Assembly: GCA_030697645.1 (NCBI GenBank)
Contig: JAUYPI010000006.1
Coordinates: 76,017-140,016 of the forward strand
Origin: a bacterium
GTDB lineage: Bacteria; Patescibacteriota; Minisyncoccia; Phycocordibacterales; VMGT01
Length of the DNA: 64,000 nucleotides
Direction: 5' to 3'
The position numbers and the translations under genes were made by a program. The notes beneath the pieces were generated by a model, which saw only the letters and a program-made list of their open reading frames with translations, was not told where the DNA came from and did not search any database. This document shows, in pieces, positions 1 through 64,000 of the stretch. Numbering within the stretch: the first letter of the stretch is position 1; each line of letters opens with the position of its first letter.

Positions 1-2
1 TA

Positions 3-164
3 ATGTCAAGTAACATTATCCACAGGCAGACCGAGATCATTCCTGCAGTAATGCCCGTGTCGCTCGCTGACCTTGAGACAAGAGCGTCACGGGTGGTCGG
101 GCTTGTTCACGCTGTTCAGATTGACGTGATGGACGGGTACGGTTTCGTCGTTCAAATATTTTGA
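3..164 (+). pseudogene. Truncated 5' fragment (53 codons) of a ribulose-phosphate 3-epimerase paralog
   Basis: ATG at 3. It encodes MSSNIIHRQTEIIPAVMPVSLADLETRASRVVGLVHAVQIDVMDGYGFVVQIF then a stop. This aligns to the N-terminus of the full rpe at 3869 (EIIPAIMPDSLADL...VQIDVMDGRFV). The two share a 19/20 nt stretch, cagattgacgtgatggacgg. Confidence 0.5.
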
Positions 165-251
165 ACCCTTTAAAAAACGTGGTAGGTTATAGCAAGTAGC
201 ACACTCGTTACGTTCTTTGTCTTCGAATCCTGTAACCGTAAGGAGTACAGA

Positions 252-1445
252 ATGGATCGGAAGTTTAAGCTCGGCTCAAACGAAGTTTTGCGCGAGCACG
301 TACGTACTCTCCTTACGGAGAAGGGCGAGATGCGTATTGGAAGTCTCGTGGGGGGTGTCATGTCGCGAGAAGGCCACCCGATGCCCTACGAAGGGCAGCC
401 GCGTCTCCTGCATATCATCGCTGGGATGGTTGAGAAAGGAGAAATAGCGGAGCGCTACGTCTCTAGCGAAACAAGGGGAAACAATGGGGATGAGTTTAGG
501 CGCAGGCAACACTTGGTTCGCCTCGGCAATACCGAGATAACGGCGATCGAGCCGGCGGCGGAAACGCCCTCATCCAGTGTCGGGAAAGAAAAGAAGCAAG
601 AGTATATCCTCCGCGCGGCTCTCGCGCGGGAAGAAATGCTCGACCCGCCTGCCGGAAAAAATCGAATCCTCACCGAGGCGATTCGGCTTGCGGGCTTGAG
701 CATCACTCCGGGCGGCGCGTGGTACCGAGCGTTCGACGGCCTTGTTTCCGCAGGCGTATTTCACCGAGAGGCAGATAAAGAAAACGCGGATGTGGTTCGT
801 TATTCTCTCACTGACGCTGGCCGCATAGAAGCGCGGCGTAGTGCTCCCGCGCGAGGGATCGGGCGTGGCGGTGCAGAGTCGTGTCCACCGCTCTCCCTTC
901 CCACAACCGAAACGCCGTCGGTGTCTCCATCGGAAGTACCGACGTCAACACCGAGAGCGGCACCCGAGCAGGCCGTGACGTATCTGTCTCGTCGCGCCGA
1001 GGAGCCAGTCGCGGTCTCCGAGCTCACGGCGCTCCTCAGCCGCGTATTCGTATTTGCCGATCACCTAGGGAGCATCAGTACTGCTCTGCTTCGCGAGCAC
1101 GATGAACTTCGCGCTCTTGGCGCGCATGTTAGAGAGGGTCTCAGCGCTCTCGAGGAGAAAGTGAGCGGCTGTGTCCACGCACTTGAGCGCATTGAGAAGG
1201 TCGAGGAGGCGACGGGGAGGCGCGCGACGGACGACGCGAATGCACTCGCGACTCAGCTCGACGAGCTCCGCATGAGCTTCAGTGCCGCGCGGGATACGCA
1301 TCCTCGCGATCTCGAGCTCGCCCGTGTGGTGCGCGAGTTCAAAGAAGAACTTTCTCGCCGCAGCGAGATGTTTGCGAACCTCGACGCAATGCACGCACGG
1401 CTTCAAGCGTGGGTTCTGGACGGGGACGCGCCTCACGCCACGTAA
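252..1445 (+). CDS. Hypothetical protein (397 aa) with C-terminal coiled-coil; immediately upstream of the sigma factor (43-nt gap)
   Basis: Long ORF whose codon usage matches its neighbours. There is a GGAGAG RBS before the next gene. No recognisable domain. Confidence 0.5.
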   Translation: MDRKFKLGSNEVLREHVRTLLTEKGEMRIGSLVGGVMSREGHPMPYEGQPRLLHIIAGMVEKGEIAERYVSSETRGNNGDEFRRRQHLVRLGNTEITAIEPAAETPSSSVGKEKKQEYILRAALAREEMLDPPAGKNRILTEAIRLAGLSITPGGAWYRAFDGLVSAGVFHREADKENADVVRYSLTDAGRIEARRSAPARGIGRGGAESCPPLSLPTTETPSVSPSEVPTSTPRAAPEQAVTYLSRRAEEPVAVSELTALLSRVFVFADHLGSISTALLREHDELRALGAHVREGLSALEEKVSGCVHALERIEKVEEATGRRATDDANALATQLDELRMSFSAARDTHPRDLELARVVREFKEELSRRSEMFANLDAMHARLQAWVLDGDAPHAT

Positions 1446-1488
1446 CTCGCCCCCATAGTACTCCACGCTTTACAATGAGGAGAGCACC

Positions 1489-3654
1489 ATGTCTGACTTC
1501 GATATCGTGATCGAAGGGGGACAGGTCGCTGTCCCCCAATCAACCAAATCGTCCTGCGCCGAGAGTACCGCTTTGAACGCGGGCAACCCCCTCGAGCGTT
1601 TACTGCAACGATCAGAGATACGCTCTCTTATAGCGCGTATACTCCGCGGCGAGCCGGTGACGAGCGTCGAAAAGCGCGCGGCGCTCTCCGAGGGGCAGTG
1701 CGAGGATGCGCAAGCGCGCGTGGCGCTCGCTGATCTTATCTTTATCGCTCTGCGGGGCCCCGACCGACGTCCTGATACGGATCACTCCATCCGAGAGCAG
1801 CAACCCGAGCAAGTGGCGAAGCCCTTGGCAGCGCAACCTCGACGTGGTCGTGGACGGCCGCGAGCGGAGCCACTGTTGTCTTTTGATGAGGCAGTGCGTG
1901 CCCTACCGCTCTTGACCCGTCGCGAGGCACAGGTTTTCAAACTTCGCTATGGCATTGGTGGTAAGGGCCAGAAGTCTGTCTCAGAGACTGCGTCCTACTT
2001 GGGGGTTTCGACCGCGAATGTATATACAACCGAGCGCAGCGCTTATGTGAGGCTCAAACGCTCCTCTGTCGTGCCGCAACCGGGACAACAAAGCGGTACA
2101 GAATCGGCGGATCAACGCACGCCACACACGATAGAAAGGACGTTGCCAAAGAAGCCAGAACAGAACCGCGAGCGGCATTTTCCCAGGTCCGAAAGGCGGC
2201 GTGGCCCGAGGCCAAAGGCAGACAAGCCCGTCGATGATGCACTGCGTGAGTTTGAGCAGGAGCGGCTGCGTGCGCTCGTCCTTGAAGACGCTCGCGAAAT
2301 GCATGGCGAGCGCGAGAGCGCGGCGAGAGCTTTGTTCACCGAAGCCCCGGAAGCCCGGTACGAGCCGGAGGCGTGGATTGGCACGATCAGCGCGTACTTT
2401 GCTGCCGCAGTGCGCCGTCCTCTTTTGTCGGCAGAGGAGACGTTGCAACTTTTCAAGAAGATTGATGCCGAGCGCAGCGAGATCGAGGCGCTCCTCAGCG
2501 CTCACCCTGCCGGCGCTCTCTCGCTTGAGGCTGCTCGACGGGAGCGCCCACCGTGGCACAACCTCGTTCGCTGGATGACGCTAAGGGAGAGAGAGAATGA
2601 ACCGCACACGTCTGAGGAGAAGGACAGAGACGCTCGAGATCGAGAGTTGCTCGATATGTCGGAGACGACCACTGAAGATGAGGAGACAGACGATCCAGAA
2701 GTTGCTCCAGGTCGGGTGCTCTCGCGCGCACTCGAGATACTCGAGGGACGACTTCTGAAGGATGGGTCTACGCTCGCATGCGCGGCGCTCTCCGTGCTTC
2801 TTTCTGAAGCTACGCCACGCCTCTCTCGGCTCATGGCGCTTGAGACAGAAGCCTTCGAGCACAACATGCGTCTGGTCACCTCGATTGCCTCACGGTTTCA
2901 GGGATTAGGGCTTGAGTACCTTGATCTTGTACAGGAGGGTAATATCGGCCTCATGCGGGCGATTGAGAAGTACGACTGGCGGCGAGGAATCCACCTCTCG
3001 ACGTACGCAGTGTGGTGGATTCGACAGGCGATTTTCCGAGCGGTTTGGGACAAGGGCAGCACGATCAGAATTCCGGTGCATATACGCGAGGCGACAATGA
3101 AACTACGTGCGGCTCATGCGCGCATCATGGCGCGGTCGGCAGGCGGTCGCGAACCTACGGACGAGGATCTTGCGCTCGAGCTCGATTGGGAGGTTAGCGA
3201 GGTATCCAAGGTGCGCGATACTCTCCGGCTAGACTCTACGCGCTCGCTCGATCAGCCGGTTTCGAGCCATTCGTCCGGATCCGACTCGGATGGGACGGCG
3301 CTCCTCGCGTTCATTCCTGATGCGAATGCGTCTGATGCCGGAGACCCTGTTACTGACATCGAGCGTCGAGAGGACGTAGCGCAGCTCCTTAAGACGCTCT
3401 CGCCGAGAGAGGAGAGGGTGCTGCGCCTGCATTATGGTATTGTCGAGGAGAAACCGCAGACACTCGAGCAGATTGGACGGGTTTTTGGCGTCTCGCGCGA
3501 GCGGATCCGGCAGATTGAGGTGAAAGCGTTTTCTAAATTACGACGGCGCATGCAGGCGCTCGACATCTCCTCGGAAGAGGAAATGGGAGAGAAGTTGCAA
3601 TCGTTCTTTTCTCATCCGCGCGAGGACTCGCGCGAAGCACAGAGGAGAGCGTGA
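1489..3654 (+). CDS. RNA polymerase sigma-70 family factor (RpoD-like core) with an unusual ~290-aa N-terminal extension
   Basis: Region 1.2-like PLLSAEETLQLFKKI. Region 2 LVQEGNIGLMRAIEKYDWRRGIHLSTYAVWWIRQAI. Region 4 HTH TLEQIGRVFGVSRERIRQIEVKAFSKLRR. The N-terminal part is Arg-rich and contains a second region-4-like HTH (LLTRREAQVFKLRYGIGG...SYLGVSTANVYTTERSAYVRLKR). Confidence 0.8.
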   Translation: MSDFDIVIEGGQVAVPQSTKSSCAESTALNAGNPLERLLQRSEIRSLIARILRGEPVTSVEKRAALSEGQCEDAQARVALADLIFIALRGPDRRPDTDHSIREQQPEQVAKPLAAQPRRGRGRPRAEPLLSFDEAVRALPLLTRREAQVFKLRYGIGGKGQKSVSETASYLGVSTANVYTTERSAYVRLKRSSVVPQPGQQSGTESADQRTPHTIERTLPKKPEQNRERHFPRSERRRGPRPKADKPVDDALREFEQERLRALVLEDAREMHGERESAARALFTEAPEARYEPEAWIGTISAYFAAAVRRPLLSAEETLQLFKKIDAERSEIEALLSAHPAGALSLEAARRERPPWHNLVRWMTLRERENEPHTSEEKDRDARDRELLDMSETTTEDEETDDPEVAPGRVLSRALEILEGRLLKDGSTLACAALSVLLSEATPRLSRLMALETEAFEHNMRLVTSIASRFQGLGLEYLDLVQEGNIGLMRAIEKYDWRRGIHLSTYAVWWIRQAIFRAVWDKGSTIRIPVHIREATMKLRAAHARIMARSAGGREPTDEDLALELDWEVSEVSKVRDTLRLDSTRSLDQPVSSHSSGSDSDGTALLAFIPDANASDAGDPVTDIERREDVAQLLKTLSPREERVLRLHYGIVEEKPQTLEQIGRVFGVSRERIRQIEVKAFSKLRRRMQALDISSEEEMGEKLQSFFSHPREDSREAQRRA

Positions 3655-3690
3655 AGCCCCGCGACCACATGTCGCGGGGCTTAATTTTTT
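3655..3690 (+). terminator. Rho-independent terminator after the sigma gene
   Basis: Stem agccccgcgac/gtcgcggggct with loop cacat, followed by taatttttt. Confidence 0.55.
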
Positions 3691-3868
3691 ATAGGACTTA
3701 CGCGTTTGGCGCATTTCTTTGTTGCCTTCGTCGCTCAAACCTGTCGCTCGTAGCTTCAAGTACGTCTCGCGTTTTCGCTCCTCGGCGTCTCGATACTCTG
3801 CTCAAACGCGTAAGTCCTATGTTCAATGAAGTCTGTTAAAAATGGCTCTTCGGCTGTAAGATAGATAT

Positions 3869-4585
3869 ATGCCTGCAACTCATAGTGGCGTTGAAATTAT
3901 TCCCGCCATCATGCCGGACTCGCTCGCGGACCTCCTCGAGAAGGCAGGGCGCGCTGCGGGAATCGTGCCGTTTGTACAAATTGACGTGATGGACGGCAGG
4001 TTTGTGCCGAGCGTTGATTGGCCGTACACTGGCGAGAGCGCACAAAAAGAATTTGAAGAACTCGTGCGGGGCAGTAAGACCTTGCCATTCGCCGAAAAGC
4101 TCAACTACGAAGTTGACCTCATGGTCGCGGAGCCGGAGCGCTCTGTTGCGGATTGGGTGCGCGCGGGTGTGAAGCGCGTCATTGTGCATATTGAGAGCAG
4201 TACGTATATCACGGCCGCGCTGATCAGCGGTCGCGCCGCCGCAGAGGTGCGCGGTGGCGGAGTTGAATTCGCAATCGCGCTCAATACAACGACAGAGAAC
4301 ACCGTGCTCGGCCCTTACCTCGACCATATAGATTTCGTGCAGTTCATGGGGATTGAAAAAATCGGCTACCAAGGCCGAGCCTTTGACGAGCGCGTGCTGG
4401 GGAAAATCCGCGATTTACGAGAGAGGCGCTCGGGTGTTATCATAAGTGTTGACGGCGGCGTCAATTTCGACACCGCGCCGCGGCTCATTGAGTCGGGCGC
4501 GAATCGGCTCGTCTCCGGATCAGCCATTTTCGGAAGTGACGATATCCGAGCCGCAATTGAGAAACTACAAACTTCGGCAAAGTAA
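3869..4585 (+). CDS. rpe: Ribulose-phosphate 3-epimerase
   Basis: VQIDVMDGRFVP...HVD, DLMV, SVDGG motifs. Typical ~238 aa length. Confidence 0.85.
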   Translation: MPATHSGVEIIPAIMPDSLADLLEKAGRAAGIVPFVQIDVMDGRFVPSVDWPYTGESAQKEFEELVRGSKTLPFAEKLNYEVDLMVAEPERSVADWVRAGVKRVIVHIESSTYITAALISGRAAAEVRGGGVEFAIALNTTTENTVLGPYLDHIDFVQFMGIEKIGYQGRAFDERVLGKIRDLRERRSGVIISVDGGVNFDTAPRLIESGANRLVSGSAIFGSDDIRAAIEKLQTSAK

Positions 4586-4602
4586 ACCATGTCGGCACAA
4601 TT

Positions 4603-4920
4603 ATGAACAAGGAGCTAAAACAAGAATTTGCGCGGCTGCACATCCGTCTCGATGCCATCGAGATGGACGTTCGATCTGTTAAGTCAGACGTGTCAAACAT
4701 TAAGTCCGACGTGTCTACTCTGAAGTCGGATGTATCTACACTCAAGTCCGATGTTGCTGGGTTGCAGTACAATACTGCGGTACAGTTTCGTGAAGTGCGA
4801 AATGATCTCGCGATGCTCATGAAGAACCTCGATCCGCTTGGCGATCCAAATGAAGCGGCGGATCTTTATGGTCGCGTCAAGTATCTCGAATTGAAGCTCG
4901 GCATAGAGAGTGGTAAATAA
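4603..4920 (+). CDS. Small coiled-coil protein with four tandem heptad repeats (VKSDVSN/IKSDVST/LKSDVST/LKSDVAG)
   Basis: 105-aa ORF. It contains four 21-bp tandem DNA repeats at 4678-4761. Confidence 0.45.
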   Translation: MNKELKQEFARLHIRLDAIEMDVRSVKSDVSNIKSDVSTLKSDVSTLKSDVAGLQYNTAVQFREVRNDLAMLMKNLDPLGDPNEAADLYGRVKYLELKLGIESGK

Positions 4921-5079
4921 ATCCATGCTGTCTTTGCTTTTTCTTATACTTATGGGTTTGACTGTTTGGTTTGGATTTCAAAAAAAGTTTGTTGCACTCG
5001 CCATAACCTCTACGCTGCTCGTTCTTCTAATCGGGTTTTGGATTTGGCTCGGAACTCAAGTGATAATCAATTAGAGAAG

Positions 5080-5967
5080 ATGCCCCACCTCCACGAAGAC
5101 AAAATAAAATTTCTAGAGAGTAAAGCGAATGAGATTCGCATTTCGCTCATTGAGTCACTTATCGCAGCTGGCTCTGGCCACACGGCAGGCCCCTTGGGCA
5201 TGGCGGATATTTTCACCGCGTTTTATTTTCACATCCTTAATCACGATCCGAAAAATCCGCTCTGGGAAGAACGGGATAGACTCATCCTTTCAAATGGTCA
5301 CATCACGCCGATCCGTTATGCTACCATGGCGCACGCGGGGTATTTTCCGATTGAGGATTTGAAAACATTGCGGAAATTCGGCTCGCCCCTTCAAGGGCAC
5401 CCCGAGCGCGAGCGTTTGCCCGCGGTCGAGACCACGTCCGGGCCGCTCGGTTCCGGACTCGGCCAGGCGGCGGGGTACGCCTACGGCGCGCGCATGGACG
5501 GCAAGAAATTTCGCGTCTATTGCCTCATGTCCGACGGCGAGCAGCAGGCGGGGAATACCTGGGAGGCGGCGATGTTTGCGGGGAATAACAGGCTCGCGAA
5601 CCTCACGGCGGTGATGGACAGAAACAATATACAAATAAACGGTCCCACAGAGGACATTATGCCCCTCGAGCCTTTGCGCGCGAAGTACGAGGCGTTCAAC
5701 TGGCATGTGATCGAAGTCGGCGGTCACGATTTTGAGGAGTTCGTCGCGGCGGTCGAGGAAGCAAAAGCAGTACTTGAAAAACCGACGCTTATCCTCGCGC
5801 ACGTGATCCCGGGCAAAGGCATCAAAGAGATCGAAGGCGACTACCGCTGGCACGGCTGTACCCCGGGAGGCGGGCCCGAGGACGTGTTTAAGAAAGCGGA
5901 GCAGGGGGCGAAGTTTTTGGAGGAACTGCGGGCGCTTGGAGAAATGATTAAAAACGCACACGTGTAG
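5080..5967 (+). CDS. Transketolase, N-terminal (TPP-binding) subunit of a split transketolase
   Basis: GSGHTAGPLGMADI, GHPE, CLMSDGEQQAGNTWEA and NIQINGPTEDI motifs. The ATG at 5080 gives a typical start; the tracked ORF start at 4966 is probably an artefactual upstream extension. Confidence 0.85.
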   Translation: MPHLHEDKIKFLESKANEIRISLIESLIAAGSGHTAGPLGMADIFTAFYFHILNHDPKNPLWEERDRLILSNGHITPIRYATMAHAGYFPIEDLKTLRKFGSPLQGHPERERLPAVETTSGPLGSGLGQAAGYAYGARMDGKKFRVYCLMSDGEQQAGNTWEAAMFAGNNRLANLTAVMDRNNIQINGPTEDIMPLEPLRAKYEAFNWHVIEVGGHDFEEFVAAVEEAKAVLEKPTLILAHVIPGKGIKEIEGDYRWHGCTPGGGPEDVFKKAEQGAKFLEELRALGEMIKNAHV

Positions 5968-5997
5968 CTCAACGTTCCAAGTGAGAGATTTAAGGGT

Positions 5998-6372
5998 ATG
6001 GAGCCGAAACTGATACGTGAAAAAGTCAAGCCGGACGAATTGGTAAGACTGATACGCGATGGACTTTACGATACGATGGCGAAACTTGCAGTAGATGTTG
6101 AGCGCGGGATTCTTGCAATAGGCGGCGAGTGGCATTCCGACGCAGAGGAAGTGTTGACCGCGGATGGTTCTCAAGCGAATAATGTGTGGGGCGTAAATTT
6201 TTATCCTTGGAAAGAGTCGCGGGAGCGCATTGTCTATACATCGCTCATTAACCTCAAGCCGCTCGTTCCGCATCGAAAGATGGAGATTACGGATCTGGGC
6301 ATGCGAACGAAGATACATGATCTTGTCACGCGGTTATTGCTCTATGACGACGAAACCTTACCAGCCGAATAG
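5998..6372 (+). CDS. Hypothetical protein (124 aa)
   Basis: ORF directly downstream of the tkt N-subunit. No recognisable motif. Confidence 0.45.
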   Translation: MEPKLIREKVKPDELVRLIRDGLYDTMAKLAVDVERGILAIGGEWHSDAEEVLTADGSQANNVWGVNFYPWKESRERIVYTSLINLKPLVPHRKMEITDLGMRTKIHDLVTRLLLYDDETLPAE

Positions 6373-6652
6373 CGAGAAGTGGCAGTCGTTTCCACGTGAT
6401 GTCCAAATGCGGCATATCGCCGCAGAGCTCACGCGTGCAACGAGCGCCGGAGCGCGGGGGCAAGGAGAACTTGAGCAGGAATCGCTCGAGCGGTCGCTCA
6501 TACTTGTGGACGCCTCGCTCGCGGACCCGCAATGGAATGATAAAAAAGCACTCTATCGGCTTCGCGATGCGCTTGCTGCACTGTACGCAAAACATCTCGA
6601 TCCTGCATTGAGCCGCTATATTGCCGAGGTATTATTGACCACCACGTCTTAA
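6344..6652 (+). CDS. Hypothetical protein (102 aa; start chosen at the internal ATG of ORF 6230..6652)
   Basis: MTTKPYQPNSEKW... The ATG overlaps the end of the previous gene by 29 nt. The upstream part of the tracked ORF lies in the alternative frame of the preceding gene. Confidence 0.35.
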   Translation: MTTKPYQPNSEKWQSFPRDVQMRHIAAELTRATSAGARGQGELEQESLERSLILVDASLADPQWNDKKALYRLRDALAALYAKHLDPALSRYIAEVLLTTTS

Positions 6653-6656
6653 AAAC

Positions 6657-7262
6657 ATGAACAACAAATCAGCGCCTATCTTCATCATGGTGGTCGTAGG
6701 TGTTCTTGCGATCGTCCTCCTGGGTGGAATGTATTTGTCGCGTTTTTTTTCAACGAGCAACACGGATCGTAGCGGTGCAAAAACTGCCTGCACCCAAGAA
6801 GCAAAACTCTGCCCCGACGGCACCGCCGTCGGCCGCACCGGTCCGAACTGCGAGTTTGAGGCGTGCGCAACTTCGGACAACCAACTGCCAACGACCAATG
6901 AACCGAATACGTCAGAGTGGAAAACGTATCGGAATGAAGAGTATGGGTTTGAGATGAAGTACCCGCCAACATGCCGCGTTTATTTAAATGAGGTATTCGC
7001 GAAGCCGCCTACGCCGACGTGTTTTTCCATTTTTGTGAGAGGGGAGAATAGCTTTAATCTTGAAGAGTTTCTCGAAAGTGCTAAACAAGACAATTCACTT
7101 ACGGCGTTCAAAATCGGCGGTGAGGCCGCTTACCGTATTCAAGGAACCATAAAGAAAATGGATACTATAGTGGTCAAATATAATGGTTTTGTGTACACTT
7201 TTCCGGATGCCGACTTCTTATTACGGGAGGGTATTTTATCCACCGTTAAATTCACCAACTGA
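6657..7262 (+). CDS. Membrane-anchored protein, Cys-motif family member 1 (signal-anchor TM + CTQEAKLCPDGTAVGRTGPNCEFEAC + WKTYRNEEYGFE domain)
   Basis: N-terminal hydrophobic helix IFIMVVVGVLAIVLLGG. Four-cysteine motif. Paralogous to 8159..8887 and to the C-terminal half of 9433..10368. Confidence 0.6.
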   Translation: MNNKSAPIFIMVVVGVLAIVLLGGMYLSRFFSTSNTDRSGAKTACTQEAKLCPDGTAVGRTGPNCEFEACATSDNQLPTTNEPNTSEWKTYRNEEYGFEMKYPPTCRVYLNEVFAKPPTPTCFSIFVRGENSFNLEEFLESAKQDNSLTAFKIGGEAAYRIQGTIKKMDTIVVKYNGFVYTFPDADFLLREGILSTVKFTN

Positions 7263-7266
7263 TCGT

Positions 7267-7407
7267 CTCCATGATTCTTGATTCATAATTCTTACTTCAT
7301 CCGTCATGTTCCTCAACCCATACGCAAAACTCATCCAAAACCCGTTTGATCTCGCCTCGCTCGAGAAAAAGCCGACACGGGACGGCTTCGGAAAGGGTAC
7401 GTGTTGA
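7267..7407 (+). repeat. Partial copy 1 of the tktB 5' region (native-looking leader plus 34 codons, then a stop)
   Basis: ctccatgattcttgattcataattcttacttcatccgtcATG..., encoding MFLNPYAKLIQNPFDLASLEKKPTRDGFGKGTC*. This matches the tkt C-subunit N-terminus NPFDLTALEKKPTRDGFGKG at 10365. Confidence 0.6.
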
Positions 7408-7431
7408 CATACAATTGTATAAGTATACAAT
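7404..7431 (+). promoter_or_regulatory. Sigma-70-like promoter (TTGACA-16-TACAAT) overlapping palindromes ATACAATTGTAT and TTGTATAagTATACAA; probable autoregulated toxin-antitoxin promoter/operator
   Basis: TTGACA at 7404-7409, TACAAT at 7426-7431, 7 nt before the RHH start codon. Confidence 0.4.
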
Positions 7432-7437
7432 AGTATA

Positions 7438-7696
7438 TATGGCTACCATAGACTATATCACAACCAATATTCGTCTGCCGAAGGAAGATTTAAAAGTATT
7501 GAAACAGGAGGCGTTCGCGAAAGAGCAAAGTGTGGGCGCGCTTCTTCGGTCTTTGGTTCGCGAACATTTTACGGGGCGTGCGGGGGTGCACACCAAACGC
7601 GCGCGTCGTTCCGTATGGGATCTTCCGAAGCGCGCACAGAAAACCGGTGCGCGAAATCTCGCATCCAACGTTGACCGCATCGTGTATGGAATATAA
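7438..7696 (+). CDS. Ribbon-helix-helix-type antitoxin (86 aa)
   Basis: MATIDYITTNIRLPKEDLKVLKQEAFAKEQSVGALLRSLV... Its 3' end overlaps the PIN gene by 11 nt. Confidence 0.55.
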
Positions 7697-8117
7697 CCGA
7701 AAAATATTGGTTGACGCGAACGTGTTTATTGCCCTTTTGAACAAAGATGACGCACTGCATCTCCGGGCAGTCGCTCTTTGGGCCGACATGAAGCAAGAAA
7801 ATCGCGAGCTCGTTACCTTGAATGTTGTCGCGTCTGAGGCGCTGACCGTTTTGAGCCAGCGAGGAAGCAAGGCGCTCGCGCTTGAATTGGCCGAGACGCT
7901 GTACGGTGATGGTAAAAATGATATAGAAATGGTATATGCCGACCGCATGCTCGAAGAGAGAGCGCTCGAGCGATTTCGGAGCATTCGCAGTAAAAATTTT
8001 AGTTTTGTTGACACTATCATTTTGGCGGCATTAGAGCGGTACGCCATACCGGCGCTCGCCTCGTTTGATCGCATCCTTGAGAGGTATGCGAGCGCCGGTA
8101 CCTTACGGCAGGTGTAA
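7686..8117 (+). CDS. vapC: PIN-domain toxin (VapC-like)
   Basis: KILVDANVFIAL...D...E...FVDTIILAA...D acidic quartet pattern typical of PIN. 143 aa. Coupled to the upstream RHH gene. Confidence 0.7.
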   Translation: MEYNRKILVDANVFIALLNKDDALHLRAVALWADMKQENRELVTLNVVASEALTVLSQRGSKALALELAETLYGDGKNDIEMVYADRMLEERALERFRSIRSKNFSFVDTIILAALERYAIPALASFDRILERYASAGTLRQV

Positions 8118-8158
8118 TCGAGCCCTGAATCTTTGGCACGCCTAGAAATCTCCATGGT

Positions 8159-8887
8159 ATGCACAAGCGCACCACAATTGTTTCTCTGGCACTCATCATT
8201 GCCGCCGCGGGCGGGTATGTGCTGTATGCTTCAATCATTGGAGACGTGACGCAGGACAGTGGAAGTACGCAGGCGTGCACTGAGGAAGCAAAACTCTGCC
8301 CGGATGGCAGCACCGTAGGCCGCACCGGGCCGAACTGCGAGTTTGCGGCCTGTCCCAGTCCGGAAATTATTTTTGGTAAGAAAGCCGAGGAATTATGCGG
8401 GCCGCAGCCACCGGCAGAGTGTGGGCCAGGAACAGCGCTCGGATGTTACACGAAAAGCAAAAAGTGGTCTTGTTACCCAGAAATGACTGGGTTTGATACC
8501 TCGGACTGGAAAACCTACCGGAGTGAGGAGTATGGGTTTGAAGTGCGTTACCCACAACAATGGTACAAACACGAAGCGGAGCTATTTCTTTTTTTAACTC
8601 CGACGAGCCCTGAGGTTATTACCGAATCACCTGGGATTAACTTTGTTCTGAAGCCGCTCGAAGGGCGAACAATCCAGCAGTCAGAGGATACGATAAATTT
8701 TGATCGCGAGTGCCAGCCAACAATTTTTGGAGGAAGAGGTGCGACCAAATGTCATCCGGTTATTTCTTTTGCTGGAGAAAGCTTTACATTTATTCGAATG
8801 TCAGACGGCCAGTATCTTTCAATCGGTGATTATTTAACGAGCGATCTTTCTGGCCTCATTCTCTCCACCTTCAAGTTCACCAAATGA
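8159..8887 (+). CDS. Membrane-anchored protein, Cys-motif family member 2 (TM + CTEEAKLCPDGSTVGRTGPNCEFAAC + WKTYRSEEYGFE domain)
   Basis: TM helix IVSLALIIAAAGGYVLYA. Same four-cysteine motif. Extra Cys-rich stretch CGPQPPAECGPGTALGC. Paralog of 6657..7262. Confidence 0.6.
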   Translation: MHKRTTIVSLALIIAAAGGYVLYASIIGDVTQDSGSTQACTEEAKLCPDGSTVGRTGPNCEFAACPSPEIIFGKKAEELCGPQPPAECGPGTALGCYTKSKKWSCYPEMTGFDTSDWKTYRSEEYGFEVRYPQQWYKHEAELFLFLTPTSPEVITESPGINFVLKPLEGRTIQQSEDTINFDRECQPTIFGGRGATKCHPVISFAGESFTFIRMSDGQYLSIGDYLTSDLSGLILSTFKFTK

Positions 8888-8891
8888 GCGC

Positions 8892-9050
8892 CTCCATGAT
8901 TCTTGATTCATAATTCTTACTTCATCCGTCATGTCCCTCAACCCCCAAGCAAAACTCGTCCCCAACCCTTTCGACATCGCCTCGCTCGAAAAGAAGCCCA
9001 CACGGGATGGGTTCGGGAAAGGCCTTGTTGAGGCCGGAGAGATAGAAATA
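8892..9050 (+). repeat. Partial copy 2 of the tktB 5' region (same leader; ATG at 8931; 37 native codons)
   Basis: Encodes MSLNPQAKLVPNPFDIASLEKKPTRDGFGKGLVEAGE then diverges. The leader is identical over about 45 nt to copy 1. Confidence 0.6.
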
Positions 9051-9067
9051 CATGATAAAATACGATT

Positions 9068-9436
9068 ATGCATACGATAAACCAAAAAATTAAAGAGATT
9101 ACGGACACAATCGTTAAAGAGTACCAACCGGAGAAAATTATTCTCTTTGGCTCGTATGCATGGGGCGAGCCGCATGAGTGGAGTGATGTTGACTTGCTTG
9201 TGGTAAAAGAAAGTACAAAGACGCAGCTCGAACGACGACGCGAATTGCGGCGCTTGCTTTTAGACGCAGACATGCCGCTTGATATTTTAGTGCACACAAA
9301 AAAGGAATTAGAGGACAACATCAACGAGAAACGCAATCTTTTTTTAGAAGACATAGTCCGTAATGGCCTTACACTTTACTCTGCTACGCAGGGCGAGATT
9401 GAGCTTACCCATACGCCCGCAACGCTTATTACATGA
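9068..9436 (+). CDS. Minimal nucleotidyltransferase (MNT) antitoxin-type protein
   Basis: GSYAWGEPHEWSDVDLLVV is the GSx9-13DxD nucleotidyltransferase signature. 122 aa. 4-nt ATGA overlap with the downstream HEPN gene. Confidence 0.75.
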   Translation: MHTINQKIKEITDTIVKEYQPEKIILFGSYAWGEPHEWSDVDLLVVKESTKTQLERRRELRRLLLDADMPLDILVHTKKELEDNINEKRNLFLEDIVRNGLTLYSATQGEIELTHTPATLIT

Positions 9437-10368
9437 ATGACAAAACGACACAATACGCTGGCGAGTGGTTTGAGAGAGGAGACGACGATCTCCAGGTTAT
9501 GGAAGTGCTCCTGAGGAACGAGAGTATCCCCAATGTTGTTTGTTTTCATGCGGAACAGGCGGCAGAAAAATACCTGAAAGGATTCCTGGCGCATCGTGAG
9601 CGACACGCCCGCAGGGTGCACGACTTGTCCTCACTATTGCGGGTATGCTGCGAGGTGGATGCGTCATTCAAAGCGCTACAACATGACGTAGAATTTCTTG
9701 GCGATTTGTACTTTTCGTCACGTTACCCGGACAATTACACCGTGTATCAAAAGAAGGACGCCGAGGAAGCACAGGCAGCTGCGATGCGTGTCAGGGCATT
9801 CGTCCTGGGGCGAGTAAAAGGAAACAGCGCAGATGGTGAGCCCGGCTTTGGCACCGTCGGTCTCATTGTTGGCGTTGTCGCGCTCGCGGTGTTCGTTGCT
9901 CTCGGCGCGGTCGTTTTGCGCAGCCGAGAGGGAGCGGAGGACGGCGTTGCCGCCTGCACCGAAGAAGCAAAACTCTGCCCCGACGGCACCACCGCCCTCC
10001 GCACCGGGCCGAACTGCGAGTTTGCGGAGTGTCCGCTGGTCTCCACACAAGAGGCCGGACATTTAAATGTTCAGACCGACCCCGAAATGGTTATGAGGGA
10101 GGTCGCACGACTGTTGCTTACTGCTGATAGTATTGATGCTGTGTTACCGTATTTTGACGATGGTTCTCAGTCGGTGCTCAAGCGGCGTTTTTCAGAGACA
10201 GCCCTCATGCGCTCGTTGGGTACGACTTATCAATCGGCAAAGCTTGTGGAACGAACCGATACTATTGCTACATTTGGAGTAACGGTTGCAGCGCAAGACA
10301 CGGTTTATCACGGCACGATAGTACTTTATAAGTTTGAGGATGGTAGCTGGAGGATAACTTCGCCTTGA
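9433..10368 (+). CDS. HEPN-domain protein fused to TM helix and Cys-motif extracytoplasmic domain (family member 3)
   Basis: N-terminal HEPN-like HAEQAAEKYLKGFLAHRERHARRVH (R-x5-H). Then TM GTVGLIVGVVALAVFVALGAVVL. Then CTEEAKLCPDGTTALRTGPNCEFAEC. The stop overlaps the tkt C-subunit start. Confidence 0.6.
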   Translation: MNDKTTQYAGEWFERGDDDLQVMEVLLRNESIPNVVCFHAEQAAEKYLKGFLAHRERHARRVHDLSSLLRVCCEVDASFKALQHDVEFLGDLYFSSRYPDNYTVYQKKDAEEAQAAAMRVRAFVLGRVKGNSADGEPGFGTVGLIVGVVALAVFVALGAVVLRSREGAEDGVAACTEEAKLCPDGTTALRTGPNCEFAECPLVSTQEAGHLNVQTDPEMVMREVARLLLTADSIDAVLPYFDDGSQSVLKRRFSETALMRSLGTTYQSAKLVERTDTIATFGVTVAAQDTVYHGTIVLYKFEDGSWRITSP

Positions 10369-11390
10369 ATTGTATGATTTACAGAGACGCGCATCTCGTC
10401 GAAAACCCTTTCGACCTCACCGCGCTCGAGAAAAAGCCGACGCGCGATGGGTTTGGAAAAGGCCTCGTTGAGGCTGGGGAGAAAGACCCCCGCGTGGTGG
10501 TGCTGTGCGCTGACCTTGCGGATTCCACGCGCGCGCAGTGGTTTCGGGATAAGTTTCCGGATCGCTACATCGAGCTTGGAGTTGCGGAGCAGAACATGGC
10601 GACGGTTGCAAGCGGGCTTGCGAACTACGGGAAGATTCCCTTCATGGCCTCATACGCGGCATTCAATCCGGGGCGCAACAATGAGCAAATCAGGACGACG
10701 ATCGCGCTCAATAATGTGCCGGTGAAAATCGTGGGCTCGCATGGCGGTATCAGCGTCGCGCAGGACGGTGCCACGCACCAGGCGCTCGAAGATGTGGGAC
10801 TTATGCGTATGCAGCCGAACATGGTGGTCATTGTGCCAGTGGATGCCGAAGAGGCGCGGAAGGCAACGTATGCTGCGGCGTTCAACGGGGCTCCGACATA
10901 TCTCCGCTACACGCGTGACAACCGGCCGGTGTTCACCACCGCCGACTCTCCGTTTGAGATAGGGAGGGCGAATTTGCTCTGGGACGGTAATCCCGAGGGA
11001 GACCTCGACGTCGCTGTCATCGGCTGCTCCCCGGTCCTGCACAATGCGCTCATGGCGGTTAAAGAGCTCGCCGAAGAGCGCGGACTTAAGATTGCGGTGC
11101 TGAATTGCCACACAATAAAACCGCTCGACCGCGATGCGATTGTCGGCATTGCAAAGCGAGCCGGAGCCGTTGTCACCGCCGAGGAACACCAAATCGCTGG
11201 CGGCATGGGCTCGGCAATCGCAGAACTACTTGTCCAAGAACATCCAGTACCGATTGAATTCGTCGGCGTCCACGATCGCTTCGGCCAGTCAGGAACCGTC
11301 GAGGAACTTTTCAAGGAATACGGCCTCGATGCGTCGCACATCAAGGAGGCGATCGTGCGGGTGCATGGACGAAAACAAGCCCTTAACTAA
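10365..11390 (+). CDS. Transketolase, C-terminal (pyrimidine-binding/C-terminal domain) subunit
   Basis: NPFDLTALEKKPTRDGFGKG..GSHGGISVAQDGATHQALEDVGLMR, plus a C-terminal domain. The first ~13 codons differ from the two upstream fragment copies. The tracked start is TTG at 10365; the true start may be the ATG at 10374. Confidence 0.85.
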   Translation: MNCMIYRDAHLVENPFDLTALEKKPTRDGFGKGLVEAGEKDPRVVVLCADLADSTRAQWFRDKFPDRYIELGVAEQNMATVASGLANYGKIPFMASYAAFNPGRNNEQIRTTIALNNVPVKIVGSHGGISVAQDGATHQALEDVGLMRMQPNMVVIVPVDAEEARKATYAAAFNGAPTYLRYTRDNRPVFTTADSPFEIGRANLLWDGNPEGDLDVAVIGCSPVLHNALMAVKELAEERGLKIAVLNCHTIKPLDRDAIVGIAKRAGAVVTAEEHQIAGGMGSAIAELLVQEHPVPIEFVGVHDRFGQSGTVEELFKEYGLDASHIKEAIVRVHGRKQALN

Positions 11391-11526
11391 TTACTAATCA
11401 ATATCTAAACGATCTGAATTATGGGGCTAGAATTATGAATCATGGGGGTTTTGAATGGTGAAAATTCAAACAAGTATACGCGACCATAATTCATGATTCC
11501 TACTTCTTAATTCACCGTGACCAATC

Positions 11527-12096
11527 GTGCAAAAAATCATCGTTGCCTCAAAAAATCCGGTGAAGATACATGCGGCGGAGGATGGATTTCGGCTCATGTT
11601 TCCCGAGGGAGCATTTGAGATCGAGGGCGTCACGGTACCTTCCGGCGTCCCTGACCAACCGATGTCGGACGCGGAAACTTTTGCGGGCGCATGGAACCGC
11701 GCCACGGGTGCGAGCGGGGTGGCGGCAGACGCGCATTTTTATGTCGGCATCGAGGGCGGGATTGAGGAGCGAGACGGCGAACTTGCTGCTCTCGCGTGGG
11801 TGGTTGTGCGCTCAAGCGACGGCAGGTTCGGGAAGGGAAGGAGTGGGACATTCTTTCTACCGGAGCGTCTTGCGGTGCTTGTACGCGCTGGCCGCGAGCT
11901 CGGCGATGCGAGCGACGAAGTCTTTAACGAGAAGAATTCTAAACAAGGCCTCGGCACCGTGGGGTTCCTCTCTGGCGGTGTTATGGATCGGACACAATAT
12001 TATGTGAGTGCTGTCACCCTCGCGCTATTTCCGTTCCGGAACGCGCATTTGTATTCAAACCGCATAGCTACCGCATTTCTGCGGTCGCAAAAATGA
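11527..12096 (+). CDS. yjjX: Inosine/xanthosine triphosphatase (YjjX/DUF84 family)
   Basis: VASKNPVKIHAAEDGF...VPSGVPDQPMSDAETFAGAWNRA...ALFPF pattern matches YjjX. GTG start. Confidence 0.65.
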   Translation: MQKIIVASKNPVKIHAAEDGFRLMFPEGAFEIEGVTVPSGVPDQPMSDAETFAGAWNRATGASGVAADAHFYVGIEGGIEERDGELAALAWVVVRSSDGRFGKGRSGTFFLPERLAVLVRAGRELGDASDEVFNEKNSKQGLGTVGFLSGGVMDRTQYYVSAVTLALFPFRNAHLYSNRIATAFLRSQK

Positions 12097-12706
12097 CGTG
12101 GAAGGGTTTGCAGTAGATGATGACGGAGTCGTATCGGCTTATATCCGTGCCCGCAGGGACGGGATAGTTTTGGTTCCCGCGGTTGCCTTTGAGTGCAGCG
12201 AGCTCGATGCTCTGCGCTGGGTCGCTGCCGCGCGCAAGAAGCACGCGTAAATCCGGCCCGTTCGTGACAGAGAAGTTTTCAAGGCGAAGAACTGACGAAC
12301 CGTCGGCAAGCCGGTAGAGCGTTGCGCCTCCTGACGCCTGGTGGAAGCTGTCACGGCCGGTGAAGGTTCCGGAGCCGAGGGCGGTAGGCCCTGCAGGTTC
12401 TTGAGGTACCTCTGTAGAGTTACCGCTCATACCACTCTCGTCGCCCATCATTCCCTCATTGTTCATCATGGGCATCGGCTCACTCATCATACTGTCCGGC
12501 ATCGTGGCCGCGGCGTCCATGATGTCTTCACGCATCATCTCGAGCTGCTCCGGCGGCATACCCTCCATGAGCGAGGGATCATGCGCGAGCATGTCAGCAG
12601 TCGGGAACGCTTCGTTAATCTCACGATTCAGGAAGAGCGGCGAGCCAAGATACCAGGCTGCGACACCGAGAGCAATGACGGTCATGGCGTAAATATATTT
12701 TTTCAT
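12068..12706 (-). CDS. Secreted DM13-domain protein with Met-rich linker
   Basis: Signal anchor MKKYIYAMTVIALGVAAWYL. Met-rich MMREDIMDAAATMPDSMMSEPMPMMNNEGMMG. C-terminal DM13-like region GTFTG...LRLENFSVTNGPDLRVLLA...YCKPFHVIFATA. Confidence 0.55.
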   Translation of the reverse strand: MKKYIYAMTVIALGVAAWYLGSPLFLNREINEAFPTADMLAHDPSLMEGMPPEQLEMMREDIMDAAATMPDSMMSEPMPMMNNEGMMGDESGMSGNSTEVPQEPAGPTALGSGTFTGRDSFHQASGGATLYRLADGSSVLRLENFSVTNGPDLRVLLARGSDPAQSIELAALKGNRGNQNYPVPAGTDISRYDSVIIYCKPFHVIFATAEMR

Positions 12707-12763
12707 ATTTTATCACCACGCTTGCGGGGGCGACGCTTGTGCTCAATACTATAGTAATACGGT

Positions 12764-13732
12764 ATGGTCCGCAACGAACAGAAAAACGAATCGAAACTTG
12801 ATGCGGGTATATTCGACGATGCCAAACGCTCTCTTACTCCCGAACAATACGCCGTGACACAGCAAAAGACGACCGAACGGCCGTTCGAGAACAAGTATTG
12901 GGACAATAAAGCGCACGGGAAGTATCGGTGCGTGGTTTGCGGTGCGCCACTTTTTTCTTCAGAGGAAAAGTTTGACTCCGGCACGGGCTGGCCGAGTTTT
13001 ACGGCACCGACATCCGAGAGTGCGCTCGCCATGGCTGAAGATACGACGCAAGCCAGCGAACGCACCGAGGCGCTCTGCGCGCGCTGTGGTGCGCACTTAG
13101 GGCACGTCTTTGACGACGGGCCGCGCGAGCGCGGCGGCAAGCGCTACTGTATCAATTCGGCGTCGCTCGATTTTACGCCGCAGAACGCAAGCGAGGTAGC
13201 TCCCAGAGTTCGAGACCCCATTGCGAACGATATTTCGGACGCGCTCACGGCGAACACAACACCAGAACACGCGCCGACCGAGACCGCCACATTTGCGGCT
13301 GGTTGTTTTTGGGGTGTGGAGGCTGGGTTCCGAGAACTGGCAGGCGTCGTTACTGTTACAGTGGGATATTCAGGCGGGCAGACAAAAAACCCCTCGTACG
13401 CCGAGGTCTGCGGCGGCACGACGGGCCACGCTGAGGCAGTGAGTGTCGAGTACGACTCACGGAAGATTTCGTACGACGAGCTGCTTGCGGCGTTTTGGGC
13501 GATGCACGATCCGACCGAGCGCAATCGCCAAGGGCCGGACGTCGGCAGTCAGTACCGCTCGATCATTTTTTATCATACACAGGAACAGGAGCGTTCTGCC
13601 CGCGCCTCAAAAGAGGCGTTCGAGAGGGAGGGGAAGTACGGAGCGAAGACGATCGTGACCGAGATCATCCCCGCGACACCGTTCTACCGAGCAGAGGAGT
13701 ACCACCAGCAGTATTTTGCAAAACAGCGGTAA
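12764..13732 (+). CDS. msrAB: Peptide methionine sulfoxide reductase MsrB-MsrA fusion
   Basis: MsrB: YRCVVCGAPLFSS...CARCGAHLGHVF. MsrA: GCFWGVEAGFRELAGVVTVTVGYSGG. Confidence 0.85.
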   Translation: MVRNEQKNESKLDAGIFDDAKRSLTPEQYAVTQQKTTERPFENKYWDNKAHGKYRCVVCGAPLFSSEEKFDSGTGWPSFTAPTSESALAMAEDTTQASERTEALCARCGAHLGHVFDDGPRERGGKRYCINSASLDFTPQNASEVAPRVRDPIANDISDALTANTTPEHAPTETATFAAGCFWGVEAGFRELAGVVTVTVGYSGGQTKNPSYAEVCGGTTGHAEAVSVEYDSRKISYDELLAAFWAMHDPTERNRQGPDVGSQYRSIIFYHTQEQERSARASKEAFEREGKYGAKTIVTEIIPATPFYRAEEYHQQYFAKQR

Positions 13733-13786
13733 CTGATTTTGTACTAAAAACTCTTGCTTTTTTTAAATAGATATGGTATCCTTTTG

Positions 13787-13818
13787 TTGGATAGTTGGAT
13801 AGTTGGATAGTTGGATAG
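13787..13818. repeat. Tandem octamer repeat (TTGGATAG)x4
   Basis: Exact four-fold tandem repeat upstream of the 13865 gene. Confidence 0.8.
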
Positions 13819-13864
13819 GCGGGGTAAACCGCCGCACATTGACTTTCGAGAGAGGAGTGAGGTC

Positions 13865-14539
13865 ATGGCAGAAGATCAAGAACCGCGGATGAAGGCGTTA
13901 GCGCGGCTTAATGAGATGGAGCTTTCTCCAACAAACCCTCATGTGCGTGCTGCCGCAAAGCGACTCCGTTTTAAACCTGAAACCCTCGTTAAGCGGACAG
14001 AGGAGGCGTTCCCGTCAAAATTTGAACAGCGAGTTTATGTCATCATAAGCCGCATATGGAAGCGAGCCGCGCACCCGGAAACCATCTCCGCATGTTTCCG
14101 CTATTTTAATAGCGGACAAGATCTCTACCCAGCCGATTTCGGTGCGAAGGGTAAAGGCAACAGGGTGCTTGAGAATACTGCGCAGACTCTCTTACTAATG
14201 AGCCGAGGGTTTGTCAGTAAGGACGTGGCAATGCGCTTTGTGGAGCGGTTTGGGGATCGGGCAGAAGAAGTGTACAACCTGATCGGGGATAATCTCCAGA
14301 CCCTTATGCGCAAGCTTGGTATGCGCACCTTTTCATCGCAAGCGATGATGGGGATTCTCTACGCAGTTGCGTATTCAGACAGTGAACACCCGGAAGTGCT
14401 AGATCTCGATATTGTCACCGTTGACGATGTTGAAATGGTTCTTGGCCATTTTACGGAATGGCCTGATGATAACCAGAAAGACATCGTAGCCCTGGGGCGC
14501 GTAGAAGAAGACGCATATGAAGAAAGGGGTGATGAATAA
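13865..14539 (+). CDS. Hypothetical protein (start at MAEDQEP; the tracked ORF start at 13811 lies inside the tandem repeat)
   Basis: ORF in a lower-GC segment. Translationally coupled (TAATG) to the next gene. Confidence 0.45.
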   Translation: MAEDQEPRMKALARLNEMELSPTNPHVRAAAKRLRFKPETLVKRTEEAFPSKFEQRVYVIISRIWKRAAHPETISACFRYFNSGQDLYPADFGAKGKGNRVLENTAQTLLLMSRGFVSKDVAMRFVERFGDRAEEVYNLIGDNLQTLMRKLGMRTFSSQAMMGILYAVAYSDSEHPEVLDLDIVTVDDVEMVLGHFTEWPDDNQKDIVALGRVEEDAYEERGDE

Positions 14540-15909
14540 TGGACTGGGGGAGTGAAATCCTGGATGAATTGGAGGGCAAGAAGAAAATACCGGCGAATGT
14601 CCTTGCATTGATCAGGCCGTCAGTCGCACTTCTGGACCTTGGCCTCCCGGTGGATGTTCTCTATGAACATACACGGTGGAGCATCCGAGATCTATTGAGA
14701 CGGGTGCATCCTGACCAACGACAAGGCGAGATGGTTGCAGGGTTGAAGACACTTTCTGACGCCTTTGATTTTATCAAAGACCAGGAAGTGTTTGCTGACG
14801 CATTGACTAAGGCGCGAGATGACCGTTCGTATGAGCGTCTTGGAGAACGTTCACTTCGGGCACGAATTCAGAGCTTACAGGATGATATTGCAAATCTGCG
14901 CGCGCGGCTTCATCATCAAGAACAGGCCCATCCGGAAGATATAGCGCAGTTAAAAGTGCAACATCAAGCTGACCTGCGTGCGCTCAGAGAGGCGCAGGAA
15001 AGACGTGAAGCGTTCTTTCAGGCACAGGAATCTAAAATCCGGTTCGGCGAATGGTTTCAGAGTTACCTTGCGGGGCGGATGATGGGCTTTGCTTCAAAGA
15101 GTGGAAGTGTCAGGCCGATCACCGGACATATGCAGATCATCGTCGCCTCGTTCGCTTTTTCTTTTTCCGCTCCTCCTGACGAGAAACGAAAATCCGAAAT
15201 GTACGCGAGGTACACCGAAGCGGTGGAGAAATTAGCGCGTGGCAGAAAAGTACTGCCCAAAGAGAAATCCGATCCTCTGCGCGATTTCATCGCAAGCCAC
15301 AACCTTGCTGCGGTCCCGGCCATCGAGTTGTTCGAGCGAGCGAAATCCTCCGGACTCAATGCGCCAGAGATCAGATGGAGTTTCCGACATGCACGGCGCG
15401 AACTGGATCTGACTCGCATGGGAGGTGCAGATCCAGGAGGGGTTGTACAAGAAACATCGCTGGAAGGATGGACGAGCGCGTTAGAAAACAGATACCAAGA
15501 GGCTCTCGAATACCTTGCTCGCGGGTTGAGTGTGCTGTACATAGATCGAGCTGCTGTTATGCCCCAGAGGATTACTATTGATCATCAAGTATTCGAAGGG
15601 GATGCGGTAAGTAAGGCCCGACTGTATCTACTTGGCACCGTGGATCCTGCAATAGCGTTTGAACACCATTATATTCCACCCGCGGAATATACATCTCCTC
15701 GCCTGCAGCTCACCGACGCGATTGTTCCGCACGTTGAGCCGTTTCTATGCCCTGGACGGGGGATCGTTGGACTTTCTGGCGCTCAACCGTTTACCTTGAC
15801 ACCGATATATCCCAATACCGAATGGGAACAACTCATGGAACGAAAGGAGACGATGACGAAAAGTAAAAGTACTTTATTTTTTTCTCACATCGTTCTTGGT
15901 GTGGAATAG
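14539..15909 (+). CDS. Hypothetical protein (456 aa) with central coiled-coil
   Basis: Long ORF. Coiled-coil region RARIQSLQDDIANLRARLHHQEQAH. Terminator follows. Confidence 0.5.
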   Translation: MDWGSEILDELEGKKKIPANVLALIRPSVALLDLGLPVDVLYEHTRWSIRDLLRRVHPDQRQGEMVAGLKTLSDAFDFIKDQEVFADALTKARDDRSYERLGERSLRARIQSLQDDIANLRARLHHQEQAHPEDIAQLKVQHQADLRALREAQERREAFFQAQESKIRFGEWFQSYLAGRMMGFASKSGSVRPITGHMQIIVASFAFSFSAPPDEKRKSEMYARYTEAVEKLARGRKVLPKEKSDPLRDFIASHNLAAVPAIELFERAKSSGLNAPEIRWSFRHARRELDLTRMGGADPGGVVQETSLEGWTSALENRYQEALEYLARGLSVLYIDRAAVMPQRITIDHQVFEGDAVSKARLYLLGTVDPAIAFEHHYIPPAEYTSPRLQLTDAIVPHVEPFLCPGRGIVGLSGAQPFTLTPIYPNTEWEQLMERKETMTKSKSTLFFSHIVLGVE

Positions 15910-15918
15910 TTACTCTAT

Positions 15919-15962
15919 ATCACCCCAATGCTCACTGTTTGTGCGCATTGGGGTGATTTTTA
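15919..15962 (+). terminator. Rho-independent terminator
   Basis: 12-bp stem atcaccccaatg/cattggggtgat followed by ttttat. Confidence 0.6.
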
Positions 15963-16061
15963 TAGTCGTCATTTGGGGTCTGATCCTCACCCTTCGGTAG
16001 CATTTTTTATGGTCTATAACGTGAGTTTTGTGTTGCCGTAAAGATGCGGTAGGATATATGA

Positions 16062-16388
16062 ATGGAACATCGAATGTCATACACAATCCGCGGGTTTTTT
16101 GATTTTGTGCGCGAGCAGGGCGTGGTCGGCTTTGCGGTCGGCTTCATGGTCGGCGGAGCGGCAACACGGCTTGTCGGTTCGCTCGTCGGGGACGTCATTA
16201 ATCCGCTTCTCGGCCTTGCGCTTGGTGCCGCTGGCGATTTAAGTGAGGAGTCGCTTAGAGTAGGATCCGCTGTGGTGAAATGGGGGAACCTCGTCAAAAC
16301 GGCCATCGACTTCATTATCGTTGCGGCCGTCGTCTATGTTGGGGTGCGGATGCTGGGACTCGACAAGGTTGATAAGAAGAAGCAATGA
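16062..16388 (+). CDS. mscL: Large-conductance mechanosensitive channel MscL
   Basis: RGFFDFVREQGVVGFAVGFMVGGAATRLVGSLVGDVINPLLG. About 100 aa. The true start may be the ATG at 16074. Confidence 0.8.
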   Translation: MEHRMSYTIRGFFDFVREQGVVGFAVGFMVGGAATRLVGSLVGDVINPLLGLALGAAGDLSEESLRVGSAVVKWGNLVKTAIDFIIVAAVVYVGVRMLGLDKVDKKKQ

Positions 16389-16468
16389 CGTATTGAACAC
16401 GGGCACAAAAAACACGCCACGCAAAACTGTCACGCGGCGGGTTTGATGTTGTACGGAAATAGTAGACG

Positions 16469-16672
16469 CTATACCGGAGATACCTGTTGTTCAATCATGC
16501 GGTGACAGTCAGCGACTGAAATCAGGGGCTCTCCCGGATGCTTTTCGTCCATATGCGCCTTGATGCCGGCCTCATTCATCATGCTCTTAAATTTCGCGAC
16601 TGCCTCGTCTCTGGTCGCGGCTTCTACGGTCATCGTATCGCCGCACGGGCATGTCATTTTATATGAAGTCAT
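16469..16672 (-). CDS. Small conserved protein (DUF1059-like)
   Basis: 67 aa, MTSYKMTCPCGDTMTVEAATRDEAVAKFKSMMNEAGIKAHMDEKHP. Confidence 0.4.
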   Translation of the reverse strand: MTSYKMTCPCGDTMTVEAATRDEAVAKFKSMMNEAGIKAHMDEKHPGEPLISVADCHRMIEQQVSPV

Positions 16673-16791
16673 AATTTTTTCTGTATATTGCTAAACTCTC
16701 GACCAGTATACATGGTAGCACGGTATAGATTTTCTTACGATGCTGTGGCCGTGCGGGTGTTTCTTTTTTCTGCTACAATGAGGCTGTTTTT

Positions 16792-16865
16792 GCGGCCGTA
16801 GCTTAGCCTGGAAAAGCGCTGCCCTGTCACGGCAGAGATCGAGGGTTCAAATCCCTTCGGCCGCG
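16792..16865 (+). tRNA. tRNA-Asp (anticodon GTC)
   Basis: Acceptor GCGGCCG/CGGCCGC. Anticodon stem CTGCC/GGCAG with loop CTGTCAC. T-arm GAGGGTTCAAATCCCTTC. No encoded CCA. TACAAT -10 about 15 nt upstream. Confidence 0.8.
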
Positions 16866-17012
16866 CAAAGCTAAAAAGACCCTTGTTTAGCGGTCCTTTT
16901 TAGTTGCCCGAATCTGAGTAAAGTATTTTCCAATCAAGATAGGGCCCTGAAATAGAACAGTCGATCCGTGAGGCGTCAAATCTGGTGCGAACTTGTCATC
17001 CGAGAGTAACGG

Positions 17013-18164
17013 GTGTGTGCTATACTCTCCCTGATGCCGAGCGTCGCGCTTTATAGAAAATATCGTCCAACGAGTTTCGCCGAGGTTGCGGGTCAGCCGC
17101 AGGTGACGAGGGCGCTTGAGGGTGCTCTTAAGGGTGGCTCGATTGCGCACGCCTATCTCTTTGCTGGTTCGCGGGGCACGGGCAAGACCTCGGTTGCGCG
17201 CATTTTTGCGCGCGCGGCAGGCGTCGGCGAGAGCGATCTTTACGAAATAGACGCGGCGTCAAACCGCGGCATTGACGATGTGCGCGCGCTCCGCGAGCAG
17301 GTACATACGCTACCCTTCGGCTCGCCGTACAAATGCTACATTATCGACGAATGTCATAGCCTGACAAAGGACGCGTATAACGCGCTCCTCAAAACCCTCG
17401 AGGAGCCGCCGCCGCACGCGCTCTTCATCCTCGCAACGACCGAACTCGAGAAAGTGCCGGAGACCGTTGTCTCGCGCTGCGAGCTCCACCGATTCCGCAA
17501 ACCCGCGCTCCGCGAGCTCGGCGAGTGTGCGCTCTCGGTCGCGGAGGCGGAGGGCTACACGCTTGAGCCGCAGGCTGCGGAGCTTGTTGCCCTCATCGGC
17601 GATGGGTCGTTTCGTGACACGCTCGGAGCGCTTCAGAAAGTGTTGAGCGCGGGCGGCGCTGATGCACTGGCCGACAAAAAAATAAAACGCTCGCTCATCT
17701 CTGCTGATGCCGCCGCGACAATACTCGGCGCACCATCCGCCGCACTCATCCGCGATTTTGTCGGTGCACTTGCGGAGCGCAATCTCCCCGCTGCGCTCGC
17801 CCTCGTGGGCACTGCGGCAGGGCAGGGAGGAGACCTTCGGCTTTTCGCCGAACTTTTACTGAGGCGATTGCGTTTTATCCTCCTGCTCCGCTACGCGCCG
17901 GACATGGCGGATTTTATTCGCGGCGAGCTCTCGGACGAAGACTTTGCGACGGCAAGAGAACTTGCACGCCGCTCCGATACCCCCATCAACTCCGCCACGC
18001 TCGCCGTCTTTCTCGCCGCCGCTGCGGAGATCCCCCGCGCTGCAATCCCCGAACTCCCCCTCGAGCTTGCACTGGTAGATTCACTCGATCCCTCAAATGA
18101 TAAGATTGTATATGCGATGGTTGAAGGAGGCACTCTGCATTCCAAAAAGAGATATCGTATGTGA
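17013..18164 (+). CDS. dnaX: DNA polymerase III gamma/tau subunit (short form)
   Basis: YRKYRPTSFAEVAGQ...GSRGTGKTS (Walker A)...YIIDECHSLT...SRC motifs. True start probably at MPSVALYRKY (17034). Confidence 0.8.
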   Translation: MCAILSLMPSVALYRKYRPTSFAEVAGQPQVTRALEGALKGGSIAHAYLFAGSRGTGKTSVARIFARAAGVGESDLYEIDAASNRGIDDVRALREQVHTLPFGSPYKCYIIDECHSLTKDAYNALLKTLEEPPPHALFILATTELEKVPETVVSRCELHRFRKPALRELGECALSVAEAEGYTLEPQAAELVALIGDGSFRDTLGALQKVLSAGGADALADKKIKRSLISADAAATILGAPSAALIRDFVGALAERNLPAALALVGTAAGQGGDLRLFAELLLRRLRFILLLRYAPDMADFIRGELSDEDFATARELARRSDTPINSATLAVFLAAAAEIPRAAIPELPLELALVDSLDPSNDKIVYAMVEGGTLHSKKRYRM

Positions 18165-18393
18165 AATTTATATTCACGAAACAGCTGATTGTGTGAGGGT
18201 GATCAATTTTTGGGCGGATATAATTTCTTTCAACAAAGAAGATTTTACAAGAATTTATTTCAAAAAACATAAGATAGCAACTGTCCGTAAAAACACCGGA
18301 CAGTCTTACAATGGATCATTGAGAGTGCGTATCAGAAGAAGTTCTCGTCTTAATCGAAAGGTGTCTGGATGGATAGGCGGATTAGCAAATAAT

Positions 18394-18467
18394 TGCGGGG
18401 TCGTCTAATGGCAGGACACGGGACTTTGGATCCCGTTATGAAGGTCCGAATCCTTCCCCCGCAGCCA
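18394..18467 (+). tRNA. tRNA-Gln (anticodon TTG), CCA encoded
   Basis: Acceptor TGCGGGG/CCCCGCA with U1-A72. Anticodon stem CGGGA/TCCCG with loop CTTTGGA. T-loop TCCGAAT. Discriminator G then CCA. Confidence 0.75.
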
Positions 18468-18540
18468 GCGTGGAGACAAGGCGGTGAGAGCCGCTTTTTG
18501 GCTTGCCGTTGAGCCATCGGGGTCTTTTCTCTTCAAAAAA

Positions 18541-18569
18541 TTGACGCCCACCTTCCTTTGACCTATACT
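18541..18569 (+). promoter_or_regulatory. Sigma-70-like promoter TTGACG-17-TATACT upstream of the secreted-protein gene
   Basis: Consensus-like hexamers with 17-nt spacing, about 70 nt before ATG 18637. Confidence 0.4.
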
Positions 18570-18636
18570 CCTCAAAGCACCATGCAAGGTCGATGCGCAT
18601 ATAGGCGCTTAATTTTAACAAATATATCTTAATCTT

Positions 18637-20130
18637 ATGAAAAAAATAACAAAAATACTTTGGATTAAAGTTGGAGTGTTGTCTCTTTTGGCCGTTTTTT
18701 CTCTGTTTCTCTTGAATACTGCACGGGTTATCTTTGCGCAGGGAACGCCAAAAACGGAAATCTGCAATGGCATAGACGACAACGGCGACGGAGTTATAGA
18801 TGAGGGTGTCAATTGCGATCACTATTTAAGTTATCTCGTAAATAAACCCATCAATCCGGTGAACATTGTTCTGGACGATCAGTTCATTAACCCTACGGAT
18901 TTCGTGGTTTTCTCAATTGAAAGATTGCTGAATCCGGTTAGGAAAATTCATCAGGGGCTATTGTTTGATCCCAAAAGACCGGATCTTCATTATGTGGCGT
19001 ACGGAATTCAAAGCCCCGCCCCATTTGCGCCGCGTTCCGTATTCATAGAAAATCAGTTTGAACGACGGACAATCTCGGCGCTGAAGCCCCGCTATCTGCT
19101 GACGCCTGCCGGTAAGAGAAAGATCGGTATTCCTATTGATACCGTATTGTCCACAGCGCCAGACTCTCTGGTAGGTAGGCTAGTGGCGGCAATCGTTCCG
19201 TCTATCCCCAAGAATGCCGACCACTATCTCTGCTATGACGTAGAACCCTACACTCTTACCGATGGCGTATTGCTCGGGGATCAATTCCAAAAAAATACGT
19301 TTGAACTGATCCGTGCGCGCTATCTCTGTAACCCCGTAGAAAAGACCCATGACGGAAGGATCAATGAAATTATTGACGAAAGGAATCACTTGATGTGCTA
19401 CGAGGTCATCCCGCATAATTCTCTAAATCGCCCGGTTCTCACCAATGACCAATTCGGAGTCAAGGCACTCAAGGCCGTGCGAACAGAAGAAGTCTGTGTT
19501 CCAACAGTTAAAACACACCTGCCTATAGATGTCTGTGTCCGACCAGATGTTGATGGAACGGCGGTGCTTTTAGATTCTGACACACTATATCAAAACACTG
19601 GCGGGCAACTGACGATTGTACCGCTCTCGCCGGTGGGGACAGGACTTACGGCAGACGTTATGCTCCAGAGCGGCCCCGATACGGTTATTACGCGCGGTGG
19701 CAGTCCGGAATTAGGAGAAACATATCTTTTCGAAACCGAGATGCTGCAGTTGTCACTCTCGGGAGGCGGCCGTGTCTTGCATATGCCTGTAGGCGGGAAG
19801 ATTACGACTAGCCCACGAGAGCCGGGAGAGCCGGTGCAATCGTTTGATACGGATATGTTCGAGCTGCAGGGGCAGTTGCCTCCTGGGGATCCTGATTTTG
19901 ATTTACTTCGCATTACCGCCGGAAGTGGTTATGGCTTACCAAGTCCCGGTCACACCATGCTAACTGCACAGCCGGACGGGAGTTGGGCCGTGGACAGTTT
20001 CTTCGACATCACCTACCGCATCGACTTTGTCGGAGCGCCGGGGGGGCCTCTCGCAGGCCAGAGCGGATCAAACGTCGGCACGCTTCGATTACAGAATCAG
20101 AATACTTGTACGCTTGTACGCCCCGAATAA
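18637..20130 (+). CDS. Secreted protein (497 aa) with N-terminal signal peptide and MopE-like Cys/Asp motif CNGIDDNGDGVIDEGVNC
   Basis: Signal peptide MKKITKILWIKVGVLSLLAVFSLFLL. Lower GC than the flanking genes. Confidence 0.55.
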   Translation: MKKITKILWIKVGVLSLLAVFSLFLLNTARVIFAQGTPKTEICNGIDDNGDGVIDEGVNCDHYLSYLVNKPINPVNIVLDDQFINPTDFVVFSIERLLNPVRKIHQGLLFDPKRPDLHYVAYGIQSPAPFAPRSVFIENQFERRTISALKPRYLLTPAGKRKIGIPIDTVLSTAPDSLVGRLVAAIVPSIPKNADHYLCYDVEPYTLTDGVLLGDQFQKNTFELIRARYLCNPVEKTHDGRINEIIDERNHLMCYEVIPHNSLNRPVLTNDQFGVKALKAVRTEEVCVPTVKTHLPIDVCVRPDVDGTAVLLDSDTLYQNTGGQLTIVPLSPVGTGLTADVMLQSGPDTVITRGGSPELGETYLFETEMLQLSLSGGGRVLHMPVGGKITTSPREPGEPVQSFDTDMFELQGQLPPGDPDFDLLRITAGSGYGLPSPGHTMLTAQPDGSWAVDSFFDITYRIDFVGAPGGPLAGQSGSNVGTLRLQNQNTCTLVRPE

Positions 20131-20334
20131 ACCCGCGATGCGTTGACAGAATTATCAGAACGACCAAACGCCTCCCCGTGCGATATCGGGGAGGTGTTTG
20201 GGGGGTTTCTGTGCAACAATTTTTGCTAGAATCAGTTCAATTGTCGCTATGAGCAAAGATGTCGGGCGACCCCCGCCGTGCGAAAGCTCCAAGCTTCAAA
20301 AAACAAGCTCCAGTTCATGTAAATTCCAAGCTCC

Positions 20335-20470
20335 AACCAACAATTTCAAAACAAACTTCAAATTCCAATGCATCAAATCTCAAACACGTACGTCGTGTTT
20401 GGAAATTGGATTTTGAATATTGAGATTTGTTTGGAAATTGTTGGTTGGAAATTGGAGCTTCGTCGTGGTG
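20335..20470. repeat. Intergenic k-mer palindromic element (ttggaaatt family), long imperfect inverted repeat centred on cacgtacgtcgtg
   Basis: caaacttcaaattccaatgcatcaaatctcaaacacg | cgtgtttggaaattggattttgaatattgagatttgtttggaaattg. Shares an exact 21-mer with the element at 59359-59379 (reverse complement). Confidence 0.7.
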
Positions 20471-20523
20471 TGACATTGGGTGTGTGTCTCCGTCGGCAAT
20501 TTCGTTATTCAAAGTCTGTAAGT

Positions 20524-21144
20524 ATGTACACTGCGCGAGAAGTACACATTGTGGTAGGAATTGACGAAGCAGGGCGAGGACCACTCGCCGGGCCTTTGGC
20601 TCTCGGGGCTGTCGCCCTCGGTAATATTCAACACTCGGTGTTGAACAAGTTATCCACAGGTTTGGGGCCTCTGCGCGATTCAAAACGGCTTACCGCAGAG
20701 CAGCGAGAGCAGTGGTTTGCCGCCCTCGTGAGTGTGCAGAAGAGAGGCGAACTTCGCTTTGTGGTAACTTTCGTCCGTGCATCGGTGATTGACGCGCGGG
20801 GTATCAGCGCCGCGGCGCGGCTCGCCGTGGCGCGCGTACTCCGAAAACTCACGCTGGTGCCTCGGCTCTCGAGTGTGCTTCTCGACGGACTGCTCATCGC
20901 GCCGAAGCGCTTCAGAGAGCAGCGCACGATCATCCGCGGCGATGAGACAGAGCCGCTTATTTCGCTTGCATCAATTGTCGCGAAGGTGCTGCGGGATCGC
21001 CACATGGTGCGTATGGCCCGTCGCTTTCCGAACTACGGCTTCGAGCGCCACAAAGGCTACGGCACGAGTGCCCATTATGCCGCGCTCGAGCGGTACGGGC
21101 CCTGCGCGATCCACCGCAGAAGCTTTTTGCGCGGTGTGATTTGA
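20524..21144 (+). CDS. rnhB: Ribonuclease HII
   Basis: VVGIDEAGRGPLAGPL (DEAGRG catalytic motif). About 206 aa from the internal ATG at 20524. The upstream part of the tracked ORF runs through the repeat element. Confidence 0.8.
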   Translation: MYTAREVHIVVGIDEAGRGPLAGPLALGAVALGNIQHSVLNKLSTGLGPLRDSKRLTAEQREQWFAALVSVQKRGELRFVVTFVRASVIDARGISAAARLAVARVLRKLTLVPRLSSVLLDGLLIAPKRFREQRTIIRGDETEPLISLASIVAKVLRDRHMVRMARRFPNYGFERHKGYGTSAHYAALERYGPCAIHRRSFLRGVI

Positions 21145-21286
21145 ATCTCTACGTTCCAGTGCTGCTGTCAAGCCACAGCCGAGAGAGTTGTCATGGCCTC
21201 GCGGCATGATACAATGTGCATACGCATTTCCGCTCGGCAATTCTGCAATTTGAAATCCGAAGTGAGCAGTTGAAATTGTGTAAACC

Positions 21287-22306
21287 ATGTTTGAAAACAA
21301 CGCCATCTTTTGGGTCGAAGTTGACAAGATCAGGCCGAACCCGTACCAGCCGCGCCGCGAGTTTGACGACGCGCGGCTACGCGACCTTGCGGACTCCATT
21401 CGCCAGTACGGGGTGCTGCAGCCGATCGTGGTCTCGCGCATCGAGGTGCCGAAAGAGGACGGCGGGCTTGCGGTCGAGTACGAACTCATCGCCGGAGAGC
21501 GGCGGGTGCGGGCCTCGAAGCTCGCTGGCATTGCGCAGATACCAGTCATCATTCGTGGCGGGCCTGAGAATGACCGCACGAAGCTCGAGCTTGCAATAAT
21601 CGAGAATCTCCAGCGGGAGGACTTGAGCCCCATCGATCGTGCCCGCGCATTCGCGCGGCTTGCGGGCGAGTTCGGTTTTTCTCACAGCGAGATCGGACGC
21701 AGGATAGGGAAGAGCCGCGTGTCGGTGACAAACACGATCAGGATCTTGGGCTTGCCCGAGGAGATACTCGCTGCGCTTGCCGAGAAGAAAATAACCGAGG
21801 GACACACGCGGCCGCTCCTCATGCTCACAACGAGGGCCGAGGAGCAGCTGACGCTCTTTCGCGAGATTGTGTTGCGACAGATGCCCGTGCGCGAGGCCGA
21901 GGGCATCGCGCGACGTATCGCCGTCGAGCGAGCGCGGAAGAGGATAAATGACGACCCGGATATTCTCGCGCTCGAGCGCTCGCTCTCGGAGCGCTTCGGC
22001 ACGCGCGTACAGATTGAGCGGCGTGGGGATGTCGGCGGCAAAGTGGTCATTGACTATTTCTCGCCGGACGACCTCAACAATATTGTTGCTCTGCTTCAGG
22101 CGCGCCAGAGTGCCGCCGCAGCGCTCGAGGCGCTTGAGCGACCTGTCGCTTCGGCGGAGGACATGGGATTAGAAGCTACTGGCGACGCTGAGACGCTCGT
22201 TGTTCCCGAAATACCTCGTGGTGAAGATGTGCCGACTCCCGCGCCACAACCTCTCGAAGAGCAAGACGACGCCGACCTCTACACAGTCAAAAATTTTACG
22301 ATTTGA
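21287..22306 (+). CDS. parB: Chromosome partitioning protein ParB
   Basis: NPYQPRREFD...LRDLADSIRQYGVLQPIVV...LIAGERRVRASKLAG (ParB box) and an HTH. Confidence 0.8.
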   Translation: MFENNAIFWVEVDKIRPNPYQPRREFDDARLRDLADSIRQYGVLQPIVVSRIEVPKEDGGLAVEYELIAGERRVRASKLAGIAQIPVIIRGGPENDRTKLELAIIENLQREDLSPIDRARAFARLAGEFGFSHSEIGRRIGKSRVSVTNTIRILGLPEEILAALAEKKITEGHTRPLLMLTTRAEEQLTLFREIVLRQMPVREAEGIARRIAVERARKRINDDPDILALERSLSERFGTRVQIERRGDVGGKVVIDYFSPDDLNNIVALLQARQSAAAALEALERPVASAEDMGLEATGDAETLVVPEIPRGEDVPTPAPQPLEEQDDADLYTVKNFTI

Positions 22307-22531
22307 CAAATTTATAAGCTCGTGTACGCTTTTATAAGCGTTTGTTCTGTATTGTGAGGGATATCGAGATATTTCAAGAAATTTTTGACAAGTCACAGCC
22401 AAAATCAGCAAATTTCAGGCCGGAATGAAGATAGTGGATAGGCTCTAACACCATAAGTCATTCAGTGAGGTAGCATACGCGTCCGTACGCTATATCTTTG
22501 CGTAATACGCTTTGGAGCATATACTTGAAGC

Positions 22532-23275
22532 ATGCAACCGGACGTCGAGGACAGTTATTTGGTGAAAACGGTCGGTTTTGAAGGACCGCTCGACCTCCTG
22601 CTTACTTTAATCGAGGATCGAAAACTTTCGATCAGCGAGGTTGCCTTGGCTTCCGTGGCGGATGCATACACGGCACATGTACGGGCCCTAGAGCGTGTAC
22701 CGGTGGGCGAGACCGCGCAGTTCGTGCTCACCGCTGCAACACTCCTCCTCATAAAGTCGCGCTCGCTCTTGCCGACGCTCGATTTCACGAGCGAGGAAGA
22801 AGGCGACATTCGCGATCTCGAAGAGCGGCTGCGGCGGCTCGCTGTCCTGCGCGAGTCGGCGCGAGAGCTCGCTCGTTTGGCGGCAGGTCCGGCGCTCTAT
22901 GCGCGTCGTGCTCGCGTTGAGCCGATTCCGATTTTTGCGCCCGGAAGTCGGCTCACCATGGCGGTTATTGTCGAGACTGTCCAGGGCATCGTGAGTTCGG
23001 TGTCGTCCGAGGCGTCTCGTATCCCGGAGACTCTTGTACGCCGGACGGTACACCTAGAAGAAGTGGTGCGCACGCTCGCCGAGCGGATCGAGCGTGCGTT
23101 TGCAGTGAGTTTTTCCGACATCAGAGCGGCATCACGGGACCGGCTTGATCTTATAGTAAGCTTCCTCGCGTTGCTTGAACTCGTGAGGCGCGGCGGGGTA
23201 GCTGCCGCGCAGGAAGCGCCGTTTGCGGACATTACCATTGAAGGCGATCACGTGGGCGTGCCAAGGTACGACTAA
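22532..23275 (+). CDS. scpA: Segregation and condensation protein A
   Basis: FEGPLDLLLTLIEDRKLSISEVALASVADAY. About 247 aa. Confidence 0.7.
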   Translation: MQPDVEDSYLVKTVGFEGPLDLLLTLIEDRKLSISEVALASVADAYTAHVRALERVPVGETAQFVLTAATLLLIKSRSLLPTLDFTSEEEGDIRDLEERLRRLAVLRESARELARLAAGPALYARRARVEPIPIFAPGSRLTMAVIVETVQGIVSSVSSEASRIPETLVRRTVHLEEVVRTLAERIERAFAVSFSDIRAASRDRLDLIVSFLALLELVRRGGVAAAQEAPFADITIEGDHVGVPRYD

Positions 23276-23280
23276 CGAAT

Positions 23281-23317
23281 TTCAAATTTTCAAGTGACCA
23301 ATTTCCAACAGGGCGTC
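23281..23317. repeat. Short copy of the ttggaaatt-family element immediately after the scpA stop
   Basis: cgaatttcaaattttcaagtgaccaatttccaacagg matches 55957-55993 at 31/37. Confidence 0.6.
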
Positions 23318-23575
23318 ACGATCTTGCTTGTTACCTACGCCCTGCGTGTGCTTGCTATCGCCTTTATATTCTCCTTGCCATCGTTGCCGCAAAGTACGGC
23401 TGGCGGTTCGCGTGCGGTTTTGGAAGGCATAACTGACCTGCCGCACTTTTAAGAGTCAAGGCAGGTTTACCGAGCGAGCGGTCTGTGCTTTTTTATCTAG
23501 CGTACACACGCCCTCTCTTGCGGGAGAGGGCGTGTGTTGCTTGCTGCACTGCCGCATGTTGCGTGTTGTCCGTTG

Positions 23576-24016
23576 CTACCCCTTGTCCTCGAGGATGTTG
23601 TCCACGTCGAGCCTGAACGTGGCGCTTTTTTCTCCCGCGCGCACGGTGTAGGTGCCAGCCGGGAGCGCGAAGACGTCGAGCACAGCCGTTTCCTCAAACG
23701 GGGTGAGTACCTGTGCACAGAACGCCCCCGCGGGCCGCATGGTGCGGACGTCGAGCATAAATGTTTTGCCTGCGCGCGATTGATTTACCGAGGCGACTCG
23801 CGTACAGGCGTCCGAGAGCGAGCCCGTTACCCGCGCGTGCACCTGAACAGGGAACGACTCGAGCACTTTAAGTTCGAGCGATTCGATATACGCACGGCCA
23901 CCTACTTCTGTATTCGTATTCGGCCTCTCCGGCGCCTCGGCGCTCTTGCCGCGGAAGAAAAAAAACCCGCCGACGAATATAAGGATGATGCCGCCTATCG
24001 CAAGCCCCATTTTCAT
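23576..24016 (-). CDS. Hypothetical membrane-anchored/secreted protein
   Basis: Start chosen at MKMGLAIGGIILIFVGGFFFF (signal anchor). The rest of the tracked ORF upstream is probably not coding. Confidence 0.4.
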   Translation of the reverse strand: MKMGLAIGGIILIFVGGFFFFRGKSAEAPERPNTNTEVGGRAYIESLELKVLESFPVQVHARVTGSLSDACTRVASVNQSRAGKTFMLDVRTMRPAGAFCAQVLTPFEETAVLDVFALPAGTYTVRAGEKSATFRLDVDNILEDKG

Positions 24017-24147
24017 ACTTTTTAGTATACCGCCTTTTCCCGCGTGCGCAATCCCTGTATGTATTGCGGAACGGTCAGTCGCAATAGCGAAACCCACCTC
24101 CTCAAAGACGGGGAGGTGGGCGTAGGAAGTTTGCACCCGGCTCTCTC

Positions 24148-24597
24148 TCAAGATTGAGCCCGTTTGAGAGTAATTTCGCCGGTAAGGCCATGGGGCGGAG
24201 TTAAGAGGAGGACGCCCTCTATAGAAAAAGTGCTGTCATTGGCGTATGGCGCATAAGCGAGGCGCCACTTATCAGACGGTTGCGTGGCAGTGATAGCGAT
24301 GATGCGACCAAGGTGTCCACCACACGGGCTTCCGTCTGGAATGATAAGGGTGGCATCGTCTTCGGCCAGAACGATCTTTCCATGCGTATCGCGATGACCG
24401 CGTATTTTAGCCACGCCGATACTCTGAACTCCACTGATCGTGCCACTGATAACGTGGTGCTCCCACCCTGCCTCCACTTTTGAGTCATGAGTAAAATTGA
24501 ATCCCCAACCCACCAATTCTTGCGACGTTTCCACTTTTGCGCCCGCATTCTCGAGCAGGTCAAACATCCATTGATTTGCCGACCTAGAATTTTCCAC
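24148..24597 (-). CDS. Hypothetical protein (149 aa)
   Basis: ORF with a 4-nt overlap to the downstream gene. No recognisable motif. Confidence 0.35.
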   Translation of the reverse strand: MENSRSANQWMFDLLENAGAKVETSQELVGWGFNFTHDSKVEAGWEHHVISGTISGVQSIGVAKIRGHRDTHGKIVLAEDDATLIIPDGSPCGGHLGRIIAITATQPSDKWRLAYAPYANDSTFSIEGVLLLTPPHGLTGEITLKRAQS

Positions 24598-24774
24598 GAG
24601 CGTGCCCTTCCTGTGTTTCTTTGCCGTTTCGATTGTGACTCCGGCTGAAATTCTATAGCCTTAAGGCGACAAAGTCAAATTGCCCTTCTCGCCGTTGGTT
24701 ACGTGAGTGAGTTGTAGGGAAGATTGCTTGGCATTGGAATATCCGGCCGGAAGGTTTTTTGTTACGATGCACGT

Positions 24775-26076
24775 ATGCACTTCATTGTCGACTTTCATAC
24801 GCACTCGCACTACTCGCGGGCGACGTCGCCCGAGATGAATGTCTCGGGGCTCACGCGCTGGGCGCAGCTGAAGGGCACGACGCTGATCGGCACCGGCGAC
24901 TTCACACATCCGCTCTGGTTTGCCGAGATGCGCGAGACGCTTGAGCCGGCAGAGAGCGGGCTTTTCAAGCTCTCCAGCGCAGAGGAGCGCGAAATCGCGC
25001 GTGAGGTGCCCGAGCGCTGCCGCGCCGCAATGCGCTTTCTCCTCACCGTCGAGGTGAGTACGATCTATAAGCGCGCCGGGCGTGTGCGCAAGGTCCACAG
25101 TCTGATTCTCGCGCCGTCGTTTAAGGTCGCAGCGAAGGTTAATGACACACTGCGGCGCATTGGCAACATTTCATCGGACGGCAGGCCGATCCTCGGTCTC
25201 GATACCGAGGAGCTCCTTAAAATCGTGCTTGATGCGTCCGAGGAGTGCATGCTGATCCCTGCCCACGCATGGACGCCGCACTTTGCCGTGTTCGGATCGG
25301 CGTCGGGCTTTGATTCCCTTGAGGAGGCGTTTGGCGAGAGCGCGAAATATATCCATGCGATTGAGACGGGGCTCAGCTCTGACCCCGCGATGAACTGGCG
25401 GCTCTCCGCGCTCGACAGGCTTGCGCTCGTTTCAAACTCCGACGCGCATTCGCCGCGCAAGCTCGGTCGCGAGGCGAATGTTTTTAATACCAACCTTTCC
25501 TATGCCGCGATCACCGGGGCGCTCAAGCGCAATGACCCAGAGGCTTTCGAGAGCACGATCGAGTTTTATCCGGAGGAGGGGAAGTACCACCTCGACGGTC
25601 ACAGGCTTTGCAAGACGCGCCTCAAGCCCGAGGAAACCCGCGCGCGAGGCGGGCTTTGTCCCGCGTGTGGAAAGCCCGTAACTGTCGGCGTTATGCATCG
25701 CGTTGCTTCACTTGCAGATCGTGGGCCAGGCGCGCGAGTGGCCGGCGGGCGGCCATTCCGGAGCATCGTGCCGCTTCCCGAGATCATCGCCGAGGCGCTC
25801 GAAGTCGGGCCGCAGAGCAAGCGCGTGGACGAGCGATACTTTGCGCTCCTTGCTGCGCTCGGAAACGAATTTTATATTCTCCTCGATGCGCCGATTGAGG
25901 ATATCGCGCGCGCTTCGACCTCGCTCATCGCGGAGGCAGTCCGCCGCATGAGGGCGGGTGAGGTACATATCGCCCCAGGCTACGATGGGGAGTACGGAAC
26001 CGTCAAAATTTTCGACGATGGAGAACGTATAGCGCTCGCCACGAGAGCGGCGAGCGCGCAGACGAAGCTGTTTTGA
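24775..26076 (+). CDS. PHP-domain phosphoesterase with C-terminal CxxC...CxxC zinc ribbon
   Basis: VDFHTHSHYSRATSPE (PHP motif I), further His/Asp motifs, LCKTRLKPEETRARGGLCPACGK. Confidence 0.55.
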   Translation: MHFIVDFHTHSHYSRATSPEMNVSGLTRWAQLKGTTLIGTGDFTHPLWFAEMRETLEPAESGLFKLSSAEEREIAREVPERCRAAMRFLLTVEVSTIYKRAGRVRKVHSLILAPSFKVAAKVNDTLRRIGNISSDGRPILGLDTEELLKIVLDASEECMLIPAHAWTPHFAVFGSASGFDSLEEAFGESAKYIHAIETGLSSDPAMNWRLSALDRLALVSNSDAHSPRKLGREANVFNTNLSYAAITGALKRNDPEAFESTIEFYPEEGKYHLDGHRLCKTRLKPEETRARGGLCPACGKPVTVGVMHRVASLADRGPGARVAGGRPFRSIVPLPEIIAEALEVGPQSKRVDERYFALLAALGNEFYILLDAPIEDIARASTSLIAEAVRRMRAGEVHIAPGYDGEYGTVKIFDDGERIALATRAASAQTKLF

Positions 26077-26202
26077 CGAGGAGTTTGCCGGTGGGGGGGG
26101 GATTGACTCCAGTAAGCTCCACTTACTCACTGCCCGTGAACTCAGCCGTGCGTTTGAACGTGCGATTTTTTGACTCGCAGAAATTTTTCTCGTCTGGTGT
26201 CG

Positions 26203-27930
26203 TCAAAACAGCCTCGCCTGCGGCGTGGTTGTTCTCTTTTGCGGCGGACGGAGGAAGATCCGCTCGCAAAGATTCTCGGGAAGGGACGCAAGAAAACGCG
26301 AGGGGGCGGGGAAGTACGTTTTTCCAAAAAGCGTTCGTTTTGCTGCCTGAGAAAGATACAGTCGCTCTTTCGCGCGTGTCATCGCGACGTAGAGGAGGCG
26401 GCGTTCTTCGGCGATGCGTTCGTCATTGCGCACTTCGTCCGGCCGCAGGTAGGGAAACAGCCCCTCCTCAACTCCAGCGACGAACACGACCGGAAATTCA
26501 AGGCCCTTTGCGGCGTGCGCGCTGAGGAGCATCACGGCCTCGCCCGACACTAGGGTATCTTCTGGCCGTGCGAGCGTCGCGCGCGCAAGGAGCGCGCGGC
26601 GCGCCTCGGCTAGCTCGAGGTGGTCGAACTGCGTTGCGATACCAACAAGTTCGAGAATGCGGTCAGAGAGTGTGTTGCGGCGTGGTGTCACTCTCCGGTC
26701 ATGCTGTTTAGCATTGCTTTGCGTCGCGATGGCATTTACAGCTTGCGAGAGCGTCGAAAACTTTAGGTCGTTTGCTGCGATAGGGATTTCCGCGTTTGCA
26801 TGGTAGTCGGCGTCGTGATCGGGAAGATCGAGCGTCTCGAGCTTTTCGAGCACATTGCGGACCTCGGGCTGCTCGAAAAACCCGACACCGCCGATCGTAC
26901 GGAAGGGAATACCGACGTGGTTAAGCGCGCTCTCAAACTCGCGGGCGAGCGCGTGCAGGCGATAGATCACCGCGAAATCACCGAACGAGAAATTACCTGC
27001 GCCAGCGCGCAAAAGGTCGGCGCCCCCAATCTCCCGCTCAATCGTGCGGACGATCCAGAGCGCCTCGGCTCGGTCGGAGGCTGCATGTATGATGTGCGGC
27101 CGTGTGCTTTTTTGTTCCTGCTGTGCGACATCCGATGTTGCACAAGACCCGATGCACGAGCCGGCCACTGCGAGAATCGAGGGAGTAGAACGGTAATTTC
27201 GGATGAGGCGCAGCACGCGGGCGTCAGGATAGCGCTCGGTGAACGAGGAGAAATGCCGAGGATCCGCGGCGCGAAACGAGTAGATCGACTGGTTTGGATC
27301 GCCGATGACGCAGAGGTTGCGGTGCCCCGCGGCGAGGAGATCGAGAAGCGTGCTCTGGAGCGCGTTTGCGTCTTGGTACTCGTCGGCGAGTATAAAATTG
27401 AAGCGACTGCGGTAGTGCGCGAGCACGTCCTCGTGCGTGCGGAGGAGCTCGAGCGCGCGCGAGAGGAGTGCGTCGAAGTCGAGCGCTGTGTCGTTTGTGC
27501 CCGCCCGCTTTCCGCGCGGTTTCTCACCGACGCGAAAGTTAGGAGGCACGCCAACAAGCTCTCCGTACTCGCGGAGCATCGTATGTGCGAGGGCGTGGAA
27601 GGTGGCGACTACGGGAGAGCGGAAGGTGGCGAGTGCTTGCCCGTCGAAGCCGGAGCTAAGGCGGGGAGAGTGGATTGGCGCTTGATGCGTGAGCGTGGTC
27701 GGTGCAACGGCCGCTCGAATGCGCTCCCGTATCTCGTCCACCGCCTTGTTCGTGAAAGTAATGGCGAGGATCTGCTCCGGCGGCACGCCGCGCTCACATA
27801 TCAAGCGGCTCACGCGCTCGACGAGAACGCGCGTCTTGCCGCTTCCGGGGCCAGCAACAATCACCACCGGACCATCAAGCGCGGATACGGCCGTGTCTTG
27901 ATCCGCGTCAAGTTCATCAGATAACAGCAT
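26203..27930 (-). CDS. ATP-dependent DNA helicase, UvrD/PcrA family
   Basis: Walker A AGPGSGKTRVLVERV. Motif II DEYQDAN. Motif VI-like VAMTRAKERLYLS. 575 aa. Confidence 0.8.
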   Translation of the reverse strand: MLLSDELDADQDTAVSALDGPVVIVAGPGSGKTRVLVERVSRLICERGVPPEQILAITFTNKAVDEIRERIRAAVAPTTLTHQAPIHSPRLSSGFDGQALATFRSPVVATFHALAHTMLREYGELVGVPPNFRVGEKPRGKRAGTNDTALDFDALLSRALELLRTHEDVLAHYRSRFNFILADEYQDANALQSTLLDLLAAGHRNLCVIGDPNQSIYSFRAADPRHFSSFTERYPDARVLRLIRNYRSTPSILAVAGSCIGSCATSDVAQQEQKSTRPHIIHAASDRAEALWIVRTIEREIGGADLLRAGAGNFSFGDFAVIYRLHALAREFESALNHVGIPFRTIGGVGFFEQPEVRNVLEKLETLDLPDHDADYHANAEIPIAANDLKFSTLSQAVNAIATQSNAKQHDRRVTPRRNTLSDRILELVGIATQFDHLELAEARRALLARATLARPEDTLVSGEAVMLLSAHAAKGLEFPVVFVAGVEEGLFPYLRPDEVRNDERIAEERRLLYVAMTRAKERLYLSQAAKRTLFGKTYFPAPSRFLASLPENLCERIFLRPPQKRTTTPQARLF

Positions 27931-27950
27931 ATTTTTGTGTGGACGGGGAC

Positions 27951-27982
27951 AAAAAAATCTGTTCGCCTGAACAGATTTTTTT
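27951..27982. terminator. Bidirectional intrinsic terminator hairpin
   Basis: aaaaaaatctgttc gcct gaacagattttttt: A-tract, stem and T-tract are symmetric. Confidence 0.55.
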
Positions 27983-27984
27983 GA

Positions 27985-28068
27985 GTGGACCCGGCGGGAT
28001 TTGCACCCGCTACTCTACTTACCAAAGGTAGCATTTTACTCCATAAAACTACGGGCCCGGGTCCACCG
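27985..28068 (-). ncRNA. Candidate small structured RNA (cloverleaf-like, tRNA-like element) between two terminators
   Basis: 10-11 bp closing stem gtggacccgg/ccgggtccac. It encloses three hairpins, including a T-arm-like GCGGG-TGCAAAT-CCCGC (minus strand). It does not fold as a canonical tRNA with a 7-nt anticodon loop. Confidence 0.25.
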
Positions 28069-28087
28069 AGTGAAGTATACCGTAAAC

Positions 28088-28116
28088 AAAAAACGCCCAC
28101 AATGTGGGCGTTTTTT
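28088..28116. terminator. Bidirectional intrinsic terminator hairpin
   Basis: aaaaaacgcccac aat gtgggcgtttttt. Confidence 0.55.
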
Positions 28117-28304
28117 GCTGGTAAGTAGATGAAGTCCGTAGTCTTTTACGAAGCTTGCTACCTTGTAGAACATTATAGATGAGTGCTGGTTATAAAGTCA
28201 AGCGGGAATACAGCGTCGCCCAACCATGCAGTGCAGATTGGGCGACTATTGCTATTTTTACGAACGGTCATGGAAACTTTATGACCGTATGACCGATTGG
28301 CCTA

Positions 28305-28829
28305 CTATATTCCGACGATACCCCATATGGTTTCGTGCGTGATCGTTTCGGCTATCTCGACCAAAATCGGCCATCCGACATGCTCGAGGAGAGCATCCTC
28401 TCCGCATAGCGGAAATGCTTTGCCGTATTTGACTATGTTGTGAACATAGAGGGTCCCGGAAGCGTCTATGCCGAGAAGTTGCTTCTCTTGACTGTAGAGA
28501 TCCGGAAATCCAGGGTGAGGGTCAGGCGTCGAGCACGTAAGGGTACGAGAAATCTTTACTTCTTTTCTCCGCCCTCGAAAAGCAGCCGAAAACGCGCGAA
28601 ACTCTTCTGACGCGATAAACTGCTCGTACCAATTCCAAACGATGCCCGCCGCTTCGCGTGCCTTTGGTTCATGCTCCCGCACCCACACCGCCCGAGTTTT
28701 TTGCGCCGCGGTGAATTTTGCTTTCGCCTTGCGTCGCTCGCGTAACCGACTACGCTCCTCTTGTTGTTCGTCGAGAACTCGTTCCTTGATCTGCTCGCGT
28801 AATCTTTGAAGGTGCTGACTTCTATCCAC
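28305..28829 (-). CDS. Hypothetical protein (174 aa)
   Basis: ORF with Lys/Arg-rich N-terminus. No recognisable motif. Confidence 0.4.
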   Translation of the reverse strand: MDRSQHLQRLREQIKERVLDEQQEERSRLRERRKAKAKFTAAQKTRAVWVREHEPKAREAAGIVWNWYEQFIASEEFRAFSAAFRGRRKEVKISRTLTCSTPDPHPGFPDLYSQEKQLLGIDASGTLYVHNIVKYGKAFPLCGEDALLEHVGWPILVEIAETITHETIWGIVGI

Positions 28830-28840
28830 ATCTACTCCCC

Positions 28841-29350
28841 TTAAGCCGGGTTATTGCTACGGCGTCTTTTCCGCGTCACATATGTTGGTTGGCGTTCGTG
28901 AATCCCGCTGCGGCGGTTCATGTCTCGTGCCAGCGCAAACATAAGGCACGCCAACTGGTCCATGTAGAATGCCACGATGGTGGGGTTGTCGAGATAGCCC
29001 ACAGTTTTCCGCTCAACCGCCCGTGCCTGAGTTCGCACGCAATGGAGCACGCATGAGCCCGTCGTGCCTTCGGGAATGAGAAAGTGGTCAAGCGGTTCTA
29101 ACGTAGACTCAATACCATACGTTTCCTTTTGCAAGTCGAACACGCGTTCTTTCTGCAGAGCCGGTGTGCTATTGGGGCACACCACTCCTGCTTGCAAGAC
29201 AAATAGATCATTTTGGATAGCAGTGAAGAGTTTTACATCTTTTCTCCTTTTCATCAACGACTTTGCCAGGCCGACCAACGAATTCAGGTGGTCGAGTTCT
29301 CCCAAAAGCTCGTTCTTTTCTTCGTCCAGATTGAGGTTGGTCACCGGCAC
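28841..29350 (-). CDS. ATP:cob(I)alamin adenosyltransferase, PduO type (Cob_adeno_trans family)
   Basis: DLFVLQAGV...FLIPEGTTGSCVLHCVRTQARAVER matches the PduO-type FILPGG...LH.ART..RRAER signature. Confidence 0.55.
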   Translation of the reverse strand: MPVTNLNLDEEKNELLGELDHLNSLVGLAKSLMKRRKDVKLFTAIQNDLFVLQAGVVCPNSTPALQKERVFDLQKETYGIESTLEPLDHFLIPEGTTGSCVLHCVRTQARAVERKTVGYLDNPTIVAFYMDQLACLMFALARDMNRRSGIHERQPTYVTRKRRRSNNPA

Positions 29351-29358
29351 CCTCCGTA

Positions 29359-29404
29359 ATCACAAACGAAAAACACCCTCCCATGAGGGCGTTTTTCTTT
29401 GTGA
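29359..29404. terminator. Long hairpin, possible bidirectional terminator
   Basis: tcacaaacgaaaaacaccctc ccat gagggcgtttttctttgtga. Confidence 0.35.
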
Positions 29405-29618
29405 TTTGTAATAAAAATCAACAACAGAATAAATATCTGTCCCGTATGGGTTAGGTGAGCACCTTGTCGGATGGCAGGTTGCTGGAGCGTCATCGGGCCT
29501 ATTCCCTCGGCTCACTCTTGATACTTATTCTGTTATAAATGTACCTGATACAAATGTACCAAAACGTATATCGCGCCGGCAATGTTTAGTAGTTTTAGGA
29601 AACAATAAAATCAAACTG

Positions 29619-30227
29619 TCAATGTTGATGGTCCTCGTCTCCACCGCAGCCGTCGGAGAGGTTCCAGAGTTCGGTCAATTGTTCTCCGGTAAACCCGTGA
29701 TTTTGAATGAGGTATTTTCCGAGTCCCCCGTAGACGAACCATCGCCAGCACCTGCAGCAACACGGGCCTTTTTCGTTTGAGTATAGCATGGCGTAGTCGT
29801 ACGCCTGTTGCTCTTCTGCGGTAAGTTCAAGATCGTAGTACGCAATGAGGCGTTCCGCCAATTGTGCATCAATATCATACGGGTCGTCGGGAATTTCTGC
29901 GATGTTTTGCCCGCCTACAGCTTTGAATTTTTTGAGGCCTTCAATTTGCTCGCTGTAGCGGTGGACTTCCATCGGAGTGCAGCACGATCCCCTGATACGC
30001 TCCCCGTCCGGCATATCGGCAATGGAATTTTTGAATTCTCCCGAGCAGGAAGAATTGCCGCCCTCGGAGAGTGCTTCGAACTGCGCCGCGAGCGCCGTGG
30101 GGACAGTGTGATGGTTGTCGTCCTCAGACGCTGGCCGCCTCGCCGACTCACCAAGCACCAGTGCGCCACCGACGAGAAGCGCAGTGATTCCCAGCGCGGA
30201 TGAGATTTGTTTCCTCGAGGGGCTCAT
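29619..30227 (-). CDS. Secreted Cys-rich protein (203 aa; CCC motif GPCCCRCW, CSGE, GSCCTP)
   Basis: Start at MSPSRKQISSALGITALLVGGALVLG (signal peptide), which is internal to the tracked 404-aa ORF. ATGA overlap with the upstream membrane-protein gene. Confidence 0.5.
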   Translation of the reverse strand: MSPSRKQISSALGITALLVGGALVLGESARRPASEDDNHHTVPTALAAQFEALSEGGNSSCSGEFKNSIADMPDGERIRGSCCTPMEVHRYSEQIEGLKKFKAVGGQNIAEIPDDPYDIDAQLAERLIAYYDLELTAEEQQAYDYAMLYSNEKGPCCCRCWRWFVYGGLGKYLIQNHGFTGEQLTELWNLSDGCGGDEDHQH

Positions 30228-30802
30228 GGCGTTTGTGGGGGAGTACAGATCAATGGCGAAGCGATTTTTTTTGCGATGATGACGAGTGAGAAGACGAGGA
30301 GTACCACGCCGAGGATACCGAATTCTCCGCCGTGGAGCGGCAAGATCGCAAGGGCACCAGCGGCGCCGACTGCAGAGAGTACGGTGCTCAAGAGGAAAGA
30401 GCCACAGGCGGCGCAGCCGATGCCGAGCGCGCCGCTTGCGACGCCGAGAGTTCCTGCCGCAATTTCCTGCCCTTGCAGGCGACGGCGGGTGCGCTTGAGA
30501 AAGTAGACAATCATCGTGACGTTCGCACCAAAGAGCATGGCAATTGCGATGGTGTAGCCGGCGGAGAATAGAGTGAAGTTCGTGAAAATACTGCCGAGCA
30601 GACTCAGGGCGATGGTGAGTTTGCGAGAGAGCGGCGCGTGTGAGGAGATGAAGATATCGGCAATCAGACCGATATTCGGGAGCCACACCGCAAGAAGGAA
30701 AGCGAGTATAGTGAGCGCAACCGCTAGCACAGCGTACGAAGCTCTGCCAAACACCTCGCCCGTCGCCCGTCGTAGGTTTCTGAGGTCCCCTACTATTATC
30801 AT
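30224..30802 (-). CDS. Polytopic membrane protein with intramembrane CAAC (CxxC) motif; putative thiol-disulfide redox partner
   Basis: About 5-6 predicted TM helices; GIGCAACGSFLL. Sits between a DsbA-like gene and a secreted Cys-rich protein gene with 4-nt overlaps on both sides. Confidence 0.5.
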   Translation of the reverse strand: MIIVGDLRNLRRATGEVFGRASYAVLAVALTILAFLLAVWLPNIGLIADIFISSHAPLSRKLTIALSLLGSIFTNFTLFSAGYTIAIAMLFGANVTMIVYFLKRTRRRLQGQEIAAGTLGVASGALGIGCAACGSFLLSTVLSAVGAAGALAILPLHGGEFGILGVVLLVFSLVIIAKKIASPLICTPPQTP

Positions 30803-31566
30803 GGCTGTTCTTCTTCTTTGAGCGCAAGATCAATCAGCTGTTTTACTGACGCATACGGCAGCCCGCCCGAGAGCGGATATTTTTTACCGCTCTCCGTTAT
30901 GATGATACTCCAGGGCGTACCGTTGCCTCCTGTTGCGATCGCATCGTCGAGATCGTCTTGGACATGCGCATCATAGTTGCCCGCCGTGAGGCAGAAGTTG
31001 AATTTACTTACGTCGAGTCCGATTTCCGATGCTATTTGCGGCAGGACTTTTTTGATATCTGTTTGGTCGTTCGATGGGGTCAATTCATAGAAGCGGTCAA
31101 GATACGCCCAAAACGCAGTGTTTCCGCCGCTCTCCGCGGCGCACTCGCTCGCGATAGCCTCGGCCCTCGCCTTTGAATGAAGTGTGTCGAGCGGAAAATG
31201 TCGATATATCCACGCAACGGTTCCATCTTTGCCGTATTCGTCCATCACCTGCTTTAGTGTGGGGTGGAATCGCTTGCAGAACGGACATTCCATGTCCGAA
31301 TATTCGACTATTTTTAGCGGCGCGTTCGGATTGCCACGAATGTGATCACGCTCGCTGATAGGCCGCATATTGTCTAGACTCTGCGAGTCTTGCGCTGCTG
31401 CGATTGCTGCGGGCTCTGGCGCCCTCGCGATACTTCCTCCGCGATCAGAGAAATACACCGCGGCCGCAACAAGCGCGCCCGCGAAGATAATCGAGAGCGA
31501 TACTGCAGCGGTGTGCGACGTCGAAGATCCTACGCCAGCCTCTTTTTGTATAGTGTCGTTTTCCAT
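30799..31566 (-). CDS. DsbA-family thiol:disulfide oxidoreductase with N-terminal membrane anchor
   Basis: Thioredoxin-fold active site MECPFCKRFHP. TM helix AAVSLSIIFAGALVAAAVYF. Confidence 0.7.
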   Translation of the reverse strand: MENDTIQKEAGVGSSTSHTAAVSLSIIFAGALVAAAVYFSDRGGSIARAPEPAAIAAAQDSQSLDNMRPISERDHIRGNPNAPLKIVEYSDMECPFCKRFHPTLKQVMDEYGKDGTVAWIYRHFPLDTLHSKARAEAIASECAAESGGNTAFWAYLDRFYELTPSNDQTDIKKVLPQIASEIGLDVSKFNFCLTAGNYDAHVQDDLDDAIATGGNGTPWSIIITESGKKYPLSGGLPYASVKQLIDLALKEEEQP

Positions 31567-31770
31567 CGAGTATAATTATTAGGTTTGCGAATGTTTTTTG
31601 GTATATAATCACGGCGCTCGCGGAAAATGAAAAGGCCTCTTTTCGCTTTCCGCTCGCTTGTGATTATAGCACATATATACCACGGGGGCGTGGAGAGCTG
31701 CAACGGTGCATGTCGATTGAGAGGAGTGCACGTCCGAGTACTAAAACATTCGGGCGTTTTTTGTCAGCCG

Positions 31771-31989
31771 TTACGCCACCTCGAACACCTTATTTTTTGC
31801 CGAAGCCCCTGAGACCAAACGGATGCGTGACGGGCTGACGCCAAAGTACGCGGCGATCGCGTGCGCGACACCCGCGTTTGCCTTGCCGCGGCGTGCTGGC
31901 GCTTGGACGGAAACGACAAAATGCGATTCGTCAATCTTCTCGACCGCCTCTCGTCGCGCGTTCGGCTTCGCTTTGATAAAGACTTTCAT
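31771..31989 (-). CDS. DUF167/YggU-family small protein
   Basis: MKVFIKAKPNARREAVEKIDESHFVVSVQAPARRGKANAGVAHAIAAYFGVSPSRIRLVSGASAKNKVFEV matches the UPF0235 pattern. Confidence 0.55.
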   Translation of the reverse strand: MKVFIKAKPNARREAVEKIDESHFVVSVQAPARRGKANAGVAHAIAAYFGVSPSRIRLVSGASAKNKVFEVA

Positions 31990-32016
31990 GATGAGGCCCC
32001 ATCCATAAATAATTTC

Positions 32017-32222
32017 GGATCACACGCAAAAGCACTGGTAGTCCGTCATTACGAGCGAACGTAGCCGAAGCCGCGATGCGCGGGCGCGGCGGGAAGCAAC
32101 CCAGAGTATAGTCACCGTATGTCAGAGTCGAGAGAATTGTAGGTCATCCCCCTGGATTGCTTCGCTCCGCTCGCAAAGACCTACGCCGCCGGCCTCCTTA
32201 CCGGTGCTTTTGCGTGTGATCC
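32017..32222. mobile_element. MITE-like element: perfect 19-bp terminal inverted repeats, flanked by 8-bp direct repeat ATAATTTC
   Basis: TIR ggatcacacgcaaaagcac (32017-32035) and gtgcttttgcgtgtgatcc (32204-32222). ATAATTTC at 32009-32016 and 32223-32230. The interior holds further imperfect palindromes. No transposase. Confidence 0.55.
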
Positions 32223-32327
32223 ATAATTTCCCCATCTCGCACTCACTGCACGCCCTTATGCGGCTCGTGCTCAATCGCGAAATCCCTTTCGTTCCCGATC
32301 GGGTCTCGGATTCGCTCATTCCGCGTC

Positions 32328-32393
32328 AAGCTGCATCAGGCCATGCTATTCAGCACAATATGAGTGAACTTATGTATGGACGCACGATAACGT
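32328..32393 (+). repeat. Conserved ~65-bp upstream element, copy 1 (5' of rarA)
   Basis: caagctgcatcaggccatgctattcagcacaatatgagtgaacttatgtatggacg is about 75% identical to 52078-52143, upstream of atpG. Confidence 0.5.
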
Positions 32394-32431
32394 GATAACG
32401 CGTGCGGTGCGTTTATGGTACCATCCCCTCC

Positions 32432-33559
32432 ATGGAACCGCTTGCTTCACGGTTGCGGCCACGAACGCTTGAGGGATTTATCGGGCAGGAGCATCTCGTC
32501 GGGGAGGGGATGCCGCTCCGGAGCGCGATCGAGCGTCGGCACCGATTTTCATTCATTCTCTGGGGGCCGCCCGGGGTGGGGAAGACGACGCTGGCGCGCA
32601 TCTACGCGCAAGCGCTTGAAGCGAAGCTCTACGAGCTCTCGGCGGTGTCGGCGGGGAAAGACGACGTGCGTGCGGTGCTTGCGGACGAGAGTGCCGACTC
32701 GCCGAAGGTGCTCTTTCTCGACGAGATTCACCGCTTCAACAAAGCGCAGCAGGACTTTCTCCTGCCCTTTGTCGAGCGCGGTGAGATTACACTCATCGGC
32801 GCGACGACCGAGAACCCGAGTTTTGAAGTGATCGCGCCGCTCTTATCGCGCTGCCGTGTGTTCGTGCTCCGCGAACTCTCGGAGGATGAGATCGGGATGA
32901 TCATTGCAAAGAGCGGCATATCGCTCGATGATGAGGCGCGTACGCGCCTTGCCGCTATCTCAAACGGAGACGCACGTCAGGCGCTCACCATTCTTGAAGT
33001 CGCCTCCGAGCTCTATGGGGCGGTCACGATTGAGACGCTCGAGCGCGCACTCCAGTCACAGCACCTGCGCTACGACCGCGCCGGGGAGGAGCACTACAAT
33101 ACGATCAGCGCGTTCATCAAAAGCATGCGTGCCGGGCAGCCGGACGCAGCGATTTACTACCTCGCGCGGATGGTCGAGGCCGGGGAAGACCCGCTTTTTA
33201 TCGCGCGGCGGATGGTGATATTCGCGAGCGAAGACATCGGTCTCGCGCAGCCGACTGCGCTTGTTGTGGCAAACGCCGTTTTTCGCGCCTGCGAGACCAT
33301 CGGGTACCCCGAGTGCGCGATCAACCTCGCGCACGGGGTCGCGTACCTTGCGCAGAGCCGCAAAGATCGTCGCGCGTATGATGCGCTGCGAGGAGCGCAG
33401 GCGGACGTGAAGCGCCTCGGCAATCTTCCGGTCCCGCTCAAAATTAGAAACGCCCCAACCAAGCTCATGAAAGAGCTCGGCTACGGCAGCGGATATGAGA
33501 AGTATACGAAAGAAGATTTACTCCCCGACGAGATCAAGGGGAAGAAGTATCTCGAGTAA
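32432..33559 (+). CDS. rarA: Recombination factor RarA/MgsA (AAA+ ATPase)
   Basis: [17 protein letters not shown] (Walker A), [16 protein letters not shown]-terminal MgsA domain. Confidence 0.8.
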
Positions 33560-33639
33560 TTGATGCAGTTTTGTACTCCGCCTACAATTTGACAGGCATA
33601 TAAATTTAGCGCTAGTATGAGCACGGAAGTTGGCACCCT

Positions 33640-34266
33640 TTGCGTGTGGACCGGGTAACTCGAAGCAGAAAAATTGGTCAGGCCATTTTTCAGTCCTTGG
33701 ATTATGTCAGCGAGGAAAGGAGTGATCCTGTGAATGACAAACCATTGTTTCTAGATGGACGCACACAGCGACGCGATCTGCCGCCAGATTACGAAGAGTT
33801 AGATCGCATCAACGAGAGGCTGCTGGAGCAAGCACACACGAGGGTCCAGTCGATCGCGAATCGCTTTGCAGAGGCGAGTGGCCTCTCGTCGAGCGATGCC
33901 GAAAAACAGGAGTGGACGGAACGCGTGCTCCGTGTACTCGGTGGCGTAGCGCAGTCGATTCGCGCAACGATGCCGCGTGTGCTGCGAAGACAGGGGAGCG
34001 CACGTTATGTAGTGGAGCAAACGTCGATGGGTGTACAGGGACGGTGGGAAGCTGGAGGTGCTTCCATCAACATGGAATCCCTTATCAGAGAGGAGGCCGA
34101 GTTCGGAGAATTTGATCCCGAGAAATGCGACGTGTTTAGCCGACTCGTATGCAGTGATCTGCTGCAAGGAGGGAATTTCATACCTGGTTTTGAGGTTGAC
34201 GAGAAGGGTCAAACCTATGTACGTCTCGCCTGGCATCGGCAATCTATCCCTTCCGAAATAGCGTGA
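33640..34266 (+). CDS. Hypothetical protein
   Basis: ORF of plausible length. Start uncertain; no recognisable motif. Confidence 0.35.
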   Translation: MRVDRVTRSRKIGQAIFQSLDYVSEERSDPVNDKPLFLDGRTQRRDLPPDYEELDRINERLLEQAHTRVQSIANRFAEASGLSSSDAEKQEWTERVLRVLGGVAQSIRATMPRVLRRQGSARYVVEQTSMGVQGRWEAGGASINMESLIREEAEFGEFDPEKCDVFSRLVCSDLLQGGNFIPGFEVDEKGQTYVRLAWHRQSIPSEIA

Positions 34267-34358
34267 AATGGGGTCAGCCCTTTTTTTTATCAACCCGACA
34301 CTCTTCTAAGAGTGCCGGGTTGATCTTTGACCTCGACGGAGCGCAGGTACCGTTTTGC

Positions 34359-37300
34359 TCACAGCGCTTTCACCGCCTCCGCGATCATGCTCACCGTACC
34401 GTTGCGGTTTGACATGCGGCCCTTGATCGCGATGCAGCGCTCGGGTTCGAGGTGCTCGCGGCATTCGGTGAGCGTTCGGGGGAAAAAGACAACCTCGATC
34501 GAACCCGAGAGATCGGCAATGGTGGCAAAGAGCATTTTTTCGCCGTTCTTCGTGAACACTTGTTTCGTGTTCTCGACGAGTCCGGCAGCAACCGCGAGCA
34601 TACCCTCGCGGAGCTCCGTCTTCATGCGACGGATGTCAGTGCCACGACGCTCGAGTCGCTCGCGGTAGCGATCAAGCGGATGCCCCGAGACATAGAGGCC
34701 GAGGAGCTCTTTTTCCCAGCGCAGGCGCTCGTCGGGAGCTGCGCTCGGCGCGTCCACGAGCCGCAGCTGCGGCACCGATGAGATGTCCTTCATGAGTGAA
34801 AATAGTGATCCCTGCGAGGTGCTCGCGCGCTCATGGTCGCGATTGTAGGTGAGCAGGTGCTCGATATTGGCACGCATCACGCCACGCTCGCCGAGCGCAT
34901 CCATCGCCCCGCAGCAGATCAGGGCTTCGAGCGATTTATGATTGAGCGTTCGGTCACGCACGCGCTCGAGGAAGTCTTGGAGTGTTTTGTACCCGCCGCC
35001 GCGCTCTCGCGCGGCGATGATCGAGTCGGCGATCCCCTCGCCAAAGTTTTTAATCGTATAGAGGCCAAAGCGGATTTTACCTCTCTCAAGCGATGGATCG
35101 ACGATCGTAAAACCGCCAAAGCTCTCATTGACATCCGGCGGCAGCACCGCGATCCCCATACGTTTGCACTCGGCAATGATCTCGGCGACCTTTTCAACGT
35201 CGCCGGATTCTGCGGTGAGCACCGCGCTCATGTACTCGACAGGAAAGTTCGCTTTCATGTAGGCGGTCTGGTAGGCGACTTTCCCGTAACTTGCCGCATG
35301 GGCGCGATTAAATCCGTATCCCTGGAACGGCTCGAAGAGCTTCCACAGGCCTTCGGCACTCTCTCGCGTCATTTCGGAGTGCTTCATGCAACCCTCGACG
35401 AATATCACATGCTGCTTCGCCATTTCCTCCGGAATTTTTTTACCGACCGCTTTTCGAAATCGGTCGACAGACTCCCAATTGTAGCCAGCAAGTTCGATCG
35501 CGGTAAACAGGAGGTCCTCTTGGTAGACGAGAATGCCGAGTGAGCGTTCAAGAAAGGTTTGCATTTTTGGGTGGTAGTACGTAACCGGCTTTTTCCCGCG
35601 CTTGCGGGCTATGTATTCCGGAATGTTCGCCATCGGACCCGGGCGATAGAGCGCGACCATGGCGTTGATGTCATGGATTGTCGAGGGTTTGAGGTCTATA
35701 AGATAGTGGGTCATGGCTTCTCCGGAGAGTTGGAAGAGGCCCACGGTTTCTCCACGTGCGAGCATACGGTAAGTTTTTGCGTCATCAAGTGGCAGGTTTT
35801 CTATATCGATGGCGGCGCCATTCATTTTTTTTGTCTGGTCGACGGAGTCAGCAAGTATCGAGAGATTTCTAATGCCGAGAAAGTCAAACTTCGGAAGGCC
35901 CGCATCCTCGACCGCATACATGTCGTATTGCGTAATGATTTTGCCTCCCTTAGGATCACGCTGGAGGGGGACATAATCGGTTAACGGTGTCGGAGAGATG
36001 ACGACACCGGCAGCATGAACACTCACATGCCGCACACAGCCCTCGAGTTTTTTCCCGAGATCAATGACTTCCCGTGCCTCCGCGTCGTCCGTGTACATTT
36101 TTTTGAGATCCGGCTCCATCTCAAACGCTCGATCAATCGTCATGGGAAAGCCCTGCGAGCCCATGGGGACTGCTCGCGCGATCTTGTCGCCCAAGGCATA
36201 GGGTTTGCCGAGCGCGCGCGCAACGTCGCGAACGACTCCACGCGCGAGCATGGTGCCGAAGGTGCCGATTTGTGCCACCTGTGTCTCGCCGTACTTTTTC
36301 CTGGCGTAGTCGATGACTTCGTCGCGGCGGTTGTCGGCGAAATCCATGTCAATATCCGGCGGTGATGGCCGCTGTGGGTTGAGGAATCGTTCAAAGGGGA
36401 GTTGCAAGGCGATCGGATCGACGTTCGTGATGCCGGTGAGGAACCCGACCATAGATCCGGCCGCCGACCCGCGCGTTGTGGTGAGGATGCCGTTTTGATG
36501 AGCGAAGCGAAGCAGATCGGCAACAACGAGAATGTAGGAGGTGTAGCCCTTGGTGTCAATGATGTTTAGTTCGTATTCGATACGCTCGAGGGCCTCGCGG
36601 TTCAGATCGAGATTACGCTCGTGCAGTCCTTTGATGGTCATGGCACGAAGTGCGGCGTACGGGGCCATGTTTCCCTCTGGTGTAAAGGATGGAAATGAGA
36701 GCTTGCCGAGCTCAAGTTCGATGGCACACCGCTCGGCAATTCTCGATGTGTTCTCCACCGCCTCAGGCAGAGCAGCGAACGCGCGATACGCGTCTTCGGT
36801 ACTTATGAACGAAAAGTCCTCCTCGCCGCGGAAGAGGTCGCTTTCGCCGACATCGTTCTGCGTTTGGACGGCAAGCAGCGTCTGGTGCGCACGTTTGTCG
36901 TCGCGGTCGAGGTAGTGGGAGTCCTGGGTTAGGACGAGCGGGATCTCGAGCTTATGCGCAAGGGAGACGAGTTCCTGTGTCAACTTCTGCTGTCCTGCAA
37001 CTCCGGGATGGTGCATGATTTCGATGAAGTAATTTTCTGGCCCGAAAATGTCGCGGTACTCGCGCGCAACCCGCTCCGCATCCTCTACTCCGCGGTTCGT
37101 GAGGGTACGTGCGAGCTCGCCCGCCATGCACCCTGAGAGCGTGATGAGTCCATCGCGGTGCGTGGCAAGAAGCTCTTTGTCCACGCGCGGTTTGTAGTAA
37201 AGCCCCTCGAGATTCGCTTTCGTAACGAGCAGGAGGAGATTTTTGTAACCAGCGATATTTTTTGCGAGAAGCGTGAGGTGAAAACGGTGGTTGTCAATGC

Positions 37301-37544
37301 GCGGCTCTTTATCAGTGCGGCTGCGCGCGGCCACATATGCCTCGACGCCGATAATCGGATTGATGTCGTGTTGCTTGCATTCTTTATAAAATTCGATTGC
37401 GCCATACAGATTGCCATGGTCAGTAAGCGCGAGCGCGGGCATTTTGTAGCGTGCTGCGCGTGCTACAAGGTCGGGGATTTTCGATAGTCCATCGAGGAGC
37501 GAGTAGTGACTGTGGGTGTGGAGGTGGATAAAAGGAGCGGGCAT
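34359..37544 (-). CDS. dnaE: DNA polymerase III alpha subunit
   Basis: N-terminal PHP FIHLHTHSHYSLLDG. Pol IIIa core motifs. C-terminal OB-fold. 1061 aa. Confidence 0.9.
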   Translation of the reverse strand: MPAPFIHLHTHSHYSLLDGLSKIPDLVARAARYKMPALALTDHGNLYGAIEFYKECKQHDINPIIGVEAYVAARSRTDKEPRIDNHRFHLTLLAKNIAGYKNLLLLVTKANLEGLYYKPRVDKELLATHRDGLITLSGCMAGELARTLTNRGVEDAERVAREYRDIFGPENYFIEIMHHPGVAGQQKLTQELVSLAHKLEIPLVLTQDSHYLDRDDKRAHQTLLAVQTQNDVGESDLFRGEEDFSFISTEDAYRAFAALPEAVENTSRIAERCAIELELGKLSFPSFTPEGNMAPYAALRAMTIKGLHERNLDLNREALERIEYELNIIDTKGYTSYILVVADLLRFAHQNGILTTTRGSAAGSMVGFLTGITNVDPIALQLPFERFLNPQRPSPPDIDMDFADNRRDEVIDYARKKYGETQVAQIGTFGTMLARGVVRDVARALGKPYALGDKIARAVPMGSQGFPMTIDRAFEMEPDLKKMYTDDAEAREVIDLGKKLEGCVRHVSVHAAGVVISPTPLTDYVPLQRDPKGGKIITQYDMYAVEDAGLPKFDFLGIRNLSILADSVDQTKKMNGAAIDIENLPLDDAKTYRMLARGETVGLFQLSGEAMTHYLIDLKPSTIHDINAMVALYRPGPMANIPEYIARKRGKKPVTYYHPKMQTFLERSLGILVYQEDLLFTAIELAGYNWESVDRFRKAVGKKIPEEMAKQHVIFVEGCMKHSEMTRESAEGLWKLFEPFQGYGFNRAHAASYGKVAYQTAYMKANFPVEYMSAVLTAESGDVEKVAEIIAECKRMGIAVLPPDVNESFGGFTIVDPSLERGKIRFGLYTIKNFGEGIADSIIAARERGGGYKTLQDFLERVRDRTLNHKSLEALICCGAMDALGERGVMRANIEHLLTYNRDHERASTSQGSLFSLMKDISSVPQLRLVDAPSAAPDERLRWEKELLGLYVSGHPLDRYRERLERRGTDIRRMKTELREGMLAVAAGLVENTKQVFTKNGEKMLFATIADLSGSIEVVFFPRTLTECREHLEPERCIAIKGRMSNRNGTVSMIAEAVKAL

Positions 37545-37554
37545 GGTGAGGGTA

Positions 37555-37770
37555 GTATACTACACTTTGATAATAGACCTCTCACAACACAAAACACAAA
37601 CAAAGCACAAATCCAAAAGCCACAAAACACAAACACGTAGTGCAACCGTTTTGGTTTTGGAATTTGTGTTTTGATGTTTTGTTTGTGCTTTGTAATTTTG
37701 GCTTTGGGCTTTCGTTTGTTTTGTTTCGAATTTCGCTATTCAAATTTGTGCTTTTTACAAGCTAACAGCC
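37555..37770. repeat. Intergenic k-mer palindromic element (caaaacacaaa / tttgtgttttg family)
   Basis: caaaacacaaacaaagcacaaatccaaaagccacaaaacacaaacacg...cgttttggttttggaatttgtgttttgatgttttgtttgtgctttg: arms built from the same k-mers in opposite orientation. Confidence 0.65.
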
Positions 37771-37775
37771 ATAAG

Positions 37776-39347
37776 CTACGAGCTCGCATGGTGCCCCAGC
37801 GCCGCGCGGATTTTGCGCTTGGCGAGGCCGGTTTTCACAAAGGCGAGCCACTTCCGCGTCGGCCGGGCGAATTCTCGGGTCTCGATCTCGACGATGTCGC
37901 CGTTGTGAAGTGCGGTGTCAAGTGAGACAAGCTTACCATTTACTTTGACGCCCGAGGCGTGGTCTCCGATTTCAGAGTGAATTGCATAGGCGAAGTCAAG
38001 GGGCCCGGCGCCAAGCGGCAGATCAACCACGTCGCCCTGCGGCGTGAAGACGAACACGCGGTGACTGAAGAAATCGGCTCGGAGGTGCTCGAGAAATTCT
38101 TTCGGGTCGCTGACGTCGGCTTGCGCCTCCGCGAGCTCGCGGAGCCACTCAGGGGTCGCGGGGCTCGCTACGGCGAGCGACGGTTCGTTCGCGCGCGCGT
38201 TTTGGAACCAGTAGCGGTATGAGAGGCGCTGTCCGATCCACGCGAGATGCGTGAGAAGCGAGCGGCTGTCGCCGCCTTCCTTGTAGAGAAAGTGCGAGGC
38301 GATCCCGTATTCCGCTCTCCGATGCATCTCCTCGGTGCGGATTTGAATCTCGACAACGCCGCCGCCCCCTGTGAAGATCGTGGTGTGGAGTGAGCGATAG
38401 CCGTTCGGCTTCGGGAACGCGATGTAGTCTTTGATGCGCCCCGGGAGCGGCCGCCATGTTTTGTGGACAATCCCGAGCGCGCGGTAGCAGTCCTCAACCG
38501 TGGGTACGATGATCCGGAGCGCTGAGATGTCGTACACTTTGTTGATATCCATGTCTTTGCGCTCGAGCTTGCGAAAGAGGGAATAGAGCCCCTTCAGCCG
38601 GAATGACGTCTGTGCCTCGCGGATGCCATCGAGCGCGAGATTTTTTTGGAGCGTCCGATGCACCCCTCTGAGGTGTGCTGCGGTTTCGGCGTCTTTTTCC
38701 TTGAGCAGCGCCGTTACGTGCTCGTACTCTTTCGGGTAGACGAAGGGAAAGGCGAGGTCCTCGAGGTCGCGGTTCAGCGCCCGCATGCCGAGGCGGTAAG
38801 CGAGCGGCGCGTAGATCTCGAGCGTCTCCTCGGCGATGCGTCGGCGTTTGTGTGCCGGCACATGCTCGAGCGTTTGCATGTTGTGCAGGCGATCCGCGAA
38901 CTTGATGATGAGGACGCGGATATCGCGCGCGACCGCGACAAAGAGCTTGCGCAGGCTCTCGACGTGGCGCGTCAGGCCGCGGTATTTGAGGGTCCCGAGC
39001 TTCGTGACCCCTTCAACGAGCGAGAGTATCTCGTCGCCAAATTCCGCGCGTACATCCTCAGCGGTCGCCGGCGTGTCCTCGATCACGTCGTGGAGGAGCC
39101 CCGCGGCGATCGTCTTCGCGCCCATGCCGAACTCGGCGAGTGTCTTTGCCACGGCAAAGACATGCGTGAAGTACGGCTCGCCAGAGAAACGCAGATGTCC
39201 CTCATGCGAGCGCTCCGCAAACCCGTAGGCCTTCTCAATGAGCGCGACGTCGTCTTTCGACGGTTCGCGTATGAGGGAAGTTATGTCCTTGACAGATGGC
39301 ATAGGGGCAGCACACTCATGTAACATTTGACATGTAACATTTGACAC
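37776..39347 (-). CDS. rel: Bifunctional (p)ppGpp synthetase/hydrolase (RelA/SpoT family)
   Basis: HD hydrolase motif GLLHDVIEDT. Synthetase domain RIKDYIAFPKPNGYRSLHT. TGS region. 523 aa (no ACT domain). Confidence 0.85.
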   Translation of the reverse strand: MSNVTCQMLHECAAPMPSVKDITSLIREPSKDDVALIEKAYGFAERSHEGHLRFSGEPYFTHVFAVAKTLAEFGMGAKTIAAGLLHDVIEDTPATAEDVRAEFGDEILSLVEGVTKLGTLKYRGLTRHVESLRKLFVAVARDIRVLIIKFADRLHNMQTLEHVPAHKRRRIAEETLEIYAPLAYRLGMRALNRDLEDLAFPFVYPKEYEHVTALLKEKDAETAAHLRGVHRTLQKNLALDGIREAQTSFRLKGLYSLFRKLERKDMDINKVYDISALRIIVPTVEDCYRALGIVHKTWRPLPGRIKDYIAFPKPNGYRSLHTTIFTGGGGVVEIQIRTEEMHRRAEYGIASHFLYKEGGDSRSLLTHLAWIGQRLSYRYWFQNARANEPSLAVASPATPEWLRELAEAQADVSDPKEFLEHLRADFFSHRVFVFTPQGDVVDLPLGAGPLDFAYAIHSEIGDHASGVKVNGKLVSLDTALHNGDIVEIETREFARPTRKWLAFVKTGLAKRKIRAALGHHASS

Positions 39348-39400
39348 GACGACGGGCGTTCTAGGTCAAATGTCAACGGTCAATTGTCAAATGTTCGACC
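39300..39400. repeat. Intergenic k-mer palindromic element (catgtaacatttgaca family)
   Basis: catgtaacatttgacatgtaacatttgacacgacgacgggcg...ggtcaaatgtcaacggtcaattgtcaaatgttcg. Overlaps the rel start codon. Confidence 0.55.
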
Positions 39401-39419
39401 GGACTTAGCCCCCTGCTGC

Positions 39420-41705
39420 TTATTGCTCGTTGCCTGTTGCTCGTCCGCCCGGCCGGTGATTTGCACACTCTTTATTACTGCAGCGCTCAGGAATGGTTTT
39501 CGTCCCCTCCATCATGAGTGAGCCGCAGAGGGGGCAGATGCGGCCGGTTGGTTTTGCTTTGATTGCATGTTTGCACGCGGGGTAGTTTGAACAGCCGTAG
39601 AAGAGTCCGAATTTCCCGCGCCGCTCCGCCATCTCGCCCTTGCCGCATTTTGGACAAGGAACGCCCGTGCTTGTCGCTTGCTGCGTGCTGCTTGCCGCCT
39701 TTTTAATATACTTGCACTTCGGATACTTGCCGCACCCAACAAACTTTCCAAATTTTCCATCGCGTTCGACAAGCGCGCCGCCGCACTCGGGGCAGCGCTC
39801 GCCGGTCTCCTGGGGCGGCTTCACCTCCTCGCCGTGCTCCGACCGCGCGCCTTCGCATTCGGGAAACCTGCTACAGCTCATGAACGTGCCGGAGCGGCTG
39901 AGCTTCATCACCATGGCGCTCCCGCAGGTCGGGCAGCGAAATTGCTTTGGTGCGGGACCGAGATCCGTGAGCCGCGGGACGTTCTGTCTTGCCGCGACGT
40001 CCTTGCTAAACGGCGTGTAGAAATCGGCAAGCGTCTTGGCATACTCGCGCGCTCCGCGCGCGATATCGTCGAGTTCATCCTCCATCTTCGAGGTGAAGGT
40101 ATCGCTTATGTAGGAGGCAAAATTTTTCTCGAGGAACGTGCTTACGACATCGCCCATCGCGGTGGGCTTCAGTGACCGGCCTTCTTTCTCGACGTATTCG
40201 CGATCCTGGATCGTCTTGATGATGGAGGCGTATGTCGAAGGCCTGCCGATGCCGCGTTTTTCAAGTTCCTTCACGAGCCCCGCTTCGCTGTAGCGTGGCG
40301 GGGGCTGCGTTTGTTTGCCCTCGCTCTCGAGCGAGCGGAGAGTGAGTGGTTCCTCGCGAGCGACTTTCGGAAGCTCGATGTCCTCGCCGCGCGAGGCCGG
40401 GTCCGCGGCGAGCCAGCCGTCAAATTTTGTGCGGGAGCCAATGGCAGAAAATGCGGGAACGTCTTTTGCTTCTATGGGTACTGCGACGCGCGCCGTAATT
40501 TTCGTCTTGATGAGCTCGGCCGCGGCCATCTGGCTTGCGAGCGTACGTGCGCGGATCAGCGCGTAGAGGCGTTTTTGCTCTTCGGTAGCGCCTGCGGATG
40601 CGCGCGTGATGTCCGTCGGACGGATCGCCTCGTGCGCTTCCTGCGCGCTTTTGCTCGTGGTTTTATACTGTCGCAGCGTGACATACCGCTCGCCGAATTT
40701 CTTGGTGACAGCTGCGCCGATTGAGCTCCGGGCTTCCTCTGCGAGCGTCGTCGAATCGGTGCGCATGTAGGTGATGTGCCCCTGCTCATAGAGCTGCTGC
40801 GCAGTGCGCATGGTGCGCGCCGGGGAGAAGCCGAGCCGCGAGCTTGCGGCCTGCTGGAGGGTCGAGGTCGTGAACGGAGAGCGCGGGGCCCGAGACGTTT
40901 CCGTCTCGAGTACCTCGGCGACAATCCAGCTGCCGCTGCGGCCGACTTTGAGTATTCGCTCCGCCTCCTCGCGGGTCTTTGGCTCCTCGACGCACACGAG
41001 CGTCATGCCACTCCCTTTTTTTGTCGCACAGAGCGCGGTGAGCACCCAGTAGTTCTCCGGCACGAACGCGCGGATCTCTCGCTCGCGCTCGACGAGAATA
41101 CGCAGGGCAGGGGACTGCACTCGGCCTGCCGAGAGCCCGTAGCGGAGCTTCTTCCAGAGTAGGCCCGAGAGGTCGTAGCCGACGAGGCGGTCGAGGACTC
41201 TGCGCGCCTCCTGCGCCCTGACGAGCCGCTCGTCAATATCTCGCGGATGCGCGAGCGCTTCTTTCACTGCGCGCTCCGTAATTTCGTGGAAGACCACACG
41301 TTTAACGTTTGGAATTTGGAATTTGGAATTTGGAATTTGTTTGGAGCTTGTTTTTTGGAATTTGGAATTTCCGAGGCCGAGCGCCTCGGCGACGTGCCAC
41401 GCGATCGCCTCGCCCTCTCGATCCGGGTCGGTCGCAAGCAGCACTTCGTCCGCTTTTTTTGCTGCAGCTTTGAGATCGGCGATAACTTTTGTTTTCTCCG
41501 GGATGATTTCGTAGTGCGGCGCGAATCCGTGCGCAATGTCCACCGCGTTTTCATTCTTCTTCGGCAGATCACGCACATGGCCCACCGAGGCCTTGACGCT
41601 GTAGCCCGGCCCCAGGTATTTGCTGATCGTTTTCGATTTTGCAGGAGATTCGACGATGACGAGTTTCATACGAGCAGTATGCAGCGTGCAGCAGGCAGTA
41701 AGCAA
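39420..41705 (-). CDS. topA: DNA topoisomerase I with C-terminal zinc ribbons; contains an in-frame repeat-derived insertion
   Basis: Toprim MKLVIVESPAKSKTISKYLG. Active-site region. C-terminal CPTCGS/CPECGG/CPKCGKG/CPLCGS zinc fingers. Confidence 0.85.
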   Translation of the reverse strand: MLTACCTLHTARMKLVIVESPAKSKTISKYLGPGYSVKASVGHVRDLPKKNENAVDIAHGFAPHYEIIPEKTKVIADLKAAAKKADEVLLATDPDREGEAIAWHVAEALGLGNSKFQKTSSKQIPNSKFQIPNVKRVVFHEITERAVKEALAHPRDIDERLVRAQEARRVLDRLVGYDLSGLLWKKLRYGLSAGRVQSPALRILVEREREIRAFVPENYWVLTALCATKKGSGMTLVCVEEPKTREEAERILKVGRSGSWIVAEVLETETSRAPRSPFTTSTLQQAASSRLGFSPARTMRTAQQLYEQGHITYMRTDSTTLAEEARSSIGAAVTKKFGERYVTLRQYKTTSKSAQEAHEAIRPTDITRASAGATEEQKRLYALIRARTLASQMAAAELIKTKITARVAVPIEAKDVPAFSAIGSRTKFDGWLAADPASRGEDIELPKVAREEPLTLRSLESEGKQTQPPPRYSEAGLVKELEKRGIGRPSTYASIIKTIQDREYVEKEGRSLKPTAMGDVVSTFLEKNFASYISDTFTSKMEDELDDIARGAREYAKTLADFYTPFSKDVAARQNVPRLTDLGPAPKQFRCPTCGSAMVMKLSRSGTFMSCSRFPECEGARSEHGEEVKPPQETGERCPECGGALVERDGKFGKFVGCGKYPKCKYIKKAASSTQQATSTGVPCPKCGKGEMAERRGKFGLFYGCSNYPACKHAIKAKPTGRICPLCGSLMMEGTKTIPERCSNKECANHRPGGRATGNEQ
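41306..41372. repeat. ttggaattt-family k-mer repeat inserted in frame inside topA
   Basis: gtttggaatttggaatttggaatttggaatttgtttggagcttgttttttggaatttggaatttcc, coding GNSKFQKTSSKQIPNSKFQIPNVK on the minus strand. Confidence 0.65.
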
Positions 41706-41841
41706 GCGTCGTGTGCTTGCTGCATGCTGCTAATCGCTTGCTGCTTGTAACAATTACTACAGTTCCTTCGCCTTGGCAAATAAATAAAGTCTCCGACCAC
41801 AGACGTTTGTGATCGGAGACGCATATACGGAAGTCGCTGGT

Positions 41842-42087
41842 TCACTTGATCTCGGCTGCCTCCTCATTTTTTTGGTCGAATTCATGCGCAGCCGCGAGGG
41901 CCATACCGAGAAAAGTGAATCCGAAAATGAAACAGCCTATGACCATGAACGGACTCATGGGCCAAAAACTTGAGAAGTAACCTACTACTGATGTGGCGAC
42001 ACTCACGAAAAATATGCTACAGGACGCCAGGACGAGCGTCTTGTACAGGTCTACCCCACAGTGCGAACACGAGCGGTCTTTCATCAC
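41842..42087 (-). CDS. Small membrane protein (81 aa, two TM helices)
   Basis: Hydrophobic helices VLASCSIFFVSVATSVVGYF and VIGCFIFGFTFLGMALAAA. Confidence 0.35.
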   Translation of the reverse strand: MMKDRSCSHCGVDLYKTLVLASCSIFFVSVATSVVGYFSSFWPMSPFMVIGCFIFGFTFLGMALAAAHEFDQKNEEAAEIK

Positions 42088-42185
42088 AAACCCTCCGGAG
42101 TTGTTGCATATATATTGGGCGCACGGTGTTGCTTGGATGCTTCTTCTGGCAATGAGTAAATCATCTATGCTACCATTGTGTCAAC

Positions 42186-43133
42186 ATGACGCCAATCATC
42201 GAAGTCGAACACCTTATCAAACGCTACCGGAAAGCCACCAAAAACGCCGTGGATGATATTTCGTTCTCGGTCGCGGAGGGCGAGTTTTTTGCCCTCCTCG
42301 GGCCAAACGGGGCGGGGAAGACGACGACGATCTCTGTCCTTACGACGACGCTCGCCAAAACCTCGGGTCGGGTGTTGATTGCGGGCTTTGACCTCGAGCG
42401 CGACGAGCACGCGATCCGCCGCGCCTCCGGCGTGGTTTTCCAGGGCTCCTGCGTGGATCTCAACCTCACGGCGGAGGAGAACATCCGTTTCCACGCATTT
42501 CTCTACGGGCTCTATCCGTTTCGTCCGCTCTACGCGCTGATGCCGCGCAGCTATCGCGCCCGGGTGCATGAGCTCGCCGAGCTCATGGGAATTACCGCGG
42601 CTCTTTTTCAGCCGATGCACACCTTCTCCGGCGGCATGCGTCGCAAGCTCGAGCTCGTACGCTCTCTGATGCACCGCCCCAAGGTGCTCTTTCTCGACGA
42701 GCCGACTGCGGGGCTTGATCCCCTAAGCCGCCGCGCGCTCTGGAGCTATCTCGCCGACATCCGCAAGCGCGAGCGCGTCACGATACTTCTCACGACGCAC
42801 TACCTCGAGGAGGCAGAGAGCGCTGACAACGTCGCGATCATCAACGATGGAAAAATCGTTACGTACGGAACGCCGAAAGAGCTCACGCGCACCCTGCTCG
42901 GGGACACGCTTATTGTAGACGCCGTTGACCGCGGCTCTCTCCGTAGCGCGCTTCTAAAATTCACCAACCGCGTGAGCGAAACGCCGCCGTTTCGCGTTGC
43001 TTTGAGTAAGGACCTACGTGCGCAAGACGTCGTCCGTTCGCTCTCTGTGGAGCTGACGCTATTCGATATTGAACGGCCGACGCTGGAAGACGCATATCTT
43101 AAAATTATTGGGAGCGATACAGATGCGTCATGA
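42186..43133 (+). CDS. ABC transporter ATP-binding protein
   Basis: Walker A GPNGAGKTTT. Signature FSGGMRRKLEL. Walker B VLFLDEPTAGLD. Confidence 0.8.
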   Translation: MTPIIEVEHLIKRYRKATKNAVDDISFSVAEGEFFALLGPNGAGKTTTISVLTTTLAKTSGRVLIAGFDLERDEHAIRRASGVVFQGSCVDLNLTAEENIRFHAFLYGLYPFRPLYALMPRSYRARVHELAELMGITAALFQPMHTFSGGMRRKLELVRSLMHRPKVLFLDEPTAGLDPLSRRALWSYLADIRKRERVTILLTTHYLEEAESADNVAIINDGKIVTYGTPKELTRTLLGDTLIVDAVDRGSLRSALLKFTNRVSETPPFRVALSKDLRAQDVVRSLSVELTLFDIERPTLEDAYLKIIGSDTDAS

Positions 43134-43134
43134 T

Positions 43135-43265
43135 TACGAATGTCAAAGTTCAAAACGCAAGCAAAGTCAAAAGTCAAAACGCAAAAGTCAAAACCGCAGC
43201 CTCAAAGTCAAAAGTTTGAAAGGTTTTAGGCTGTGGTTTTGAGCTTTGACTTTTGCGTTTTGACT
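43135..43265. repeat. Intergenic k-mer palindromic element (gtcaaaagtcaaaacgcaaa family) forming a long hairpin
   Basis: gtcaaaacgcaaaagtcaaaaccgcagcctcaaag...aggctgtggttttgagctttgacttttgcgttttgac. Confidence 0.65.
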
Positions 43266-43277
43266 TGGCTTGTAGCA

Positions 43278-44099
43278 ATGCTCAGGATTATAGCGCGCGC
43301 CTGTACCGTCTTTACCATGCTATTTCACTTTAATGCTATTGTCGCCATTGCCTTCCGCGACCTCACGAAGCTCTTTCGAGACCGAATCCGTCTCGTGGCT
43401 TCATTTGTGTTCCCGTTCATGTTTATCGGGGTCCTTGGTGGCGGGCTCAATGCGAGCTTCGGCGATCGGCTCGGGTTTCAATTTTTGCCGTTTGTGTTTG
43501 TTGGCGTTCTCGCGCAGACGATGTTCCAGTCCTCTGCCGCGGGCGTGATCTCTCTCATCCGCGACCGTGAGACAGACTTCAGCAAGGAGCTTTTCGTGGC
43601 ACCGATTTCTCGCTACGGCATCGTGCTTGGAAAAATCATCGGGGAATCGCTCGTCTCGCTCACGCAGGGAGTGGGTATTGTCGCGTTCGGGCTCATTATC
43701 GGTGTGCCGATTACACTCGCCGCGCTCGCCGCGATGGCGCCGGTTGCGTTCATTTCGGCGCTTTTTGGCGGCGCGTTCGGCATACTCGTGCTCGGCAACG
43801 TCCGCGAGCAGCGCACAACTGCTCAGCTCTTCCCATTTCTCATCTTCCCGCAGTTCATCCTCGCCGGCGTTTTCAACCCAATCAAGGATCTGCCTCCGGT
43901 GGCCGCGTGGCTCTCGCGGATCACGCCGATGACCTACCCCGTTGATCTCATGCGCGGCGTGTTCTACTCGGGCAGTACCGAGAGAGTCTTTGCAGTAAGC
44001 AGGCACCCACTCGCAAATATCACAATCATCGTCGTGCTGTTCGGAGTGTTTCTTCTCCTCGGCACGTGGCTTTTTGTCAGGAAGGAGAGAGAACGATGA
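43278..44099 (+). CDS. ABC-2 type transporter permease
   Basis: Six TM helices. Start at ATG 43278, after the palindromic element. Confidence 0.6.
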   Translation: MLRIIARACTVFTMLFHFNAIVAIAFRDLTKLFRDRIRLVASFVFPFMFIGVLGGGLNASFGDRLGFQFLPFVFVGVLAQTMFQSSAAGVISLIRDRETDFSKELFVAPISRYGIVLGKIIGESLVSLTQGVGIVAFGLIIGVPITLAALAAMAPVAFISALFGGAFGILVLGNVREQRTTAQLFPFLIFPQFILAGVFNPIKDLPPVAAWLSRITPMTYPVDLMRGVFYSGSTERVFAVSRHPLANITIIVVLFGVFLLLGTWLFVRKERER

Positions 44100-44184
44100 C
44101 AGAGGACGCGCCTGCACGAAATCAGAAGCACGAAGCTCGAAATCCGAAACAATATCGAAATCACTGCCTGCGGCAGGCAGGCAA

Positions 44185-45204
44185 ATGCTCAAAACAAAAA
44201 TGCAAAAATTAAAATTACAATTCAATATGCAAAATGTGCTTATTGTTGGCCTCTCGTTCGGTGTGGTCGTCTTGCTCGTGGTGACTGCCCGCGCGGAGCA
44301 CCAACGCAGAAAAGAGGTGCTCCTCCAAAAGAGTACGGCGCTTGAGAGCGTGGTTGCTACAACGACCCTCCCGAGTCCTTTTTCCTCTCTCGCGCTTGAT
44401 GCGCGCGCGGCGATTGTCTGGGACGTCGCTCTAGCCCGTCCGCTCTACAGCCGAAATGCCGACGCACAGCTGCCGCTTGCCTCGCTCACGAAGCTCATGA
44501 CCGTGCTTCTCGCGCATGAGCGTATATCGCCTCCGGTGACACTCACCATCGCGCCGTCCGCTCTCGCACCTGAGGGCGACAACGGGCTTTTCCCGGAGGA
44601 AGAGTGGCGGCTACGCGACCTCATAGGCTATACCTTGATCGTTTCCTCAAATGACGGTGCGCGAGCGCTTGCGGCTGCCGCGGGTAGCGTGGGCGGCATG
44701 GTGAGCGGGCCGTCGTCCGAGAGCAAGGCACTCGAGACATTCGTTACGGCAATGAATGAGCGCGCGATAGAGCTCGGGCTTACGCAAACGTACTTTCTCA
44801 ACGAGAGTGGGCTCGACACCTCCGAGGCGGTGAGCGGGGGATACGGATCCGCGCATGACGTTGCGCGGCTCCTCGCCGAAGCGCTCCATGAGATTCCAGC
44901 GGAGCTCGAAATGACACGCACGAAAGCTCTTGCCGTGCGCTCGCTCTCCGGCGTGGTACACGACGCGGAGAACACCAATGAGGTGGTAAACCGCATTCCG
45001 GCTTTGATCGGCGGCAAAACAGGCTACACCGATCTTGCGGGAGGAAACCTCGCCATCGTCTTTGATGCGGGGTTCGCACGGCCAATCGCCGTCGTCGTCC
45101 TGGGCTCAACACAGGCCGGGCGGTTTAGCGACGTCGAGCGGCTTGTGTGGGCGACGCTGGAGTATCTCAAAGTGTGCACCGCAGAACAAACGATATGCAT
45201 ATAA
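44185..45204 (+). CDS. D-alanyl-D-alanine carboxypeptidase (serine-type, PBP5/6 family)
   Basis: SxxK ASLTK. SxN VSSND. KTG GGKTGYTDLAGGN. N-terminal signal anchor. Start uncertain (44185, 44200 or 44227). Confidence 0.7.
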   Translation: MLKTKMQKLKLQFNMQNVLIVGLSFGVVVLLVVTARAEHQRRKEVLLQKSTALESVVATTTLPSPFSSLALDARAAIVWDVALARPLYSRNADAQLPLASLTKLMTVLLAHERISPPVTLTIAPSALAPEGDNGLFPEEEWRLRDLIGYTLIVSSNDGARALAAAAGSVGGMVSGPSSESKALETFVTAMNERAIELGLTQTYFLNESGLDTSEAVSGGYGSAHDVARLLAEALHEIPAELEMTRTKALAVRSLSGVVHDAENTNEVVNRIPALIGGKTGYTDLAGGNLAIVFDAGFARPIAVVVLGSTQAGRFSDVERLVWATLEYLKVCTAEQTICI

Positions 45205-45224
45205 TCCCCGTCAGGGGCATAGGT

Positions 45225-45370
45225 CACCCGCATTAATTTTCAATTTTGCAATTTTCAATGAATTTTCAATGTGTCAATGACTCAATGGCGGACGACGTCG
45301 TGTTTGAAAATTGTGTCATTGCAAAATTGATTGAAAATTGAAAATTGAACATTGGAAATTTCTGACTCAA
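45225..45370. repeat. Intergenic k-mer palindromic element (caaaattgaaaattg family), copy flanking mraY upstream
   Basis: Shares an exact 24-mer cattgcaaaattgattgaaaattg (45317-45340) and the core cgtgtttgaaaattg with the copy at 46486-46650. Confidence 0.7.
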
Positions 45371-45414
45371 ATGGCCACTGATCTCTGGTCTTTCATGCTT
45401 ACTCTTTTGCCCTT

Positions 45415-46485
45415 ATGATAATAAATGTAGCTAAAGTCTTCCTTCCCGCCACCATTGCTTTCGCGATCGGTGTCGTGTTCGCGCCGCTCCTGGCACACTA
45501 CTTATACCGCTTTCGCATGTGGAAGAAGAGTGCGAAAGCGGTAGCGCTCGACGGCCGTGGTACGCCGATCTTTCACTCGCTCCACCGCGATAGGGAAACA
45601 TCGACGCCGAAACTTGGCGGCATCGTGATCTGGGGAAGCACGCTTGTGACAGTACTTCTCATCAGAATTGCCGAAGACGTCATTCCCTCAGCGCTCACGG
45701 CAAAACTTGAGTTCCTCAGTCGTTCGCAGACGTGGCTGCCACTCGTAACACTCCTCGTGGGGGCAACCATCGGTTTTATAGACGACATGCTTGATGTGCG
45801 GGGAGGCGGAAAGTACCTCGCTGGTGGACTTTCGCTCCGGATGCGGCTCGGTATCGTTGCTTTGACCGGACTCATCGGTGGGTGGTGGTTTTTCACGAAA
45901 CTTGGAGTCTCAAGCATCATAGTGCCGTTTGCCGGTGAGGTGATACTCGGCTGGCTCCTCGTGCCGCTCTTCATCATCGTTCTGCTCGCGATCTACTCAG
46001 GCGGCGTCATTGATGGTATTGATGGCCTTGCCGGCGGGGTGTTTGCGGCGATATTCGGCGCGTATGGTGGCATCGCGTTTTTTCAAAACCAGATTGACCT
46101 CGCGGCATTCTCGGCGGTCGTCGTTGGCGGCATTCTTGCTTTTCTCTGGTTTAACATTCCACCTGCTCGATTCTATATGTCCGAGACAGGCACCATGGGG
46201 CTTACCATGACGCTCGCGGTCGTCGCATTTCTCACCAAGGCCGTCGTCGTCTTGCCCATAATCGCTTTTCCGCTGCTTGCCACAACCGCCTCGGACGTGA
46301 TCCAGCTCGCTTCAAAGCGCTTCCGCGGAGGGAGAAAGGTGTTCCTTATCGCGCCAGTGCACCACCACTTCGAAGCCCTCGGCTGGCCGCCGTACAAAGT
46401 GACGATGCGTTACTGGGTGATTTCGGTCATCTGCGCGCTCCTTGGCATGATCGTGGCCCTCGTGGGGAACCAGGTCACGCTTTGA
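45415..46485 (+). CDS. mraY: Phospho-N-acetylmuramoyl-pentapeptide transferase
   Basis: Polytopic membrane protein with a DD-containing cytoplasmic loop IDDMLDVRGG and HHHFE. Confidence 0.85.
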   Translation: MIINVAKVFLPATIAFAIGVVFAPLLAHYLYRFRMWKKSAKAVALDGRGTPIFHSLHRDRETSTPKLGGIVIWGSTLVTVLLIRIAEDVIPSALTAKLEFLSRSQTWLPLVTLLVGATIGFIDDMLDVRGGGKYLAGGLSLRMRLGIVALTGLIGGWWFFTKLGVSSIIVPFAGEVILGWLLVPLFIIVLLAIYSGGVIDGIDGLAGGVFAAIFGAYGGIAFFQNQIDLAAFSAVVVGGILAFLWFNIPPARFYMSETGTMGLTMTLAVVAFLTKAVVVLPIIAFPLLATTASDVIQLASKRFRGGRKVFLIAPVHHHFEALGWPPYKVTMRYWVISVICALLGMIVALVGNQVTL

Positions 46486-46650
46486 ATTTTCAATTTTCAA
46501 TGCTCAATTTTCAATAAATTTTCAATCCGCCAGCTGGCGGACCCAATGGCTCAATGACGAATCACGGACGAACGTCAGCGTGTTTGAAAATTGATTCATT
46601 GCAAAATTGATTGAAAATTGGAAAATTGATAATTGAAAATTCAGACTCGA
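46486..46650. repeat. Intergenic k-mer palindromic element (caaaattgaaaattg family), copy flanking mraY downstream
   Basis: 24-mer cattgcaaaattgattgaaaattg at 46597-46620. Arms gaattttcaattttcaatgctcaattttcaat / attgaaaattggaaaattgataattgaaaattc. Confidence 0.7.
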
Positions 46651-46707
46651 TATTTTACGTTTTACGCACAGCAGTTTTGGTGTTTTGAATCTTATCGAGT
46701 CCACTTT

Positions 46708-47814
46708 ATGCCCCGTCTCACCTTCGCCAAACCCGACTCTTTTTTCATCGCGATTCTTGTCTCGCTTACGCTCGCGGGCTTTTTCATATTTATTTCGGCT
46801 TCCCTCGGGCTTCTCGCGCGAGGAGGTGCTCCATTTGGAGCGGCGATAGTAAAGCAGCTTCTGCTCGGCATCGTAGTTGGTGGTGGGTGTTCTCTCGCCG
46901 CCACATACACCCCCTACGAGCGTTGGCGCAGATACTCCCCCTGGCTTTTTTTGGCCGCGCTTATTATCACCGCCCTCGTGTTTGTGCCCGGCGTCGGCTT
47001 TGAGCACGGCGGCGCACGGCGATGGATCGCCGTCGGCCCGCTGTCTTTTCAACCGGCAGAATTTTTGAAGTTCGCGTTCGTGCTCTACGCTGCGGCGTGG
47101 CTCGCCGCCCTCGACGAGCGGGGCAGGAAAACGGCCTTTGCTATGCTGCCGGTCTTTCTTATGCTCGCGGCGGTGGGAACGCTGCTCATTGCACAGCCGA
47201 ATACGAGCACGCTCGTCGTTATCATCGTTGCGGTTGCAGGAATGTGTATCGTTGCCGGTGTGCGCGCGCGTGACCTTGCGGCGCTTGCGGGTGTCGCGGC
47301 TGTAGGTATTATCGCGCTCATCATGCTGCGCCCCTATCTCTACGAGAGAATTCAGACGTTCCTTGATCCGTCCCGCGACGCGCTCGGCGCAAGCTATCAG
47401 ATTCAACAGTCCCTGATCGCGGTCGGGAGCGGCGGCGTCTTTGGCCGCGGCTTCGGGCAGAGCGTGCAAAAATTTGAGTATCTCCCCGAACCGATCGGCG
47501 ATTCCATCTTTGCGGTCGCAGCCGAGGAGTTCGGTTTTATCGGCGCGCTCATTTTGATTCTACTTTTCCTCGCTCTCGCCCTGCGCGGATTTCGAATCGC
47601 GGCGCATGCACCGGACAATTTTGGCTCCCTCGTCGTTACCGGCTTCATCATCCTCATCGTTTCGCAGTCATTTATGAATATCGGCGCCATGCTCGCCGTC
47701 TTGCCGCTCACCGGCACGCCGCTTATTTTCGTTTCAAAGGGCGGTACCGCCCTCTTGTTCGCGCTCGCCGAAGCAGGCATAATTGTTAATGTGTCGAGAC
47801 GTGCGAGAGGGTAG
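46708..47814 (+). CDS. ftsW: SEDS-family peptidoglycan polymerase FtsW/RodA
   Basis: About 10 TM helices. Conserved PEPIGDSIFAV and GxSQ regions. Start at MPRLTFAKPDSFF. Confidence 0.75.
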   Translation: MPRLTFAKPDSFFIAILVSLTLAGFFIFISASLGLLARGGAPFGAAIVKQLLLGIVVGGGCSLAATYTPYERWRRYSPWLFLAALIITALVFVPGVGFEHGGARRWIAVGPLSFQPAEFLKFAFVLYAAAWLAALDERGRKTAFAMLPVFLMLAAVGTLLIAQPNTSTLVVIIVAVAGMCIVAGVRARDLAALAGVAAVGIIALIMLRPYLYERIQTFLDPSRDALGASYQIQQSLIAVGSGGVFGRGFGQSVQKFEYLPEPIGDSIFAVAAEEFGFIGALILILLFLALALRGFRIAAHAPDNFGSLVVTGFIILIVSQSFMNIGAMLAVLPLTGTPLIFVSKGGTALLFALAEAGIIVNVSRRARG

Positions 47815-47890
47815 AGGATAGAAAGTGGAGAGTGGATTTTTTACTCCCACACTCTACATTCTACTTTCCACTCTCTACTTTCCACTTTCC
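47815..47890. repeat. Intergenic k-mer palindromic element (ggaaagtgg / ccactttcc family)
   Basis: agaaagtggagagtggatttttt actcccacactctacattctactttccactctctactttccactttcc. Confidence 0.55.
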
Positions 47891-47894
47891 AACC

Positions 47895-49034
47895 ATGAAA
47901 ATTTTATTCACCGGCGGCGGTACTGGCGGGCACTTTTATCCCATTGTAGCTATTGCGGAGGAGATAGACCGTCTCGTCGAAGAGCGCAAGCTCGTCGGCG
48001 TCGAGAAGCACTACATGGCTGCGGAGTCCTATGACGCAGGCCTCCTCCTCGAGCGTGATATCACTTTTCACCACGTGAGTGCGGGCAAAGTGCGGGCGTA
48101 CTTTTCGCCTCTCAATTTCCTCGACATTTTTAAGACTACTGCTGGGCTGCTTCGGGCGATCGTGCGGCTCTACTTTCTTTTTCCCGACATTATCTTCGGC
48201 AAAGGAGGCAGCGAGAGCTTCCCCGCGCTTTTTGCGGCGCGTGTTCTTGGTATTCCAGTGATGATTCACGAATCCGATACCGTGCCGGGAAGGGTCAACC
48301 GCTGGGCAGCGAAGTTCGCGCTTCGCATCGGACTCGGCTTTCCCGAGGCAGCAGCGCATTTCAAAACGATAGATAAGAAAAAAATCGCGCACACCGGCAT
48401 CCCGGTGCGGCGCGAGCTCTTTCACCCCGAGCGCGAGGGCGCACAGGAGTTTCTGCACCTTGAAGCCGGTATTCCTGTGCTTCTCGTCCTCGGTGGCTCG
48501 CAGGGCGCTATGGCGCTGAATGAGCGCGTACTCGACGCCCTGCCGCGTCTTGTCGAGCACTATCAGGTGATCCATCAGACGGGCACGGCAAACATTGAAG
48601 AGTGTACGCGCCTTGCCGCGCTTGTGCTTGAGGGAAGCGAGCAGAGGACGCGCTATCATCCATTCGGCTTTTTCAAAACGCTTGCGCTGAAACAGGCCGC
48701 CGGGGCAGCCGATCTCCTGCTCTGCCGCGCTGGCGCGACAACGATTGCAGAGGCGGCGCTCTGGGGCCTGCCTGCGATCGTCGTGCCGCTCCCGAGAGCC
48801 AAAGGCGACCATCAGCGCGAGAATGCCTTTGCCTATGCCCGCACCGGCGCTGCGGTCGTGATCGAGGAGGCGAATCTAACCAGCACGATTCTCCTTCAGG
48901 AAACTGACCGACTGATGGGCAATGTCACCGAACGTGAACGCATGCGGAATGCTGCGCGTGCCTTCGCCCGTCCCGACGCCGCCTCGCTCATCGCGGACGA
49001 GCTCCTCCGCCTTGGCCTCAAGCACGAAGGGTAA
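47895..49034 (+). CDS. murG: UDP-N-acetylglucosamine--N-acetylmuramyl-(pentapeptide) pyrophosphoryl-undecaprenol N-acetylglucosamine transferase
   Basis: GGGTGGHFYPIVA N-terminal G-loop and a C-terminal GT-B domain. Confidence 0.8.
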   Translation: MKILFTGGGTGGHFYPIVAIAEEIDRLVEERKLVGVEKHYMAAESYDAGLLLERDITFHHVSAGKVRAYFSPLNFLDIFKTTAGLLRAIVRLYFLFPDIIFGKGGSESFPALFAARVLGIPVMIHESDTVPGRVNRWAAKFALRIGLGFPEAAAHFKTIDKKKIAHTGIPVRRELFHPEREGAQEFLHLEAGIPVLLVLGGSQGAMALNERVLDALPRLVEHYQVIHQTGTANIEECTRLAALVLEGSEQRTRYHPFGFFKTLALKQAAGAADLLLCRAGATTIAEAALWGLPAIVVPLPRAKGDHQRENAFAYARTGAAVVIEEANLTSTILLQETDRLMGNVTERERMRNAARAFARPDAASLIADELLRLGLKHEG

Positions 49035-49039
49035 TTTTT

Positions 49040-49130
49040 GATAACGACGGGTTTTGGAATTTTACTTGTTGTTTTACGTTGTTGTTTTGCGCTTTTCGTT
49101 TTGCGTTTTGCATTTTCTGATATAGAGTCA
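49040..49130. repeat. k-mer low-complexity tract (gttttgcg/ttgttttac units) upstream of tRNA-Glu
   Basis: ttttacttgttgttttacgttgttgttttgcgcttttcgttttgcgttttgc. Confidence 0.4.
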
Positions 49131-49137
49131 ATCTCAC

Positions 49138-49209
49138 GGCCCTATCGTCTAATGGCCAGGACGCTACCCTCTCACGGTAGAAATCGGGGTTCGACTCCCC
49201 GTAGGGTCA
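49138..49209 (+). tRNA. tRNA-Glu (anticodon CTC)
   Basis: Acceptor GGCCCTA/TAGGGTC (one G-U). D-loop TCTAATGGCCAGGAC typical of tRNA-Glu. Anticodon stem CTACC/GGTAG with loop CTCTCAC. T-arm GGGGTTCGACTCCCC. Confidence 0.7.
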
Positions 49210-49288
49210 TTGCGGAGAAAACAAATATGTGCTACCATTTTCTTGGTGAACGGCTCTTTGTTTTTGTGTTGAAGGAAAAAAGGAGTAA

Positions 49289-50341
49289 GTGATGCCTCGT
49301 GTAGCAATTTTTGGTTGCGGGGACGCGGGAGAACTAAATTTTTGTGGGCTTAAACTCGCAGGATTTGACCCCGTTGTACTATGTGATGAGGACCCGAGTG
49401 TTCTCCAGAAAACACACTGGGCTCCTAAAAACGTCGCCCGATGTACTACAAAAAATGTAGGTACGATTTATGGGAGTGAGGACGTCGATCTCGTCGTCGT
49501 TGGAACGCCTGACCATACTCACCTTCCTGTCGCCAGTGCTGCACTAGCGGCTGGAAAATACGTATGGGTTGAGAAGCCACTCGCAACGGCAACCCAAGAC
49601 ATAGAAATGTTTGCGCATCTCGCGCACACATATCCTGGCAGGCTGCTCTTCAGCGAGACATTCACCTATCAAGCGCAGATCCAAGCAACAATACTGAATC
49701 TCGGCGAACTTGGTGGTCTACAGGGGGGGCAAACGTCATACACGATGTGGAACTGCGACCGCATTATGGGTGGCGGCAAGTGGCGCACAGAAACCCGTTA
49801 CAACCCCTGCGCCGGCGGCCTCAGCCATAACTTCATGGTACTGCGGTTACTTGCGGCATCGCCTTTCGTGCGCGTGTGCAGCCGAGGCCAGGTTCTCACA
49901 TATCACGAGCTCGGGAAACACGGCGGTTTTGATACCATGCACGGACTGCTCGAGACCGCTGCCGGACAGCTCTTTTCGTGGTACATCTGCCTTGCGACTA
50001 AAGGACCGAATAGCCCGATGGCGCACAGGACAGCGCACTTTATGCTCCAGTTTGAGTGCGGTGCGCTCATCTACGGCCATGAACCAGAGCACGACCGGCT
50101 CATCGTCAATGGAGAAAGTGCCTACTTCGCCCAGGAGGCGGAGGCGGTGTCGTGGCGCAGCTACTACAAGGAGATATGCTACCGCCGGATGCATGAAGAC
50201 ACTCTCAGGGCGATGCGTGGTGAACCAACGTTACATACTATCTGGCACGGCATTAATGTTGCAGCTGCCTGTGCCTCTGCTTTTGAATCTGCCCACCAAA
50301 ACGGCATCTGGCTCGATATTCCACAAGTATTGCAAGGGTAA
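49289..50341 (+). CDS. Gfo/Idh/MocA-family NAD(P)-dependent oxidoreductase
   Basis: N-terminal Rossmann VAIFGCGDAG...LVVVGTPDHTHLPVASAALAAGKYVWVEKP. Confidence 0.6.
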   Translation: MMPRVAIFGCGDAGELNFCGLKLAGFDPVVLCDEDPSVLQKTHWAPKNVARCTTKNVGTIYGSEDVDLVVVGTPDHTHLPVASAALAAGKYVWVEKPLATATQDIEMFAHLAHTYPGRLLFSETFTYQAQIQATILNLGELGGLQGGQTSYTMWNCDRIMGGGKWRTETRYNPCAGGLSHNFMVLRLLAASPFVRVCSRGQVLTYHELGKHGGFDTMHGLLETAAGQLFSWYICLATKGPNSPMAHRTAHFMLQFECGALIYGHEPEHDRLIVNGESAYFAQEAEAVSWRSYYKEICYRRMHEDTLRAMRGEPTLHTIWHGINVAAACASAFESAHQNGIWLDIPQVLQG

Positions 50342-50408
50342 AGATCGCTTCGTCTACAAAAGCCGCTCACACACTTGTGTATGAGCGGCTATCTATACGT
50401 ACAGGTTT

Positions 50409-50882
50409 TCAGAATAACCGAGACACGCCGATGAATAAATACCCCGTGGCGAAAAGATAGATAACCATCTTCGCCATATTGTAGATTCGTCCTCCCCTCA
50501 CGCCACTCTCGTATGCAAGAGCAATACGAAATGGGTTCGCGTCGCGATCAAGAGCGGTCCAAACGAATTGATCTGCCCTATCCGTTTGCATACCAATAAG
50601 AACCCATCCCTCTCTCGTGATGACCCACCATATCGCGCACAGGAGCAGCCCAAAAGACATACCGAAACCTACCTCCATAGCGGTGCGCACTCCGCCCGCA
50701 AGGAATCCAAAAATCACCGCATTGGCGATGAGCATGACGTTATACCGCTGCCAGATCGCTTGCCGTTCCGAGTTGATAAGCGCCGTATGGGCGGTGAAAA
50801 GACCGGTAAGCGAGATGTCGGAATACTGTTCCGTCGCTTGCGGCGCGGTAGGCCGCACCGAATACTCTTGCGCTTCCGCCAT
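50409..50882 (-). CDS. Hypothetical membrane protein (157 aa)
   Basis: Three predicted TM helices. No recognisable motif. Confidence 0.4.
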   Translation of the reverse strand: MAEAQEYSVRPTAPQATEQYSDISLTGLFTAHTALINSERQAIWQRYNVMLIANAVIFGFLAGGVRTAMEVGFGMSFGLLLCAIWWVITREGWVLIGMQTDRADQFVWTALDRDANPFRIALAYESGVRGGRIYNMAKMVIYLFATGYLFIGVSRLF

Positions 50883-51395
50883 AGCGTCCCCCCCCCGCTG
50901 CTGTTTTTAGTCGTTCAATGCTACGATGAACATCAGTAACTCCACTATGCATACATTATATCCGGCTGTATTGCAAATCGCACGGTGCGAACTCATTCTG
51001 TTTTATTAGTTCGATTACACACTAATTACAAAAAGAAATGGCCAAAGAACGAGAGTCTAAGTAATCAGAAATAATATTGTTTCAAAAGAGACTGCGTCGG
51101 AACTTCAGCGGATTATCCGTGATGAGCATGGAAAAGAACTTACGAATGCAGAGACGCACCAAGCTGCTAGCAACATGGTCAATCTTTACTGCTTGCTCTG
51201 GATGATAGACCAGTGGAGTGGTACGGAGAGAGTCTGCTCAATCCCTCAAAAAGCTCGATAAGGGGTTTTGAATTCTGTCTTGTTAGGGTCATACGAAAAA
51301 AGAGACGTCGACCGTCTCTTTTTTCGTATACCGGTGGCGAGCCGTGTGTGGATAAACTTTTTCTCGCTCAATGGCAACGTGGTAGTATTTGAGGC

Positions 51396-52070
51396 ATGGC
51401 AGAGACGGTACCGGTGTTTACCATCAAAGAGTCGCTTCGCTTCGGCTGGGAGACGACGAAGGCGAATCTTACGTTTCTCGCGGGGACGTTTCTTGTCTCG
51501 ATCGCGCCGTCGATTGCAGGCGAGGCGCTGGGGCTCGACGAGCGGGACGGCATTATACCGGCACTTTTCGTGATCGCGGCGGTTGTGGTGCAAGCCGGGC
51601 TCGGGCTCGGTCTTACGAAAATCCATTTGCGGTTTGCCCGCGGCGAGATAGCAGAATGGCGAGATCTATTTTCATGCGGCCACTTGCTGCTACCGTATCT
51701 CGGCGCCGCGATTCTCTACGGCCTCGTCGTCGTCTTTGGCCTCATCCTTCTCATTGTTCCGGGCGTCATCTGGTCCGTTAAATACGGCTTGTATTTTTAT
51801 GTGTTGCTCGACGAGCATGCGCCGCCGTTTGTTTCGCTCCAGCGCAGCGCGGAGATCACGAAAGGCGTGCGATGGCAACTTTTCCTCTTTGCCCTTATCC
51901 TCGGGCTTGTCAATGTCGCCGGGGCGTTTGCATTCGGTGTCGGCCTTCTCATCACCGTACCGGTAACAGCGATCGCTGGCGCGTATGTATATATCAAGCT
52001 GCGCGAGCGGCTCGTGCCAGCCGCCGAGCCGCCAGAACAGCACGCGGTTGTACCGGTTGAACCAGGATAG
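51396..52070 (+). CDS. Polytopic membrane protein (DUF975-like)
   Basis: Multiple TM helices and a Pro/Glu-rich C-terminus. Immediately upstream of atpG. Confidence 0.45.
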   Translation: MAETVPVFTIKESLRFGWETTKANLTFLAGTFLVSIAPSIAGEALGLDERDGIIPALFVIAAVVVQAGLGLGLTKIHLRFARGEIAEWRDLFSCGHLLLPYLGAAILYGLVVVFGLILLIVPGVIWSVKYGLYFYVLLDEHAPPFVSLQRSAEITKGVRWQLFLFALILGLVNVAGAFAFGVGLLITVPVTAIAGAYVYIKLRERLVPAAEPPEQHAVVPVEPG

Positions 52071-52077
52071 CTGCGCC

Positions 52078-52143
52078 AAGCTGCATCAGGGCGTGCATTG
52101 AGCGCGATATTAGGGTAACTTATTTATGGACGGGGCCTAAGCA
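52078..52143 (+). repeat. Conserved ~65-bp upstream element, copy 2 (5' of atpG)
   Basis: aagctgcatcagggcgtgcattgagcgcgatattagggtaacttatttatggacgg; see 32328-32393. Confidence 0.5.
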
Positions 52144-52200
52144 CACCCCCGCCGCTTATTGCGAGGCAGTGTGGAGCTAATTTACAGACCCTCTTAACCT

Positions 52201-53121
52201 ATGTCCTCCGGCAAACAATTGAAAACGCGCATCAGGTCAGTCGGTAACATTCGCAAGATTACGAAGGCGATGGAGCTTGTCTCTGTCTCCAAAATGAAGC
52301 GAGCTGTTGATGCTCTGCTCCGCACCCGTCCCTACGCTGAGGGCGCGTGGGAAGTGCTGCGCGACCTCAGAGCGGTGGCGCTCGGAGAGAGGCATCCCTT
52401 GCTTGGCGAGGAGCGGGAGTTGAAACGCGCGCTCGTCCTGCTCACGACATCCGACCGCGGCCTCTGCGCCAACTTTAACAGCGCGGTGCTCGGGAGAGTT
52501 GAGAAATTTTTGGCCGAGTTGCCGGAGGGCGCGAGTGCTGATATCGTGACTCTTGGGAAGCGCGGGCGGGAGGCCGCGGCGCGGAGGGGCTGGAATCTTG
52601 TTGCTTCGTTTGACCACCTCTCGGTGCTTCCGAGCGCCGAGGATATAGAGCCAATCGCGACTCTCCTCACGCGCGGTTTTATCGAGGGACGCTACGACCA
52701 CATCTATATCGTCTTTACGGATTTTGTCTCAGCGATTCGTCAAGAGGTGGCGCTTGAGCAGCTTTTGCCGCTCCACGAGAACGCGCGGCTTGGCGCGGCA
52801 TGGCGCGTCGGGGAGGGCGCGGTGAACACCACGCGCGCTCTCGCGCGCGAGCGCTTGCGCAGAATCGAGTTCCTGTTTGAACCGTCGGGGAAAGCGGTGT
52901 TTGAGTATGTACTGCCGCGGCTCGTTTCCGTGCAGATTTTTCAGGGCATCCTCGAGTCAATAGCGTCTGAGCACGCCGCACGCCGGCTCGCGATGAAGAA
53001 CGCGACCGACGCCGCGGCGGACATCGTTCGCGACGTCACGTTTACATTCAACCAGATGCGCCAGTCCGCGATCACGCAGGAAATCGCGGAAATCTCGACC
53101 GGAGCGATGATGACGAGGTAG
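52201..53121 (+). CDS. atpG: F0F1 ATP synthase subunit gamma
   Basis: MSSGKQLKTRIRSVGNIRKITKAMELVSVSKMKRA N-terminus. C-terminal ...MRQSAITQEIAEISTGAMM. Confidence 0.8.
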   Translation: MSSGKQLKTRIRSVGNIRKITKAMELVSVSKMKRAVDALLRTRPYAEGAWEVLRDLRAVALGERHPLLGEERELKRALVLLTTSDRGLCANFNSAVLGRVEKFLAELPEGASADIVTLGKRGREAAARRGWNLVASFDHLSVLPSAEDIEPIATLLTRGFIEGRYDHIYIVFTDFVSAIRQEVALEQLLPLHENARLGAAWRVGEGAVNTTRALARERLRRIEFLFEPSGKAVFEYVLPRLVSVQIFQGILESIASEHAARRLAMKNATDAAADIVRDVTFTFNQMRQSAITQEIAEISTGAMMTR

Positions 53122-53128
53122 GATTTTC

Positions 53129-54559
53129 TTGCGGCATCATTATCTCTATATCTCTATGGGTTCGAGTCTTAAAGGTTTCGGCGTTATTGGGGTGGTCATT
53201 ATTACCACTCTCACTCTTCTCGTCGGGGGCGCCGTCCTCTATCTTAGTAAATTTAAGAATCCGAAAGTATCGCAAGAAAGTTTTTCGGAAGAACCACTGC
53301 AGAGTGAGAATATTCAAAACGAAGGATCAGAACGAAACGAATCAGACTATCACCATCTGGAGGCTGCAATTGAAAAGAACTATTTTACTCAATGCATTGA
53401 TACCTCCCGCGCTCAGTCGACTCTTTATGAAGAAAAGCAAGATATACCGCAACAACTTGAGGACGATACTGTAATCCAGATAGAACTTGGAAAAGAACTG
53501 GGCTTTTTTACAGCCTTTCTCGCTTCAGAAAAAGATGCACAAATAAATAATCTAACTCAGGGGTTTATGGACCAACGAGCTGGCTACTCAGTAAGATTGC
53601 CGCAAGGCTGGAAACGAACCGAGGCTGGACCCCCTGGTTCTTTCATTGAATTTTCAACCTCAACGATACATAAAACAGGAGATTTGTGGGTTACGATTGA
53701 GCGTGAGACAGACCCCGGCATCTTTCCAAGGTGTAGTGGTTCGGTTCATGATTACTTACCAAAGGGAAATTCTTCTGAATTTTTGGAGAAAACACAATGC
53801 CGAGGGGGTTATTACCTTACACTGCGTCTACGGCGCGACGATCAAAATAGTGATACACACAAAAAATTACTTGAAAAAATAGCGAACAATTTCTACCCAA
53901 TTGACGAAGATTTCCTTCGTAATCGAGGAGCGAGGCCCTCCGTAGTTTTTGATAATCTTGCAACAGATGTCTTAATCCGAGTGCAACTCATGGGAAATAA
54001 AAAGATTCCTCCCAAAGGCATCCTGCGTCTTATCAAGTACACTTCGATACAAGAGGATATCTATGATGATCTCGGTCCACTTTATGATACTGGTATGGAT
54101 GGGGACGAAATTGTAAATGACGGTGTATTTTCAAAGAAAATTTCAGTTAAGGAGAGTGGGCCCAAGCCTTTATTCTTTGGGTTTATTCTCGTGGTTCCCG
54201 ATTCTATGGTTCCAACACGACTTCACGATTTGTTACTTCCGGTTGCAATTCGACAGGATCCCGAGTGTGTGGTGGATAGTTTTGTTGCAGACTTACGTTC
54301 GGGAGATATAGAATCGGCGGGAAAAAAGGTCGGCGAGCGCGTAAAAGAAGGTTTAAGTACCATAGACCAGTCCGCCTTACTCAAACTAGCTGATTCGATT
54401 GAAAGGAGGACTCTTGAGGAGCCCAAAGAAGATAGCGCGAAATGGTACCGTAGTGATTCAAGATCATATGAAATCCCTTGGGATGACGCAGATGGTCCCG
54501 GCTCATTGAGTATATCGTTGTTTAGAGACGCTCTCGGTATATGGAGTATACAGTTTTAG
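53129..54559 (+). CDS. Hypothetical membrane-anchored protein (476 aa), low GC, inserted between atpG and atpD
   Basis: N-terminal TM GFGVIGVVIITTLTLLVGGAVLYL. AT-rich codon usage unlike the flanking atp genes. Confidence 0.5.
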   Translation: MRHHYLYISMGSSLKGFGVIGVVIITTLTLLVGGAVLYLSKFKNPKVSQESFSEEPLQSENIQNEGSERNESDYHHLEAAIEKNYFTQCIDTSRAQSTLYEEKQDIPQQLEDDTVIQIELGKELGFFTAFLASEKDAQINNLTQGFMDQRAGYSVRLPQGWKRTEAGPPGSFIEFSTSTIHKTGDLWVTIERETDPGIFPRCSGSVHDYLPKGNSSEFLEKTQCRGGYYLTLRLRRDDQNSDTHKKLLEKIANNFYPIDEDFLRNRGARPSVVFDNLATDVLIRVQLMGNKKIPPKGILRLIKYTSIQEDIYDDLGPLYDTGMDGDEIVNDGVFSKKISVKESGPKPLFFGFILVVPDSMVPTRLHDLLLPVAIRQDPECVVDSFVADLRSGDIESAGKKVGERVKEGLSTIDQSALLKLADSIERRTLEEPKEDSAKWYRSDSRSYEIPWDDADGPGSLSISLFRDALGIWSIQF

Positions 54560-55951
<1,392 letters not shown>

Positions 55952-55956
55952 CGAAT

Positions 55957-56064
55957 TTCCAATTTCCAAGTGGTCAATTTCCAAGCAAATTTCAAATGCT
56001 CAAATCTCAAATTAAACTTCGTACTTCGGATTTTGTACATCGGATGTCAGCGTCGGCAATTTTT
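55957..56064. repeat. ttggaaatt-family element after the atpD stop, plus copy 1 of a 24-bp repeat (acatcggatgtcagcgtcggcaatt)
   Basis: cgaatttccaatttccaagtggtcaatttccaagcaaatttcaaatgctcaaatctcaaatt. 56041-56064 matches 62938-62961. Confidence 0.6.
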
Positions 56065-56078
56065 TTACGAAATAAGAC

Positions 56079-56504
56079 ATGAAGACCCACACGCTCGGAT
56101 TTATTTTTTCTCCGTCATTCGAGGAGGTGCTGCTCATCGAGAAGCAGCGCCCCGATTGGCAACGGGGGAAGCTCAACGGCATCGGTGGCAAGATTGAATC
56201 CGGCGAGGGCAGTGTTCAGTGCATGGTACGCGAGGCATCCGAGGAATGCGGCCTCTATTCAGAACGCGAAAGCTGGATGTACATCGGCATTATGGAAGGA
56301 TCCGAGTGGTCGGTGGACGTGTACGCACTGATTCATCAAGGAGCGCTCGACGATATTCAAACCACAACGGACGAGGAGGTCGCGTGGTACCCTGTTGCCG
56401 CTCTGCCTCACCATGCGCTCTCAAACGTGCCGTGGCTTATTCACCTCGCAATCGACAAGCTGCGCCACGACAAATTCCATTCCTGCACGGTACAGTATCG
56501 TTAG
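56079..56504 (+). CDS. Nudix hydrolase
   Basis: Nudix box GGKIESGEGSVQCMVREASEECGL. Confidence 0.7.
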   Translation: MKTHTLGFIFSPSFEEVLLIEKQRPDWQRGKLNGIGGKIESGEGSVQCMVREASEECGLYSERESWMYIGIMEGSEWSVDVYALIHQGALDDIQTTTDEEVAWYPVAALPHHALSNVPWLIHLAIDKLRHDKFHSCTVQYR

Positions 56505-56597
56505 GAGTTTTAGAGTGCTGTTTGAGTCATCAACGGCTGTTATCGGAAATATAGCCGCGTATACGCGCCAAGCCATGCGCCGTGCTAGAATAGGAGT

Positions 56598-57962
56598 ATG
56601 CAAAGCGGCACGGTTATAACGCGGTTTCCGCCATCGCCGACGGGTCTATTCCATATAGGGAATGCGCGGACGGCGCTTTTTAACTGGCTTTTTGCGCGGC
56701 ACCACGGTGGGAAAGTGCTTCTGCGGTTTGAAGACACCGACCGCGCACGCTCAAAGTCCGAGTATGAACAAAATATCCGCGATGGCCTCGTGTGGCTCGG
56801 GCTCGATTTTGATAACGCCGAGGAGGCGCCATGGCGTCAATCTGAGCGTACGGCTATCTACCGCGTTCATATCGAGCGCCTGATCGCCTCCGGCAGCGCC
56901 TACGTGTCGCGCGAGCGGGCAAAGGATGACCCGAGTAGGGAAGTGGATCTCGTGCGTCTCCGAAGCGGCGGCAAGAATGTCACTTTTCATGACGAGATCC
57001 GAGGGGATATTACTTTCGATACCACTGAGCTCGGCGATCTCGTTATCGCGCGGAACATTGGTGAGCCGCTTTATCATCTCGCGGTCGTCGTGGATGATTT
57101 CGAGATGGGTGTTACGCACGTGATCCGCGGGGAAGACCATATCTCAAATACCGCGCGGCAAATTTTGATACAAGAGGCGATTGGCGCGCCACGGCCTCTC
57201 TATGCGCACATTCCGCTCATTCTCGCGCCTGATCGTTCGAAGCTCTCGAAACGCCACGGTGCGACCGCGCTCACCGACTACCGCGACCAAGGATACCTCC
57301 CGCAGGCGCTTATAAACTACCTCGCGCTCCTCGGCTGGAGCCCGGGAGACGATAGGGAAGTGTTCAGCCCGAGGGAACTTATCGAGCGCTTCGGCCTCTC
57401 ACGCGTGCAGAAGTCCGGCGCCATATTCAATCGTGAGAAACTCGACTGGCTCAACCGCGAGCACCTTAAACTTCTCTCCGACGATGATTTCTTGGCAGCT
57501 AAAAGAATTTTTTTGCCTACCCGCGAAAGAGAACTTTTTGAGAAGCATCCGCGCACGGCGCGTGCGCTCGTGCCAATCTTGCGCGAGCGCACTGCGACGT
57601 TTTCCGACGTTCGAGCGCTCGCGGAGAGGGGAGAGCTCCTGTACTTTTTTGAAGATCCTATATTCGAGGACGCATCAAAAATTTCATGGAAAGAAACACC
57701 TAATGAGACTACAAAGCGTCACCTGCAGTATCTTGTCGCTATACTCGATGCTGCGAAAGAAAAAAATGATTACCACGAGGCGTTGAATACAACGATCTTC
57801 GAGTACGCGCTAAAAGAGGGGAAGGGGGCGGTGCTCTGGCCGATGCGGTATGCCCTGTCAGGCAAGGACAAGTCGCCCGATCCCATCACGATTGCGACGA
57901 TCGTAGAGAGGGAGGCAACAATCCGTCGTCTCAAAACCGCTATAACAATGTTGGCAGCTTAA
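56598..57962 (+). CDS. gltX: Glutamyl-tRNA synthetase
   Basis: Class I HIGH (PSPTGLFHIGNART) and KMSKS (KLSKRHG) motifs. 454 aa. Confidence 0.85.
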   Translation: MQSGTVITRFPPSPTGLFHIGNARTALFNWLFARHHGGKVLLRFEDTDRARSKSEYEQNIRDGLVWLGLDFDNAEEAPWRQSERTAIYRVHIERLIASGSAYVSRERAKDDPSREVDLVRLRSGGKNVTFHDEIRGDITFDTTELGDLVIARNIGEPLYHLAVVVDDFEMGVTHVIRGEDHISNTARQILIQEAIGAPRPLYAHIPLILAPDRSKLSKRHGATALTDYRDQGYLPQALINYLALLGWSPGDDREVFSPRELIERFGLSRVQKSGAIFNREKLDWLNREHLKLLSDDDFLAAKRIFLPTRERELFEKHPRTARALVPILRERTATFSDVRALAERGELLYFFEDPIFEDASKISWKETPNETTKRHLQYLVAILDAAKEKNDYHEALNTTIFEYALKEGKGAVLWPMRYALSGKDKSPDPITIATIVEREATIRRLKTAITMLAA

Positions 57963-57988
57963 CATACGAAAACGGCCCTCCCGAAAAC

Positions 57989-59305
57989 ATGTCAAGTGCT
58001 TCTACAAATCGCTTAAAATTTTCTATGTTCGCTGTGCGGGCTTGCGTTGGTTTAACCCTCGCTGCTGTGGCTACCGCCGAACATACGAGCGCGCAGTCGA
58101 GCGCTGAAATAAAATCAAAAATAGACGCACATACCGGCGCCGTAGCCTCTCTAGAGCATGAAATCAAACGCTACGAGGCAGAACTTGCTGCTGTAGGGCG
58201 CGACGCCGACACGCTCGAGGGCGCCGTCGCGCGGCTGACGATCTCGATTAAAAAATTTAACGCGGACATCGCCCTTACCGAGCGAGAGATTTCCGAGACA
58301 AGCGCGCGCATTGCGACCCTCAGCGGAAATATTAGCGACAAAGAGCGACGCATCGCACAAAACACAGCGGCAATCGCGGAGACCCTGCGCCGCGTGCGCG
58401 AGCAAGAAGCGGCAACCCTTATTGAAGTCGTGCTCTCGGAGTCGCGGCTCTCCGGCTTTTGGGATTCAGTCGCCAGCATCCGTCAATTTCAAGAGACTAT
58501 TCGAACTGAGCTCGCCTCGCTTCGCGCGGTAAAGACCGAGCTCGAAGGGCTCCGGGAGAAAGAGGAAGATGAGCAACTGGAGCTGATCGGGCTCCGCATT
58601 CAGCTTGCTGACCAAAAATCGCTCGTCGAGGCCGAGCGTCGAGAGCAGCGAGAACTGCTGCGCCTCACGAAAAATAAAGAATCTAATTACCAGGAGCTTC
58701 TCGCGACGAAGCTGGCCGAGAAAGAAGCGTTCGAGCGCGAAATCCACGCGCTTGAGGCCGCGCTTGAGATAGCGATAGATCCTTTAAAGCTCCCCGAGAA
58801 GAGGCCAGGGGTGCTTGCGTGGCCGCTCGAGAGCATTACGGTCACGCAGTATTTCGGCAATACGGATTTCGCTCGAGCAAACGCAGGAATCTACCAGGGG
58901 AAGGGGCACAACGGCATCGATTTTCGAGCATCCGTAGGGACGAGCGTAAAGAGTGCGCTTGTTGGTATAGTAGAGGCAGCCGGCGATACCGATCTGGTTC
59001 GCGGCTGTTCATCTTATGGCAAATGGGTGCTCGTGCGCCACGCAAACGGACTCTCGACGCTCTATGCGCATCTCTCGCTCGTCAAAGTGACCGAGGGGAG
59101 TAAAGTCGCCACGGGGGACATTATAGGTTACAGTGGAAAGACTGGCTACTCGACCGGGCCGCACCTCCACTTCACCGTCTATGCAACGCAGGGCGTGCGC
59201 GTACAGAGGTTTGCGAACAGTGTCAATTGCAAAAACGCATCAATTCCGATCGCTGACCTCAAGGCATATTTGAATCCGCTCGATTATCTGCCGGCGATGC
59301 CGTAA
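57989..59305 (+). CDS. M23-family peptidoglycan metalloendopeptidase with N-terminal coiled-coil (EnvC-like)
   Basis: Signal peptide, long coiled-coil, then C-terminal M23 GHNGIDF...HLHFTVY. Confidence 0.75.
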   Translation: MSSASTNRLKFSMFAVRACVGLTLAAVATAEHTSAQSSAEIKSKIDAHTGAVASLEHEIKRYEAELAAVGRDADTLEGAVARLTISIKKFNADIALTEREISETSARIATLSGNISDKERRIAQNTAAIAETLRRVREQEAATLIEVVLSESRLSGFWDSVASIRQFQETIRTELASLRAVKTELEGLREKEEDEQLELIGLRIQLADQKSLVEAERREQRELLRLTKNKESNYQELLATKLAEKEAFEREIHALEAALEIAIDPLKLPEKRPGVLAWPLESITVTQYFGNTDFARANAGIYQGKGHNGIDFRASVGTSVKSALVGIVEAAGDTDLVRGCSSYGKWVLVRHANGLSTLYAHLSLVKVTEGSKVATGDIIGYSGKTGYSTGPHLHFTVYATQGVRVQRFANSVNCKNASIPIADLKAYLNPLDYLPAMP

Positions 59306-59319
59306 ACGCGCATAACGAA

Positions 59320-59390
59320 TTTCCAAATTCCAAAAAACCCGTCTCCAAACACGACGTGCGTGTTTGAGATTTGATGCATTTTTCGCTTTA
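59320..59390. repeat. ttggaaatt-family element after the M23 peptidase stop; contains the exact 21-mer reverse-complement match to 20368-20388
   Basis: cgaatttccaaattccaaaaaacccgtctccaaacacgacgtgcgtgtttgagatttgatgcat. 59359-59379 is the reverse complement of atgcatcaaatctcaaacacg. Confidence 0.7.
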
Positions 59391-59395
59391 TGCAG

Positions 59396-59554
59396 ATGAA
59401 AAAAGGATATATGAGGCGCAACGCCGGACTCATCACAACTCTTTTACTCATCGCGGTCGGCGTCGGCCTGCTCGCGTATTTTCAAGTTGACTTACGTGCC
59501 CTTATCGGAGCCGCGATCCGTTGGATCGGAGCCTTTATTAGCACACTTCGGTAA
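59396..59554 (+). CDS. Possible small membrane protein (52 aa)
   Basis: MKKGYMRRNAGLITTLLLIAVGVGLLAYFQVDLRALIGAAIRWIGAFISTLR. Below the 60-aa ORF track threshold. Confidence 0.3.
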   Translation: MKKGYMRRNAGLITTLLLIAVGVGLLAYFQVDLRALIGAAIRWIGAFISTLR

Positions 59555-59868
59555 AGGTTTGGTGAGTGATTCCACACTACGTCGACAAATATATCTTGTG
59601 CGACGTTCGGTACAAAACAAAAACGGGCTTCCCTACAATCGAGAGAAGCCCCCCTTTAGTTTAGTCCTGGTCTGTGGCTATTTGGTTATTTTTGTCTCAG
59701 TGGATTAAATGCCCGCTCAAAGGCGGCTTCTTGCTCCTTGGTACTATTATTCGGCTTTCTGCTCATTCTGATTCCCGGGAAGAATATAGTCTTTCGCCTC
59801 GATGACGTGCACAGTCCTACACTCTGGGCATCGTACCCGTCTTCCTACTAACCCATGCTCTTCGATCT

Positions 59869-60186
59869 TCATTGCTCTCTCCTCGTCGCCGGTTCGGCGG
59901 GCGATTCAGGGTAGAACCCTTCGACGCCGAATTGTTGGTCGAGTTTGTCTATGAGCGTGCCCACGTCCGTGCCGTCAGGCATGTTTGCAGTAATGTATCG
60001 CTTCATCTCCTCTGTGATACCTATACCACCAAACATCGGCGTCACGATTACCGTTGGTGCAACAGATTCAGCGTACTTCTGTACGTCATCAATCTTTTGC
60101 ACATTGCGGAACCAAATCACCATCCGTTCCATTATCCCCCTTCTCCTCTCTTTCGCTAGTGACGCAGAAAATGTCCGATCGAACAA
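59869..60186 (-). CDS. Hypothetical protein (start possibly at MERMVIWF, 60132)
   Basis: Its stop overlaps (ATGA) a further 41-codon ORF at 59747-59872 (MKIEEHGLVGRRVRCPECRTVHV...). Confidence 0.35.
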   Translation of the reverse strand: MFDRTFSASLAKERRRGIMERMVIWFRNVQKIDDVQKYAESVAPTVIVTPMFGGIGITEEMKRYITANMPDGTDVGTLIDKLDQQFGVEGFYPESPAEPATRREQ

Positions 60187-60270
60187 ATCGTGCGTCAGTT
60201 TTCCGGGACAACCCTCATTTTTCTAGGGTCACGATAGCACACGGCGCCGACGCCGGCAACTTTTAGTGCG

Positions 60271-60460
60271 GTAACCGCTCACACCTTTTATTTTTGTGCA
60301 TTGCGAGAGGTGTTTAGGAAATGGCGAGCCGAGTAGAAAAATGCAGCTGTCTGAGGCCGACTAGCAAGGCGGCCGAGTTCTGCATTTTTCGTCAAGCGAG
60401 GCGACCCCATTTCGAAAAGACCGAAGCACGAGCACAAAAATAAAAGGTGTGAGTGGTTAC
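60271..60460. mobile_element. MITE-like element: ~29-bp terminal inverted repeats (22 bp exact), nested internal palindrome, flanked by 8-bp direct repeat TTAGTGCG
   Basis: ctcacaccttttatttttgtgc (60278-60299) and gcacaaaaataaaaggtgtgag (60432-60453). TTAGTGCG at 60263-60270 and 60461-60468. Inner inverted repeat gaaaaatgcag...ctgcatttttc. Confidence 0.5.
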
Positions 60461-60508
60461 TTAGTGCGAGTTGGTGCATGATTACATGCCTCGAGTTTCC
60501 ATCCATTA

Positions 60509-60545
60509 TTTGCAATAACAATGCGATCGCTTGCTTATTGCACAT
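60509..60545. repeat. 37-bp nested-palindrome repeat, copy 1 (tttgcaataacaatgcgatcgcttgcttattgcacat) at the 3' end of pepA
   Basis: Outer inverted repeat tgcaataa/ttattgca around palindromic gcgatcgc. 34/37 identical to 62973-63009. Confidence 0.6.
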
Positions 60546-62074
60546 CAAAACTCTTCAACGATTTTAAGCAAGAGGCGCACCGGGGACCCTGCGGCGCCTT
60601 TGGCGAGGTGGTCGCCCTTGGCGGAGGTCATGCGCGGCGCCATGTCTATGTGCACCCACGCCGGGTGGTTTTTGGCGAACTGGTAGAGGAACATGCCGCC
60701 GCCAATGACTCCAGCATGGCGGGTGTTGCCCTCGGCGGGAATGTTCGGGATGTCCCCGAACTCGCCCTTCACAATGTAGTCATACTCATCCCAGAGCGGC
60801 AGCGGCCAGACGTACTCCCCGCTCTCCTCGCCCCATTGCCTGATTTTGTTTGCGAGATTTTCATCGCGCGTCATAATGGCGCTCGCGACCTGCCCGAGCG
60901 CGATGAGCGATGCCCCGGTCAGTGTCGCGACGTCAACAACGAGCCGCGGCTTGTAGCGCTCGGCGTAGGTGAGCGCATCGGCGAGTATAATGCGGCCTTC
61001 GGCATCGGTATTCAGGACCTCGATCGTCTTCCCCGAGAGCGATTTCAGGATGTCCCCGGGTCGGTAGCTTGACCCCGAGGGCATATTCTCCACTGCGGGC
61101 GCAATAGCGATTACATTCTTTTTGAGCTTGAGCCGCGCGGCGAGCACGGTGGCATGAATGACCGCCGCCGCCCCAGACATGTCCATGTGCATCTCATAGA
61201 TGCTGTCTGTGGGCTTGAGGTTGAGCCCGCCGGAGTCGAAGGTAACCCCCTTGCCGCAAAGCACAATCGGCGGCTCGTCTTTCTCGCCCCCGCGATATTC
61301 GAGAACAATAAATTGCGGCTCCTCGCTCGAGCCCTTGGCGACGCCGAGCACCGCGCCCATCCCCTCGCGCTCCATCTCGCGACGTCCCAGCACTTCGACA
61401 AAAATTGGCAAGCCCGCTGCCGCCTCGCGCGCCTTTTCTGCGAGGTATTTCGGTGTCATCACACTCCCCGGCGTGTTCGCAAGATCACGGCACGCATTCA
61501 CTTCCTTCGCGACGGTCTGTGCGCGGCGGAGCGCTTTCTTAAAAGCCAGAGAATCGTCGCCGACGATCACTACCTCCGTGACCTGCTTAAAGCCGCCGCG
61601 CGGCGGCGTTTTGTGGACGTTGAATTCGTAATCTGCAAGCTCGAAATTCTCGACGACGAGCTCGAGCACCATCTCTTTCTCTTTTTCATCTTCTTTCATC
61701 TCACCACCCTTAATCTCACTACCTTGCACGGTTGATTTTCCATTGACACCAATTTTATGCGATCGCTCTAAATTGGTGCTCATTTGGTTGCCCTCGGTTG
61801 ATGCGCCTGATGCAGCCATAAGATTTGGGAAGAGAAACTCGTCGAGAAAAACCGCGATGCGCGGGAGCTTGTGCTCTTTCGCCGCAGTAATCAATTTTCG
61901 CGCTGCGACGCGGAGCTTGCGGAGCGTCATCTCCTCCCGCTTCCCTACCCCAACCGCGAGCTCAAGCCGCCAGCTTGCCTTTTCACAGAGCCGCGTGTCC
62001 TCGCCCTCGGTGAGCCGCACCGGCACAATCTCTTTCGGCAGCGTATTATCTGATGCCGTCAGTGAAATTTTCAT
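60545..62074 (-). CDS. pepA: Leucyl aminopeptidase (M17 family)
   Basis: NTDAEGRIILADAL signature, with VATLTGA and metal-binding Asp/Glu. Confidence 0.85.
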   Translation of the reverse strand: MKISLTASDNTLPKEIVPVRLTEGEDTRLCEKASWRLELAVGVGKREEMTLRKLRVAARKLITAAKEHKLPRIAVFLDEFLFPNLMAASGASTEGNQMSTNLERSHKIGVNGKSTVQGSEIKGGEMKEDEKEKEMVLELVVENFELADYEFNVHKTPPRGGFKQVTEVVIVGDDSLAFKKALRRAQTVAKEVNACRDLANTPGSVMTPKYLAEKAREAAAGLPIFVEVLGRREMEREGMGAVLGVAKGSSEEPQFIVLEYRGGEKDEPPIVLCGKGVTFDSGGLNLKPTDSIYEMHMDMSGAAAVIHATVLAARLKLKKNVIAIAPAVENMPSGSSYRPGDILKSLSGKTIEVLNTDAEGRIILADALTYAERYKPRLVVDVATLTGASLIALGQVASAIMTRDENLANKIRQWGEESGEYVWPLPLWDEYDYIVKGEFGDIPNIPAEGNTRHAGVIGGGMFLYQFAKNHPAWVHIDMAPRMTSAKGDHLAKGAAGSPVRLLLKIVEEF

Positions 62075-62218
62075 ACGTGCAGGAAGTATATATGGTCGTG
62101 TTTTCGTGAGCCACTTGACAAATCAAAATTATGCGTCGCTTGATAGTTTCAGTCTGATACTCTATACTACCCAACAGCAAAACGTTCCTGAAAATGTTCT
62201 TGAGTCTTACCCTTAACG

Positions 62219-62782
62219 ATGGTAGGAGGCAGCATGGCGGCAAGAAAAGAGCAGTTAGTTGCGGAAGCGGAAGCGTTTGCGCGCACGGTCCATGCCAATC
62301 AGGTCCGTCCGAACCGTGTCCGAGAACCCGTTACGTCGCATCTCAGAGAAGTTGCCGAGCTCGTACAACGATCCGGCGGCACTGACGAGGAAATTGCTGC
62401 GGCGTGGCTGCATGACAGTGTGGAGGACACACCAACAACCCTCGACGAGATCATCGTAGAATTCGGGATAGAGGTTGGAACTGCTGTGGGCGGCATGACC
62501 GATCCGCCAGAGTTTGAAGGATTTCCAACTCTTGAGCGTAAAACGCGCCAAGCAGAGCGTGTGCGCCACAAAAATCGAAGCATCAAGCGGGTAAAGATTG
62601 CAGACCAAACGTCGAACTTGCGTTCAGTCGCAGTCGACCCGCCGATCGCTTGGGGCAAACAGAAATGTCTCGACTACATCGAAGGCGCTCGGAGAATAGC
62701 CGTTGTGTGCTACGGCGTCAGCACGTATTTAGACTTTGAGTTTCTTAAGGCCTACCACCGTGCTCTGCAGGCACATTCATAA
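62219..62782 (+). CDS. HD-domain small alarmone hydrolase-like protein (RelA/SpoT N-terminal hydrolase homolog)
   Basis: FARTVHANQVR...HLREVAELV...AAAWLHDSVEDT matches the (p)ppGpp hydrolase HD signature. 187 aa, with no synthetase domain. Confidence 0.6.
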   Translation: MVGGSMAARKEQLVAEAEAFARTVHANQVRPNRVREPVTSHLREVAELVQRSGGTDEEIAAAWLHDSVEDTPTTLDEIIVEFGIEVGTAVGGMTDPPEFEGFPTLERKTRQAERVRHKNRSIKRVKIADQTSNLRSVAVDPPIAWGKQKCLDYIEGARRIAVVCYGVSTYLDFEFLKAYHRALQAHS

Positions 62783-62937
62783 ACAAAACAGCAGCCCGAC
62801 CTACGGGCTGCTGTTCCATTTCGCCTTTAAATAAGGAAGCCGCAAGACATCCGATATCTCCTCTCAGAGGGTGCGTGTAATAACATTACACTGAGCCATA
62901 CGACACCAAAGTGGTCAGGCGAACCTCCATCTTGAGG

Positions 62938-63009
62938 ACATCGGATGTCAACGCTGGCAATTATGTGGCAATTTTGCAATAACTATGCGATCGCTTGCTT
63001 ATTGCAAAT
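62938..63009. repeat. Copy 2 of the 24-bp repeat (acatcggatgtcaacgctggcaatt) followed by copy 2 of the 37-bp nested palindrome; plus T-tract (possible bidirectional terminator)
   Basis: tttgcaataactatgcgatcgcttgcttattgcaaat followed by ttttttta. Confidence 0.6.
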
Positions 63010-63078
63010 TTTTTTATGGCGCATCGAGATAGACGTCTCGCAGCTGGAGCTTTCGTAAGGAGGTAGTGCCTTTGTCAA

Positions 63079-64000
63079 TCATGGTGACTTTTTGCTGACG
63101 ATTTCGAGGCCGAGCTCACGAAGCTGCTCGGGGGTAGCGGGCGACGGCGCGTCCATCACCGAAGTTTGGCCGCCGCGGGTTTGCGGGAATGCCTGCACTT
63201 CCCGAAGCTGTGTCTCGCCGGTGAGGTTCATGACGTTTCGCTCAACGCCGAGCGCAATCCCCCCGTGCGGCGGCGCGCCAGCGCGTAGCGCCGCGAGCAT
63301 GTGGCCGATGCTATCCTGCGTGCGCTCAGGGTCGTAGCCCATCACGCGATAAACCGCTTCGAGGATTTCGCTCTTGTGAGCGCGGATGCTGCCGCCGCCT
63401 GTCTCAAAGCCGTTGCAGACGAGGTCGTACTGGGTGGTAAGAATTTCGCCGATGCGCTCGCCTTGAAGTAGCCAATCAATATGCTCCGGAACCGGCATCG
63501 AGAACGGATTGTGCGTGAATGTCCAGCCGCCCGCCCCGTTAGAAGCATGGCTTCGAGCGAGGCCCGCCTCGGTGCGCTCGAAAAATGGAAACCGATGTAC
63601 CCATGCGTATGCGAGAACGCCCGATTGTTTTTCTTCCTCACTGCGGAGGTCGAATTTATCCGCGCCAAATTTCCCCATAGCCTCCTCGTATGTATAGCGC
63701 GGGAAGGGTTTCTCCTTGATCGTCTTCCCCATCCCCTCGACAACTGCACTGGTCATCTCCTCGACTGCCTGCATCACGTCTTCTTGGTCAACGAACGCCA
63801 TCTCGATGTCAATTTGTGTGTGCTCAAACCCGCGATCAGCGCGCAAGTCCTCGTCGCGCATGCAGCGCGCGATTTGGAAATATTTCTCAAACCCGCCGAT
63901 CATGAGGAGCTGCTTGTATTGCTGCGGCGACTGCGGGAGCGCATAGAACTCACCCGGCTGGAGGCGCGATGGCACGAGAAAATCGCGCGATCCTTCGGGC
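63079..64000 (-). CDS. aspS: Aspartyl-tRNA synthetase, C-terminal catalytic part (gene continues beyond window end)
   Basis: Class II motif 2/3 FRDE...GGGSIRAHK...ALGVER. Ends QEAPFAD-like. The N-terminal anticodon-binding part is outside the window. Confidence 0.8.
   Translation of the reverse strand, partial: PEGSRDFLVPSRLQPGEFYALPQSPQQYKQLLMIGGFEKYFQIARCMRDEDLRADRGFEHTQIDIEMAFVDQEDVMQAVEEMTSAVVEGMGKTIKEKPFPRYTYEEAMGKFGADKFDLRSEEEKQSGVLAYAWVHRFPFFERTEAGLARSHASNGAGGWTFTHNPFSMPVPEHIDWLLQGERIGEILTTQYDLVCNGFETGGGSIRAHKSEILEAVYRVMGYDPERTQDSIGHMLAALRAGAPPHGGIALGVERNVMNLTGETQLREVQAFPQTRGGQTSVMDAPSPATPEQLRELGLEIVSKKSP

Follow-up and report, generated by a model that had tools for sequence, protein, structure and literature searches.

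The stretch of DNA analyzed here, 64 kb in length and referred to below as the window, comes from a Paceibacteria-like CPR bacterium. Between the DUF7450 gene and rnhB it carries a full-length AT-rich repeat element composed of TTCCAAA/TTTGGAA-type units, and a preliminary description had pointed to related sequence at four further loci. All five stretches were found in the window as described, and their features are listed below.

20278..20507, unstranded: full-length element of the TTCCAAA/TTTGGAA flavour, between the DUF7450 gene (ends 20130) and rnhB (starts 20524)
20278-20317: left outer module of this element, homologous to 59317-59348 and to the topA insert
20324-20457: its main imperfect hairpin (G-poor arm, tip hairpin, C-poor arm)
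20381-20401: tip hairpin CAAACACG-TACGT-CGTGTTTG, between the G-poor and C-poor arms
20496-20507: right end GCAATTTCGTTA, which is the inverted leader
23273..23317, plus strand: one-arm truncated copy with leader and G-poor arm; the TAA at 23273-23275 is the scpA stop codon
41304..41372, minus strand: in-frame 23-codon array (GNSKFQKTSSKQIPNSKFQIPNV) in topA, between the Toprim block ending in AEALGL and KRVVFHEIT
55949..56062, plus strand: one-arm copy with leader, G-poor arm, degenerate core CAAATTTCAAATGCTCAAATCTCAAA and right-end motif CGTCGGCAATTT
59313..59385, plus strand: leader, short G-poor arm and inverted family core with tip hairpin at 59346-59366, beginning 8 nt past the M23-peptidase stop codon

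When the five loci were compared pairwise by Smith-Waterman alignment, the observed score was above the mean of dinucleotide shuffles in 10 out of 10 pairs, and eight of these scores were reached by none of 300 shuffles. The exact 21-mer at 20368-20388, with its reverse complement at 59359-59379, was recovered as part of a longer inverted match (20367-20414 versus 59333-59380, 48 nt aligned, 90% identity), and since every pair scores above the shuffle mean this 21-mer is not the only similarity between the loci, whose relatedness, judged by alignment, is well beyond chance. The topA array, which contains four perfect TTTGGAA units on the plus strand, is 95% identical to 59317-59338 and 81% identical to 20281-20312; read on the opposite strand, the 59313..59385 copy is equivalent to the right half of a full element, truncated after the core; the right-end motif CGTCGGCAATTT of the 55949..56062 copy is also found at 20491-20502; and the 23273 copy has its nearest relative in the window at 55949. 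A genuine dispersed family of AT-rich hairpin repeats is present, and the five loci represent whole or partial members of it.

Several details of the first account had to be adjusted. The loci are intergenic except for 41306-41372, which lies in frame inside topA. An arrangement of direct repeats followed by their reverse complement holds only for 20324-20457, where folding gave -56.8 kcal/mol (z = -7.9); at 59313-59395 folding was limited to the 8-bp tip hairpin (z = -2.3), and no significant structure was obtained for the copies at 23273 (z = 0.8) and 55949 (z = 0.2) or for 41300-41375 (z = -0.75). The common start TAACGAATTTC[CA]AA is present at 23273, 55949 and 59313, but it does not begin right after a stop codon: in the first two cases the leader TAA is itself the stop codon, of scpA and atpD (55949-55951, with the NUDIX gene starting at 56079), and in the third the TAA stands at the distance given above and CAAGTG is missing from the copy.

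The "ttggaaatt type" family of the preliminary description is real, but it is one flavour of a far wider superfamily with a 7-nt period, which was seen at many more loci than the five. At least 15 blocks lie within the 64 kb. The elements measure 80-230 nt, none has a credible ORF, and the following members were delimited.

7270..7307, plus strand: TGATTCT-type heptamer block, with an identical repeat at 8895-8932
11415..11516, unstranded: period-7 hairpin (GAATTAT/ATAATTC-like) past the gene for the transketolase C-terminal half
37570..37754, unstranded: AACACAA/TTGTGTT-flavour hairpin (z = -3.5) in the relA/dnaE spacer, both genes on the minus strand; its sense-strand start TAGCGAAATTCGAAAC is leader-like
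39317..39391, unstranded: heptamer block with CATGTAA / GGTCAAA units across the topA-relA junction
41714..41747, unstranded: block of TGCTTGC heptamers a short distance upstream of where topA starts (41669)
43134..43273, unstranded: AAAGTCA/TGACTTT-flavour hairpin (z = -7.2) directly past an ABC-ATPase stop codon; its start TTACGAATGTCAAAG is leader-like
45229..45366, unstranded: AATTTTC/GAAAATT-flavour hairpin (z = -4.2) in the spacer between the S11 D-Ala-D-Ala carboxypeptidase gene and mraY
46483..46647, unstranded: second AATTTTC-flavour copy, in the mraY/ftsW spacer, with the mraY TGA stop codon in its first unit
47817..47894, unstranded: TTCCACT-flavour hairpin filling the ftsW-murG spacer flush to the murG ATG (47895)
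49049..49116, plus strand: GTTTTGC / GTTTTAC-flavour one-arm block of period 7 in the murG/tRNA-Glu spacer

The 14-mer part of the topA-relA block (39317-39346) lies under relA's first ORF start at 39347, and with the 508-aa relA annotated in a second assembly the entire block is intergenic. The remainder of the mraY/ftsW spacer is occupied by a second small hairpin that ends 6 nt before the ftsW ATG (46708). An element is present at every junction of S11-mraY-ftsW-murG.

An archetypal element reads, in order, leader TAACGAAWTT, G-poor arm, GC-rich tip hairpin, complementary C-poor arm and inverted leader. The G-poor arm consists of degenerate 7-nt units with a YCAA-plus-3 theme common to all flavours, the stems are AT-rich and 40-60 bp long, and the tip hairpin, CAAACACG-N5-CGTGTTTG, is the sole conserved short palindrome. 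Lag 7 was the best lag in 17 of the 19 arms tested, its value being reached by at most 47 of 2000 shuffles in any arm, and about half of the rows returned by Tandem Repeats Finder had a period of 7, 14 or 21. The termini are inverted with respect to each other (TAACGAATTTCC and, at 20496-20507, GCAATTTCGTTA, with AATTCGTTA as the end in the relative L145), and those of the AATTTTC flavour are GAATTTTCAAT and ATTGAAAATTC, the whole element being palindromic. Kinship between the flavours can be seen from the centre GACGACGTCGTGTTTGAAAATTG of the 45229..45366 element, which has ACGTCGTGTTTGRAAATTG in common with the core at 20390, and from a profile of the AATTTTC flavour, which matches elements of the TTTGGAA flavour from end to end (E 1.6e-7 to 5e-12). 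In an alignment of 7 copies from 5 contigs (the window, L145, L136, L035 and L124) the two arms covary: 85.7% of the cells were paired, as against 24-63% in slid controls, and 13 cells carried double changes, a number reached by 0 of 500 shuffles, although shared ancestry can inflate such counts. We consider it probable that the five loci represent one flavour of a non-coding, AT-rich superfamily of imperfect palindromes, approximately 130-230 nt long and similar in kind to REPINs, MITEs and Rickettsia palindromic elements.

Hairpins of this stability, placed directly at stop codons and kept paired by compensatory changes, might be selected separately at each gene end as functional RNA, be it as intrinsic terminators, attenuators, RNase III processing sites or mRNA stabilizers; in other bacteria MITE and REP hairpins do alter mRNA stability or termination (PMC10969869). 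This we regard as improbable, and the suggestion that the elements act as terminators or attenuators is not supported. A scan for consensus terminators and promoters in three regions gave nothing at the elements: no stem-plus-T-tract site was scored at any of the five loci, contrary to the hairpin-plus-T-tract features ascribed to some copies, and no gene-oriented GC-rich stem-loop with U-tract was scored at any other element. A separate small hairpin followed by a T-run at 62973-63016 resembles the real terminator type. The two strands are equally good at folding and contain few G-U pairs, and as there was no asymmetry between G-U and C-A in the elements, nothing pointed to a strand-specific RNA. 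Of the five copies, three lack a hairpin and one is translated. Rfam 15 at gathering score gave no match at the elements, the window containing only four tRNAs and a SAM riboswitch. Furthermore, elements sit at junctions inside conserved operons (mraY-ftsW-murG in the window, infC-rpmI in L136), and the tightly packed host operons are free of elements in the relative L149. Because the elements fill intergenic gaps and one of them is in frame in topA, we see them as behaving in the manner of selfish repeats of the MITE/REPIN type and not of classical terminators; at the RNA level they may incidentally protect 3' ends or serve as processing sites, without being canonical terminators.

A period of 7 was present in 11 of 33 spacers between co-directional genes compared with none of 11 convergent or divergent spacers, and the elements are almost confined to the former. 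Another possibility is that a protein or the ribosome binds the arrays, for instance with G-poor, unstructured, CAA-rich leaders acting as S1-type translation enhancers, and that the 7-nt spacing is imposed by the binder. The YCAA-plus-3 unit common to all flavours would fit, as would the several elements that end 1-10 nt before a start codon with no Shine-Dalgarno motif visible, and a similar hypothesis has been put forward for the TAACTGA repeats of Beggiatoaceae (PMC4679880). However, the arm adjoining the start codon is paired in full elements, the orientation relative to transcription varies (L136 being inverted compared with the window), the 23273 copy follows the last gene before convergent neighbours, and no candidate binder was identified; a binding function of this kind is thus very improbable. 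A search for parS near parB gave no match at up to 3 mismatches.

The elements were also compared with guide-RNA or immunity arrays, either CRISPR-like or of the TIGR-Tas type. TIGR systems occur in CPR bacteria including Parcubacteria, some of them with palindromic stem-loop arrays (PMC12045711), but the copies in the window are single, unclustered and scattered between housekeeping genes, they lack repeat-spacer regularity, the 57 window ORFs scanned showed no Tas, Nop or Cas domain, and viral contigs had no match to either the core or the leader. The initial view that the repeats are not CRISPR-like was right, and both CRISPR and TIGR-Tas are rejected on account of the architecture and the missing partner genes, leaving this explanation with a negligible probability.

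Related copies exist in other genomes. An unrelated metagenome contig (L135/L136) contains a homologue of full length that shares both leader and core, and copies in L136 match three window elements at 86-96% identity in unrelated gene contexts. The 23273..23317 copy is approximately 89% identical to an L136 element over 36 nt, the 55949..56062 copy is 94% identical over 48 nt, 43134..43273 is 86% identical over 92 nt (and matches L148 in 22 of 22 nt), and 49049..49116 is 92-96% identical to parts of two L136 elements. In L136 elements flank rpmI on both sides. Since tblastx revealed no genes in common between the metagenome loci and the window, these copies are not orthologous. An element between ftsW and murG in L145 likewise resembles the mraY-flanking elements of the window (85% over 107 nt, 92% over 63 nt), while the genes that flank it are only 76-79% identical to the window at the DNA level. 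Near-identical copies (85-96%) thus stand at non-orthologous sites in other genomes. In the compact relative L149 the same genes are separated by spacers of 1-75 nt without any element, which suggests that the presence of elements at these junctions is a lineage-specific gain relative to L149. Operon junctions that measure 1-7 nt in a relative have been widened by this class of element. The orthologous spacers of L145, L147 and L148 hold elements of other flavours, and in L124 the position equivalent to 41714..41747 is occupied by a TTCCACT-flavour hairpin; the scaffold L123 has its N-gaps precisely at the spacers and could contribute little to this comparison. Elements are also found at the points that now divide an ancestral scpA...M23 gene cluster.

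Different flavours at one spacer, or at one topA codon, in related species could mean that arrays turn over in place instead of being inserted repeatedly. In its full form this explanation holds that heptanucleotide arrays arose separately in each spacer and in the topA loop through replication slippage from A/C-rich seeds, that fold-back template switching turned arrays into palindromes, that nothing moves, and that the likeness between copies is convergent. According to the summaries of Mrazek 2007 in PMC4679880 and PMC4692102, heptamers are over-represented among long simple-sequence repeats in many bacteria and polymerase slippage is the proposed cause. Perfect arrays do exist, namely 4 x TTTGGAA in topA, 4 x GTTGGATA at 13786 in the window and (GGTCAAA)x4 in topA of L124. 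At least 120 loci, spread over about 10 phyla, contain (TTTGGAA)3, the arrays in other phyla showing a gradual drift from unit to unit, and part of the similarity between copies could therefore be convergent slippage. On the other hand, unique, asymmetric and non-repetitive cores and ends are common to distant loci and genomes (AATGCATCAAATCTCAAACACG...CGTGTTTGGA; GTGTTTGAAAATTGATTCATTGCAAAATTGATTGAAAATT at 92%; the leader TAACGAATTTCC), and the order of imperfect units is kept at 85-96% at non-orthologous sites. Nor do the arrays vary in length between near-identical populations: independent assemblies that are 99.9% identical differed by no indel in 13.7 kb or 9.1 kb. We therefore find it unlikely that expansion in place accounts for the elements. 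The description of the loci as a dispersed REP/BIME- or MITE-like family is borne out by the same unique cores and ends, by copies in both orientations at non-orthologous sites within and between genomes, and by the covarying arms.

At the position of the topA insert most homologues have KKP alone, and the relatives L124 and L123 have (GGTCAAA)x4 and AAATTCG, respectively. Long open frames contain the array in 18 of 25 (TTTGGAA)3 loci treated as CPR (23 named as such and 2 with no title beyond "bacterium"), with RpoC, a P-type ATPase, a class I aminoacyl-tRNA synthetase, PPDK and a Mur ligase among the hosts. The topA array may be a copy, or a seeded array, that survives in a surface loop because all six reading frames of TTCCAAA are free of stop codons.

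We propose that the elements are selfish or near-neutral repeats of the REPIN, MITE or RPE kind. New sites would be reached through mobilization in trans, or through ectopic gene conversion anchored on the common ends and core, and the arms would grow and drift by 7-nt replication slippage. Palindromy may be kept either because the hairpin is what is copied or because nothing other than a hairpin is tolerated where two cistrons meet; such a hairpin would fold away in the mRNA and leave the stop codon of the upstream gene near the start codon of the next. The copies at 23273, 55949 and 59313 would then be decayed one-arm copies. Movement itself was never observed, since no pair of empty and filled sites was found within one species. 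No target-site duplication was seen at the flanks of three aligned copies, a small sample with fuzzy boundaries, and no transposase, HUH/RAYT or other mobilizing gene was found among the 57 ORFs of the window or the 9 of L136. The core TCTCAAACACG-N5-CGTGTTTGGA had no match in a collection of representative genomes that does not include the source species.

REP units are imperfect palindromes of only 20-40 nt that carry a conserved tetranucleotide, GTAG, on the 5' side. Neither a GTAG-type tetranucleotide nor a REP unit of this size is found here: the ends are TAACGAAWTT and each arm is built from degenerate heptanucleotide units. The elements further differ in that they occur in a CPR bacterium and that one copy is translated, and no RAYT gene was seen in the 64 kb. 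What the elements have in common with REPINs and REP sequences (Bertels & Rainey 2011, PMC3116915) is the structure of two inverted halves forming a long hairpin of approximately 100-200 nt, the mostly extragenic location, the dispersal in both orientations, the several sequence groups per genome, the decay of one-half singlets and the lack of target-site duplication; extragenic inverted-doublet hairpins are present (z = -3.5 to -7.9), with the topA copy as the exception.

Bacterial MITEs such as Correia, Nezha, ERIC and RUP/BOX/SPRITE (PMC10969869) are likewise small, AT-rich and non-coding, with inverted ends, stable secondary structure, truncated members and a preference for intergenic sites, and they are able to provide stop codons and to form in-frame fusions with genes. 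The elements described here are under about 500 bp, non-coding and multi-copy with terminal inverted repeats, and they occupy non-orthologous sites or differ in presence (one flavour in different spacers of the window, L145, L148 and L136, none in L149). No target-site duplication was seen, however, and no parent IS with matching ends was found among the ORFs of the window and L136, and the elements differ from MITEs in being palindromic throughout instead of having short inverted ends around a unique body, and in the 7-nt period of the arms. Rickettsia palindromic elements (RPE) are also palindromic repeats of approximately 100-150 nt in a reduced genome, and their in-frame insertion does not destroy the conserved housekeeping proteins that receive them. 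The topA copy is such an in-frame insertion in a conserved ORF, though by analogy only: the lineage is unrelated and kinship in sequence is not expected, the coding copies here are one-armed arrays encoding a low-complexity NSKFQIP-type peptide and not a conserved RPE peptide, and most window copies are intergenic.

Finally, tandem 7-nt units in mostly intergenic positions recall the heptanucleotide repeats of other bacteria, that is the cyanobacterial STRR, TAACTGA in Beggiatoaceae, cyanobacteria and Bacteroidetes (PMC4679880), and GGGAATC in Xanthomonas and GGGGAYT in Nostoc (PMC4692102). These too often stand just before a start codon or just after a stop codon, occur in sporadic lineages, occasionally form inverted array pairs and are suspected to arise by slippage. 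They are mostly plain direct arrays of one unit, whereas here degenerate arrays are paired as long hairpins around a unique core and ends and form dispersed families. Small dispersed repeats within cyanobacterial heptamer arrays were reportedly described by Elhai and co-workers in 2008. As the best reading we favour, with reasonable though incomplete confidence, REPIN/MITE/RPE-like DNA on heptanucleotide arrays of a class known in cyanobacteria, Xanthomonas and Beggiatoaceae.

A more speculative extension, which we put forward only tentatively, is that the elements belong to an undescribed, phylum-wide class of heptad-periodic palindromes in CPR/Patescibacteria, spreading with neither target-site duplication nor transposase seen and driving genome and protein evolution. 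CPR genomes are regarded as streamlined and repeat-poor, and in the literature we found no report on heptamer or MITE-like repeats in CPR. If the extension is true, the elements would open up again the junctions of tightly coupled operons, fall at breaks in synteny, cause metagenome assemblies to fragment and give rise to low-complexity "NSKFQIP"-type loops in essential proteins such as TopA, RpoC and aminoacyl-tRNA synthetases, making them a major overlooked evolutionary driver in streamlined episymbionts; the reason for their being tolerated, or even put to use, would be that the hairpin holds the stop and start codons of neighbouring cistrons together. The class would also offer a tractable case for the rise and spread of heptanucleotide repeats, long noted but unexplained in bacteria, as well as natural examples of tolerated loop insertions in essential enzymes. 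For practical purposes, recognizing it should aid the assembly and annotation of MAGs, with fewer false start codons, "hypothetical" ORFs and split genes. In the 64-kb stretch the listed elements make up approximately 15% of the intergenic DNA (10.3 kb of spacers), and this is where short-read assemblies of these organisms break: contigs of the same species, matched by exact proteins, were short and ended at the repeats.

The five TTCCAAA-type stretches described previously (20335-20470, 23281-23317, 41306-41372, 55957-56035 and 59320-59390) are all present as written, and the 21-mer that two of them were said to share in opposite orientations is the centre of a 48-nt inverted match of 90% between 20367-20414 and 59333-59380. 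The common start TAACGAATTTC[CA]AA was likewise recovered at 23273, 55949 and 59313. Further modules are shared by 20359-20384 and 55986-56011 (81%), by 20281-20312 and 41342-41373 (81%, inverted) and by 41350-41371 and 59317-59338 (95%, inverted), while CGTCGGCAATTT is found at both 20491 and 56051. Smith-Waterman alignment against dinucleotide shuffles gave, for every one of the ten pairs of loci, a score above the mean of the shuffles, and in eight pairs none of 300 shuffles reached the observed value. By this measure the similarity reaches beyond the 21-mer and low-complexity composition, the distinction on which the preliminary description had staked the family, and the family is real.

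The architecture proposed for all five, direct repeats followed by their reverse complement, was borne out by folding at 20324-20457 (-56.8 kcal/mol, z = -7.9) but not at the other four: locus 59313 has merely an 8-bp tip hairpin (z = -2.3), and no significant fold was obtained for 55949, 23273 and 41300-41375. Nor are all five intergenic, as the array at 41304-41372 lies in frame inside topA. A stem followed by a T-tract, reported for some copies, scored at none of the five loci, and we found no support for their reading as terminators.

By Pfam and homology searches the window is an ordinary chromosome of a candidate phyla radiation (CPR) bacterium, with genes including rnhB, parB, scpA, dnaE, relA, topA, the mraY-ftsW-murG cluster, atpG, atpD, gltX and an M23 peptidase gene. 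Its TopA shares 100% identity with NCBI MDZ4284752.1 (‘MAG: bacterium’), the next-best named matches being Paceibacterota, Kaiserbacteria, Liptonbacteria and Sungbacteria at ~65% identity. Because the G+C content is ~55%, AT-rich low-complexity stretches are conspicuous. A scan for G- or C-poor AT-rich stretches, Tandem Repeats Finder and lag analysis all indicate a 7-nt period: periods of 7, 14 or 21 account for about half of all tandem-repeat rows, and of 19 element arms 17 have their best lag at 7. Among spacers of at least 40 nt, period 7 occurs in 11 of 44, namely in 11 of the 33 between co-directional genes versus none of the 11 between convergent or divergent genes. The 7-nt unit differs from element to element.

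Unit types (flavours) of the heptad-periodic elements in the window
20335-20470, 23281-23317, 41306-41372, 55957-56035 and 59320-59390, TTCCAAA unit
37570-37754, AACACAA unit
39317-39391, GGTCAAA unit
43134-43273, AAAGTCA unit
45229-45366 and 46483-46647, AATTTTC unit
47817-47894, TTCCACT unit
49049-49116, GTTTTGC unit

All seven unit types vary the theme YCAA plus three bases. A full element forms a long imperfect hairpin in which a G-poor arm leads through a small GC-rich tip into a C-poor arm (z = -3.5 to -7.2). The two strands, sense and antisense, fold to the same degree with few G-U pairs, and the symmetry is therefore of the Watson-Crick type and not specific to one transcript.

The flavours also share ends and a core. 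The leader at the left end, TAACGAATTTCC, returns as TTACGAATGTC (43134) and TAGCGAAATTCG (37740, minus strand), and the 20278-20507 element closes on the right with its inverted form, GCAATTTCGTTA; the centre ACGTCGTGTTTGRAAATTG is common to the TTCCAAA and AATTTTC flavours. With the leader as query, a metagenome scan led to L135/L136 (L-numbers denote loci or contigs of relatives or metagenomes), which hold the complete archetype of leader, G-poor arm, CAAATCTCAAACACG-loop-CGTGTTTGGAAATTGG and C-poor arm, and so reveal the nature of the window copies: 55949 and 23273 are left halves, and 59313 is a right half on the other strand, cut just past the core. Three AATTTTC copies were made into a profile, which matches TTTGGAA-type elements over their whole length (20325-20455 at E = 1.6e-7; L136 at E = 5e-12), with weaker matches to Falkowbacteria loci, Saccharibacteria loci and L124. 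When seven copies, drawn from five contigs (window, L145, L136, L035 and L124), are aligned, 85.7% of the cells at 28 stem pairs are paired, compared with 24-63% in slid controls, and both sides have changed in 13 cells, a count reached by none of 500 shuffles; a T/C change between AATTTTC and AATTTCC, for example, is mirrored in the opposite arm. This shows that the elements constitute one dispersed superfamily, homologous, heptad-periodic and palindromic, with covarying arms, to which one-arm decay products and translated copies also belong.

Among the translated copies, the topA array places 23 residues where most homologues have the three residues KKP, between the Toprim block and RVVFxEIT. 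Alignments with solved TopA structures break exactly at this point, where 14 of 60 homologues carry low-complexity inserts; that of L124 consists of four perfect GGTCAAA units, and that of L123 is AAATTCG-based with small internal palindromes. Pure in-place slippage is a serious rival explanation, and in view of such perfect arrays and of the different flavours at the same topA codon it probably contributes, but it leaves unexplained the unique cores common to non-orthologous sites. All six frames of TTTGGAA are free of stop codons, the two strands reading FGIWNLE and FQIPNSK. In the genome collection (TTTGGAA)3 occurs in at least 120 loci from about ten phyla; among the matches listed it lies in long open frames in 18 of 25 loci treated as CPR (23 named CPR and two titled only ‘bacterium’) versus 27 of 95 others. 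The in-frame CPR arrays mostly read as NSKFQIP, and hosts by Pfam include RNA polymerase beta', a P-type ATPase, a class I aminoacyl-tRNA synthetase, PPDK, an integrase and a Mur ligase. In other phyla TTTGGAA forms direct arrays and hairpins adjoining start codons, with unit-to-unit drift.

In the more distant relative L149 (FtsW 61% identical) scpA-scpB-S11-mraY-ftsW-murG-gltX-M23, S11 being a D-Ala-D-Ala carboxypeptidase gene, are packed with spacers of 1-75 nt, none of which holds such an element. In the window these genes are separated by elements of 80-220 nt, and the cluster itself lies in three pieces, each break being marked by an element (23273, 49049 and 59313). Closer relatives (FtsW identity 78% in L145/L146, 74% in L147 and 83% in L148) carry hairpin elements between mraY and ftsW and between ftsW and murG, with flavours differing from those of the window. 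The L145 ftsW-murG element has the flavour that flanks mraY in the window (85% over 107 nt, 92% over 63 nt), although the flanking genes are merely 76-79% identical in DNA; it ends in AATTCGTTA, followed by TG, directly against the murG start codon. In L148 the arm preceding ftsW is identical to 43234-43255 at 22 of 22 positions. L136 (greA, clpB, infC-rpmI) has no genes in common with the window, yet its copies match the elements at 55949 (94%), 43134 (86% over 92 nt) and 49049 (92-96%). Its two AGCGCAA-flavour hairpins (9496-9600 and 9801-9890, 96.5% identical) lie on either side of a very small rpmI-like ORF that follows infC directly, within the infC-rpmI-rplT operon, which is universally conserved. 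These comparisons show that at these junctions the superfamily is specific to a CPR lineage and that it turns over between relatives. Between independent assemblies of the same populations there are no indels, the differences being 1 mismatch in 13.7 kb and 13 in 9.1 kb; hence the arrays are not hypervariable contingency loci.

In this species and its closest relatives, short-read contigs (L001, L002, L148, L150) break off inside or adjoining heptamer elements; the window positions concerned are 20378, 20313 and ~7320, and L148 does so at both of its ends. For the five closest relatives (59-83% identical), the contigs with ftsW span 1.3-3.5 kb, against 19-640 kb for many more distant homologues. 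Heptamer repeats appear to fragment CPR metagenome assemblies.

Heptanucleotide repeats have long been noted, unexplained, in some bacteria (PMC4679880, PMC4692102), among them the long simple-sequence repeats of Mrazek as quoted in these two papers, the cyanobacterial STRR, TAACTGA in Beggiatoaceae, cyanobacteria and Bacteroidetes (PMC4679880), and GGGAATC in Xanthomonas, inverted pairs included (PMC4692102). Dispersed hairpin-forming repeats are known as REPINs (PMC3116915) and MITEs (PMC10969869), and in-frame palindromic inserts as RPEs. The window elements unite the two kinds of repeat in a CPR lineage, and our literature search found no paper describing such heptad-periodic hairpin repeats in CPR. 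We infer that they are selfish or near-neutral REPIN/MITE/RPE-like DNA. Such elements may arrive at new sites through mobilisation in trans, or through ectopic conversion for which the common ends and core serve as anchors, and their arms would evolve by 7-nt slippage. The hairpin could be preserved as the copied form, or because a translationally coupled junction would tolerate only a fold-away insertion; the mraY-ftsW and ftsW-murG hairpins are flush with stop and start codons, whereas those at 20324 and 37570 are not. Neither the 57 scanned window ORFs nor L136 yielded a transposase, and three aligned copies showed no target-site duplication.

Several other features of the window were observed. 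A sigma-70 family protein (1489-3654) is unusually long (721 aa), with regions 2-4 in its C-terminal third and a weak additional region-4-like match near residue 135. Transketolase is in two halves, N-terminal (4966-5967) and Pyr/C-terminal (10365-11390), ~4.4 kb apart, enclosing a DUF5674 gene and three paralogous ORFs: 6657-7262 and 8159-8887, without Pfam match, and 9433-10368, with a HEPN domain. Two further, diverged copies of the opening ~90 nt of the C-half gene (10395-10486) lie at 7330-7421 and 8955-9046, each preceded by an identical 34-nt heptamer block (7274-7307 = 8899-8932); the region looks like serial cassette insertion with target duplication. A 476-aa ORF without Pfam match (53129-54559) lies inside the ATP synthase operon between atpG (52201-53121) and atpD (54584-55951), and 3' of atpD a NUDIX gene takes the place expected for atpC. 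Four tRNAs (16792, 18394, 27986 (-) and 49138) were found, as well as a SAM riboswitch (RF00162, 54 bits) at 29430-29527 (-), upstream of the gene for a Cob_adeno_trans-domain protein (28841-29350).

Four unrelated intergenic structures of 150-220 nt (3680-3831, 26057-26222, 32011-32228 and 60271-60460) each have a GC-rich interior closed off by an inverted repeat of 23-30 nt and fold stably (-66 to -125 kcal/mol, regions including flanks), with no mutual similarity, Rfam match or period 7. Finally, a 37-nt hairpin, TTTGCAATAAC(A/T)ATGCGATCGCTTGCTTATTGCA, occurs at 60509-60545 and 62973-63009 (95% identical), the latter copy being followed by a run of seven T, and a similar hairpin with a T-run lies 3' of relA at L123:6995-7040. 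These hairpins probably form a small dispersed family of their own and are probably the real intrinsic terminators of the lineage.

Follow-up and report, generated by a model that had tools for sequence, protein, structure and literature searches.

Within the 64-kb stretch of DNA analyzed here (64,000 nucleotides, hereafter the window), a yggU-like gene (31771-31989, minus strand; 72 aa; PF02594, YggU/DUF167-type) and rarA (32433-33559, plus strand; 375 aa) lie divergently on the two sides of a 442-bp spacer. This spacer contains a 206-bp element at 32017-32222, for which we use the short name el1; the yggU start codon (31989) is located 27 bp from its left end, and rarA begins 210 bp to its right. 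The original prediction had placed the element between a yggU-like gene and rarA, and the flanking genes were identified as such. The nearest named homologues of this RarA were found in MAGs annotated as Paceibacterota, Minisyncoccia or Parcubacteria. A simple promoter scan detected no sigma-70-type promoter in the region from 31500 to 32700, and a terminator-like site was found at 32187-32206, within el1.

El1 is bounded by perfect 19-bp terminal inverted repeats (TIRs). The left TIR, GGATCACACGCAAAAGCAC, occupies positions 32017-32035, and its exact reverse complement occupies positions 32204-32222; when the repeats were extended to 24 nt (left, GGATCACACGCAAAAGCACTGGTA, 32017-32040, plus strand; right, 32199-32222, minus strand), 23 of the 24 positions matched. 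The octamer ATAATTTC flanks the element in two identical copies, at 32009-32016 and 32223-32230. All coordinates and letters originally given for the TIRs and the flanking octamers agree with the sequence, and the imperfect palindromes originally described inside el1 are also present. With up to three mismatches allowed, the TIR 19-mer occurred at 2 sites in the window compared with an expectation of 0.03, and two or more sites were obtained in none of 100 shuffles; likewise, when the window was shuffled 30 times, a perfect inverted repeat of 19 nt within 600 nt never arose. The chance that a given inverted-repeat candidate is flanked by an exact 8-bp repeat is 4^-8. When every inverted-repeat candidate of the window was considered, only two were flanked by a direct repeat of at least 6 bp, namely el1 and a second element described below (el2), and in both cases the repeat was exactly 8 bp long. 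A chance origin of the el1 TIRs together with the 8-bp repeat is excluded.

El1 has no coding capacity. All six reading frames are closed or without a start codon, and the earlier statement that the element carries no transposase ORF holds for every frame. A 65-aa ORF that had been considered probably spurious is indeed so; it starts outside el1, and no homologue of any el1 frame was found among 5.8 billion proteins, which were searched with one frame and then with the open frames of el1, el2 and the spacer concatenated. Since these protein searches were empty, the spurious ORF calls yielded no further copies of the elements. We also scanned approximately 30 ORFs of the window against Pfam, and found housekeeping genes or ORFs without a family but no transposase domain.

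The sequences flanking el1 belong to a repeat unit of approximately 65 nt, which we designated U (approximate consensus, GCGCCAAGCTGCATCAGGGCGTGCATTGAGCGCGATATTAGGGGAACTTATTTATGGACGGGGCCT), and el1 splits one copy of this unit; the original prediction had not recognized that el1 was inserted into a repeat. Three intact copies of U were found: a solo unit upstream of atpG (52071-52138, plus strand; atpG begins at 52201), a unit toward rarA (32320-32387, plus strand) that is the inverted partner of the split copy, and a unit upstream of aspS just past the end of the window (L015:73-141), which belongs to a further U doublet. A profile search with nhmmer detected U on the minus strand as two pieces, each abutting an el1 end. 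The yggU-proximal fragment (31994-32016) corresponds to model positions 46-68 (32016 to 31994), and the distal fragment (32231-32270) is contained in the match to model positions 5-56 (32270 to 32220). When el1 and one ATAATTTC were removed, 31994-32016 joined to 32231-32270 formed a continuous fourth copy of U, inverted and facing yggU. Without the 206 bp, the joined flanks would read ...CCATAAATAATTTCCCCATCTCG..., and they aligned with 52079-52138 (reverse complement) across the junction. The target, GAAATTAT, sits opposite TAACTTAT or GAACTTAT (reverse strand) in the three intact copies.

The intact U copies are thus empty sites, although paralogous (approximately 84% identical) and not orthologous ones. 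Together with the exact 8-bp repeat around el2, they bear out the proposal that the octamer is the target-site duplication of a non-autonomous TIR element, and they show el1 to be a genuine insertion. The U copies diverge from one another by 16-30%, but the TIRs and the duplication of el1 show no mismatch, and the insertion was therefore presumably recent. With respect to U itself, we observed that the units upstream of yggU, rarA, aspS and atpG are always oriented toward the gene and end from a few to approximately 80 nt before its start codon, and that the two inverted copies, as an inverted doublet, occupy much of the yggU-rarA spacer. It is possible that U is a mobile module, or a promoter or leader module that has been duplicated. 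Among viral contigs, U gave 10 seed-only matches, none of which extended.

We compared the spacer with those of relatives. One relative, whose RarA is 84% identical (locus L140), has yggU and rarA as divergent neighbors with only 23 bp between them (L140:2478-2500); this short spacer is the counterpart of the rarA-proximal TTTATGGTACCATCCCCTCC in the window. A second relative (loci L006 and L007; 92% RarA identity) has a spacer of 680 bp (L006:2129-2808), which exhibits no similarity to el1. The comparison of empty sites suggested in the original prediction supports an insertion: el1 is absent from the relatives, and the three uninterrupted U sites provide its paralogous counterpart. Since the spacers differ among relatives, the whole yggU-rarA spacer is lineage-specific. 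The spacer of the 92% relative includes a 152-bp hairpin TIR element (L006:2583-2734) with a 7-bp duplication, TACGGCA. We also observed unrelated palindromes in this 680-bp spacer, including two REP-like hairpins, ACCCTGCCCGGAGGGCAGGGCGTT, at positions 2139 and 2222. In two lineages, unrelated palindromic elements have each time enlarged the spacer, from 23 bp to 442-680 bp, which provides a concrete case of the way in which CPR organisms build up intergenic DNA.

A long palindrome near assembly breaks could be a product of the assembler. Indeed, the two public Logan assemblies of this species, built from short reads, break nearby, at 31665 and 32256, and because of these breaks they do not constitute independent confirmation of el1. 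However, the break at 32256 is accounted for by a 38-nt exact stretch common to two U-containing regions, the other of which is the U copy upstream of aspS. Furthermore, el1 lies within contigs of two assemblies and is 100% identical in them, the second, an independent assembly from this species (GCA_034376905.1; loci L003 and L019), containing it inside a 15-kb contig, and its duplication is clean and situated inside a recognizable U. We therefore consider an assembly artefact extremely unlikely.

Alternatively, el1 could have a regulatory role between the divergent genes, as a structured hairpin that acts as an RNA, a terminator or an insulator, in which case the 8-bp repeat would be incidental. 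The element folds into a single long hairpin whose predicted stability is strong (z = -5.5 on the plus strand and -7.5 on the minus strand), it includes the terminator-like site at 32187-32206, and it occurs only once in the window, all of which would suit such a role. However, el1 interrupts a unit that is intact elsewhere and is absent from relatives that retain the yggU-rarA pair; it had no match in Rfam at gathering or permissive thresholds; and exact 8-bp repeats surround two unrelated hairpins in one window. A regulatory hairpin is thus very unlikely, and in the sense in which the original prediction set out this alternative, it is refuted by the empty sites.

The second of these hairpins, el2 (60263-60468), is a MITE-like element located between pepA and a 105-aa ORF. 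Its body of 190 bp (60271-60460) is bounded by 29-nt TIRs (GTAACCGCTCACACCTTTTATTTTTGTGC) that match at 28 of 29 positions, and it is flanked by an exact 8-bp repeat, TTAGTGCG. El2 is unrelated in sequence to el1, with no meaningful similarity between the two beyond TCACAC near one tip, and for this reason a common transposase for el1 and el2 is not shown. An independent assembly contig (JAXMIX010000121.1) ends within el2, at 60411, and its other end lies in the U copy upstream of aspS; the contig end at 60411 suggests that el2 is repeated in the genome. A scan with the el2 TIR gave no matches. Taken together, el1 and el2, with 8-bp duplications, and the element of the 92% relative, with a 7-bp duplication, indicate that an activity inserting TIR elements at 7-8-bp staggered cuts has operated repeatedly in this lineage.

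Several other repeats and genes of the window were recorded in the course of the analysis. A palindrome of approximately 37 nt (TTTGCAATAAC-ATTGCGAtCGCTTG-TTATTGCAAAT) occurs at 60509-60545 and 62973-63009, and again in the yggU-rarA spacer of the 92% relative (L006:2413-2452); one of the two window copies overlaps the pepA stop, and the palindrome may be an operator or terminator-like site. An intergenic inverted repeat at 3680-3831 has an 18-nt perfect core, ATAGGACTTACGCGTTTG, with copies 130 bp apart, and is not flanked by a duplication. Position 3721, which lies exactly 30 nt inside this repeat, is where two Logan contigs from this species terminate, and this suggests that the repeat is common to another locus. 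G/T-rich low-complexity intergenic repeats (GTTTGGAATTTGGAATTT, ATTGAAAATTGAAAATTG and similar sequences) were observed at 20397-20460, 37648-37754, 41307-41370, 43134-43267, 45279-45368 and 46479-46648; some of them form hairpins, and one pair constitutes 90-nt direct repeats around a glycosyltransferase gene. Three tandem paralogous gene segments are present at 6657-10462, with blocks (6786, 8273, 9952, etc.) that are 76-84% identical, and the contig of one assembly ends inside them, at approximately 7320. Downstream of atpG (52201-53121), a 476-aa ORF with no Pfam family (53129-54559) precedes an ATP synthase alpha/beta-type gene (54584-55951), and is either an unusual occupant of the ATP synthase operon or a mis-called frame. 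Finally, a SAM-I riboswitch (54 bits; 29430-29527, minus strand) has as its neighbors membrane-protein genes (29619-30802, minus strand) and a Cob_adeno_trans-type gene (28841-29350, minus strand).

Inside el1, a palindromic module that is widespread elsewhere, GTCATTGCGAG...CTCGCAATGAC, is present as a diverged copy (32045-32180), which the original prediction had also overlooked. The left arm of this copy (32045-32104, plus strand) is diverged and consists of GTCATTACGAG, a 37-nt variable region with the mini-stem CCGCG-ATG-CGCGG, and GAAGCAACCCAG. This arm is followed by a central loop or spacer of 46 nt (32105-32150, plus strand) and by a canonical right arm, CCTGGATTGCTTCGCTCCGCTCGCAAAGAC (32151-32180, plus strand), which has one mismatch to the consensus of 77 aligned units. 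In blastn searches, 32147-32180 displayed 91-97% identity over 31-34 nt to unannotated multi-copy repeats of Novosphingobium and Methylobacterium plasmids. The layout of the module, taken from the plasmid loci, is cGTCATTGCGAG, a variable region and GAAGCAATCCAG, then a loop of 13-28 nt and CTGGATTGCTTCGCTnCGCTCGCAATGACg; its two arms thus read GTCATTGCGAG...GAAGCAATCC and GGATTGCTTCG...CTCGCAATGAC. The module is present at 40 or more places on Novosphingobium pSA1, and was also found in Methylobacterium, Methylosinus, Legionella lytica and the cyanobacterium Aulosira. A pattern of 22 specified bases matched 118 viral-contig stretches in IMG/VR. Across the Alphaproteobacteria, Legionella, Aulosira and the present Patescibacteria genome, the 30-nt module arm is 91-100% identical.

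Module units are 67-90 bp long and end sharply; they are not flanked by a duplication, and an outer inverted repeat is normally absent; the complementarity of their flanks was 6.1, compared with 5.4 in shuffles. In the alignment of 77 units, the arm sequences are near-invariant and the consensus folds. The mini-stem of the longer arm exhibited compensatory substitutions at all 5 of its 5 pairs, with 31 double-change cells compared with 8.9 ± 2.1 in shuffled alignments (0 of 500 shuffles), and slid controls gave far lower values. The two middle positions of this mini-stem show conserved tandem G.A mismatches. In the predicted structure, each arm folds on itself into an ATTGC/GCAAT stem, a GA/GAA internal loop, a covarying 5-bp mini-stem, often with tandem G.A pairs, and a GNA triloop. 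A covariance model built from the module units matched the window at 32067-32183 (31.7 bits, E = 1.4e-5), and this was the only significant match across the window and the related CPR loci.

For seven loci with canonical module units, Rfam contained no family, and only sub-threshold matches to generic miRNA hairpins were obtained; literature searches with module DNA and peptide strings returned primers or nothing. We tentatively raise the possibility that the module is an undescribed structured mobile element that crosses phyla, or a structured RNA or single-stranded DNA motif. If undescribed, the module would be a candidate structured element, selfish or functional, with a wide distribution. 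El1 shows that the module can travel within a transposon of the TIR and target-duplication type, which would provide a vehicle for the spread of the module among very distant bacteria, including CPR.

These observations are best explained if el1 is a MITE-type non-autonomous DNA transposon, mobilized in trans, that duplicated an 8-bp target inside U and holds the module in its interior, and we regard this reading as probable. A transposase supplied in trans, most likely of the DDE type, would bind the 19-24-bp TIRs of el1. The 206-bp element would then be inserted at a staggered 8-bp cut in ATAATTTC, within the yggU-facing copy of U, and repair of the stagger would duplicate the target. The module would either be cargo of el1 or have entered later, into the loop of a palindromic precursor of 70 bp.

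The latter course implies two steps, in which a palindrome of approximately 70 bp (24-bp stem, 22-nt loop) was inserted with the 8-bp duplication, and the module later entered its loop by a different, duplication-free mechanism, possibly on single-stranded DNA. Such nesting is suggested by the clean 70-nt hairpin with a 24-bp stem that remains when 32045-32180 is deleted, and by the canonical modules, which are sharp-ended without duplication or outer inverted repeat and a few of which (L097, L099) lie inside palindromes. However, the core-free 70-bp precursor was not found in the collections scanned, and only about 2 of 106 modules in other genomes are nested in another palindrome, which does not establish that modules prefer hairpin loops. 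We therefore consider a two-step origin possible but rather doubtful.

For a trans-mobilized element, further copies and an autonomous parent IS elsewhere would be expected, as the original prediction had proposed, but the collections scanned yielded neither. An exact search for the 19-mer of the el1 TIR yielded no second copy of the element in 185,579 species-representative genomes (596 Gb), 241 M metagenome records or IMG/VR. The only matches in the TIR scans were two single chance 19-mers, one in a Lachnospiraceae MAG (L001) and one in a contig rich in GC (L002), and in both cases a second arm was missing. A blastn search with the whole of el1 gave no match in phages, and its matches in plasmids were limited to the right arm of the core. 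Thus, neither TIR scans nor blastn revealed another copy or a parent IS in the genome, metagenome, viral, plasmid and phage collections, and el1 is represented by one copy in the 64-kb window and by none in the public collections scanned. El1 is so far an orphan MITE-like insertion, and its membership of a MITE family is unproven.

The insertion might also have affected the adjacent gene. El1 separates most of the yggU-facing U copy from yggU, and since it lies 27 bp from the yggU start and splits the gene-facing U, yggU expression may have been rewired. Reduced CPR genomes are usually thought to be poor in mobile elements, and el1 constitutes a well-documented small transposon insertion in such a genome. 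A search of the literature on MITEs in Patescibacteria retrieved nothing relevant.

We compared el1 and its core with known systems. REPINs and BIMEs are REP doublets that form hairpins and are mobilized by RAYT, and REPIN sequences are lineage-specific and vertically inherited (PMC3116915, PMC3337134). The core module is similar to a REPIN or BIME in that two inverted arms of approximately 27-33 nt, each with its own small palindrome, are separated by a short spacer and form a hairpin, and in that it is intergenic, duplication-free and multi-copy in some genomes. In contrast to the lineage-specific, vertical REPIN sequences, however, the module is near-identical across phyla, and the outer TIRs and duplication of el1 are not REPIN features. 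A tblastn search with E. coli RayT detected nothing at E <= 1 in 1.26 Mb of short module loci; RAYTs are single-copy and may lie elsewhere.

Members of the IS6 family generate 8-bp duplications and possess IRs of 15-20 bp with GG at the tip and 'caaa' inside; the TGT of their IR motif cTGTt is fully conserved, and MITEs of 227 and 336 bp are known from the IS6/IS26 family (PMC7986276). El1 resembles these MITEs in its 8-bp duplication, its GG tips, the 'caaa' in the same register (GCAAAA at positions 10-15) and its similar size of 206 bp. However, el1 has CACAC in place of cTGTt, and a DDE_Tnp_IS240-type gene was not seen among the approximately 30 window ORFs scanned. Although GG and caaa are present, we rejected an IS6 origin because the conserved TGT motif is missing, and derivation of el1 from an IS of the IS6/IS26 family is accordingly improbable. 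The el1 IR was 8/14 identical to the IS26 IR, a value that is not significant given all IS families.

The resemblance to MITEs in general is broader. El1 is short and non-coding (206 bp, compared with a usual limit of approximately 500 bp, and without a transposase ORF), has terminal inverted repeats that are perfect over 19/19 positions and extend to 23/24, and forms a long hairpin; it lies in an AT-rich intergenic target that it duplicated, and the empty site can be demonstrated in three paralogous U copies. It differs from MITEs in that no second copy or autonomous parent was found, and in that its interior consists of a copy from another repeat family and not of IS-derived filler. El1 is otherwise ordinary in kind, and its unexpected aspect is this nested module, which is found across phyla and displays covariation.

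Follow-up and report, generated by a model that had tools for sequence, protein, structure and literature searches.

In enterobacteria and pseudomonads, REP and BIME sequences are dispersed extragenic imperfect palindromes whose RNA stem-loops can protect the mRNA upstream of them. REPs are ~35 nt in length, share one conserved sequence with a GTAG/GTGG head and move by means of a transposase of their own (RAYT). The palindromic elements of Rickettsia (RPE) insert in frame into protein genes, whilst the inverted repeats found at the 3' ends of chloroplast genes are signals for RNA 3'-end processing and stability, not terminators. Imperfect inverted repeats are also the substrate of quasi-palindrome template switching, seen in E. 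coli, in which sequence is copied from one arm of the repeat to the other. This is a point or short-patch mutational process and is not known to build arms of 50–100 nt on a genome-wide scale.

A second group of related systems is built from tandem repeats. Among the long simple repeats of many bacteria, heptamers are the commonest unit, for which the footprint of the polymerase has been proposed as the reason (PMC4692102, PMC4679880). Some GGGAATC arrays in Xanthomonas are arranged as inverted pairs, and in two species the arrays occupy the same gene spacers while varying in length and sequence (PMC4692102), whilst the TAACTGA arrays of Beggiatoaceae terminate beside start codons (PMC4679880). 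Repeats that form hairpins also invade the intergenic DNA of small organelle genomes, those of sponge mitochondria for example (PMC2800124). The TIGR arrays of CPR bacteria and phages have a 36-nt unit with two spacers and are found clustered beside a Nop-domain tas gene (PMC12045711).

The DNA analysed here (the window) is a 64-kb stretch from the chromosome of a tiny uncultured bacterium of the Paceibacteria (CPR), in which long imperfect hairpins fill the spacers between housekeeping genes. An initial annotation had described five such palindromes in the block from dnaE to murG, each built from a short unit private to its spacer that was tandemly iterated and, in every case, mirrored. Four of the five are significant imperfect palindromes. 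The fifth, at 49040–49130, is a tandem array of GTTTTGC without a mirror partner, so that mirroring is not universal. The elements are collected in Table 1, where family labels (F1, F2 and so on) denote related sequences.

Table 1 Heptamer-based elements in the 64-kb window
Feature	Position	Strand	Setting and sequence	Structure
Large F1 element	20284..20465	+	Upstream of RNase HII gene; apex CAAACACGTACGTCGTGTTTGG	Fold z -7.9; arm shuffle z 11.6
F1 half-element	23276..23312	+	CGAATTTCAAATTTTCAAG..., directly after scpA stop codon	
F4 element	37578..37730	-	Spacer downstream of rel, upstream of dnaE; AACACAA and GTTTTGT heptamer arms; apex CACGTAGTG...CCG	Arms 37589-37634 and 37648-37693, centre near 37641; RNA fold -42 kcal/mol, z -2.9; arm shuffle z 5.0
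F5 element	39310..39400	-	Between topA stop (39420) and rel ATG (39302, minus strand); units CATGTAA/CATTTGA, mirror GGTCAAA/TGTCAAC; apex CACGACGACGGGCG	14-mer CATGTAACATTTGA x2.1, 100%, plus mirror; z -2.7
Heptamer array TTGCTCG x3.1	39423..39444	-	Makes up topA last codons and stop codon	
In-ORF F1-type array TTTGGAA x9.4	41308..41370	-	Inside topA; 63 nt = 21 codons	One arm only; no mirror partner within 250 nt (score 5)
F7 element	41678..41755	-	~8 nt upstream of topA ATG; GCAGCAA and TGCTTGC heptamers; apex GCGTCGTGTG	Arm shuffle z 6.0; fold against dinucleotide shuffles not significant, z -0.5
F2 element	43139..43275	+	Between ABC ATPase stop (43133) and permease; GTCAAAA/GCAAAAC arrays and mirror	49-nt arms, 82% complementary, 22-nt perfect stretch; -57 kcal/mol, z -7.4
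F1 element	45232..45365	+	Between D-Ala-D-Ala carboxypeptidase gene and mraY; AATTTTC and ATTGAAA heptamers; apex GGACGACGTCGTG	z -3.8
F1 element	46483..46645	+	Begins on mraY stop codon	z -4.0
Small second hairpin	46646..46702	+	Stem GACTCGATA/TATCGAGTC; TTTTACG/GTTTTGG heptamers in loop	Putative, read from sequence
F6 element	47800..47893	+	Purine arm (GGAAAGT/GGAGAGT), then longer pyrimidine arm (TTCCACT x4.7)	-30.9 kcal/mol, z -3.5
F3 half-element	49040..49130	+	T/G-rich GTTTTGC x4.7 array between murG stop and tRNA-Glu (49138-49209)	No mirror partner; fold z -0.66 (49035-49137)
F1 half-element	55952..56015	+	AATTTCC and CAAATCT heptamers, directly after ATP synthase beta stop codon	No mirror partner; z +0.35 (55950-56080)
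Small F1 element	59306..59393	+	After M23 peptidase gene; core CAAACACGACGTGCGTGTTTGA	

At least six of these elements lie outside the original list, including those on both flanks of mraY (45232–45365 and 46483–46645) and the in-frame topA array; 20284–20465, which falls beyond the range that the initial annotation covered, 23276–23312, 41678–41755, 55952–56015 and 59306–59393 are likewise additions.

The palindromy withstands shuffling: the window contains nine long hairpins, against none in ten block shuffles. Of the elements first listed, F2 forms the strongest hairpin. When the arms were shuffled with their composition preserved, z values of 5–15 were obtained for most elements, and shuffling in blocks of seven nucleotides still left z at 2.6–4.9 for F2 and three F1 copies. 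In the long elements the mirrored order of variant units thus survives 7-mer-block shuffling, indicating that one arm is a real inverted copy of an array that was already variegated. The arms are nonetheless imperfect, with 71–82% complementarity. Across Paceibacteria loci, 42 of 160 heptamer arrays have a reverse-complement partner no more than 250 nt away, compared with 2, 12 and 16 for reversed, complement and direct controls, respectively. Families with different units have an apex motif in common: CGTCGTG occurs 19 times in the window, five times at palindrome centres, where ~0.1 matches would be expected for ~300 nt of centre sequence. Palindrome centres are G+C-richer and the arms are often A-rich and then T-rich, a polarity that is absent from families F6, F7 and F8.

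What unites the elements is a 7-nt register, which was overlooked when they were first described and which makes their common construction stronger than was then supposed. Lag 7 is the best period in 26 of the 27 arms, TRF finds a period of 7, 14 or 21 at every element, and the strongest autocorrelation of all intergenic DNA in the window is also at lag 7 (match fraction 0.307, baseline ~0.26), whereas coding DNA shows period 3 only. Even G+C-rich and purine-only units obey the register. Such a register is expected of arms that grow by slipped-strand mispairing, slippage being read here from the register of single sequences. Heptamer arrays of at least three copies also predominate among the tandem repeats of 161 Paceibacteria loci (160 arrays of period 7, against 51, 40 and 46 of periods 6, 8 and 9), of which 54 contain them, with AT-rich units of many kinds. 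The signal is patchy across the class, with lag 7 the top lag in only 17 of 118 loci. Most of the arrays (139 of 160) lie outside ORFs, and within the window only two, 41308–41370 and 39423–39444, are in coding sequence. The first of these encodes a loop insertion in TopA, GNSKFQKTSSKQIPNSKFQIPN, that is absent from most Paceibacteria TopA proteins and hypervariable in close relatives, where the number of repeats differs.

Several elements abut or supply the ends of genes. The initial annotation rightly suspected that they distort ORF starts: mechanically called ORFs begin inside elements at 43233, 46633 and 47832, whilst independent gene calls place the ftsW ATG at 46708, 5 nt past the end of the small second hairpin, and the murG ATG at 47895, 4 nt past the end of the F6 element. 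An in-frame ATG is found at 43278, immediately beyond the F2 stem, and the ftsW TAG stop codon is supplied by the F6 head, GCGAGAGGGTAG. Across the Paceibacteria loci, arrays are denser in co-directional spacers (0.65 per kb) than in convergent (0.14) or divergent ones (0.21), and for 38 of 121 arrays a stop codon is no more than 10 nt away. This location, mostly between co-directional genes and abutting the upstream stop codon, suggests that the elements are transcribed into stem-loops. They are not canonical terminators, a possibility that we considered and rejected: a terminator scan of 36000–50500 found none at the elements and returned a single strong terminator-like match (41820–41789, minus strand), and T-runs are absent from the 3' flanks, so that no U-tract follows the stems. 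Nor do they match an RNA family of Rfam: in the window the gathering score is reached by tRNAs and one SAM riboswitch only, and the elements resemble plant microRNA precursor hairpins only below that threshold.

The units are not private to their spacers. The two F1 elements flanking mraY are 84% identical over 99 nt (46483–46645 against 45267–45360), and the F1 half-elements at 23276–23312 and 55952–55984 are 88% identical over 33 nt. The F1 terminus, CGAATTTCCAA, is conserved in four copies, and F1 also has a conserved apex. Further copies of F1, F2, F3 and F6 are found elsewhere in the window and in non-orthologous spacers of related genomes; homologous copies thus occupy unrelated loci, as those of MITEs do. 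F2 (43139–43266) matches positions 8196–8320 of the related locus L083, which there lie in the mraY–ftsW spacer (82% over 128 nt), and F1 at 59310–59351 matches L083 3350–3391 (95% over 42 nt). The F6 sequence of the ftsW–murG spacer has homologues immediately 5' of the topA ATG at two other related loci, L163 and L164, and these copies have the non-repetitive head GCGAGAGGGTAGA in common with that of the window. The F3 array at 49040–49130 has relatives in L083, in the outer arms of composite elements, one of which (3206–3430) has the layout [F3L][F1L]core[F1R][F3R]. Family identity between genomes is therefore 82–95%, compared with 66% at four-fold degenerate sites (window against L083), although in distant genomes low-complexity similarity inflates apparent homology.

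Comparison with L083 also reveals change in place. The element at 59306–59393 is orthologous to L083 14928–15098; the core and 3' end are kept but the L083 arms are different and larger, pointing to large insertions and deletions in the arms around a shared core. In all of the orthologous dcw spacers compared an element is kept but its hairpin sequence has been swapped, each of those in L083 carrying a significant hairpin from another family (z -3.8 to -6.7); conservation in relatives, which the initial annotation had raised as a check, therefore extends to the position of the hairpin and not to its sequence. Gene-order breaks between the window and L083 coincide with elements. The initial annotation had suggested a local generative process or a shared structural role, and had argued against the spread of an element on the ground that each spacer had its own sequence. 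The 7-nt register, the mirrored order of units and the change in place support a common principle of construction, but the argument against spread is not supported: because the families occur at non-orthologous spacers whilst synonymous identity is only 66%, copying from one site to another is involved, yet this is not transposition of one single element. Among the 56 ORFs of the window we found no transposase, integrase or REP-associated transposase (including RAYT, a Y1 HUH enzyme), and therefore no agent there for the spreading step and no cognate autonomous transposon. Inspection of the F1 and F2 borders recognised no target-site duplications.

Our preferred explanation, held with moderate confidence, is that the elements form a lineage-wide class of inverted repeats that arises from heptamer slippage and intrastrand mirroring, disperses in a REP- or MITE-like manner and gives rise to intercistronic stem-loops when transcribed. 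Spacer DNA that is AT-rich grows in tandem in a 7-nt register, the signature of slipped-strand mispairing that is displayed by the arrays themselves. An array may then be copied in inverted form, by intrastrand template switching, with a short, G+C-richer palindrome as its centre that in many cases resembles CACGAC/GTCGTG, and the same process may keep the two arms similar. The evidence for this step is that the units run in mirrored order and that imperfect arms contain perfect tracts, both of which quasi-palindrome template switching would explain. The outcome of a further step, the copying of finished elements into other spacers, is seen in the recurrence of F1, F2, F3 and F6, both within this genome and in non-orthologous spacers of relatives. 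They decay through large deletions into half-elements, and occasionally one comes to lie in frame in a protein loop that tolerates it, as in topA, or donates stop or C-terminal codons. Transcripts would carry A·U-rich stem-loops of 30–60 bp (-30 to -57 kcal/mol), whose most likely role would be as intercistronic RNA structures, acting as 3'-end barriers or processing sites in the way that E. coli REPs and chloroplast 3' inverted repeats do. The F6 copies of L163 and L164, which lie in a divergent (5') spacer, do not fit a pure 3'-end role.

It is also possible, if unlikely, that the elements are a pure by-product, functionless debris of slippage and template switching that is tolerated where harmless in a small, presumably repair-poor genome. 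Fast sequence turnover at orthologous spacers, the partnerless decayed half-elements (49035–49137 and 55950–56080), the hypervariable topA insertion and the patchy occurrence among Paceibacteria are all in keeping with this, as is the lack of a significant sense-strand bias: the sense RNA folds better than the antisense in 14 of 19 hand-picked elements, and in 11 of 17 of an automated set (binomial p 0.17, Wilcoxon p 0.14). Against it, the family sequences are more similar between genomes than synonymous sites, an element is retained in every dcw spacer compared, each a significant hairpin in L083, arrays are enriched between co-directional genes and an apex motif is shared across families of different units. 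Were the elements instead classical MITE- or REP-like sequences, with a transposase encoded elsewhere that recognises their ends or the CACGAC/GTCGTG centre, the heptamers would be secondary. We regard this as quite unlikely, despite the copies at non-orthologous sites, the conserved F1 terminus and apex and the gene-order breaks at elements, as transposition leaves the universal 7-nt register unexplained and the ~10 families with unrelated arms would demand either many enzymes in a probably small genome or a single structure-recognising one; the absence of a transposase from the 64 kb and of visible target-site duplications also counts against it.

The G+C-richer centres, the A-then-T arms and the starts at or near stop codons recall bidirectional intrinsic terminators, and ordinary terminators of this genome, at 27931, 29351 and 62783, have A-tract and T-tract extensions of the same sort. 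That the elements are overgrown terminators, with a short central G+C-rich stem and slippage-expanded flanks that still terminate or attenuate after each gene, is distinctly improbable given stems with no following U-run that the terminator scan missed, three families (F6, F7 and F8) without the polarity and an F6 element directly upstream of start codons; terminators in all spacers of the dcw cluster would also be unusual. Very improbable, in our view, are protein-binding arrays in which the heptamer serves as a ruler, with a cold-shock or OB-fold protein on each U/T-rich heptamer of RNA or single-stranded DNA, or else cruciform or nucleoid sites. B. subtilis CspB is reported to bind directly repeated heptamers, with one protein on each and a preference for T-rich sequence (summarised in PMC4679880), the register spans unrelated units and many 3' arms are of the TTTTGNN type, but there is no common unit, G+C-rich and purine-only units keep the register too and no cold-shock gene was recognised (window ORFs of at least 45 aa in large gaps and larger ORFs were scanned). 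An assembly artefact, whether fold-back chimeras or mis-joined low-complexity reads, is extremely improbable. Short-read assemblies from the same population do break inside or beside elements (L081 starts at 43301, L082 spans window positions 45319–46514 and L286 spans ~41338–43190), but two further assemblies match the window at 100% identity across whichever elements they cover, the arms are imperfect where fold-back artefacts would be perfect, and independent relatives from other samples have the same architecture.

How, then, do these elements compare with the systems already described? TIGR arrays were considered and rejected, as the period is 7 and not 36, the hairpins are single and dispersed and Pfam identifies no Nop-domain gene in the window. 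The hairpins of organelles have no 7-nt register, and the setting here is a bacterial chromosome. Like MITEs and RPEs, the elements are non-autonomous palindromic repeats with multiple copies at unrelated sites, and the F1 array inside topA is in frame as RPEs are; unlike them, the arms consist of heptamers in tandem and not of unique sequence, neither target-site duplications nor a cognate transposase were found, and the topA insertion is a single arm in place of a whole palindrome. Similarly to REPs and BIMEs, they are dispersed extragenic palindromes, found at the 3' ends of genes and between genes that are transcribed together, but they are 70–220 nt long with low-complexity arms and many sequence families, and they have no common head, GT(A/G)G or other, and no near-identical unit of 20–40 nt. 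As with chloroplast 3' inverted repeats, nearly every gene has its own stem-loop downstream, the sequences differing from one to the next. Intergenic heptamer repeats are already known from the STRR sequences of cyanobacteria (Calothrix and Nostoc), Xanthomonas GGGAATC and Beggiatoaceae TAACTGA, all mainly intergenic tandem arrays of 7-nt units, and the elements described here are a variant of that kind. Their host, however, is a CPR bacterium; the units are mostly AT-rich, not G-rich, and so lack quadruplex potential; ~10 unrelated units coexist in 64 kb where those genomes have one or a few dominant ones; and mirroring into hairpins of 70–220 nt, the exception in STRR-type repeats, is here the rule.

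Long imperfect palindromes are a genuine feature of the spacers in this region. The initial annotation described five of them across the dnaE-rel-topA-ABC-dcw block (dcw being the cluster with mraY, ftsW and murG). Four fold better than their dinucleotide shuffles, and the fifth, beyond murG, is a tandem array without a mirror partner (see table). These z-scores are conservative because dinucleotide shuffles leave the arms complementary in base composition; when shuffling was performed arm by arm, z was 5-15 for most elements. Self-complementarity likewise exceeded that of shuffled controls, with nine long hairpins found in the window by an ungapped scan and none in ten block shuffles. Inverted repeats were detected by anti-diagonal scan, BLAST self-search being too strict and missing imperfect palindromes. 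Three strong hairpins, two of which flank mraY, and four smaller or half-elements (single arms without a mirror partner) had previously been overlooked.

Heptamer elements and other features. Positions are in the window unless another Paceibacteria locus (L number) is named; z, fold against dinucleotide shuffles.
Position	Feature	z
37580-37725	Hairpin, dnaE-rel spacer	-2.9
39305-39405	Hairpin, rel-topA spacer	-2.7
43135-43280	Hairpin, ABC ATPase-permease spacer (family F2)	-7.4
47805-47900	Hairpin, ftsW-murG spacer (family F6)	-3.5
49040-49130	GTTTTGC array after murG, half-element (family F3)	-0.66
45232-45365	Hairpin, one side of mraY; overlooked	-3.8
46483-46645	Hairpin, other side of mraY; overlooked	-4.0
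20284-20465	Hairpin; overlooked	-7.9
23276; 41678; 55952	Smaller or half-elements; overlooked	
59306-59393	Smaller or half-element; overlooked; orthologue at L083 14928-15098	
L083 3206-3430	Composite element	
13786-13818	Perfect 8-nt tandem repeat GTTGGATA x4.1, overlapping the start (13811) that was called mechanically for the next ORF	
60510-60542; 62974-63006; L083 17178-17220; L163 ~6995-7040	33-nt hairpin TTGCAATAAC(A/T)ATGCGATCGCTTGCTTATTGCA	
3680-3708/3803-3831; 32011-32040/32199-32228; 60271-60324/60407-60460	Long inverted repeats, large spacers	
L005 14831-14888, 16795-16852; L049 14031-14078, 16667-16720; L043 11752-11803	Perfect palindromes, 48-58 nt	
7233-7397/8858-9022	Segmental duplication: 165-nt direct repeat, 84%, including a TGATTCT heptamer array	
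7330-7421; 8955-9046; 10395-10486	Transketolase-half gene 5' end, three copies	
8273-8355/9952-10034	83-nt repeat, 86%	
27986-28058 (minus strand)	tRNA	
29430-29527 (minus strand)	SAM riboswitch (S-box, 54 bits)	
28305-29350 (minus strand)	Genes downstream of the riboswitch; the upstream-most is 28841-29350	
53129-54559	476-aa ORF without a Pfam match	
52201-53121; 54584-55951	ATP synthase gamma; alpha/beta-family subunit gene	
1489-3654	Sigma-70 family protein, 721 aa	
56578-56597; 42158-42185; 37545-37575 (minus strand); 12740-12763	Extended -10-like boxes TGCTAGAAT; TGCTACCAT; TAGTATACT; TATAGTAAT	

A single rule unites these elements, namely a register of 7 nt. At every element Tandem Repeats Finder returned period 7 (or 14 or 21), whatever the unit (AACACAA, CATGTAA, AAAGTCA, AATTTTC, TTCCACT, GTTTTGC, TGCTTGC and TTTGGAA among others), and lag 7 was the best autocorrelation lag in 26 of 27 arms from the window and close relatives. 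It was also the strongest lag across all 9.4 kb of the window's intergenic DNA (0.307 versus ~0.26, the signal recurring at lags 14 and 21); in coding DNA period 3 alone was seen. Since period 7 runs throughout, the units of 9-20 nt initially proposed are in fact composites of heptamers. The 8-nt tandem repeat is among the few short-unit arrays off this register.

Nor are the units private to single spacers, as was first supposed, since the same families recur within the window and at other spacers in relatives. Over 99 nt, the elements on either side of mraY are 84% identical, and at least six copies or half-copies of family F1 (AATTT[TC]CAA) occur in the window. The terminus of this family, CGAATTTCCAA, is conserved, as is its centre, CAAACACG...CGTGTTTG. 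An exact F1-core pattern had no match across the fetched loci because relatives carry variant cores. L083 is a locus of a close relative, with 88% identity to the window in MraY, ~82% in genes (nucleotide) and 66% at four-fold degenerate sites. Here an F2 homologue lies in the mraY-ftsW spacer (82% identity over a 128-nt stretch that takes in the non-repetitive centre), an F1 element occupies the ftsW-murG spacer and a palindrome of AGCTTTT units lies upstream of mraY. In two further relatives (L164 and L163), F6 homologues sit immediately before the topA start codon and have in common with the window the non-repetitive F6 head GCGAGAGGGTAGA; in the window this head supplies the ftsW stop codon. 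With regard to conservation in relatives, orthologous spacers cannot otherwise be aligned, yet the hairpin in each L083 dcw spacer is significant (z -3.8 to -6.7). Hairpins of other families at orthologous spacers, taken with the 66% identity at four-fold sites, point to a pattern in which position is kept while sequence is exchanged, the family sequences being conserved better than synonymous sites. Breaks in gene order between the window and L083 coincide with heptamer elements, among them those that follow scpA and murG and the one preceding the carboxypeptidase gene, suggesting that the elements mediate rearrangements.

Comparison of individual elements gives some indication of how they change. 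The orthologous pair at window 59306 and in L083 has its centre and 3' end in common and different arms, whilst the L083 composite has nested arms in the order [F3][F1]centre[F1][F3]; given this nesting, half-elements such as that after murG are plausibly deletion remnants. The order in which variant heptamers follow one another is mirrored in the long elements (block-shuffle z 2.6-4.9), and F2 contains a 22-nt perfect tract within arms of 82% complementarity, both of which would be expected products of intrastrand template switching. Centres are richer in G+C, often CACGAC/GTCGTG-like, and hold five of the window's 19 CGTCGTG sites. The arrays also enter coding sequence: a surface loop of TopA, short in most Paceibacteria and hypervariable in close relatives, carries an in-frame F1 array (63 nt, nine heptamers, 21 codons), and the TopA C-terminus is formed by another heptamer array.

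A class survey of 161 Paceibacteria loci (2.2 Mb) found that period 7 dominates arrays of at least three copies, with 160 of them; at periods 6, 8 and 9 there were 51, 40 and 46, respectively. Such heptamer arrays occurred in 54 of the 161 loci, with many different AT-rich units, and about a quarter had a reverse-complement partner within 250 nt, far over controls. Their density was 0.65 per kb in co-directional spacers, 0.14 in convergent and 0.21 in divergent ones, and a stop codon lay within 10 nt of the array in 38 of 121 cases. The signal is patchy, lag 7 being the top lag in 17 of 118 loci, and strongest in the window's own clade.

If transcribed, the elements would give A.U-rich stems of 30-60 bp with predicted energies of -30 to -57 kcal/mol. 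Several span the interval from the upstream stop codon to 0-8 nt before the next start codon: those at murG, rel, topA and probably the permease, at ftsW through a second small hairpin, and at L083 ftsW, L164 topA and in the relative L102. This stop-to-start span may simply be that of an element filling its spacer. The most likely role is that of REP-like or chloroplast-like stem-loops serving as intercistronic barriers or in processing. The main rival is a purely selfish or neutral origin. As to RNA-level selection, sense RNA was the more stable strand in 14 of 19 hand-picked cases, a suggestive excess, but an automated set gave just 11 of 17, which is not significant (p 0.17); covariation between the two F2 copies amounts to one compensatory pair in 29, from two sequences only.

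Several known classes were rejected. No T-run follows the elements and the terminator scan does not detect them, unlike canonical terminators; a scan for canonical promoters likewise had no hits there. No Rfam family matched, whether at gathering or at E-value thresholds. TIGR-Tas arrays need a 36-nt unit in clustered arrays beside tas genes, an unlike architecture. As to a phage origin, an F2 19-mer had no match in viral contigs and an F1-core 15-mer only single, chance-level matches. A bolder reading, which we consider improbable, is that a molecular ruler, and not chance slippage, sets the 7-nt register, and that mirrored arrays with a common CACGAC/GTCGTG centre constitute a Paceibacteria-specific punctuation system. 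Such a ruler might be the footprint of a polymerase or primase, or else an RNA- or ssDNA-binding protein reading one heptamer per monomer. Punctuation would take the form either of an obligatory stop-hairpin-start intercistronic device or of a new, structure-recognising mobilisation of small elements. In favour of the former, the stem in several cases reaches from the upstream stop codon to 0-8 nt before a start codon that lacks a Shine-Dalgarno sequence, a geometry suggestive of coupling or shunting.

The window and other Paceibacteria loci hold further repeats. The conserved 33-nt hairpin, whose copy at 62974 is followed by a T-run, looks like a second, non-heptamer, terminator-like family. 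The three long inverted repeats are of normal complexity, with 82-158-nt loops and arms up to 97% complementary, and the perfect palindromes of L005, L049 and L043, also of normal complexity with zero-length loops, are another kind of hairpin than the heptamer elements. ORFs in the 5.3-9.4 kb interval of the window had no Pfam matches. The tRNA (Rfam, 47 bits) was not reported by ARAGORN. The first gene downstream of the riboswitch matches the cobalamin adenosyltransferase family, the 476-aa ORF lies between the two ATP synthase-region genes tabulated, and the sigma-70 family protein has an N-terminal extension of ~450 aa before region 2. No more than 5-11 nt separates the four extended -10-like boxes from the start codons downstream of them, a spacing which suggests that leaderless or very short-leader mRNAs are frequent in this genome.

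The window, a housekeeping region, comes from an uncultured member of the Paceibacteria (Parcubacteria, CPR/Patescibacteria) whose genome has ~55% G+C and whose MraY is only 71-73% identical to that of the nearest species representatives. Pfam upheld the initial labels rel, ABC ATPase, ABC permease and D-Ala-D-Ala carboxypeptidase gene; mraY, ftsW and murG are backed by gene calls on an identical contig and topA by homologues. No transposase or integrase was recognised among the 56 ORFs (Pfam on 50 of 56; dnaE, topA, mraY, ftsW and murG identified otherwise), and inspection by eye recognised no cold-shock protein among small ORFs in the large gaps. Look-ups of identical proteins (MraY, the ABC ATPase and a 54-aa protein) led back to the same population alone, at 100% identity. 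Where two further assemblies of this population overlap the window, they match it at 100% identity, and their contigs stop in or beside elements, which argues that the elements are real and that they break short-read assemblies. Contigs of other assemblies of this population (L081, L082 and L286) end in or beside heptamer elements at window 43301, 45319, 46514, ~41338 and ~43190, and the related MAG L163 has runs of N at repeat-bearing sites. Heptamer elements are thus a practical cause of fragmented assemblies and also of mis-called gene starts.

CPR/Patescibacteria genomes are very small and known mostly from metagenomes, and to our knowledge their non-coding DNA has hardly been described; we found no prior description of CPR intergenic hairpins of this kind in the literature. 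Since they occupy many intercistronic spacers, keep their position while exchanging sequence and leak into protein loops, heptamer-built hairpins are a major component of this intergenic DNA. If they shape transcripts, they would also represent the chief visible level at which these organisms are organised post-transcriptionally. They further offer a natural system for asking why bacteria favour 7 nt as a long repeat unit.

Two studies (PMC4692102, PMC4679880) describe heptamers as over-represented among long bacterial simple repeats, with intergenic families in Calothrix/Nostoc, Xanthomonas and Beggiatoaceae. Some Xanthomonas heptamers form inverted pairs, with positions conserved and sequence varied, and a polymerase footprint has been proposed to explain the heptamer preference (PMC4692102, PMC4679880). 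Compared with these families, what is new here is the number of different units in one small genome, their systematic mirroring into long hairpins around a common centre, the spread of families combined with turnover at positions that stay fixed, and a CPR host.
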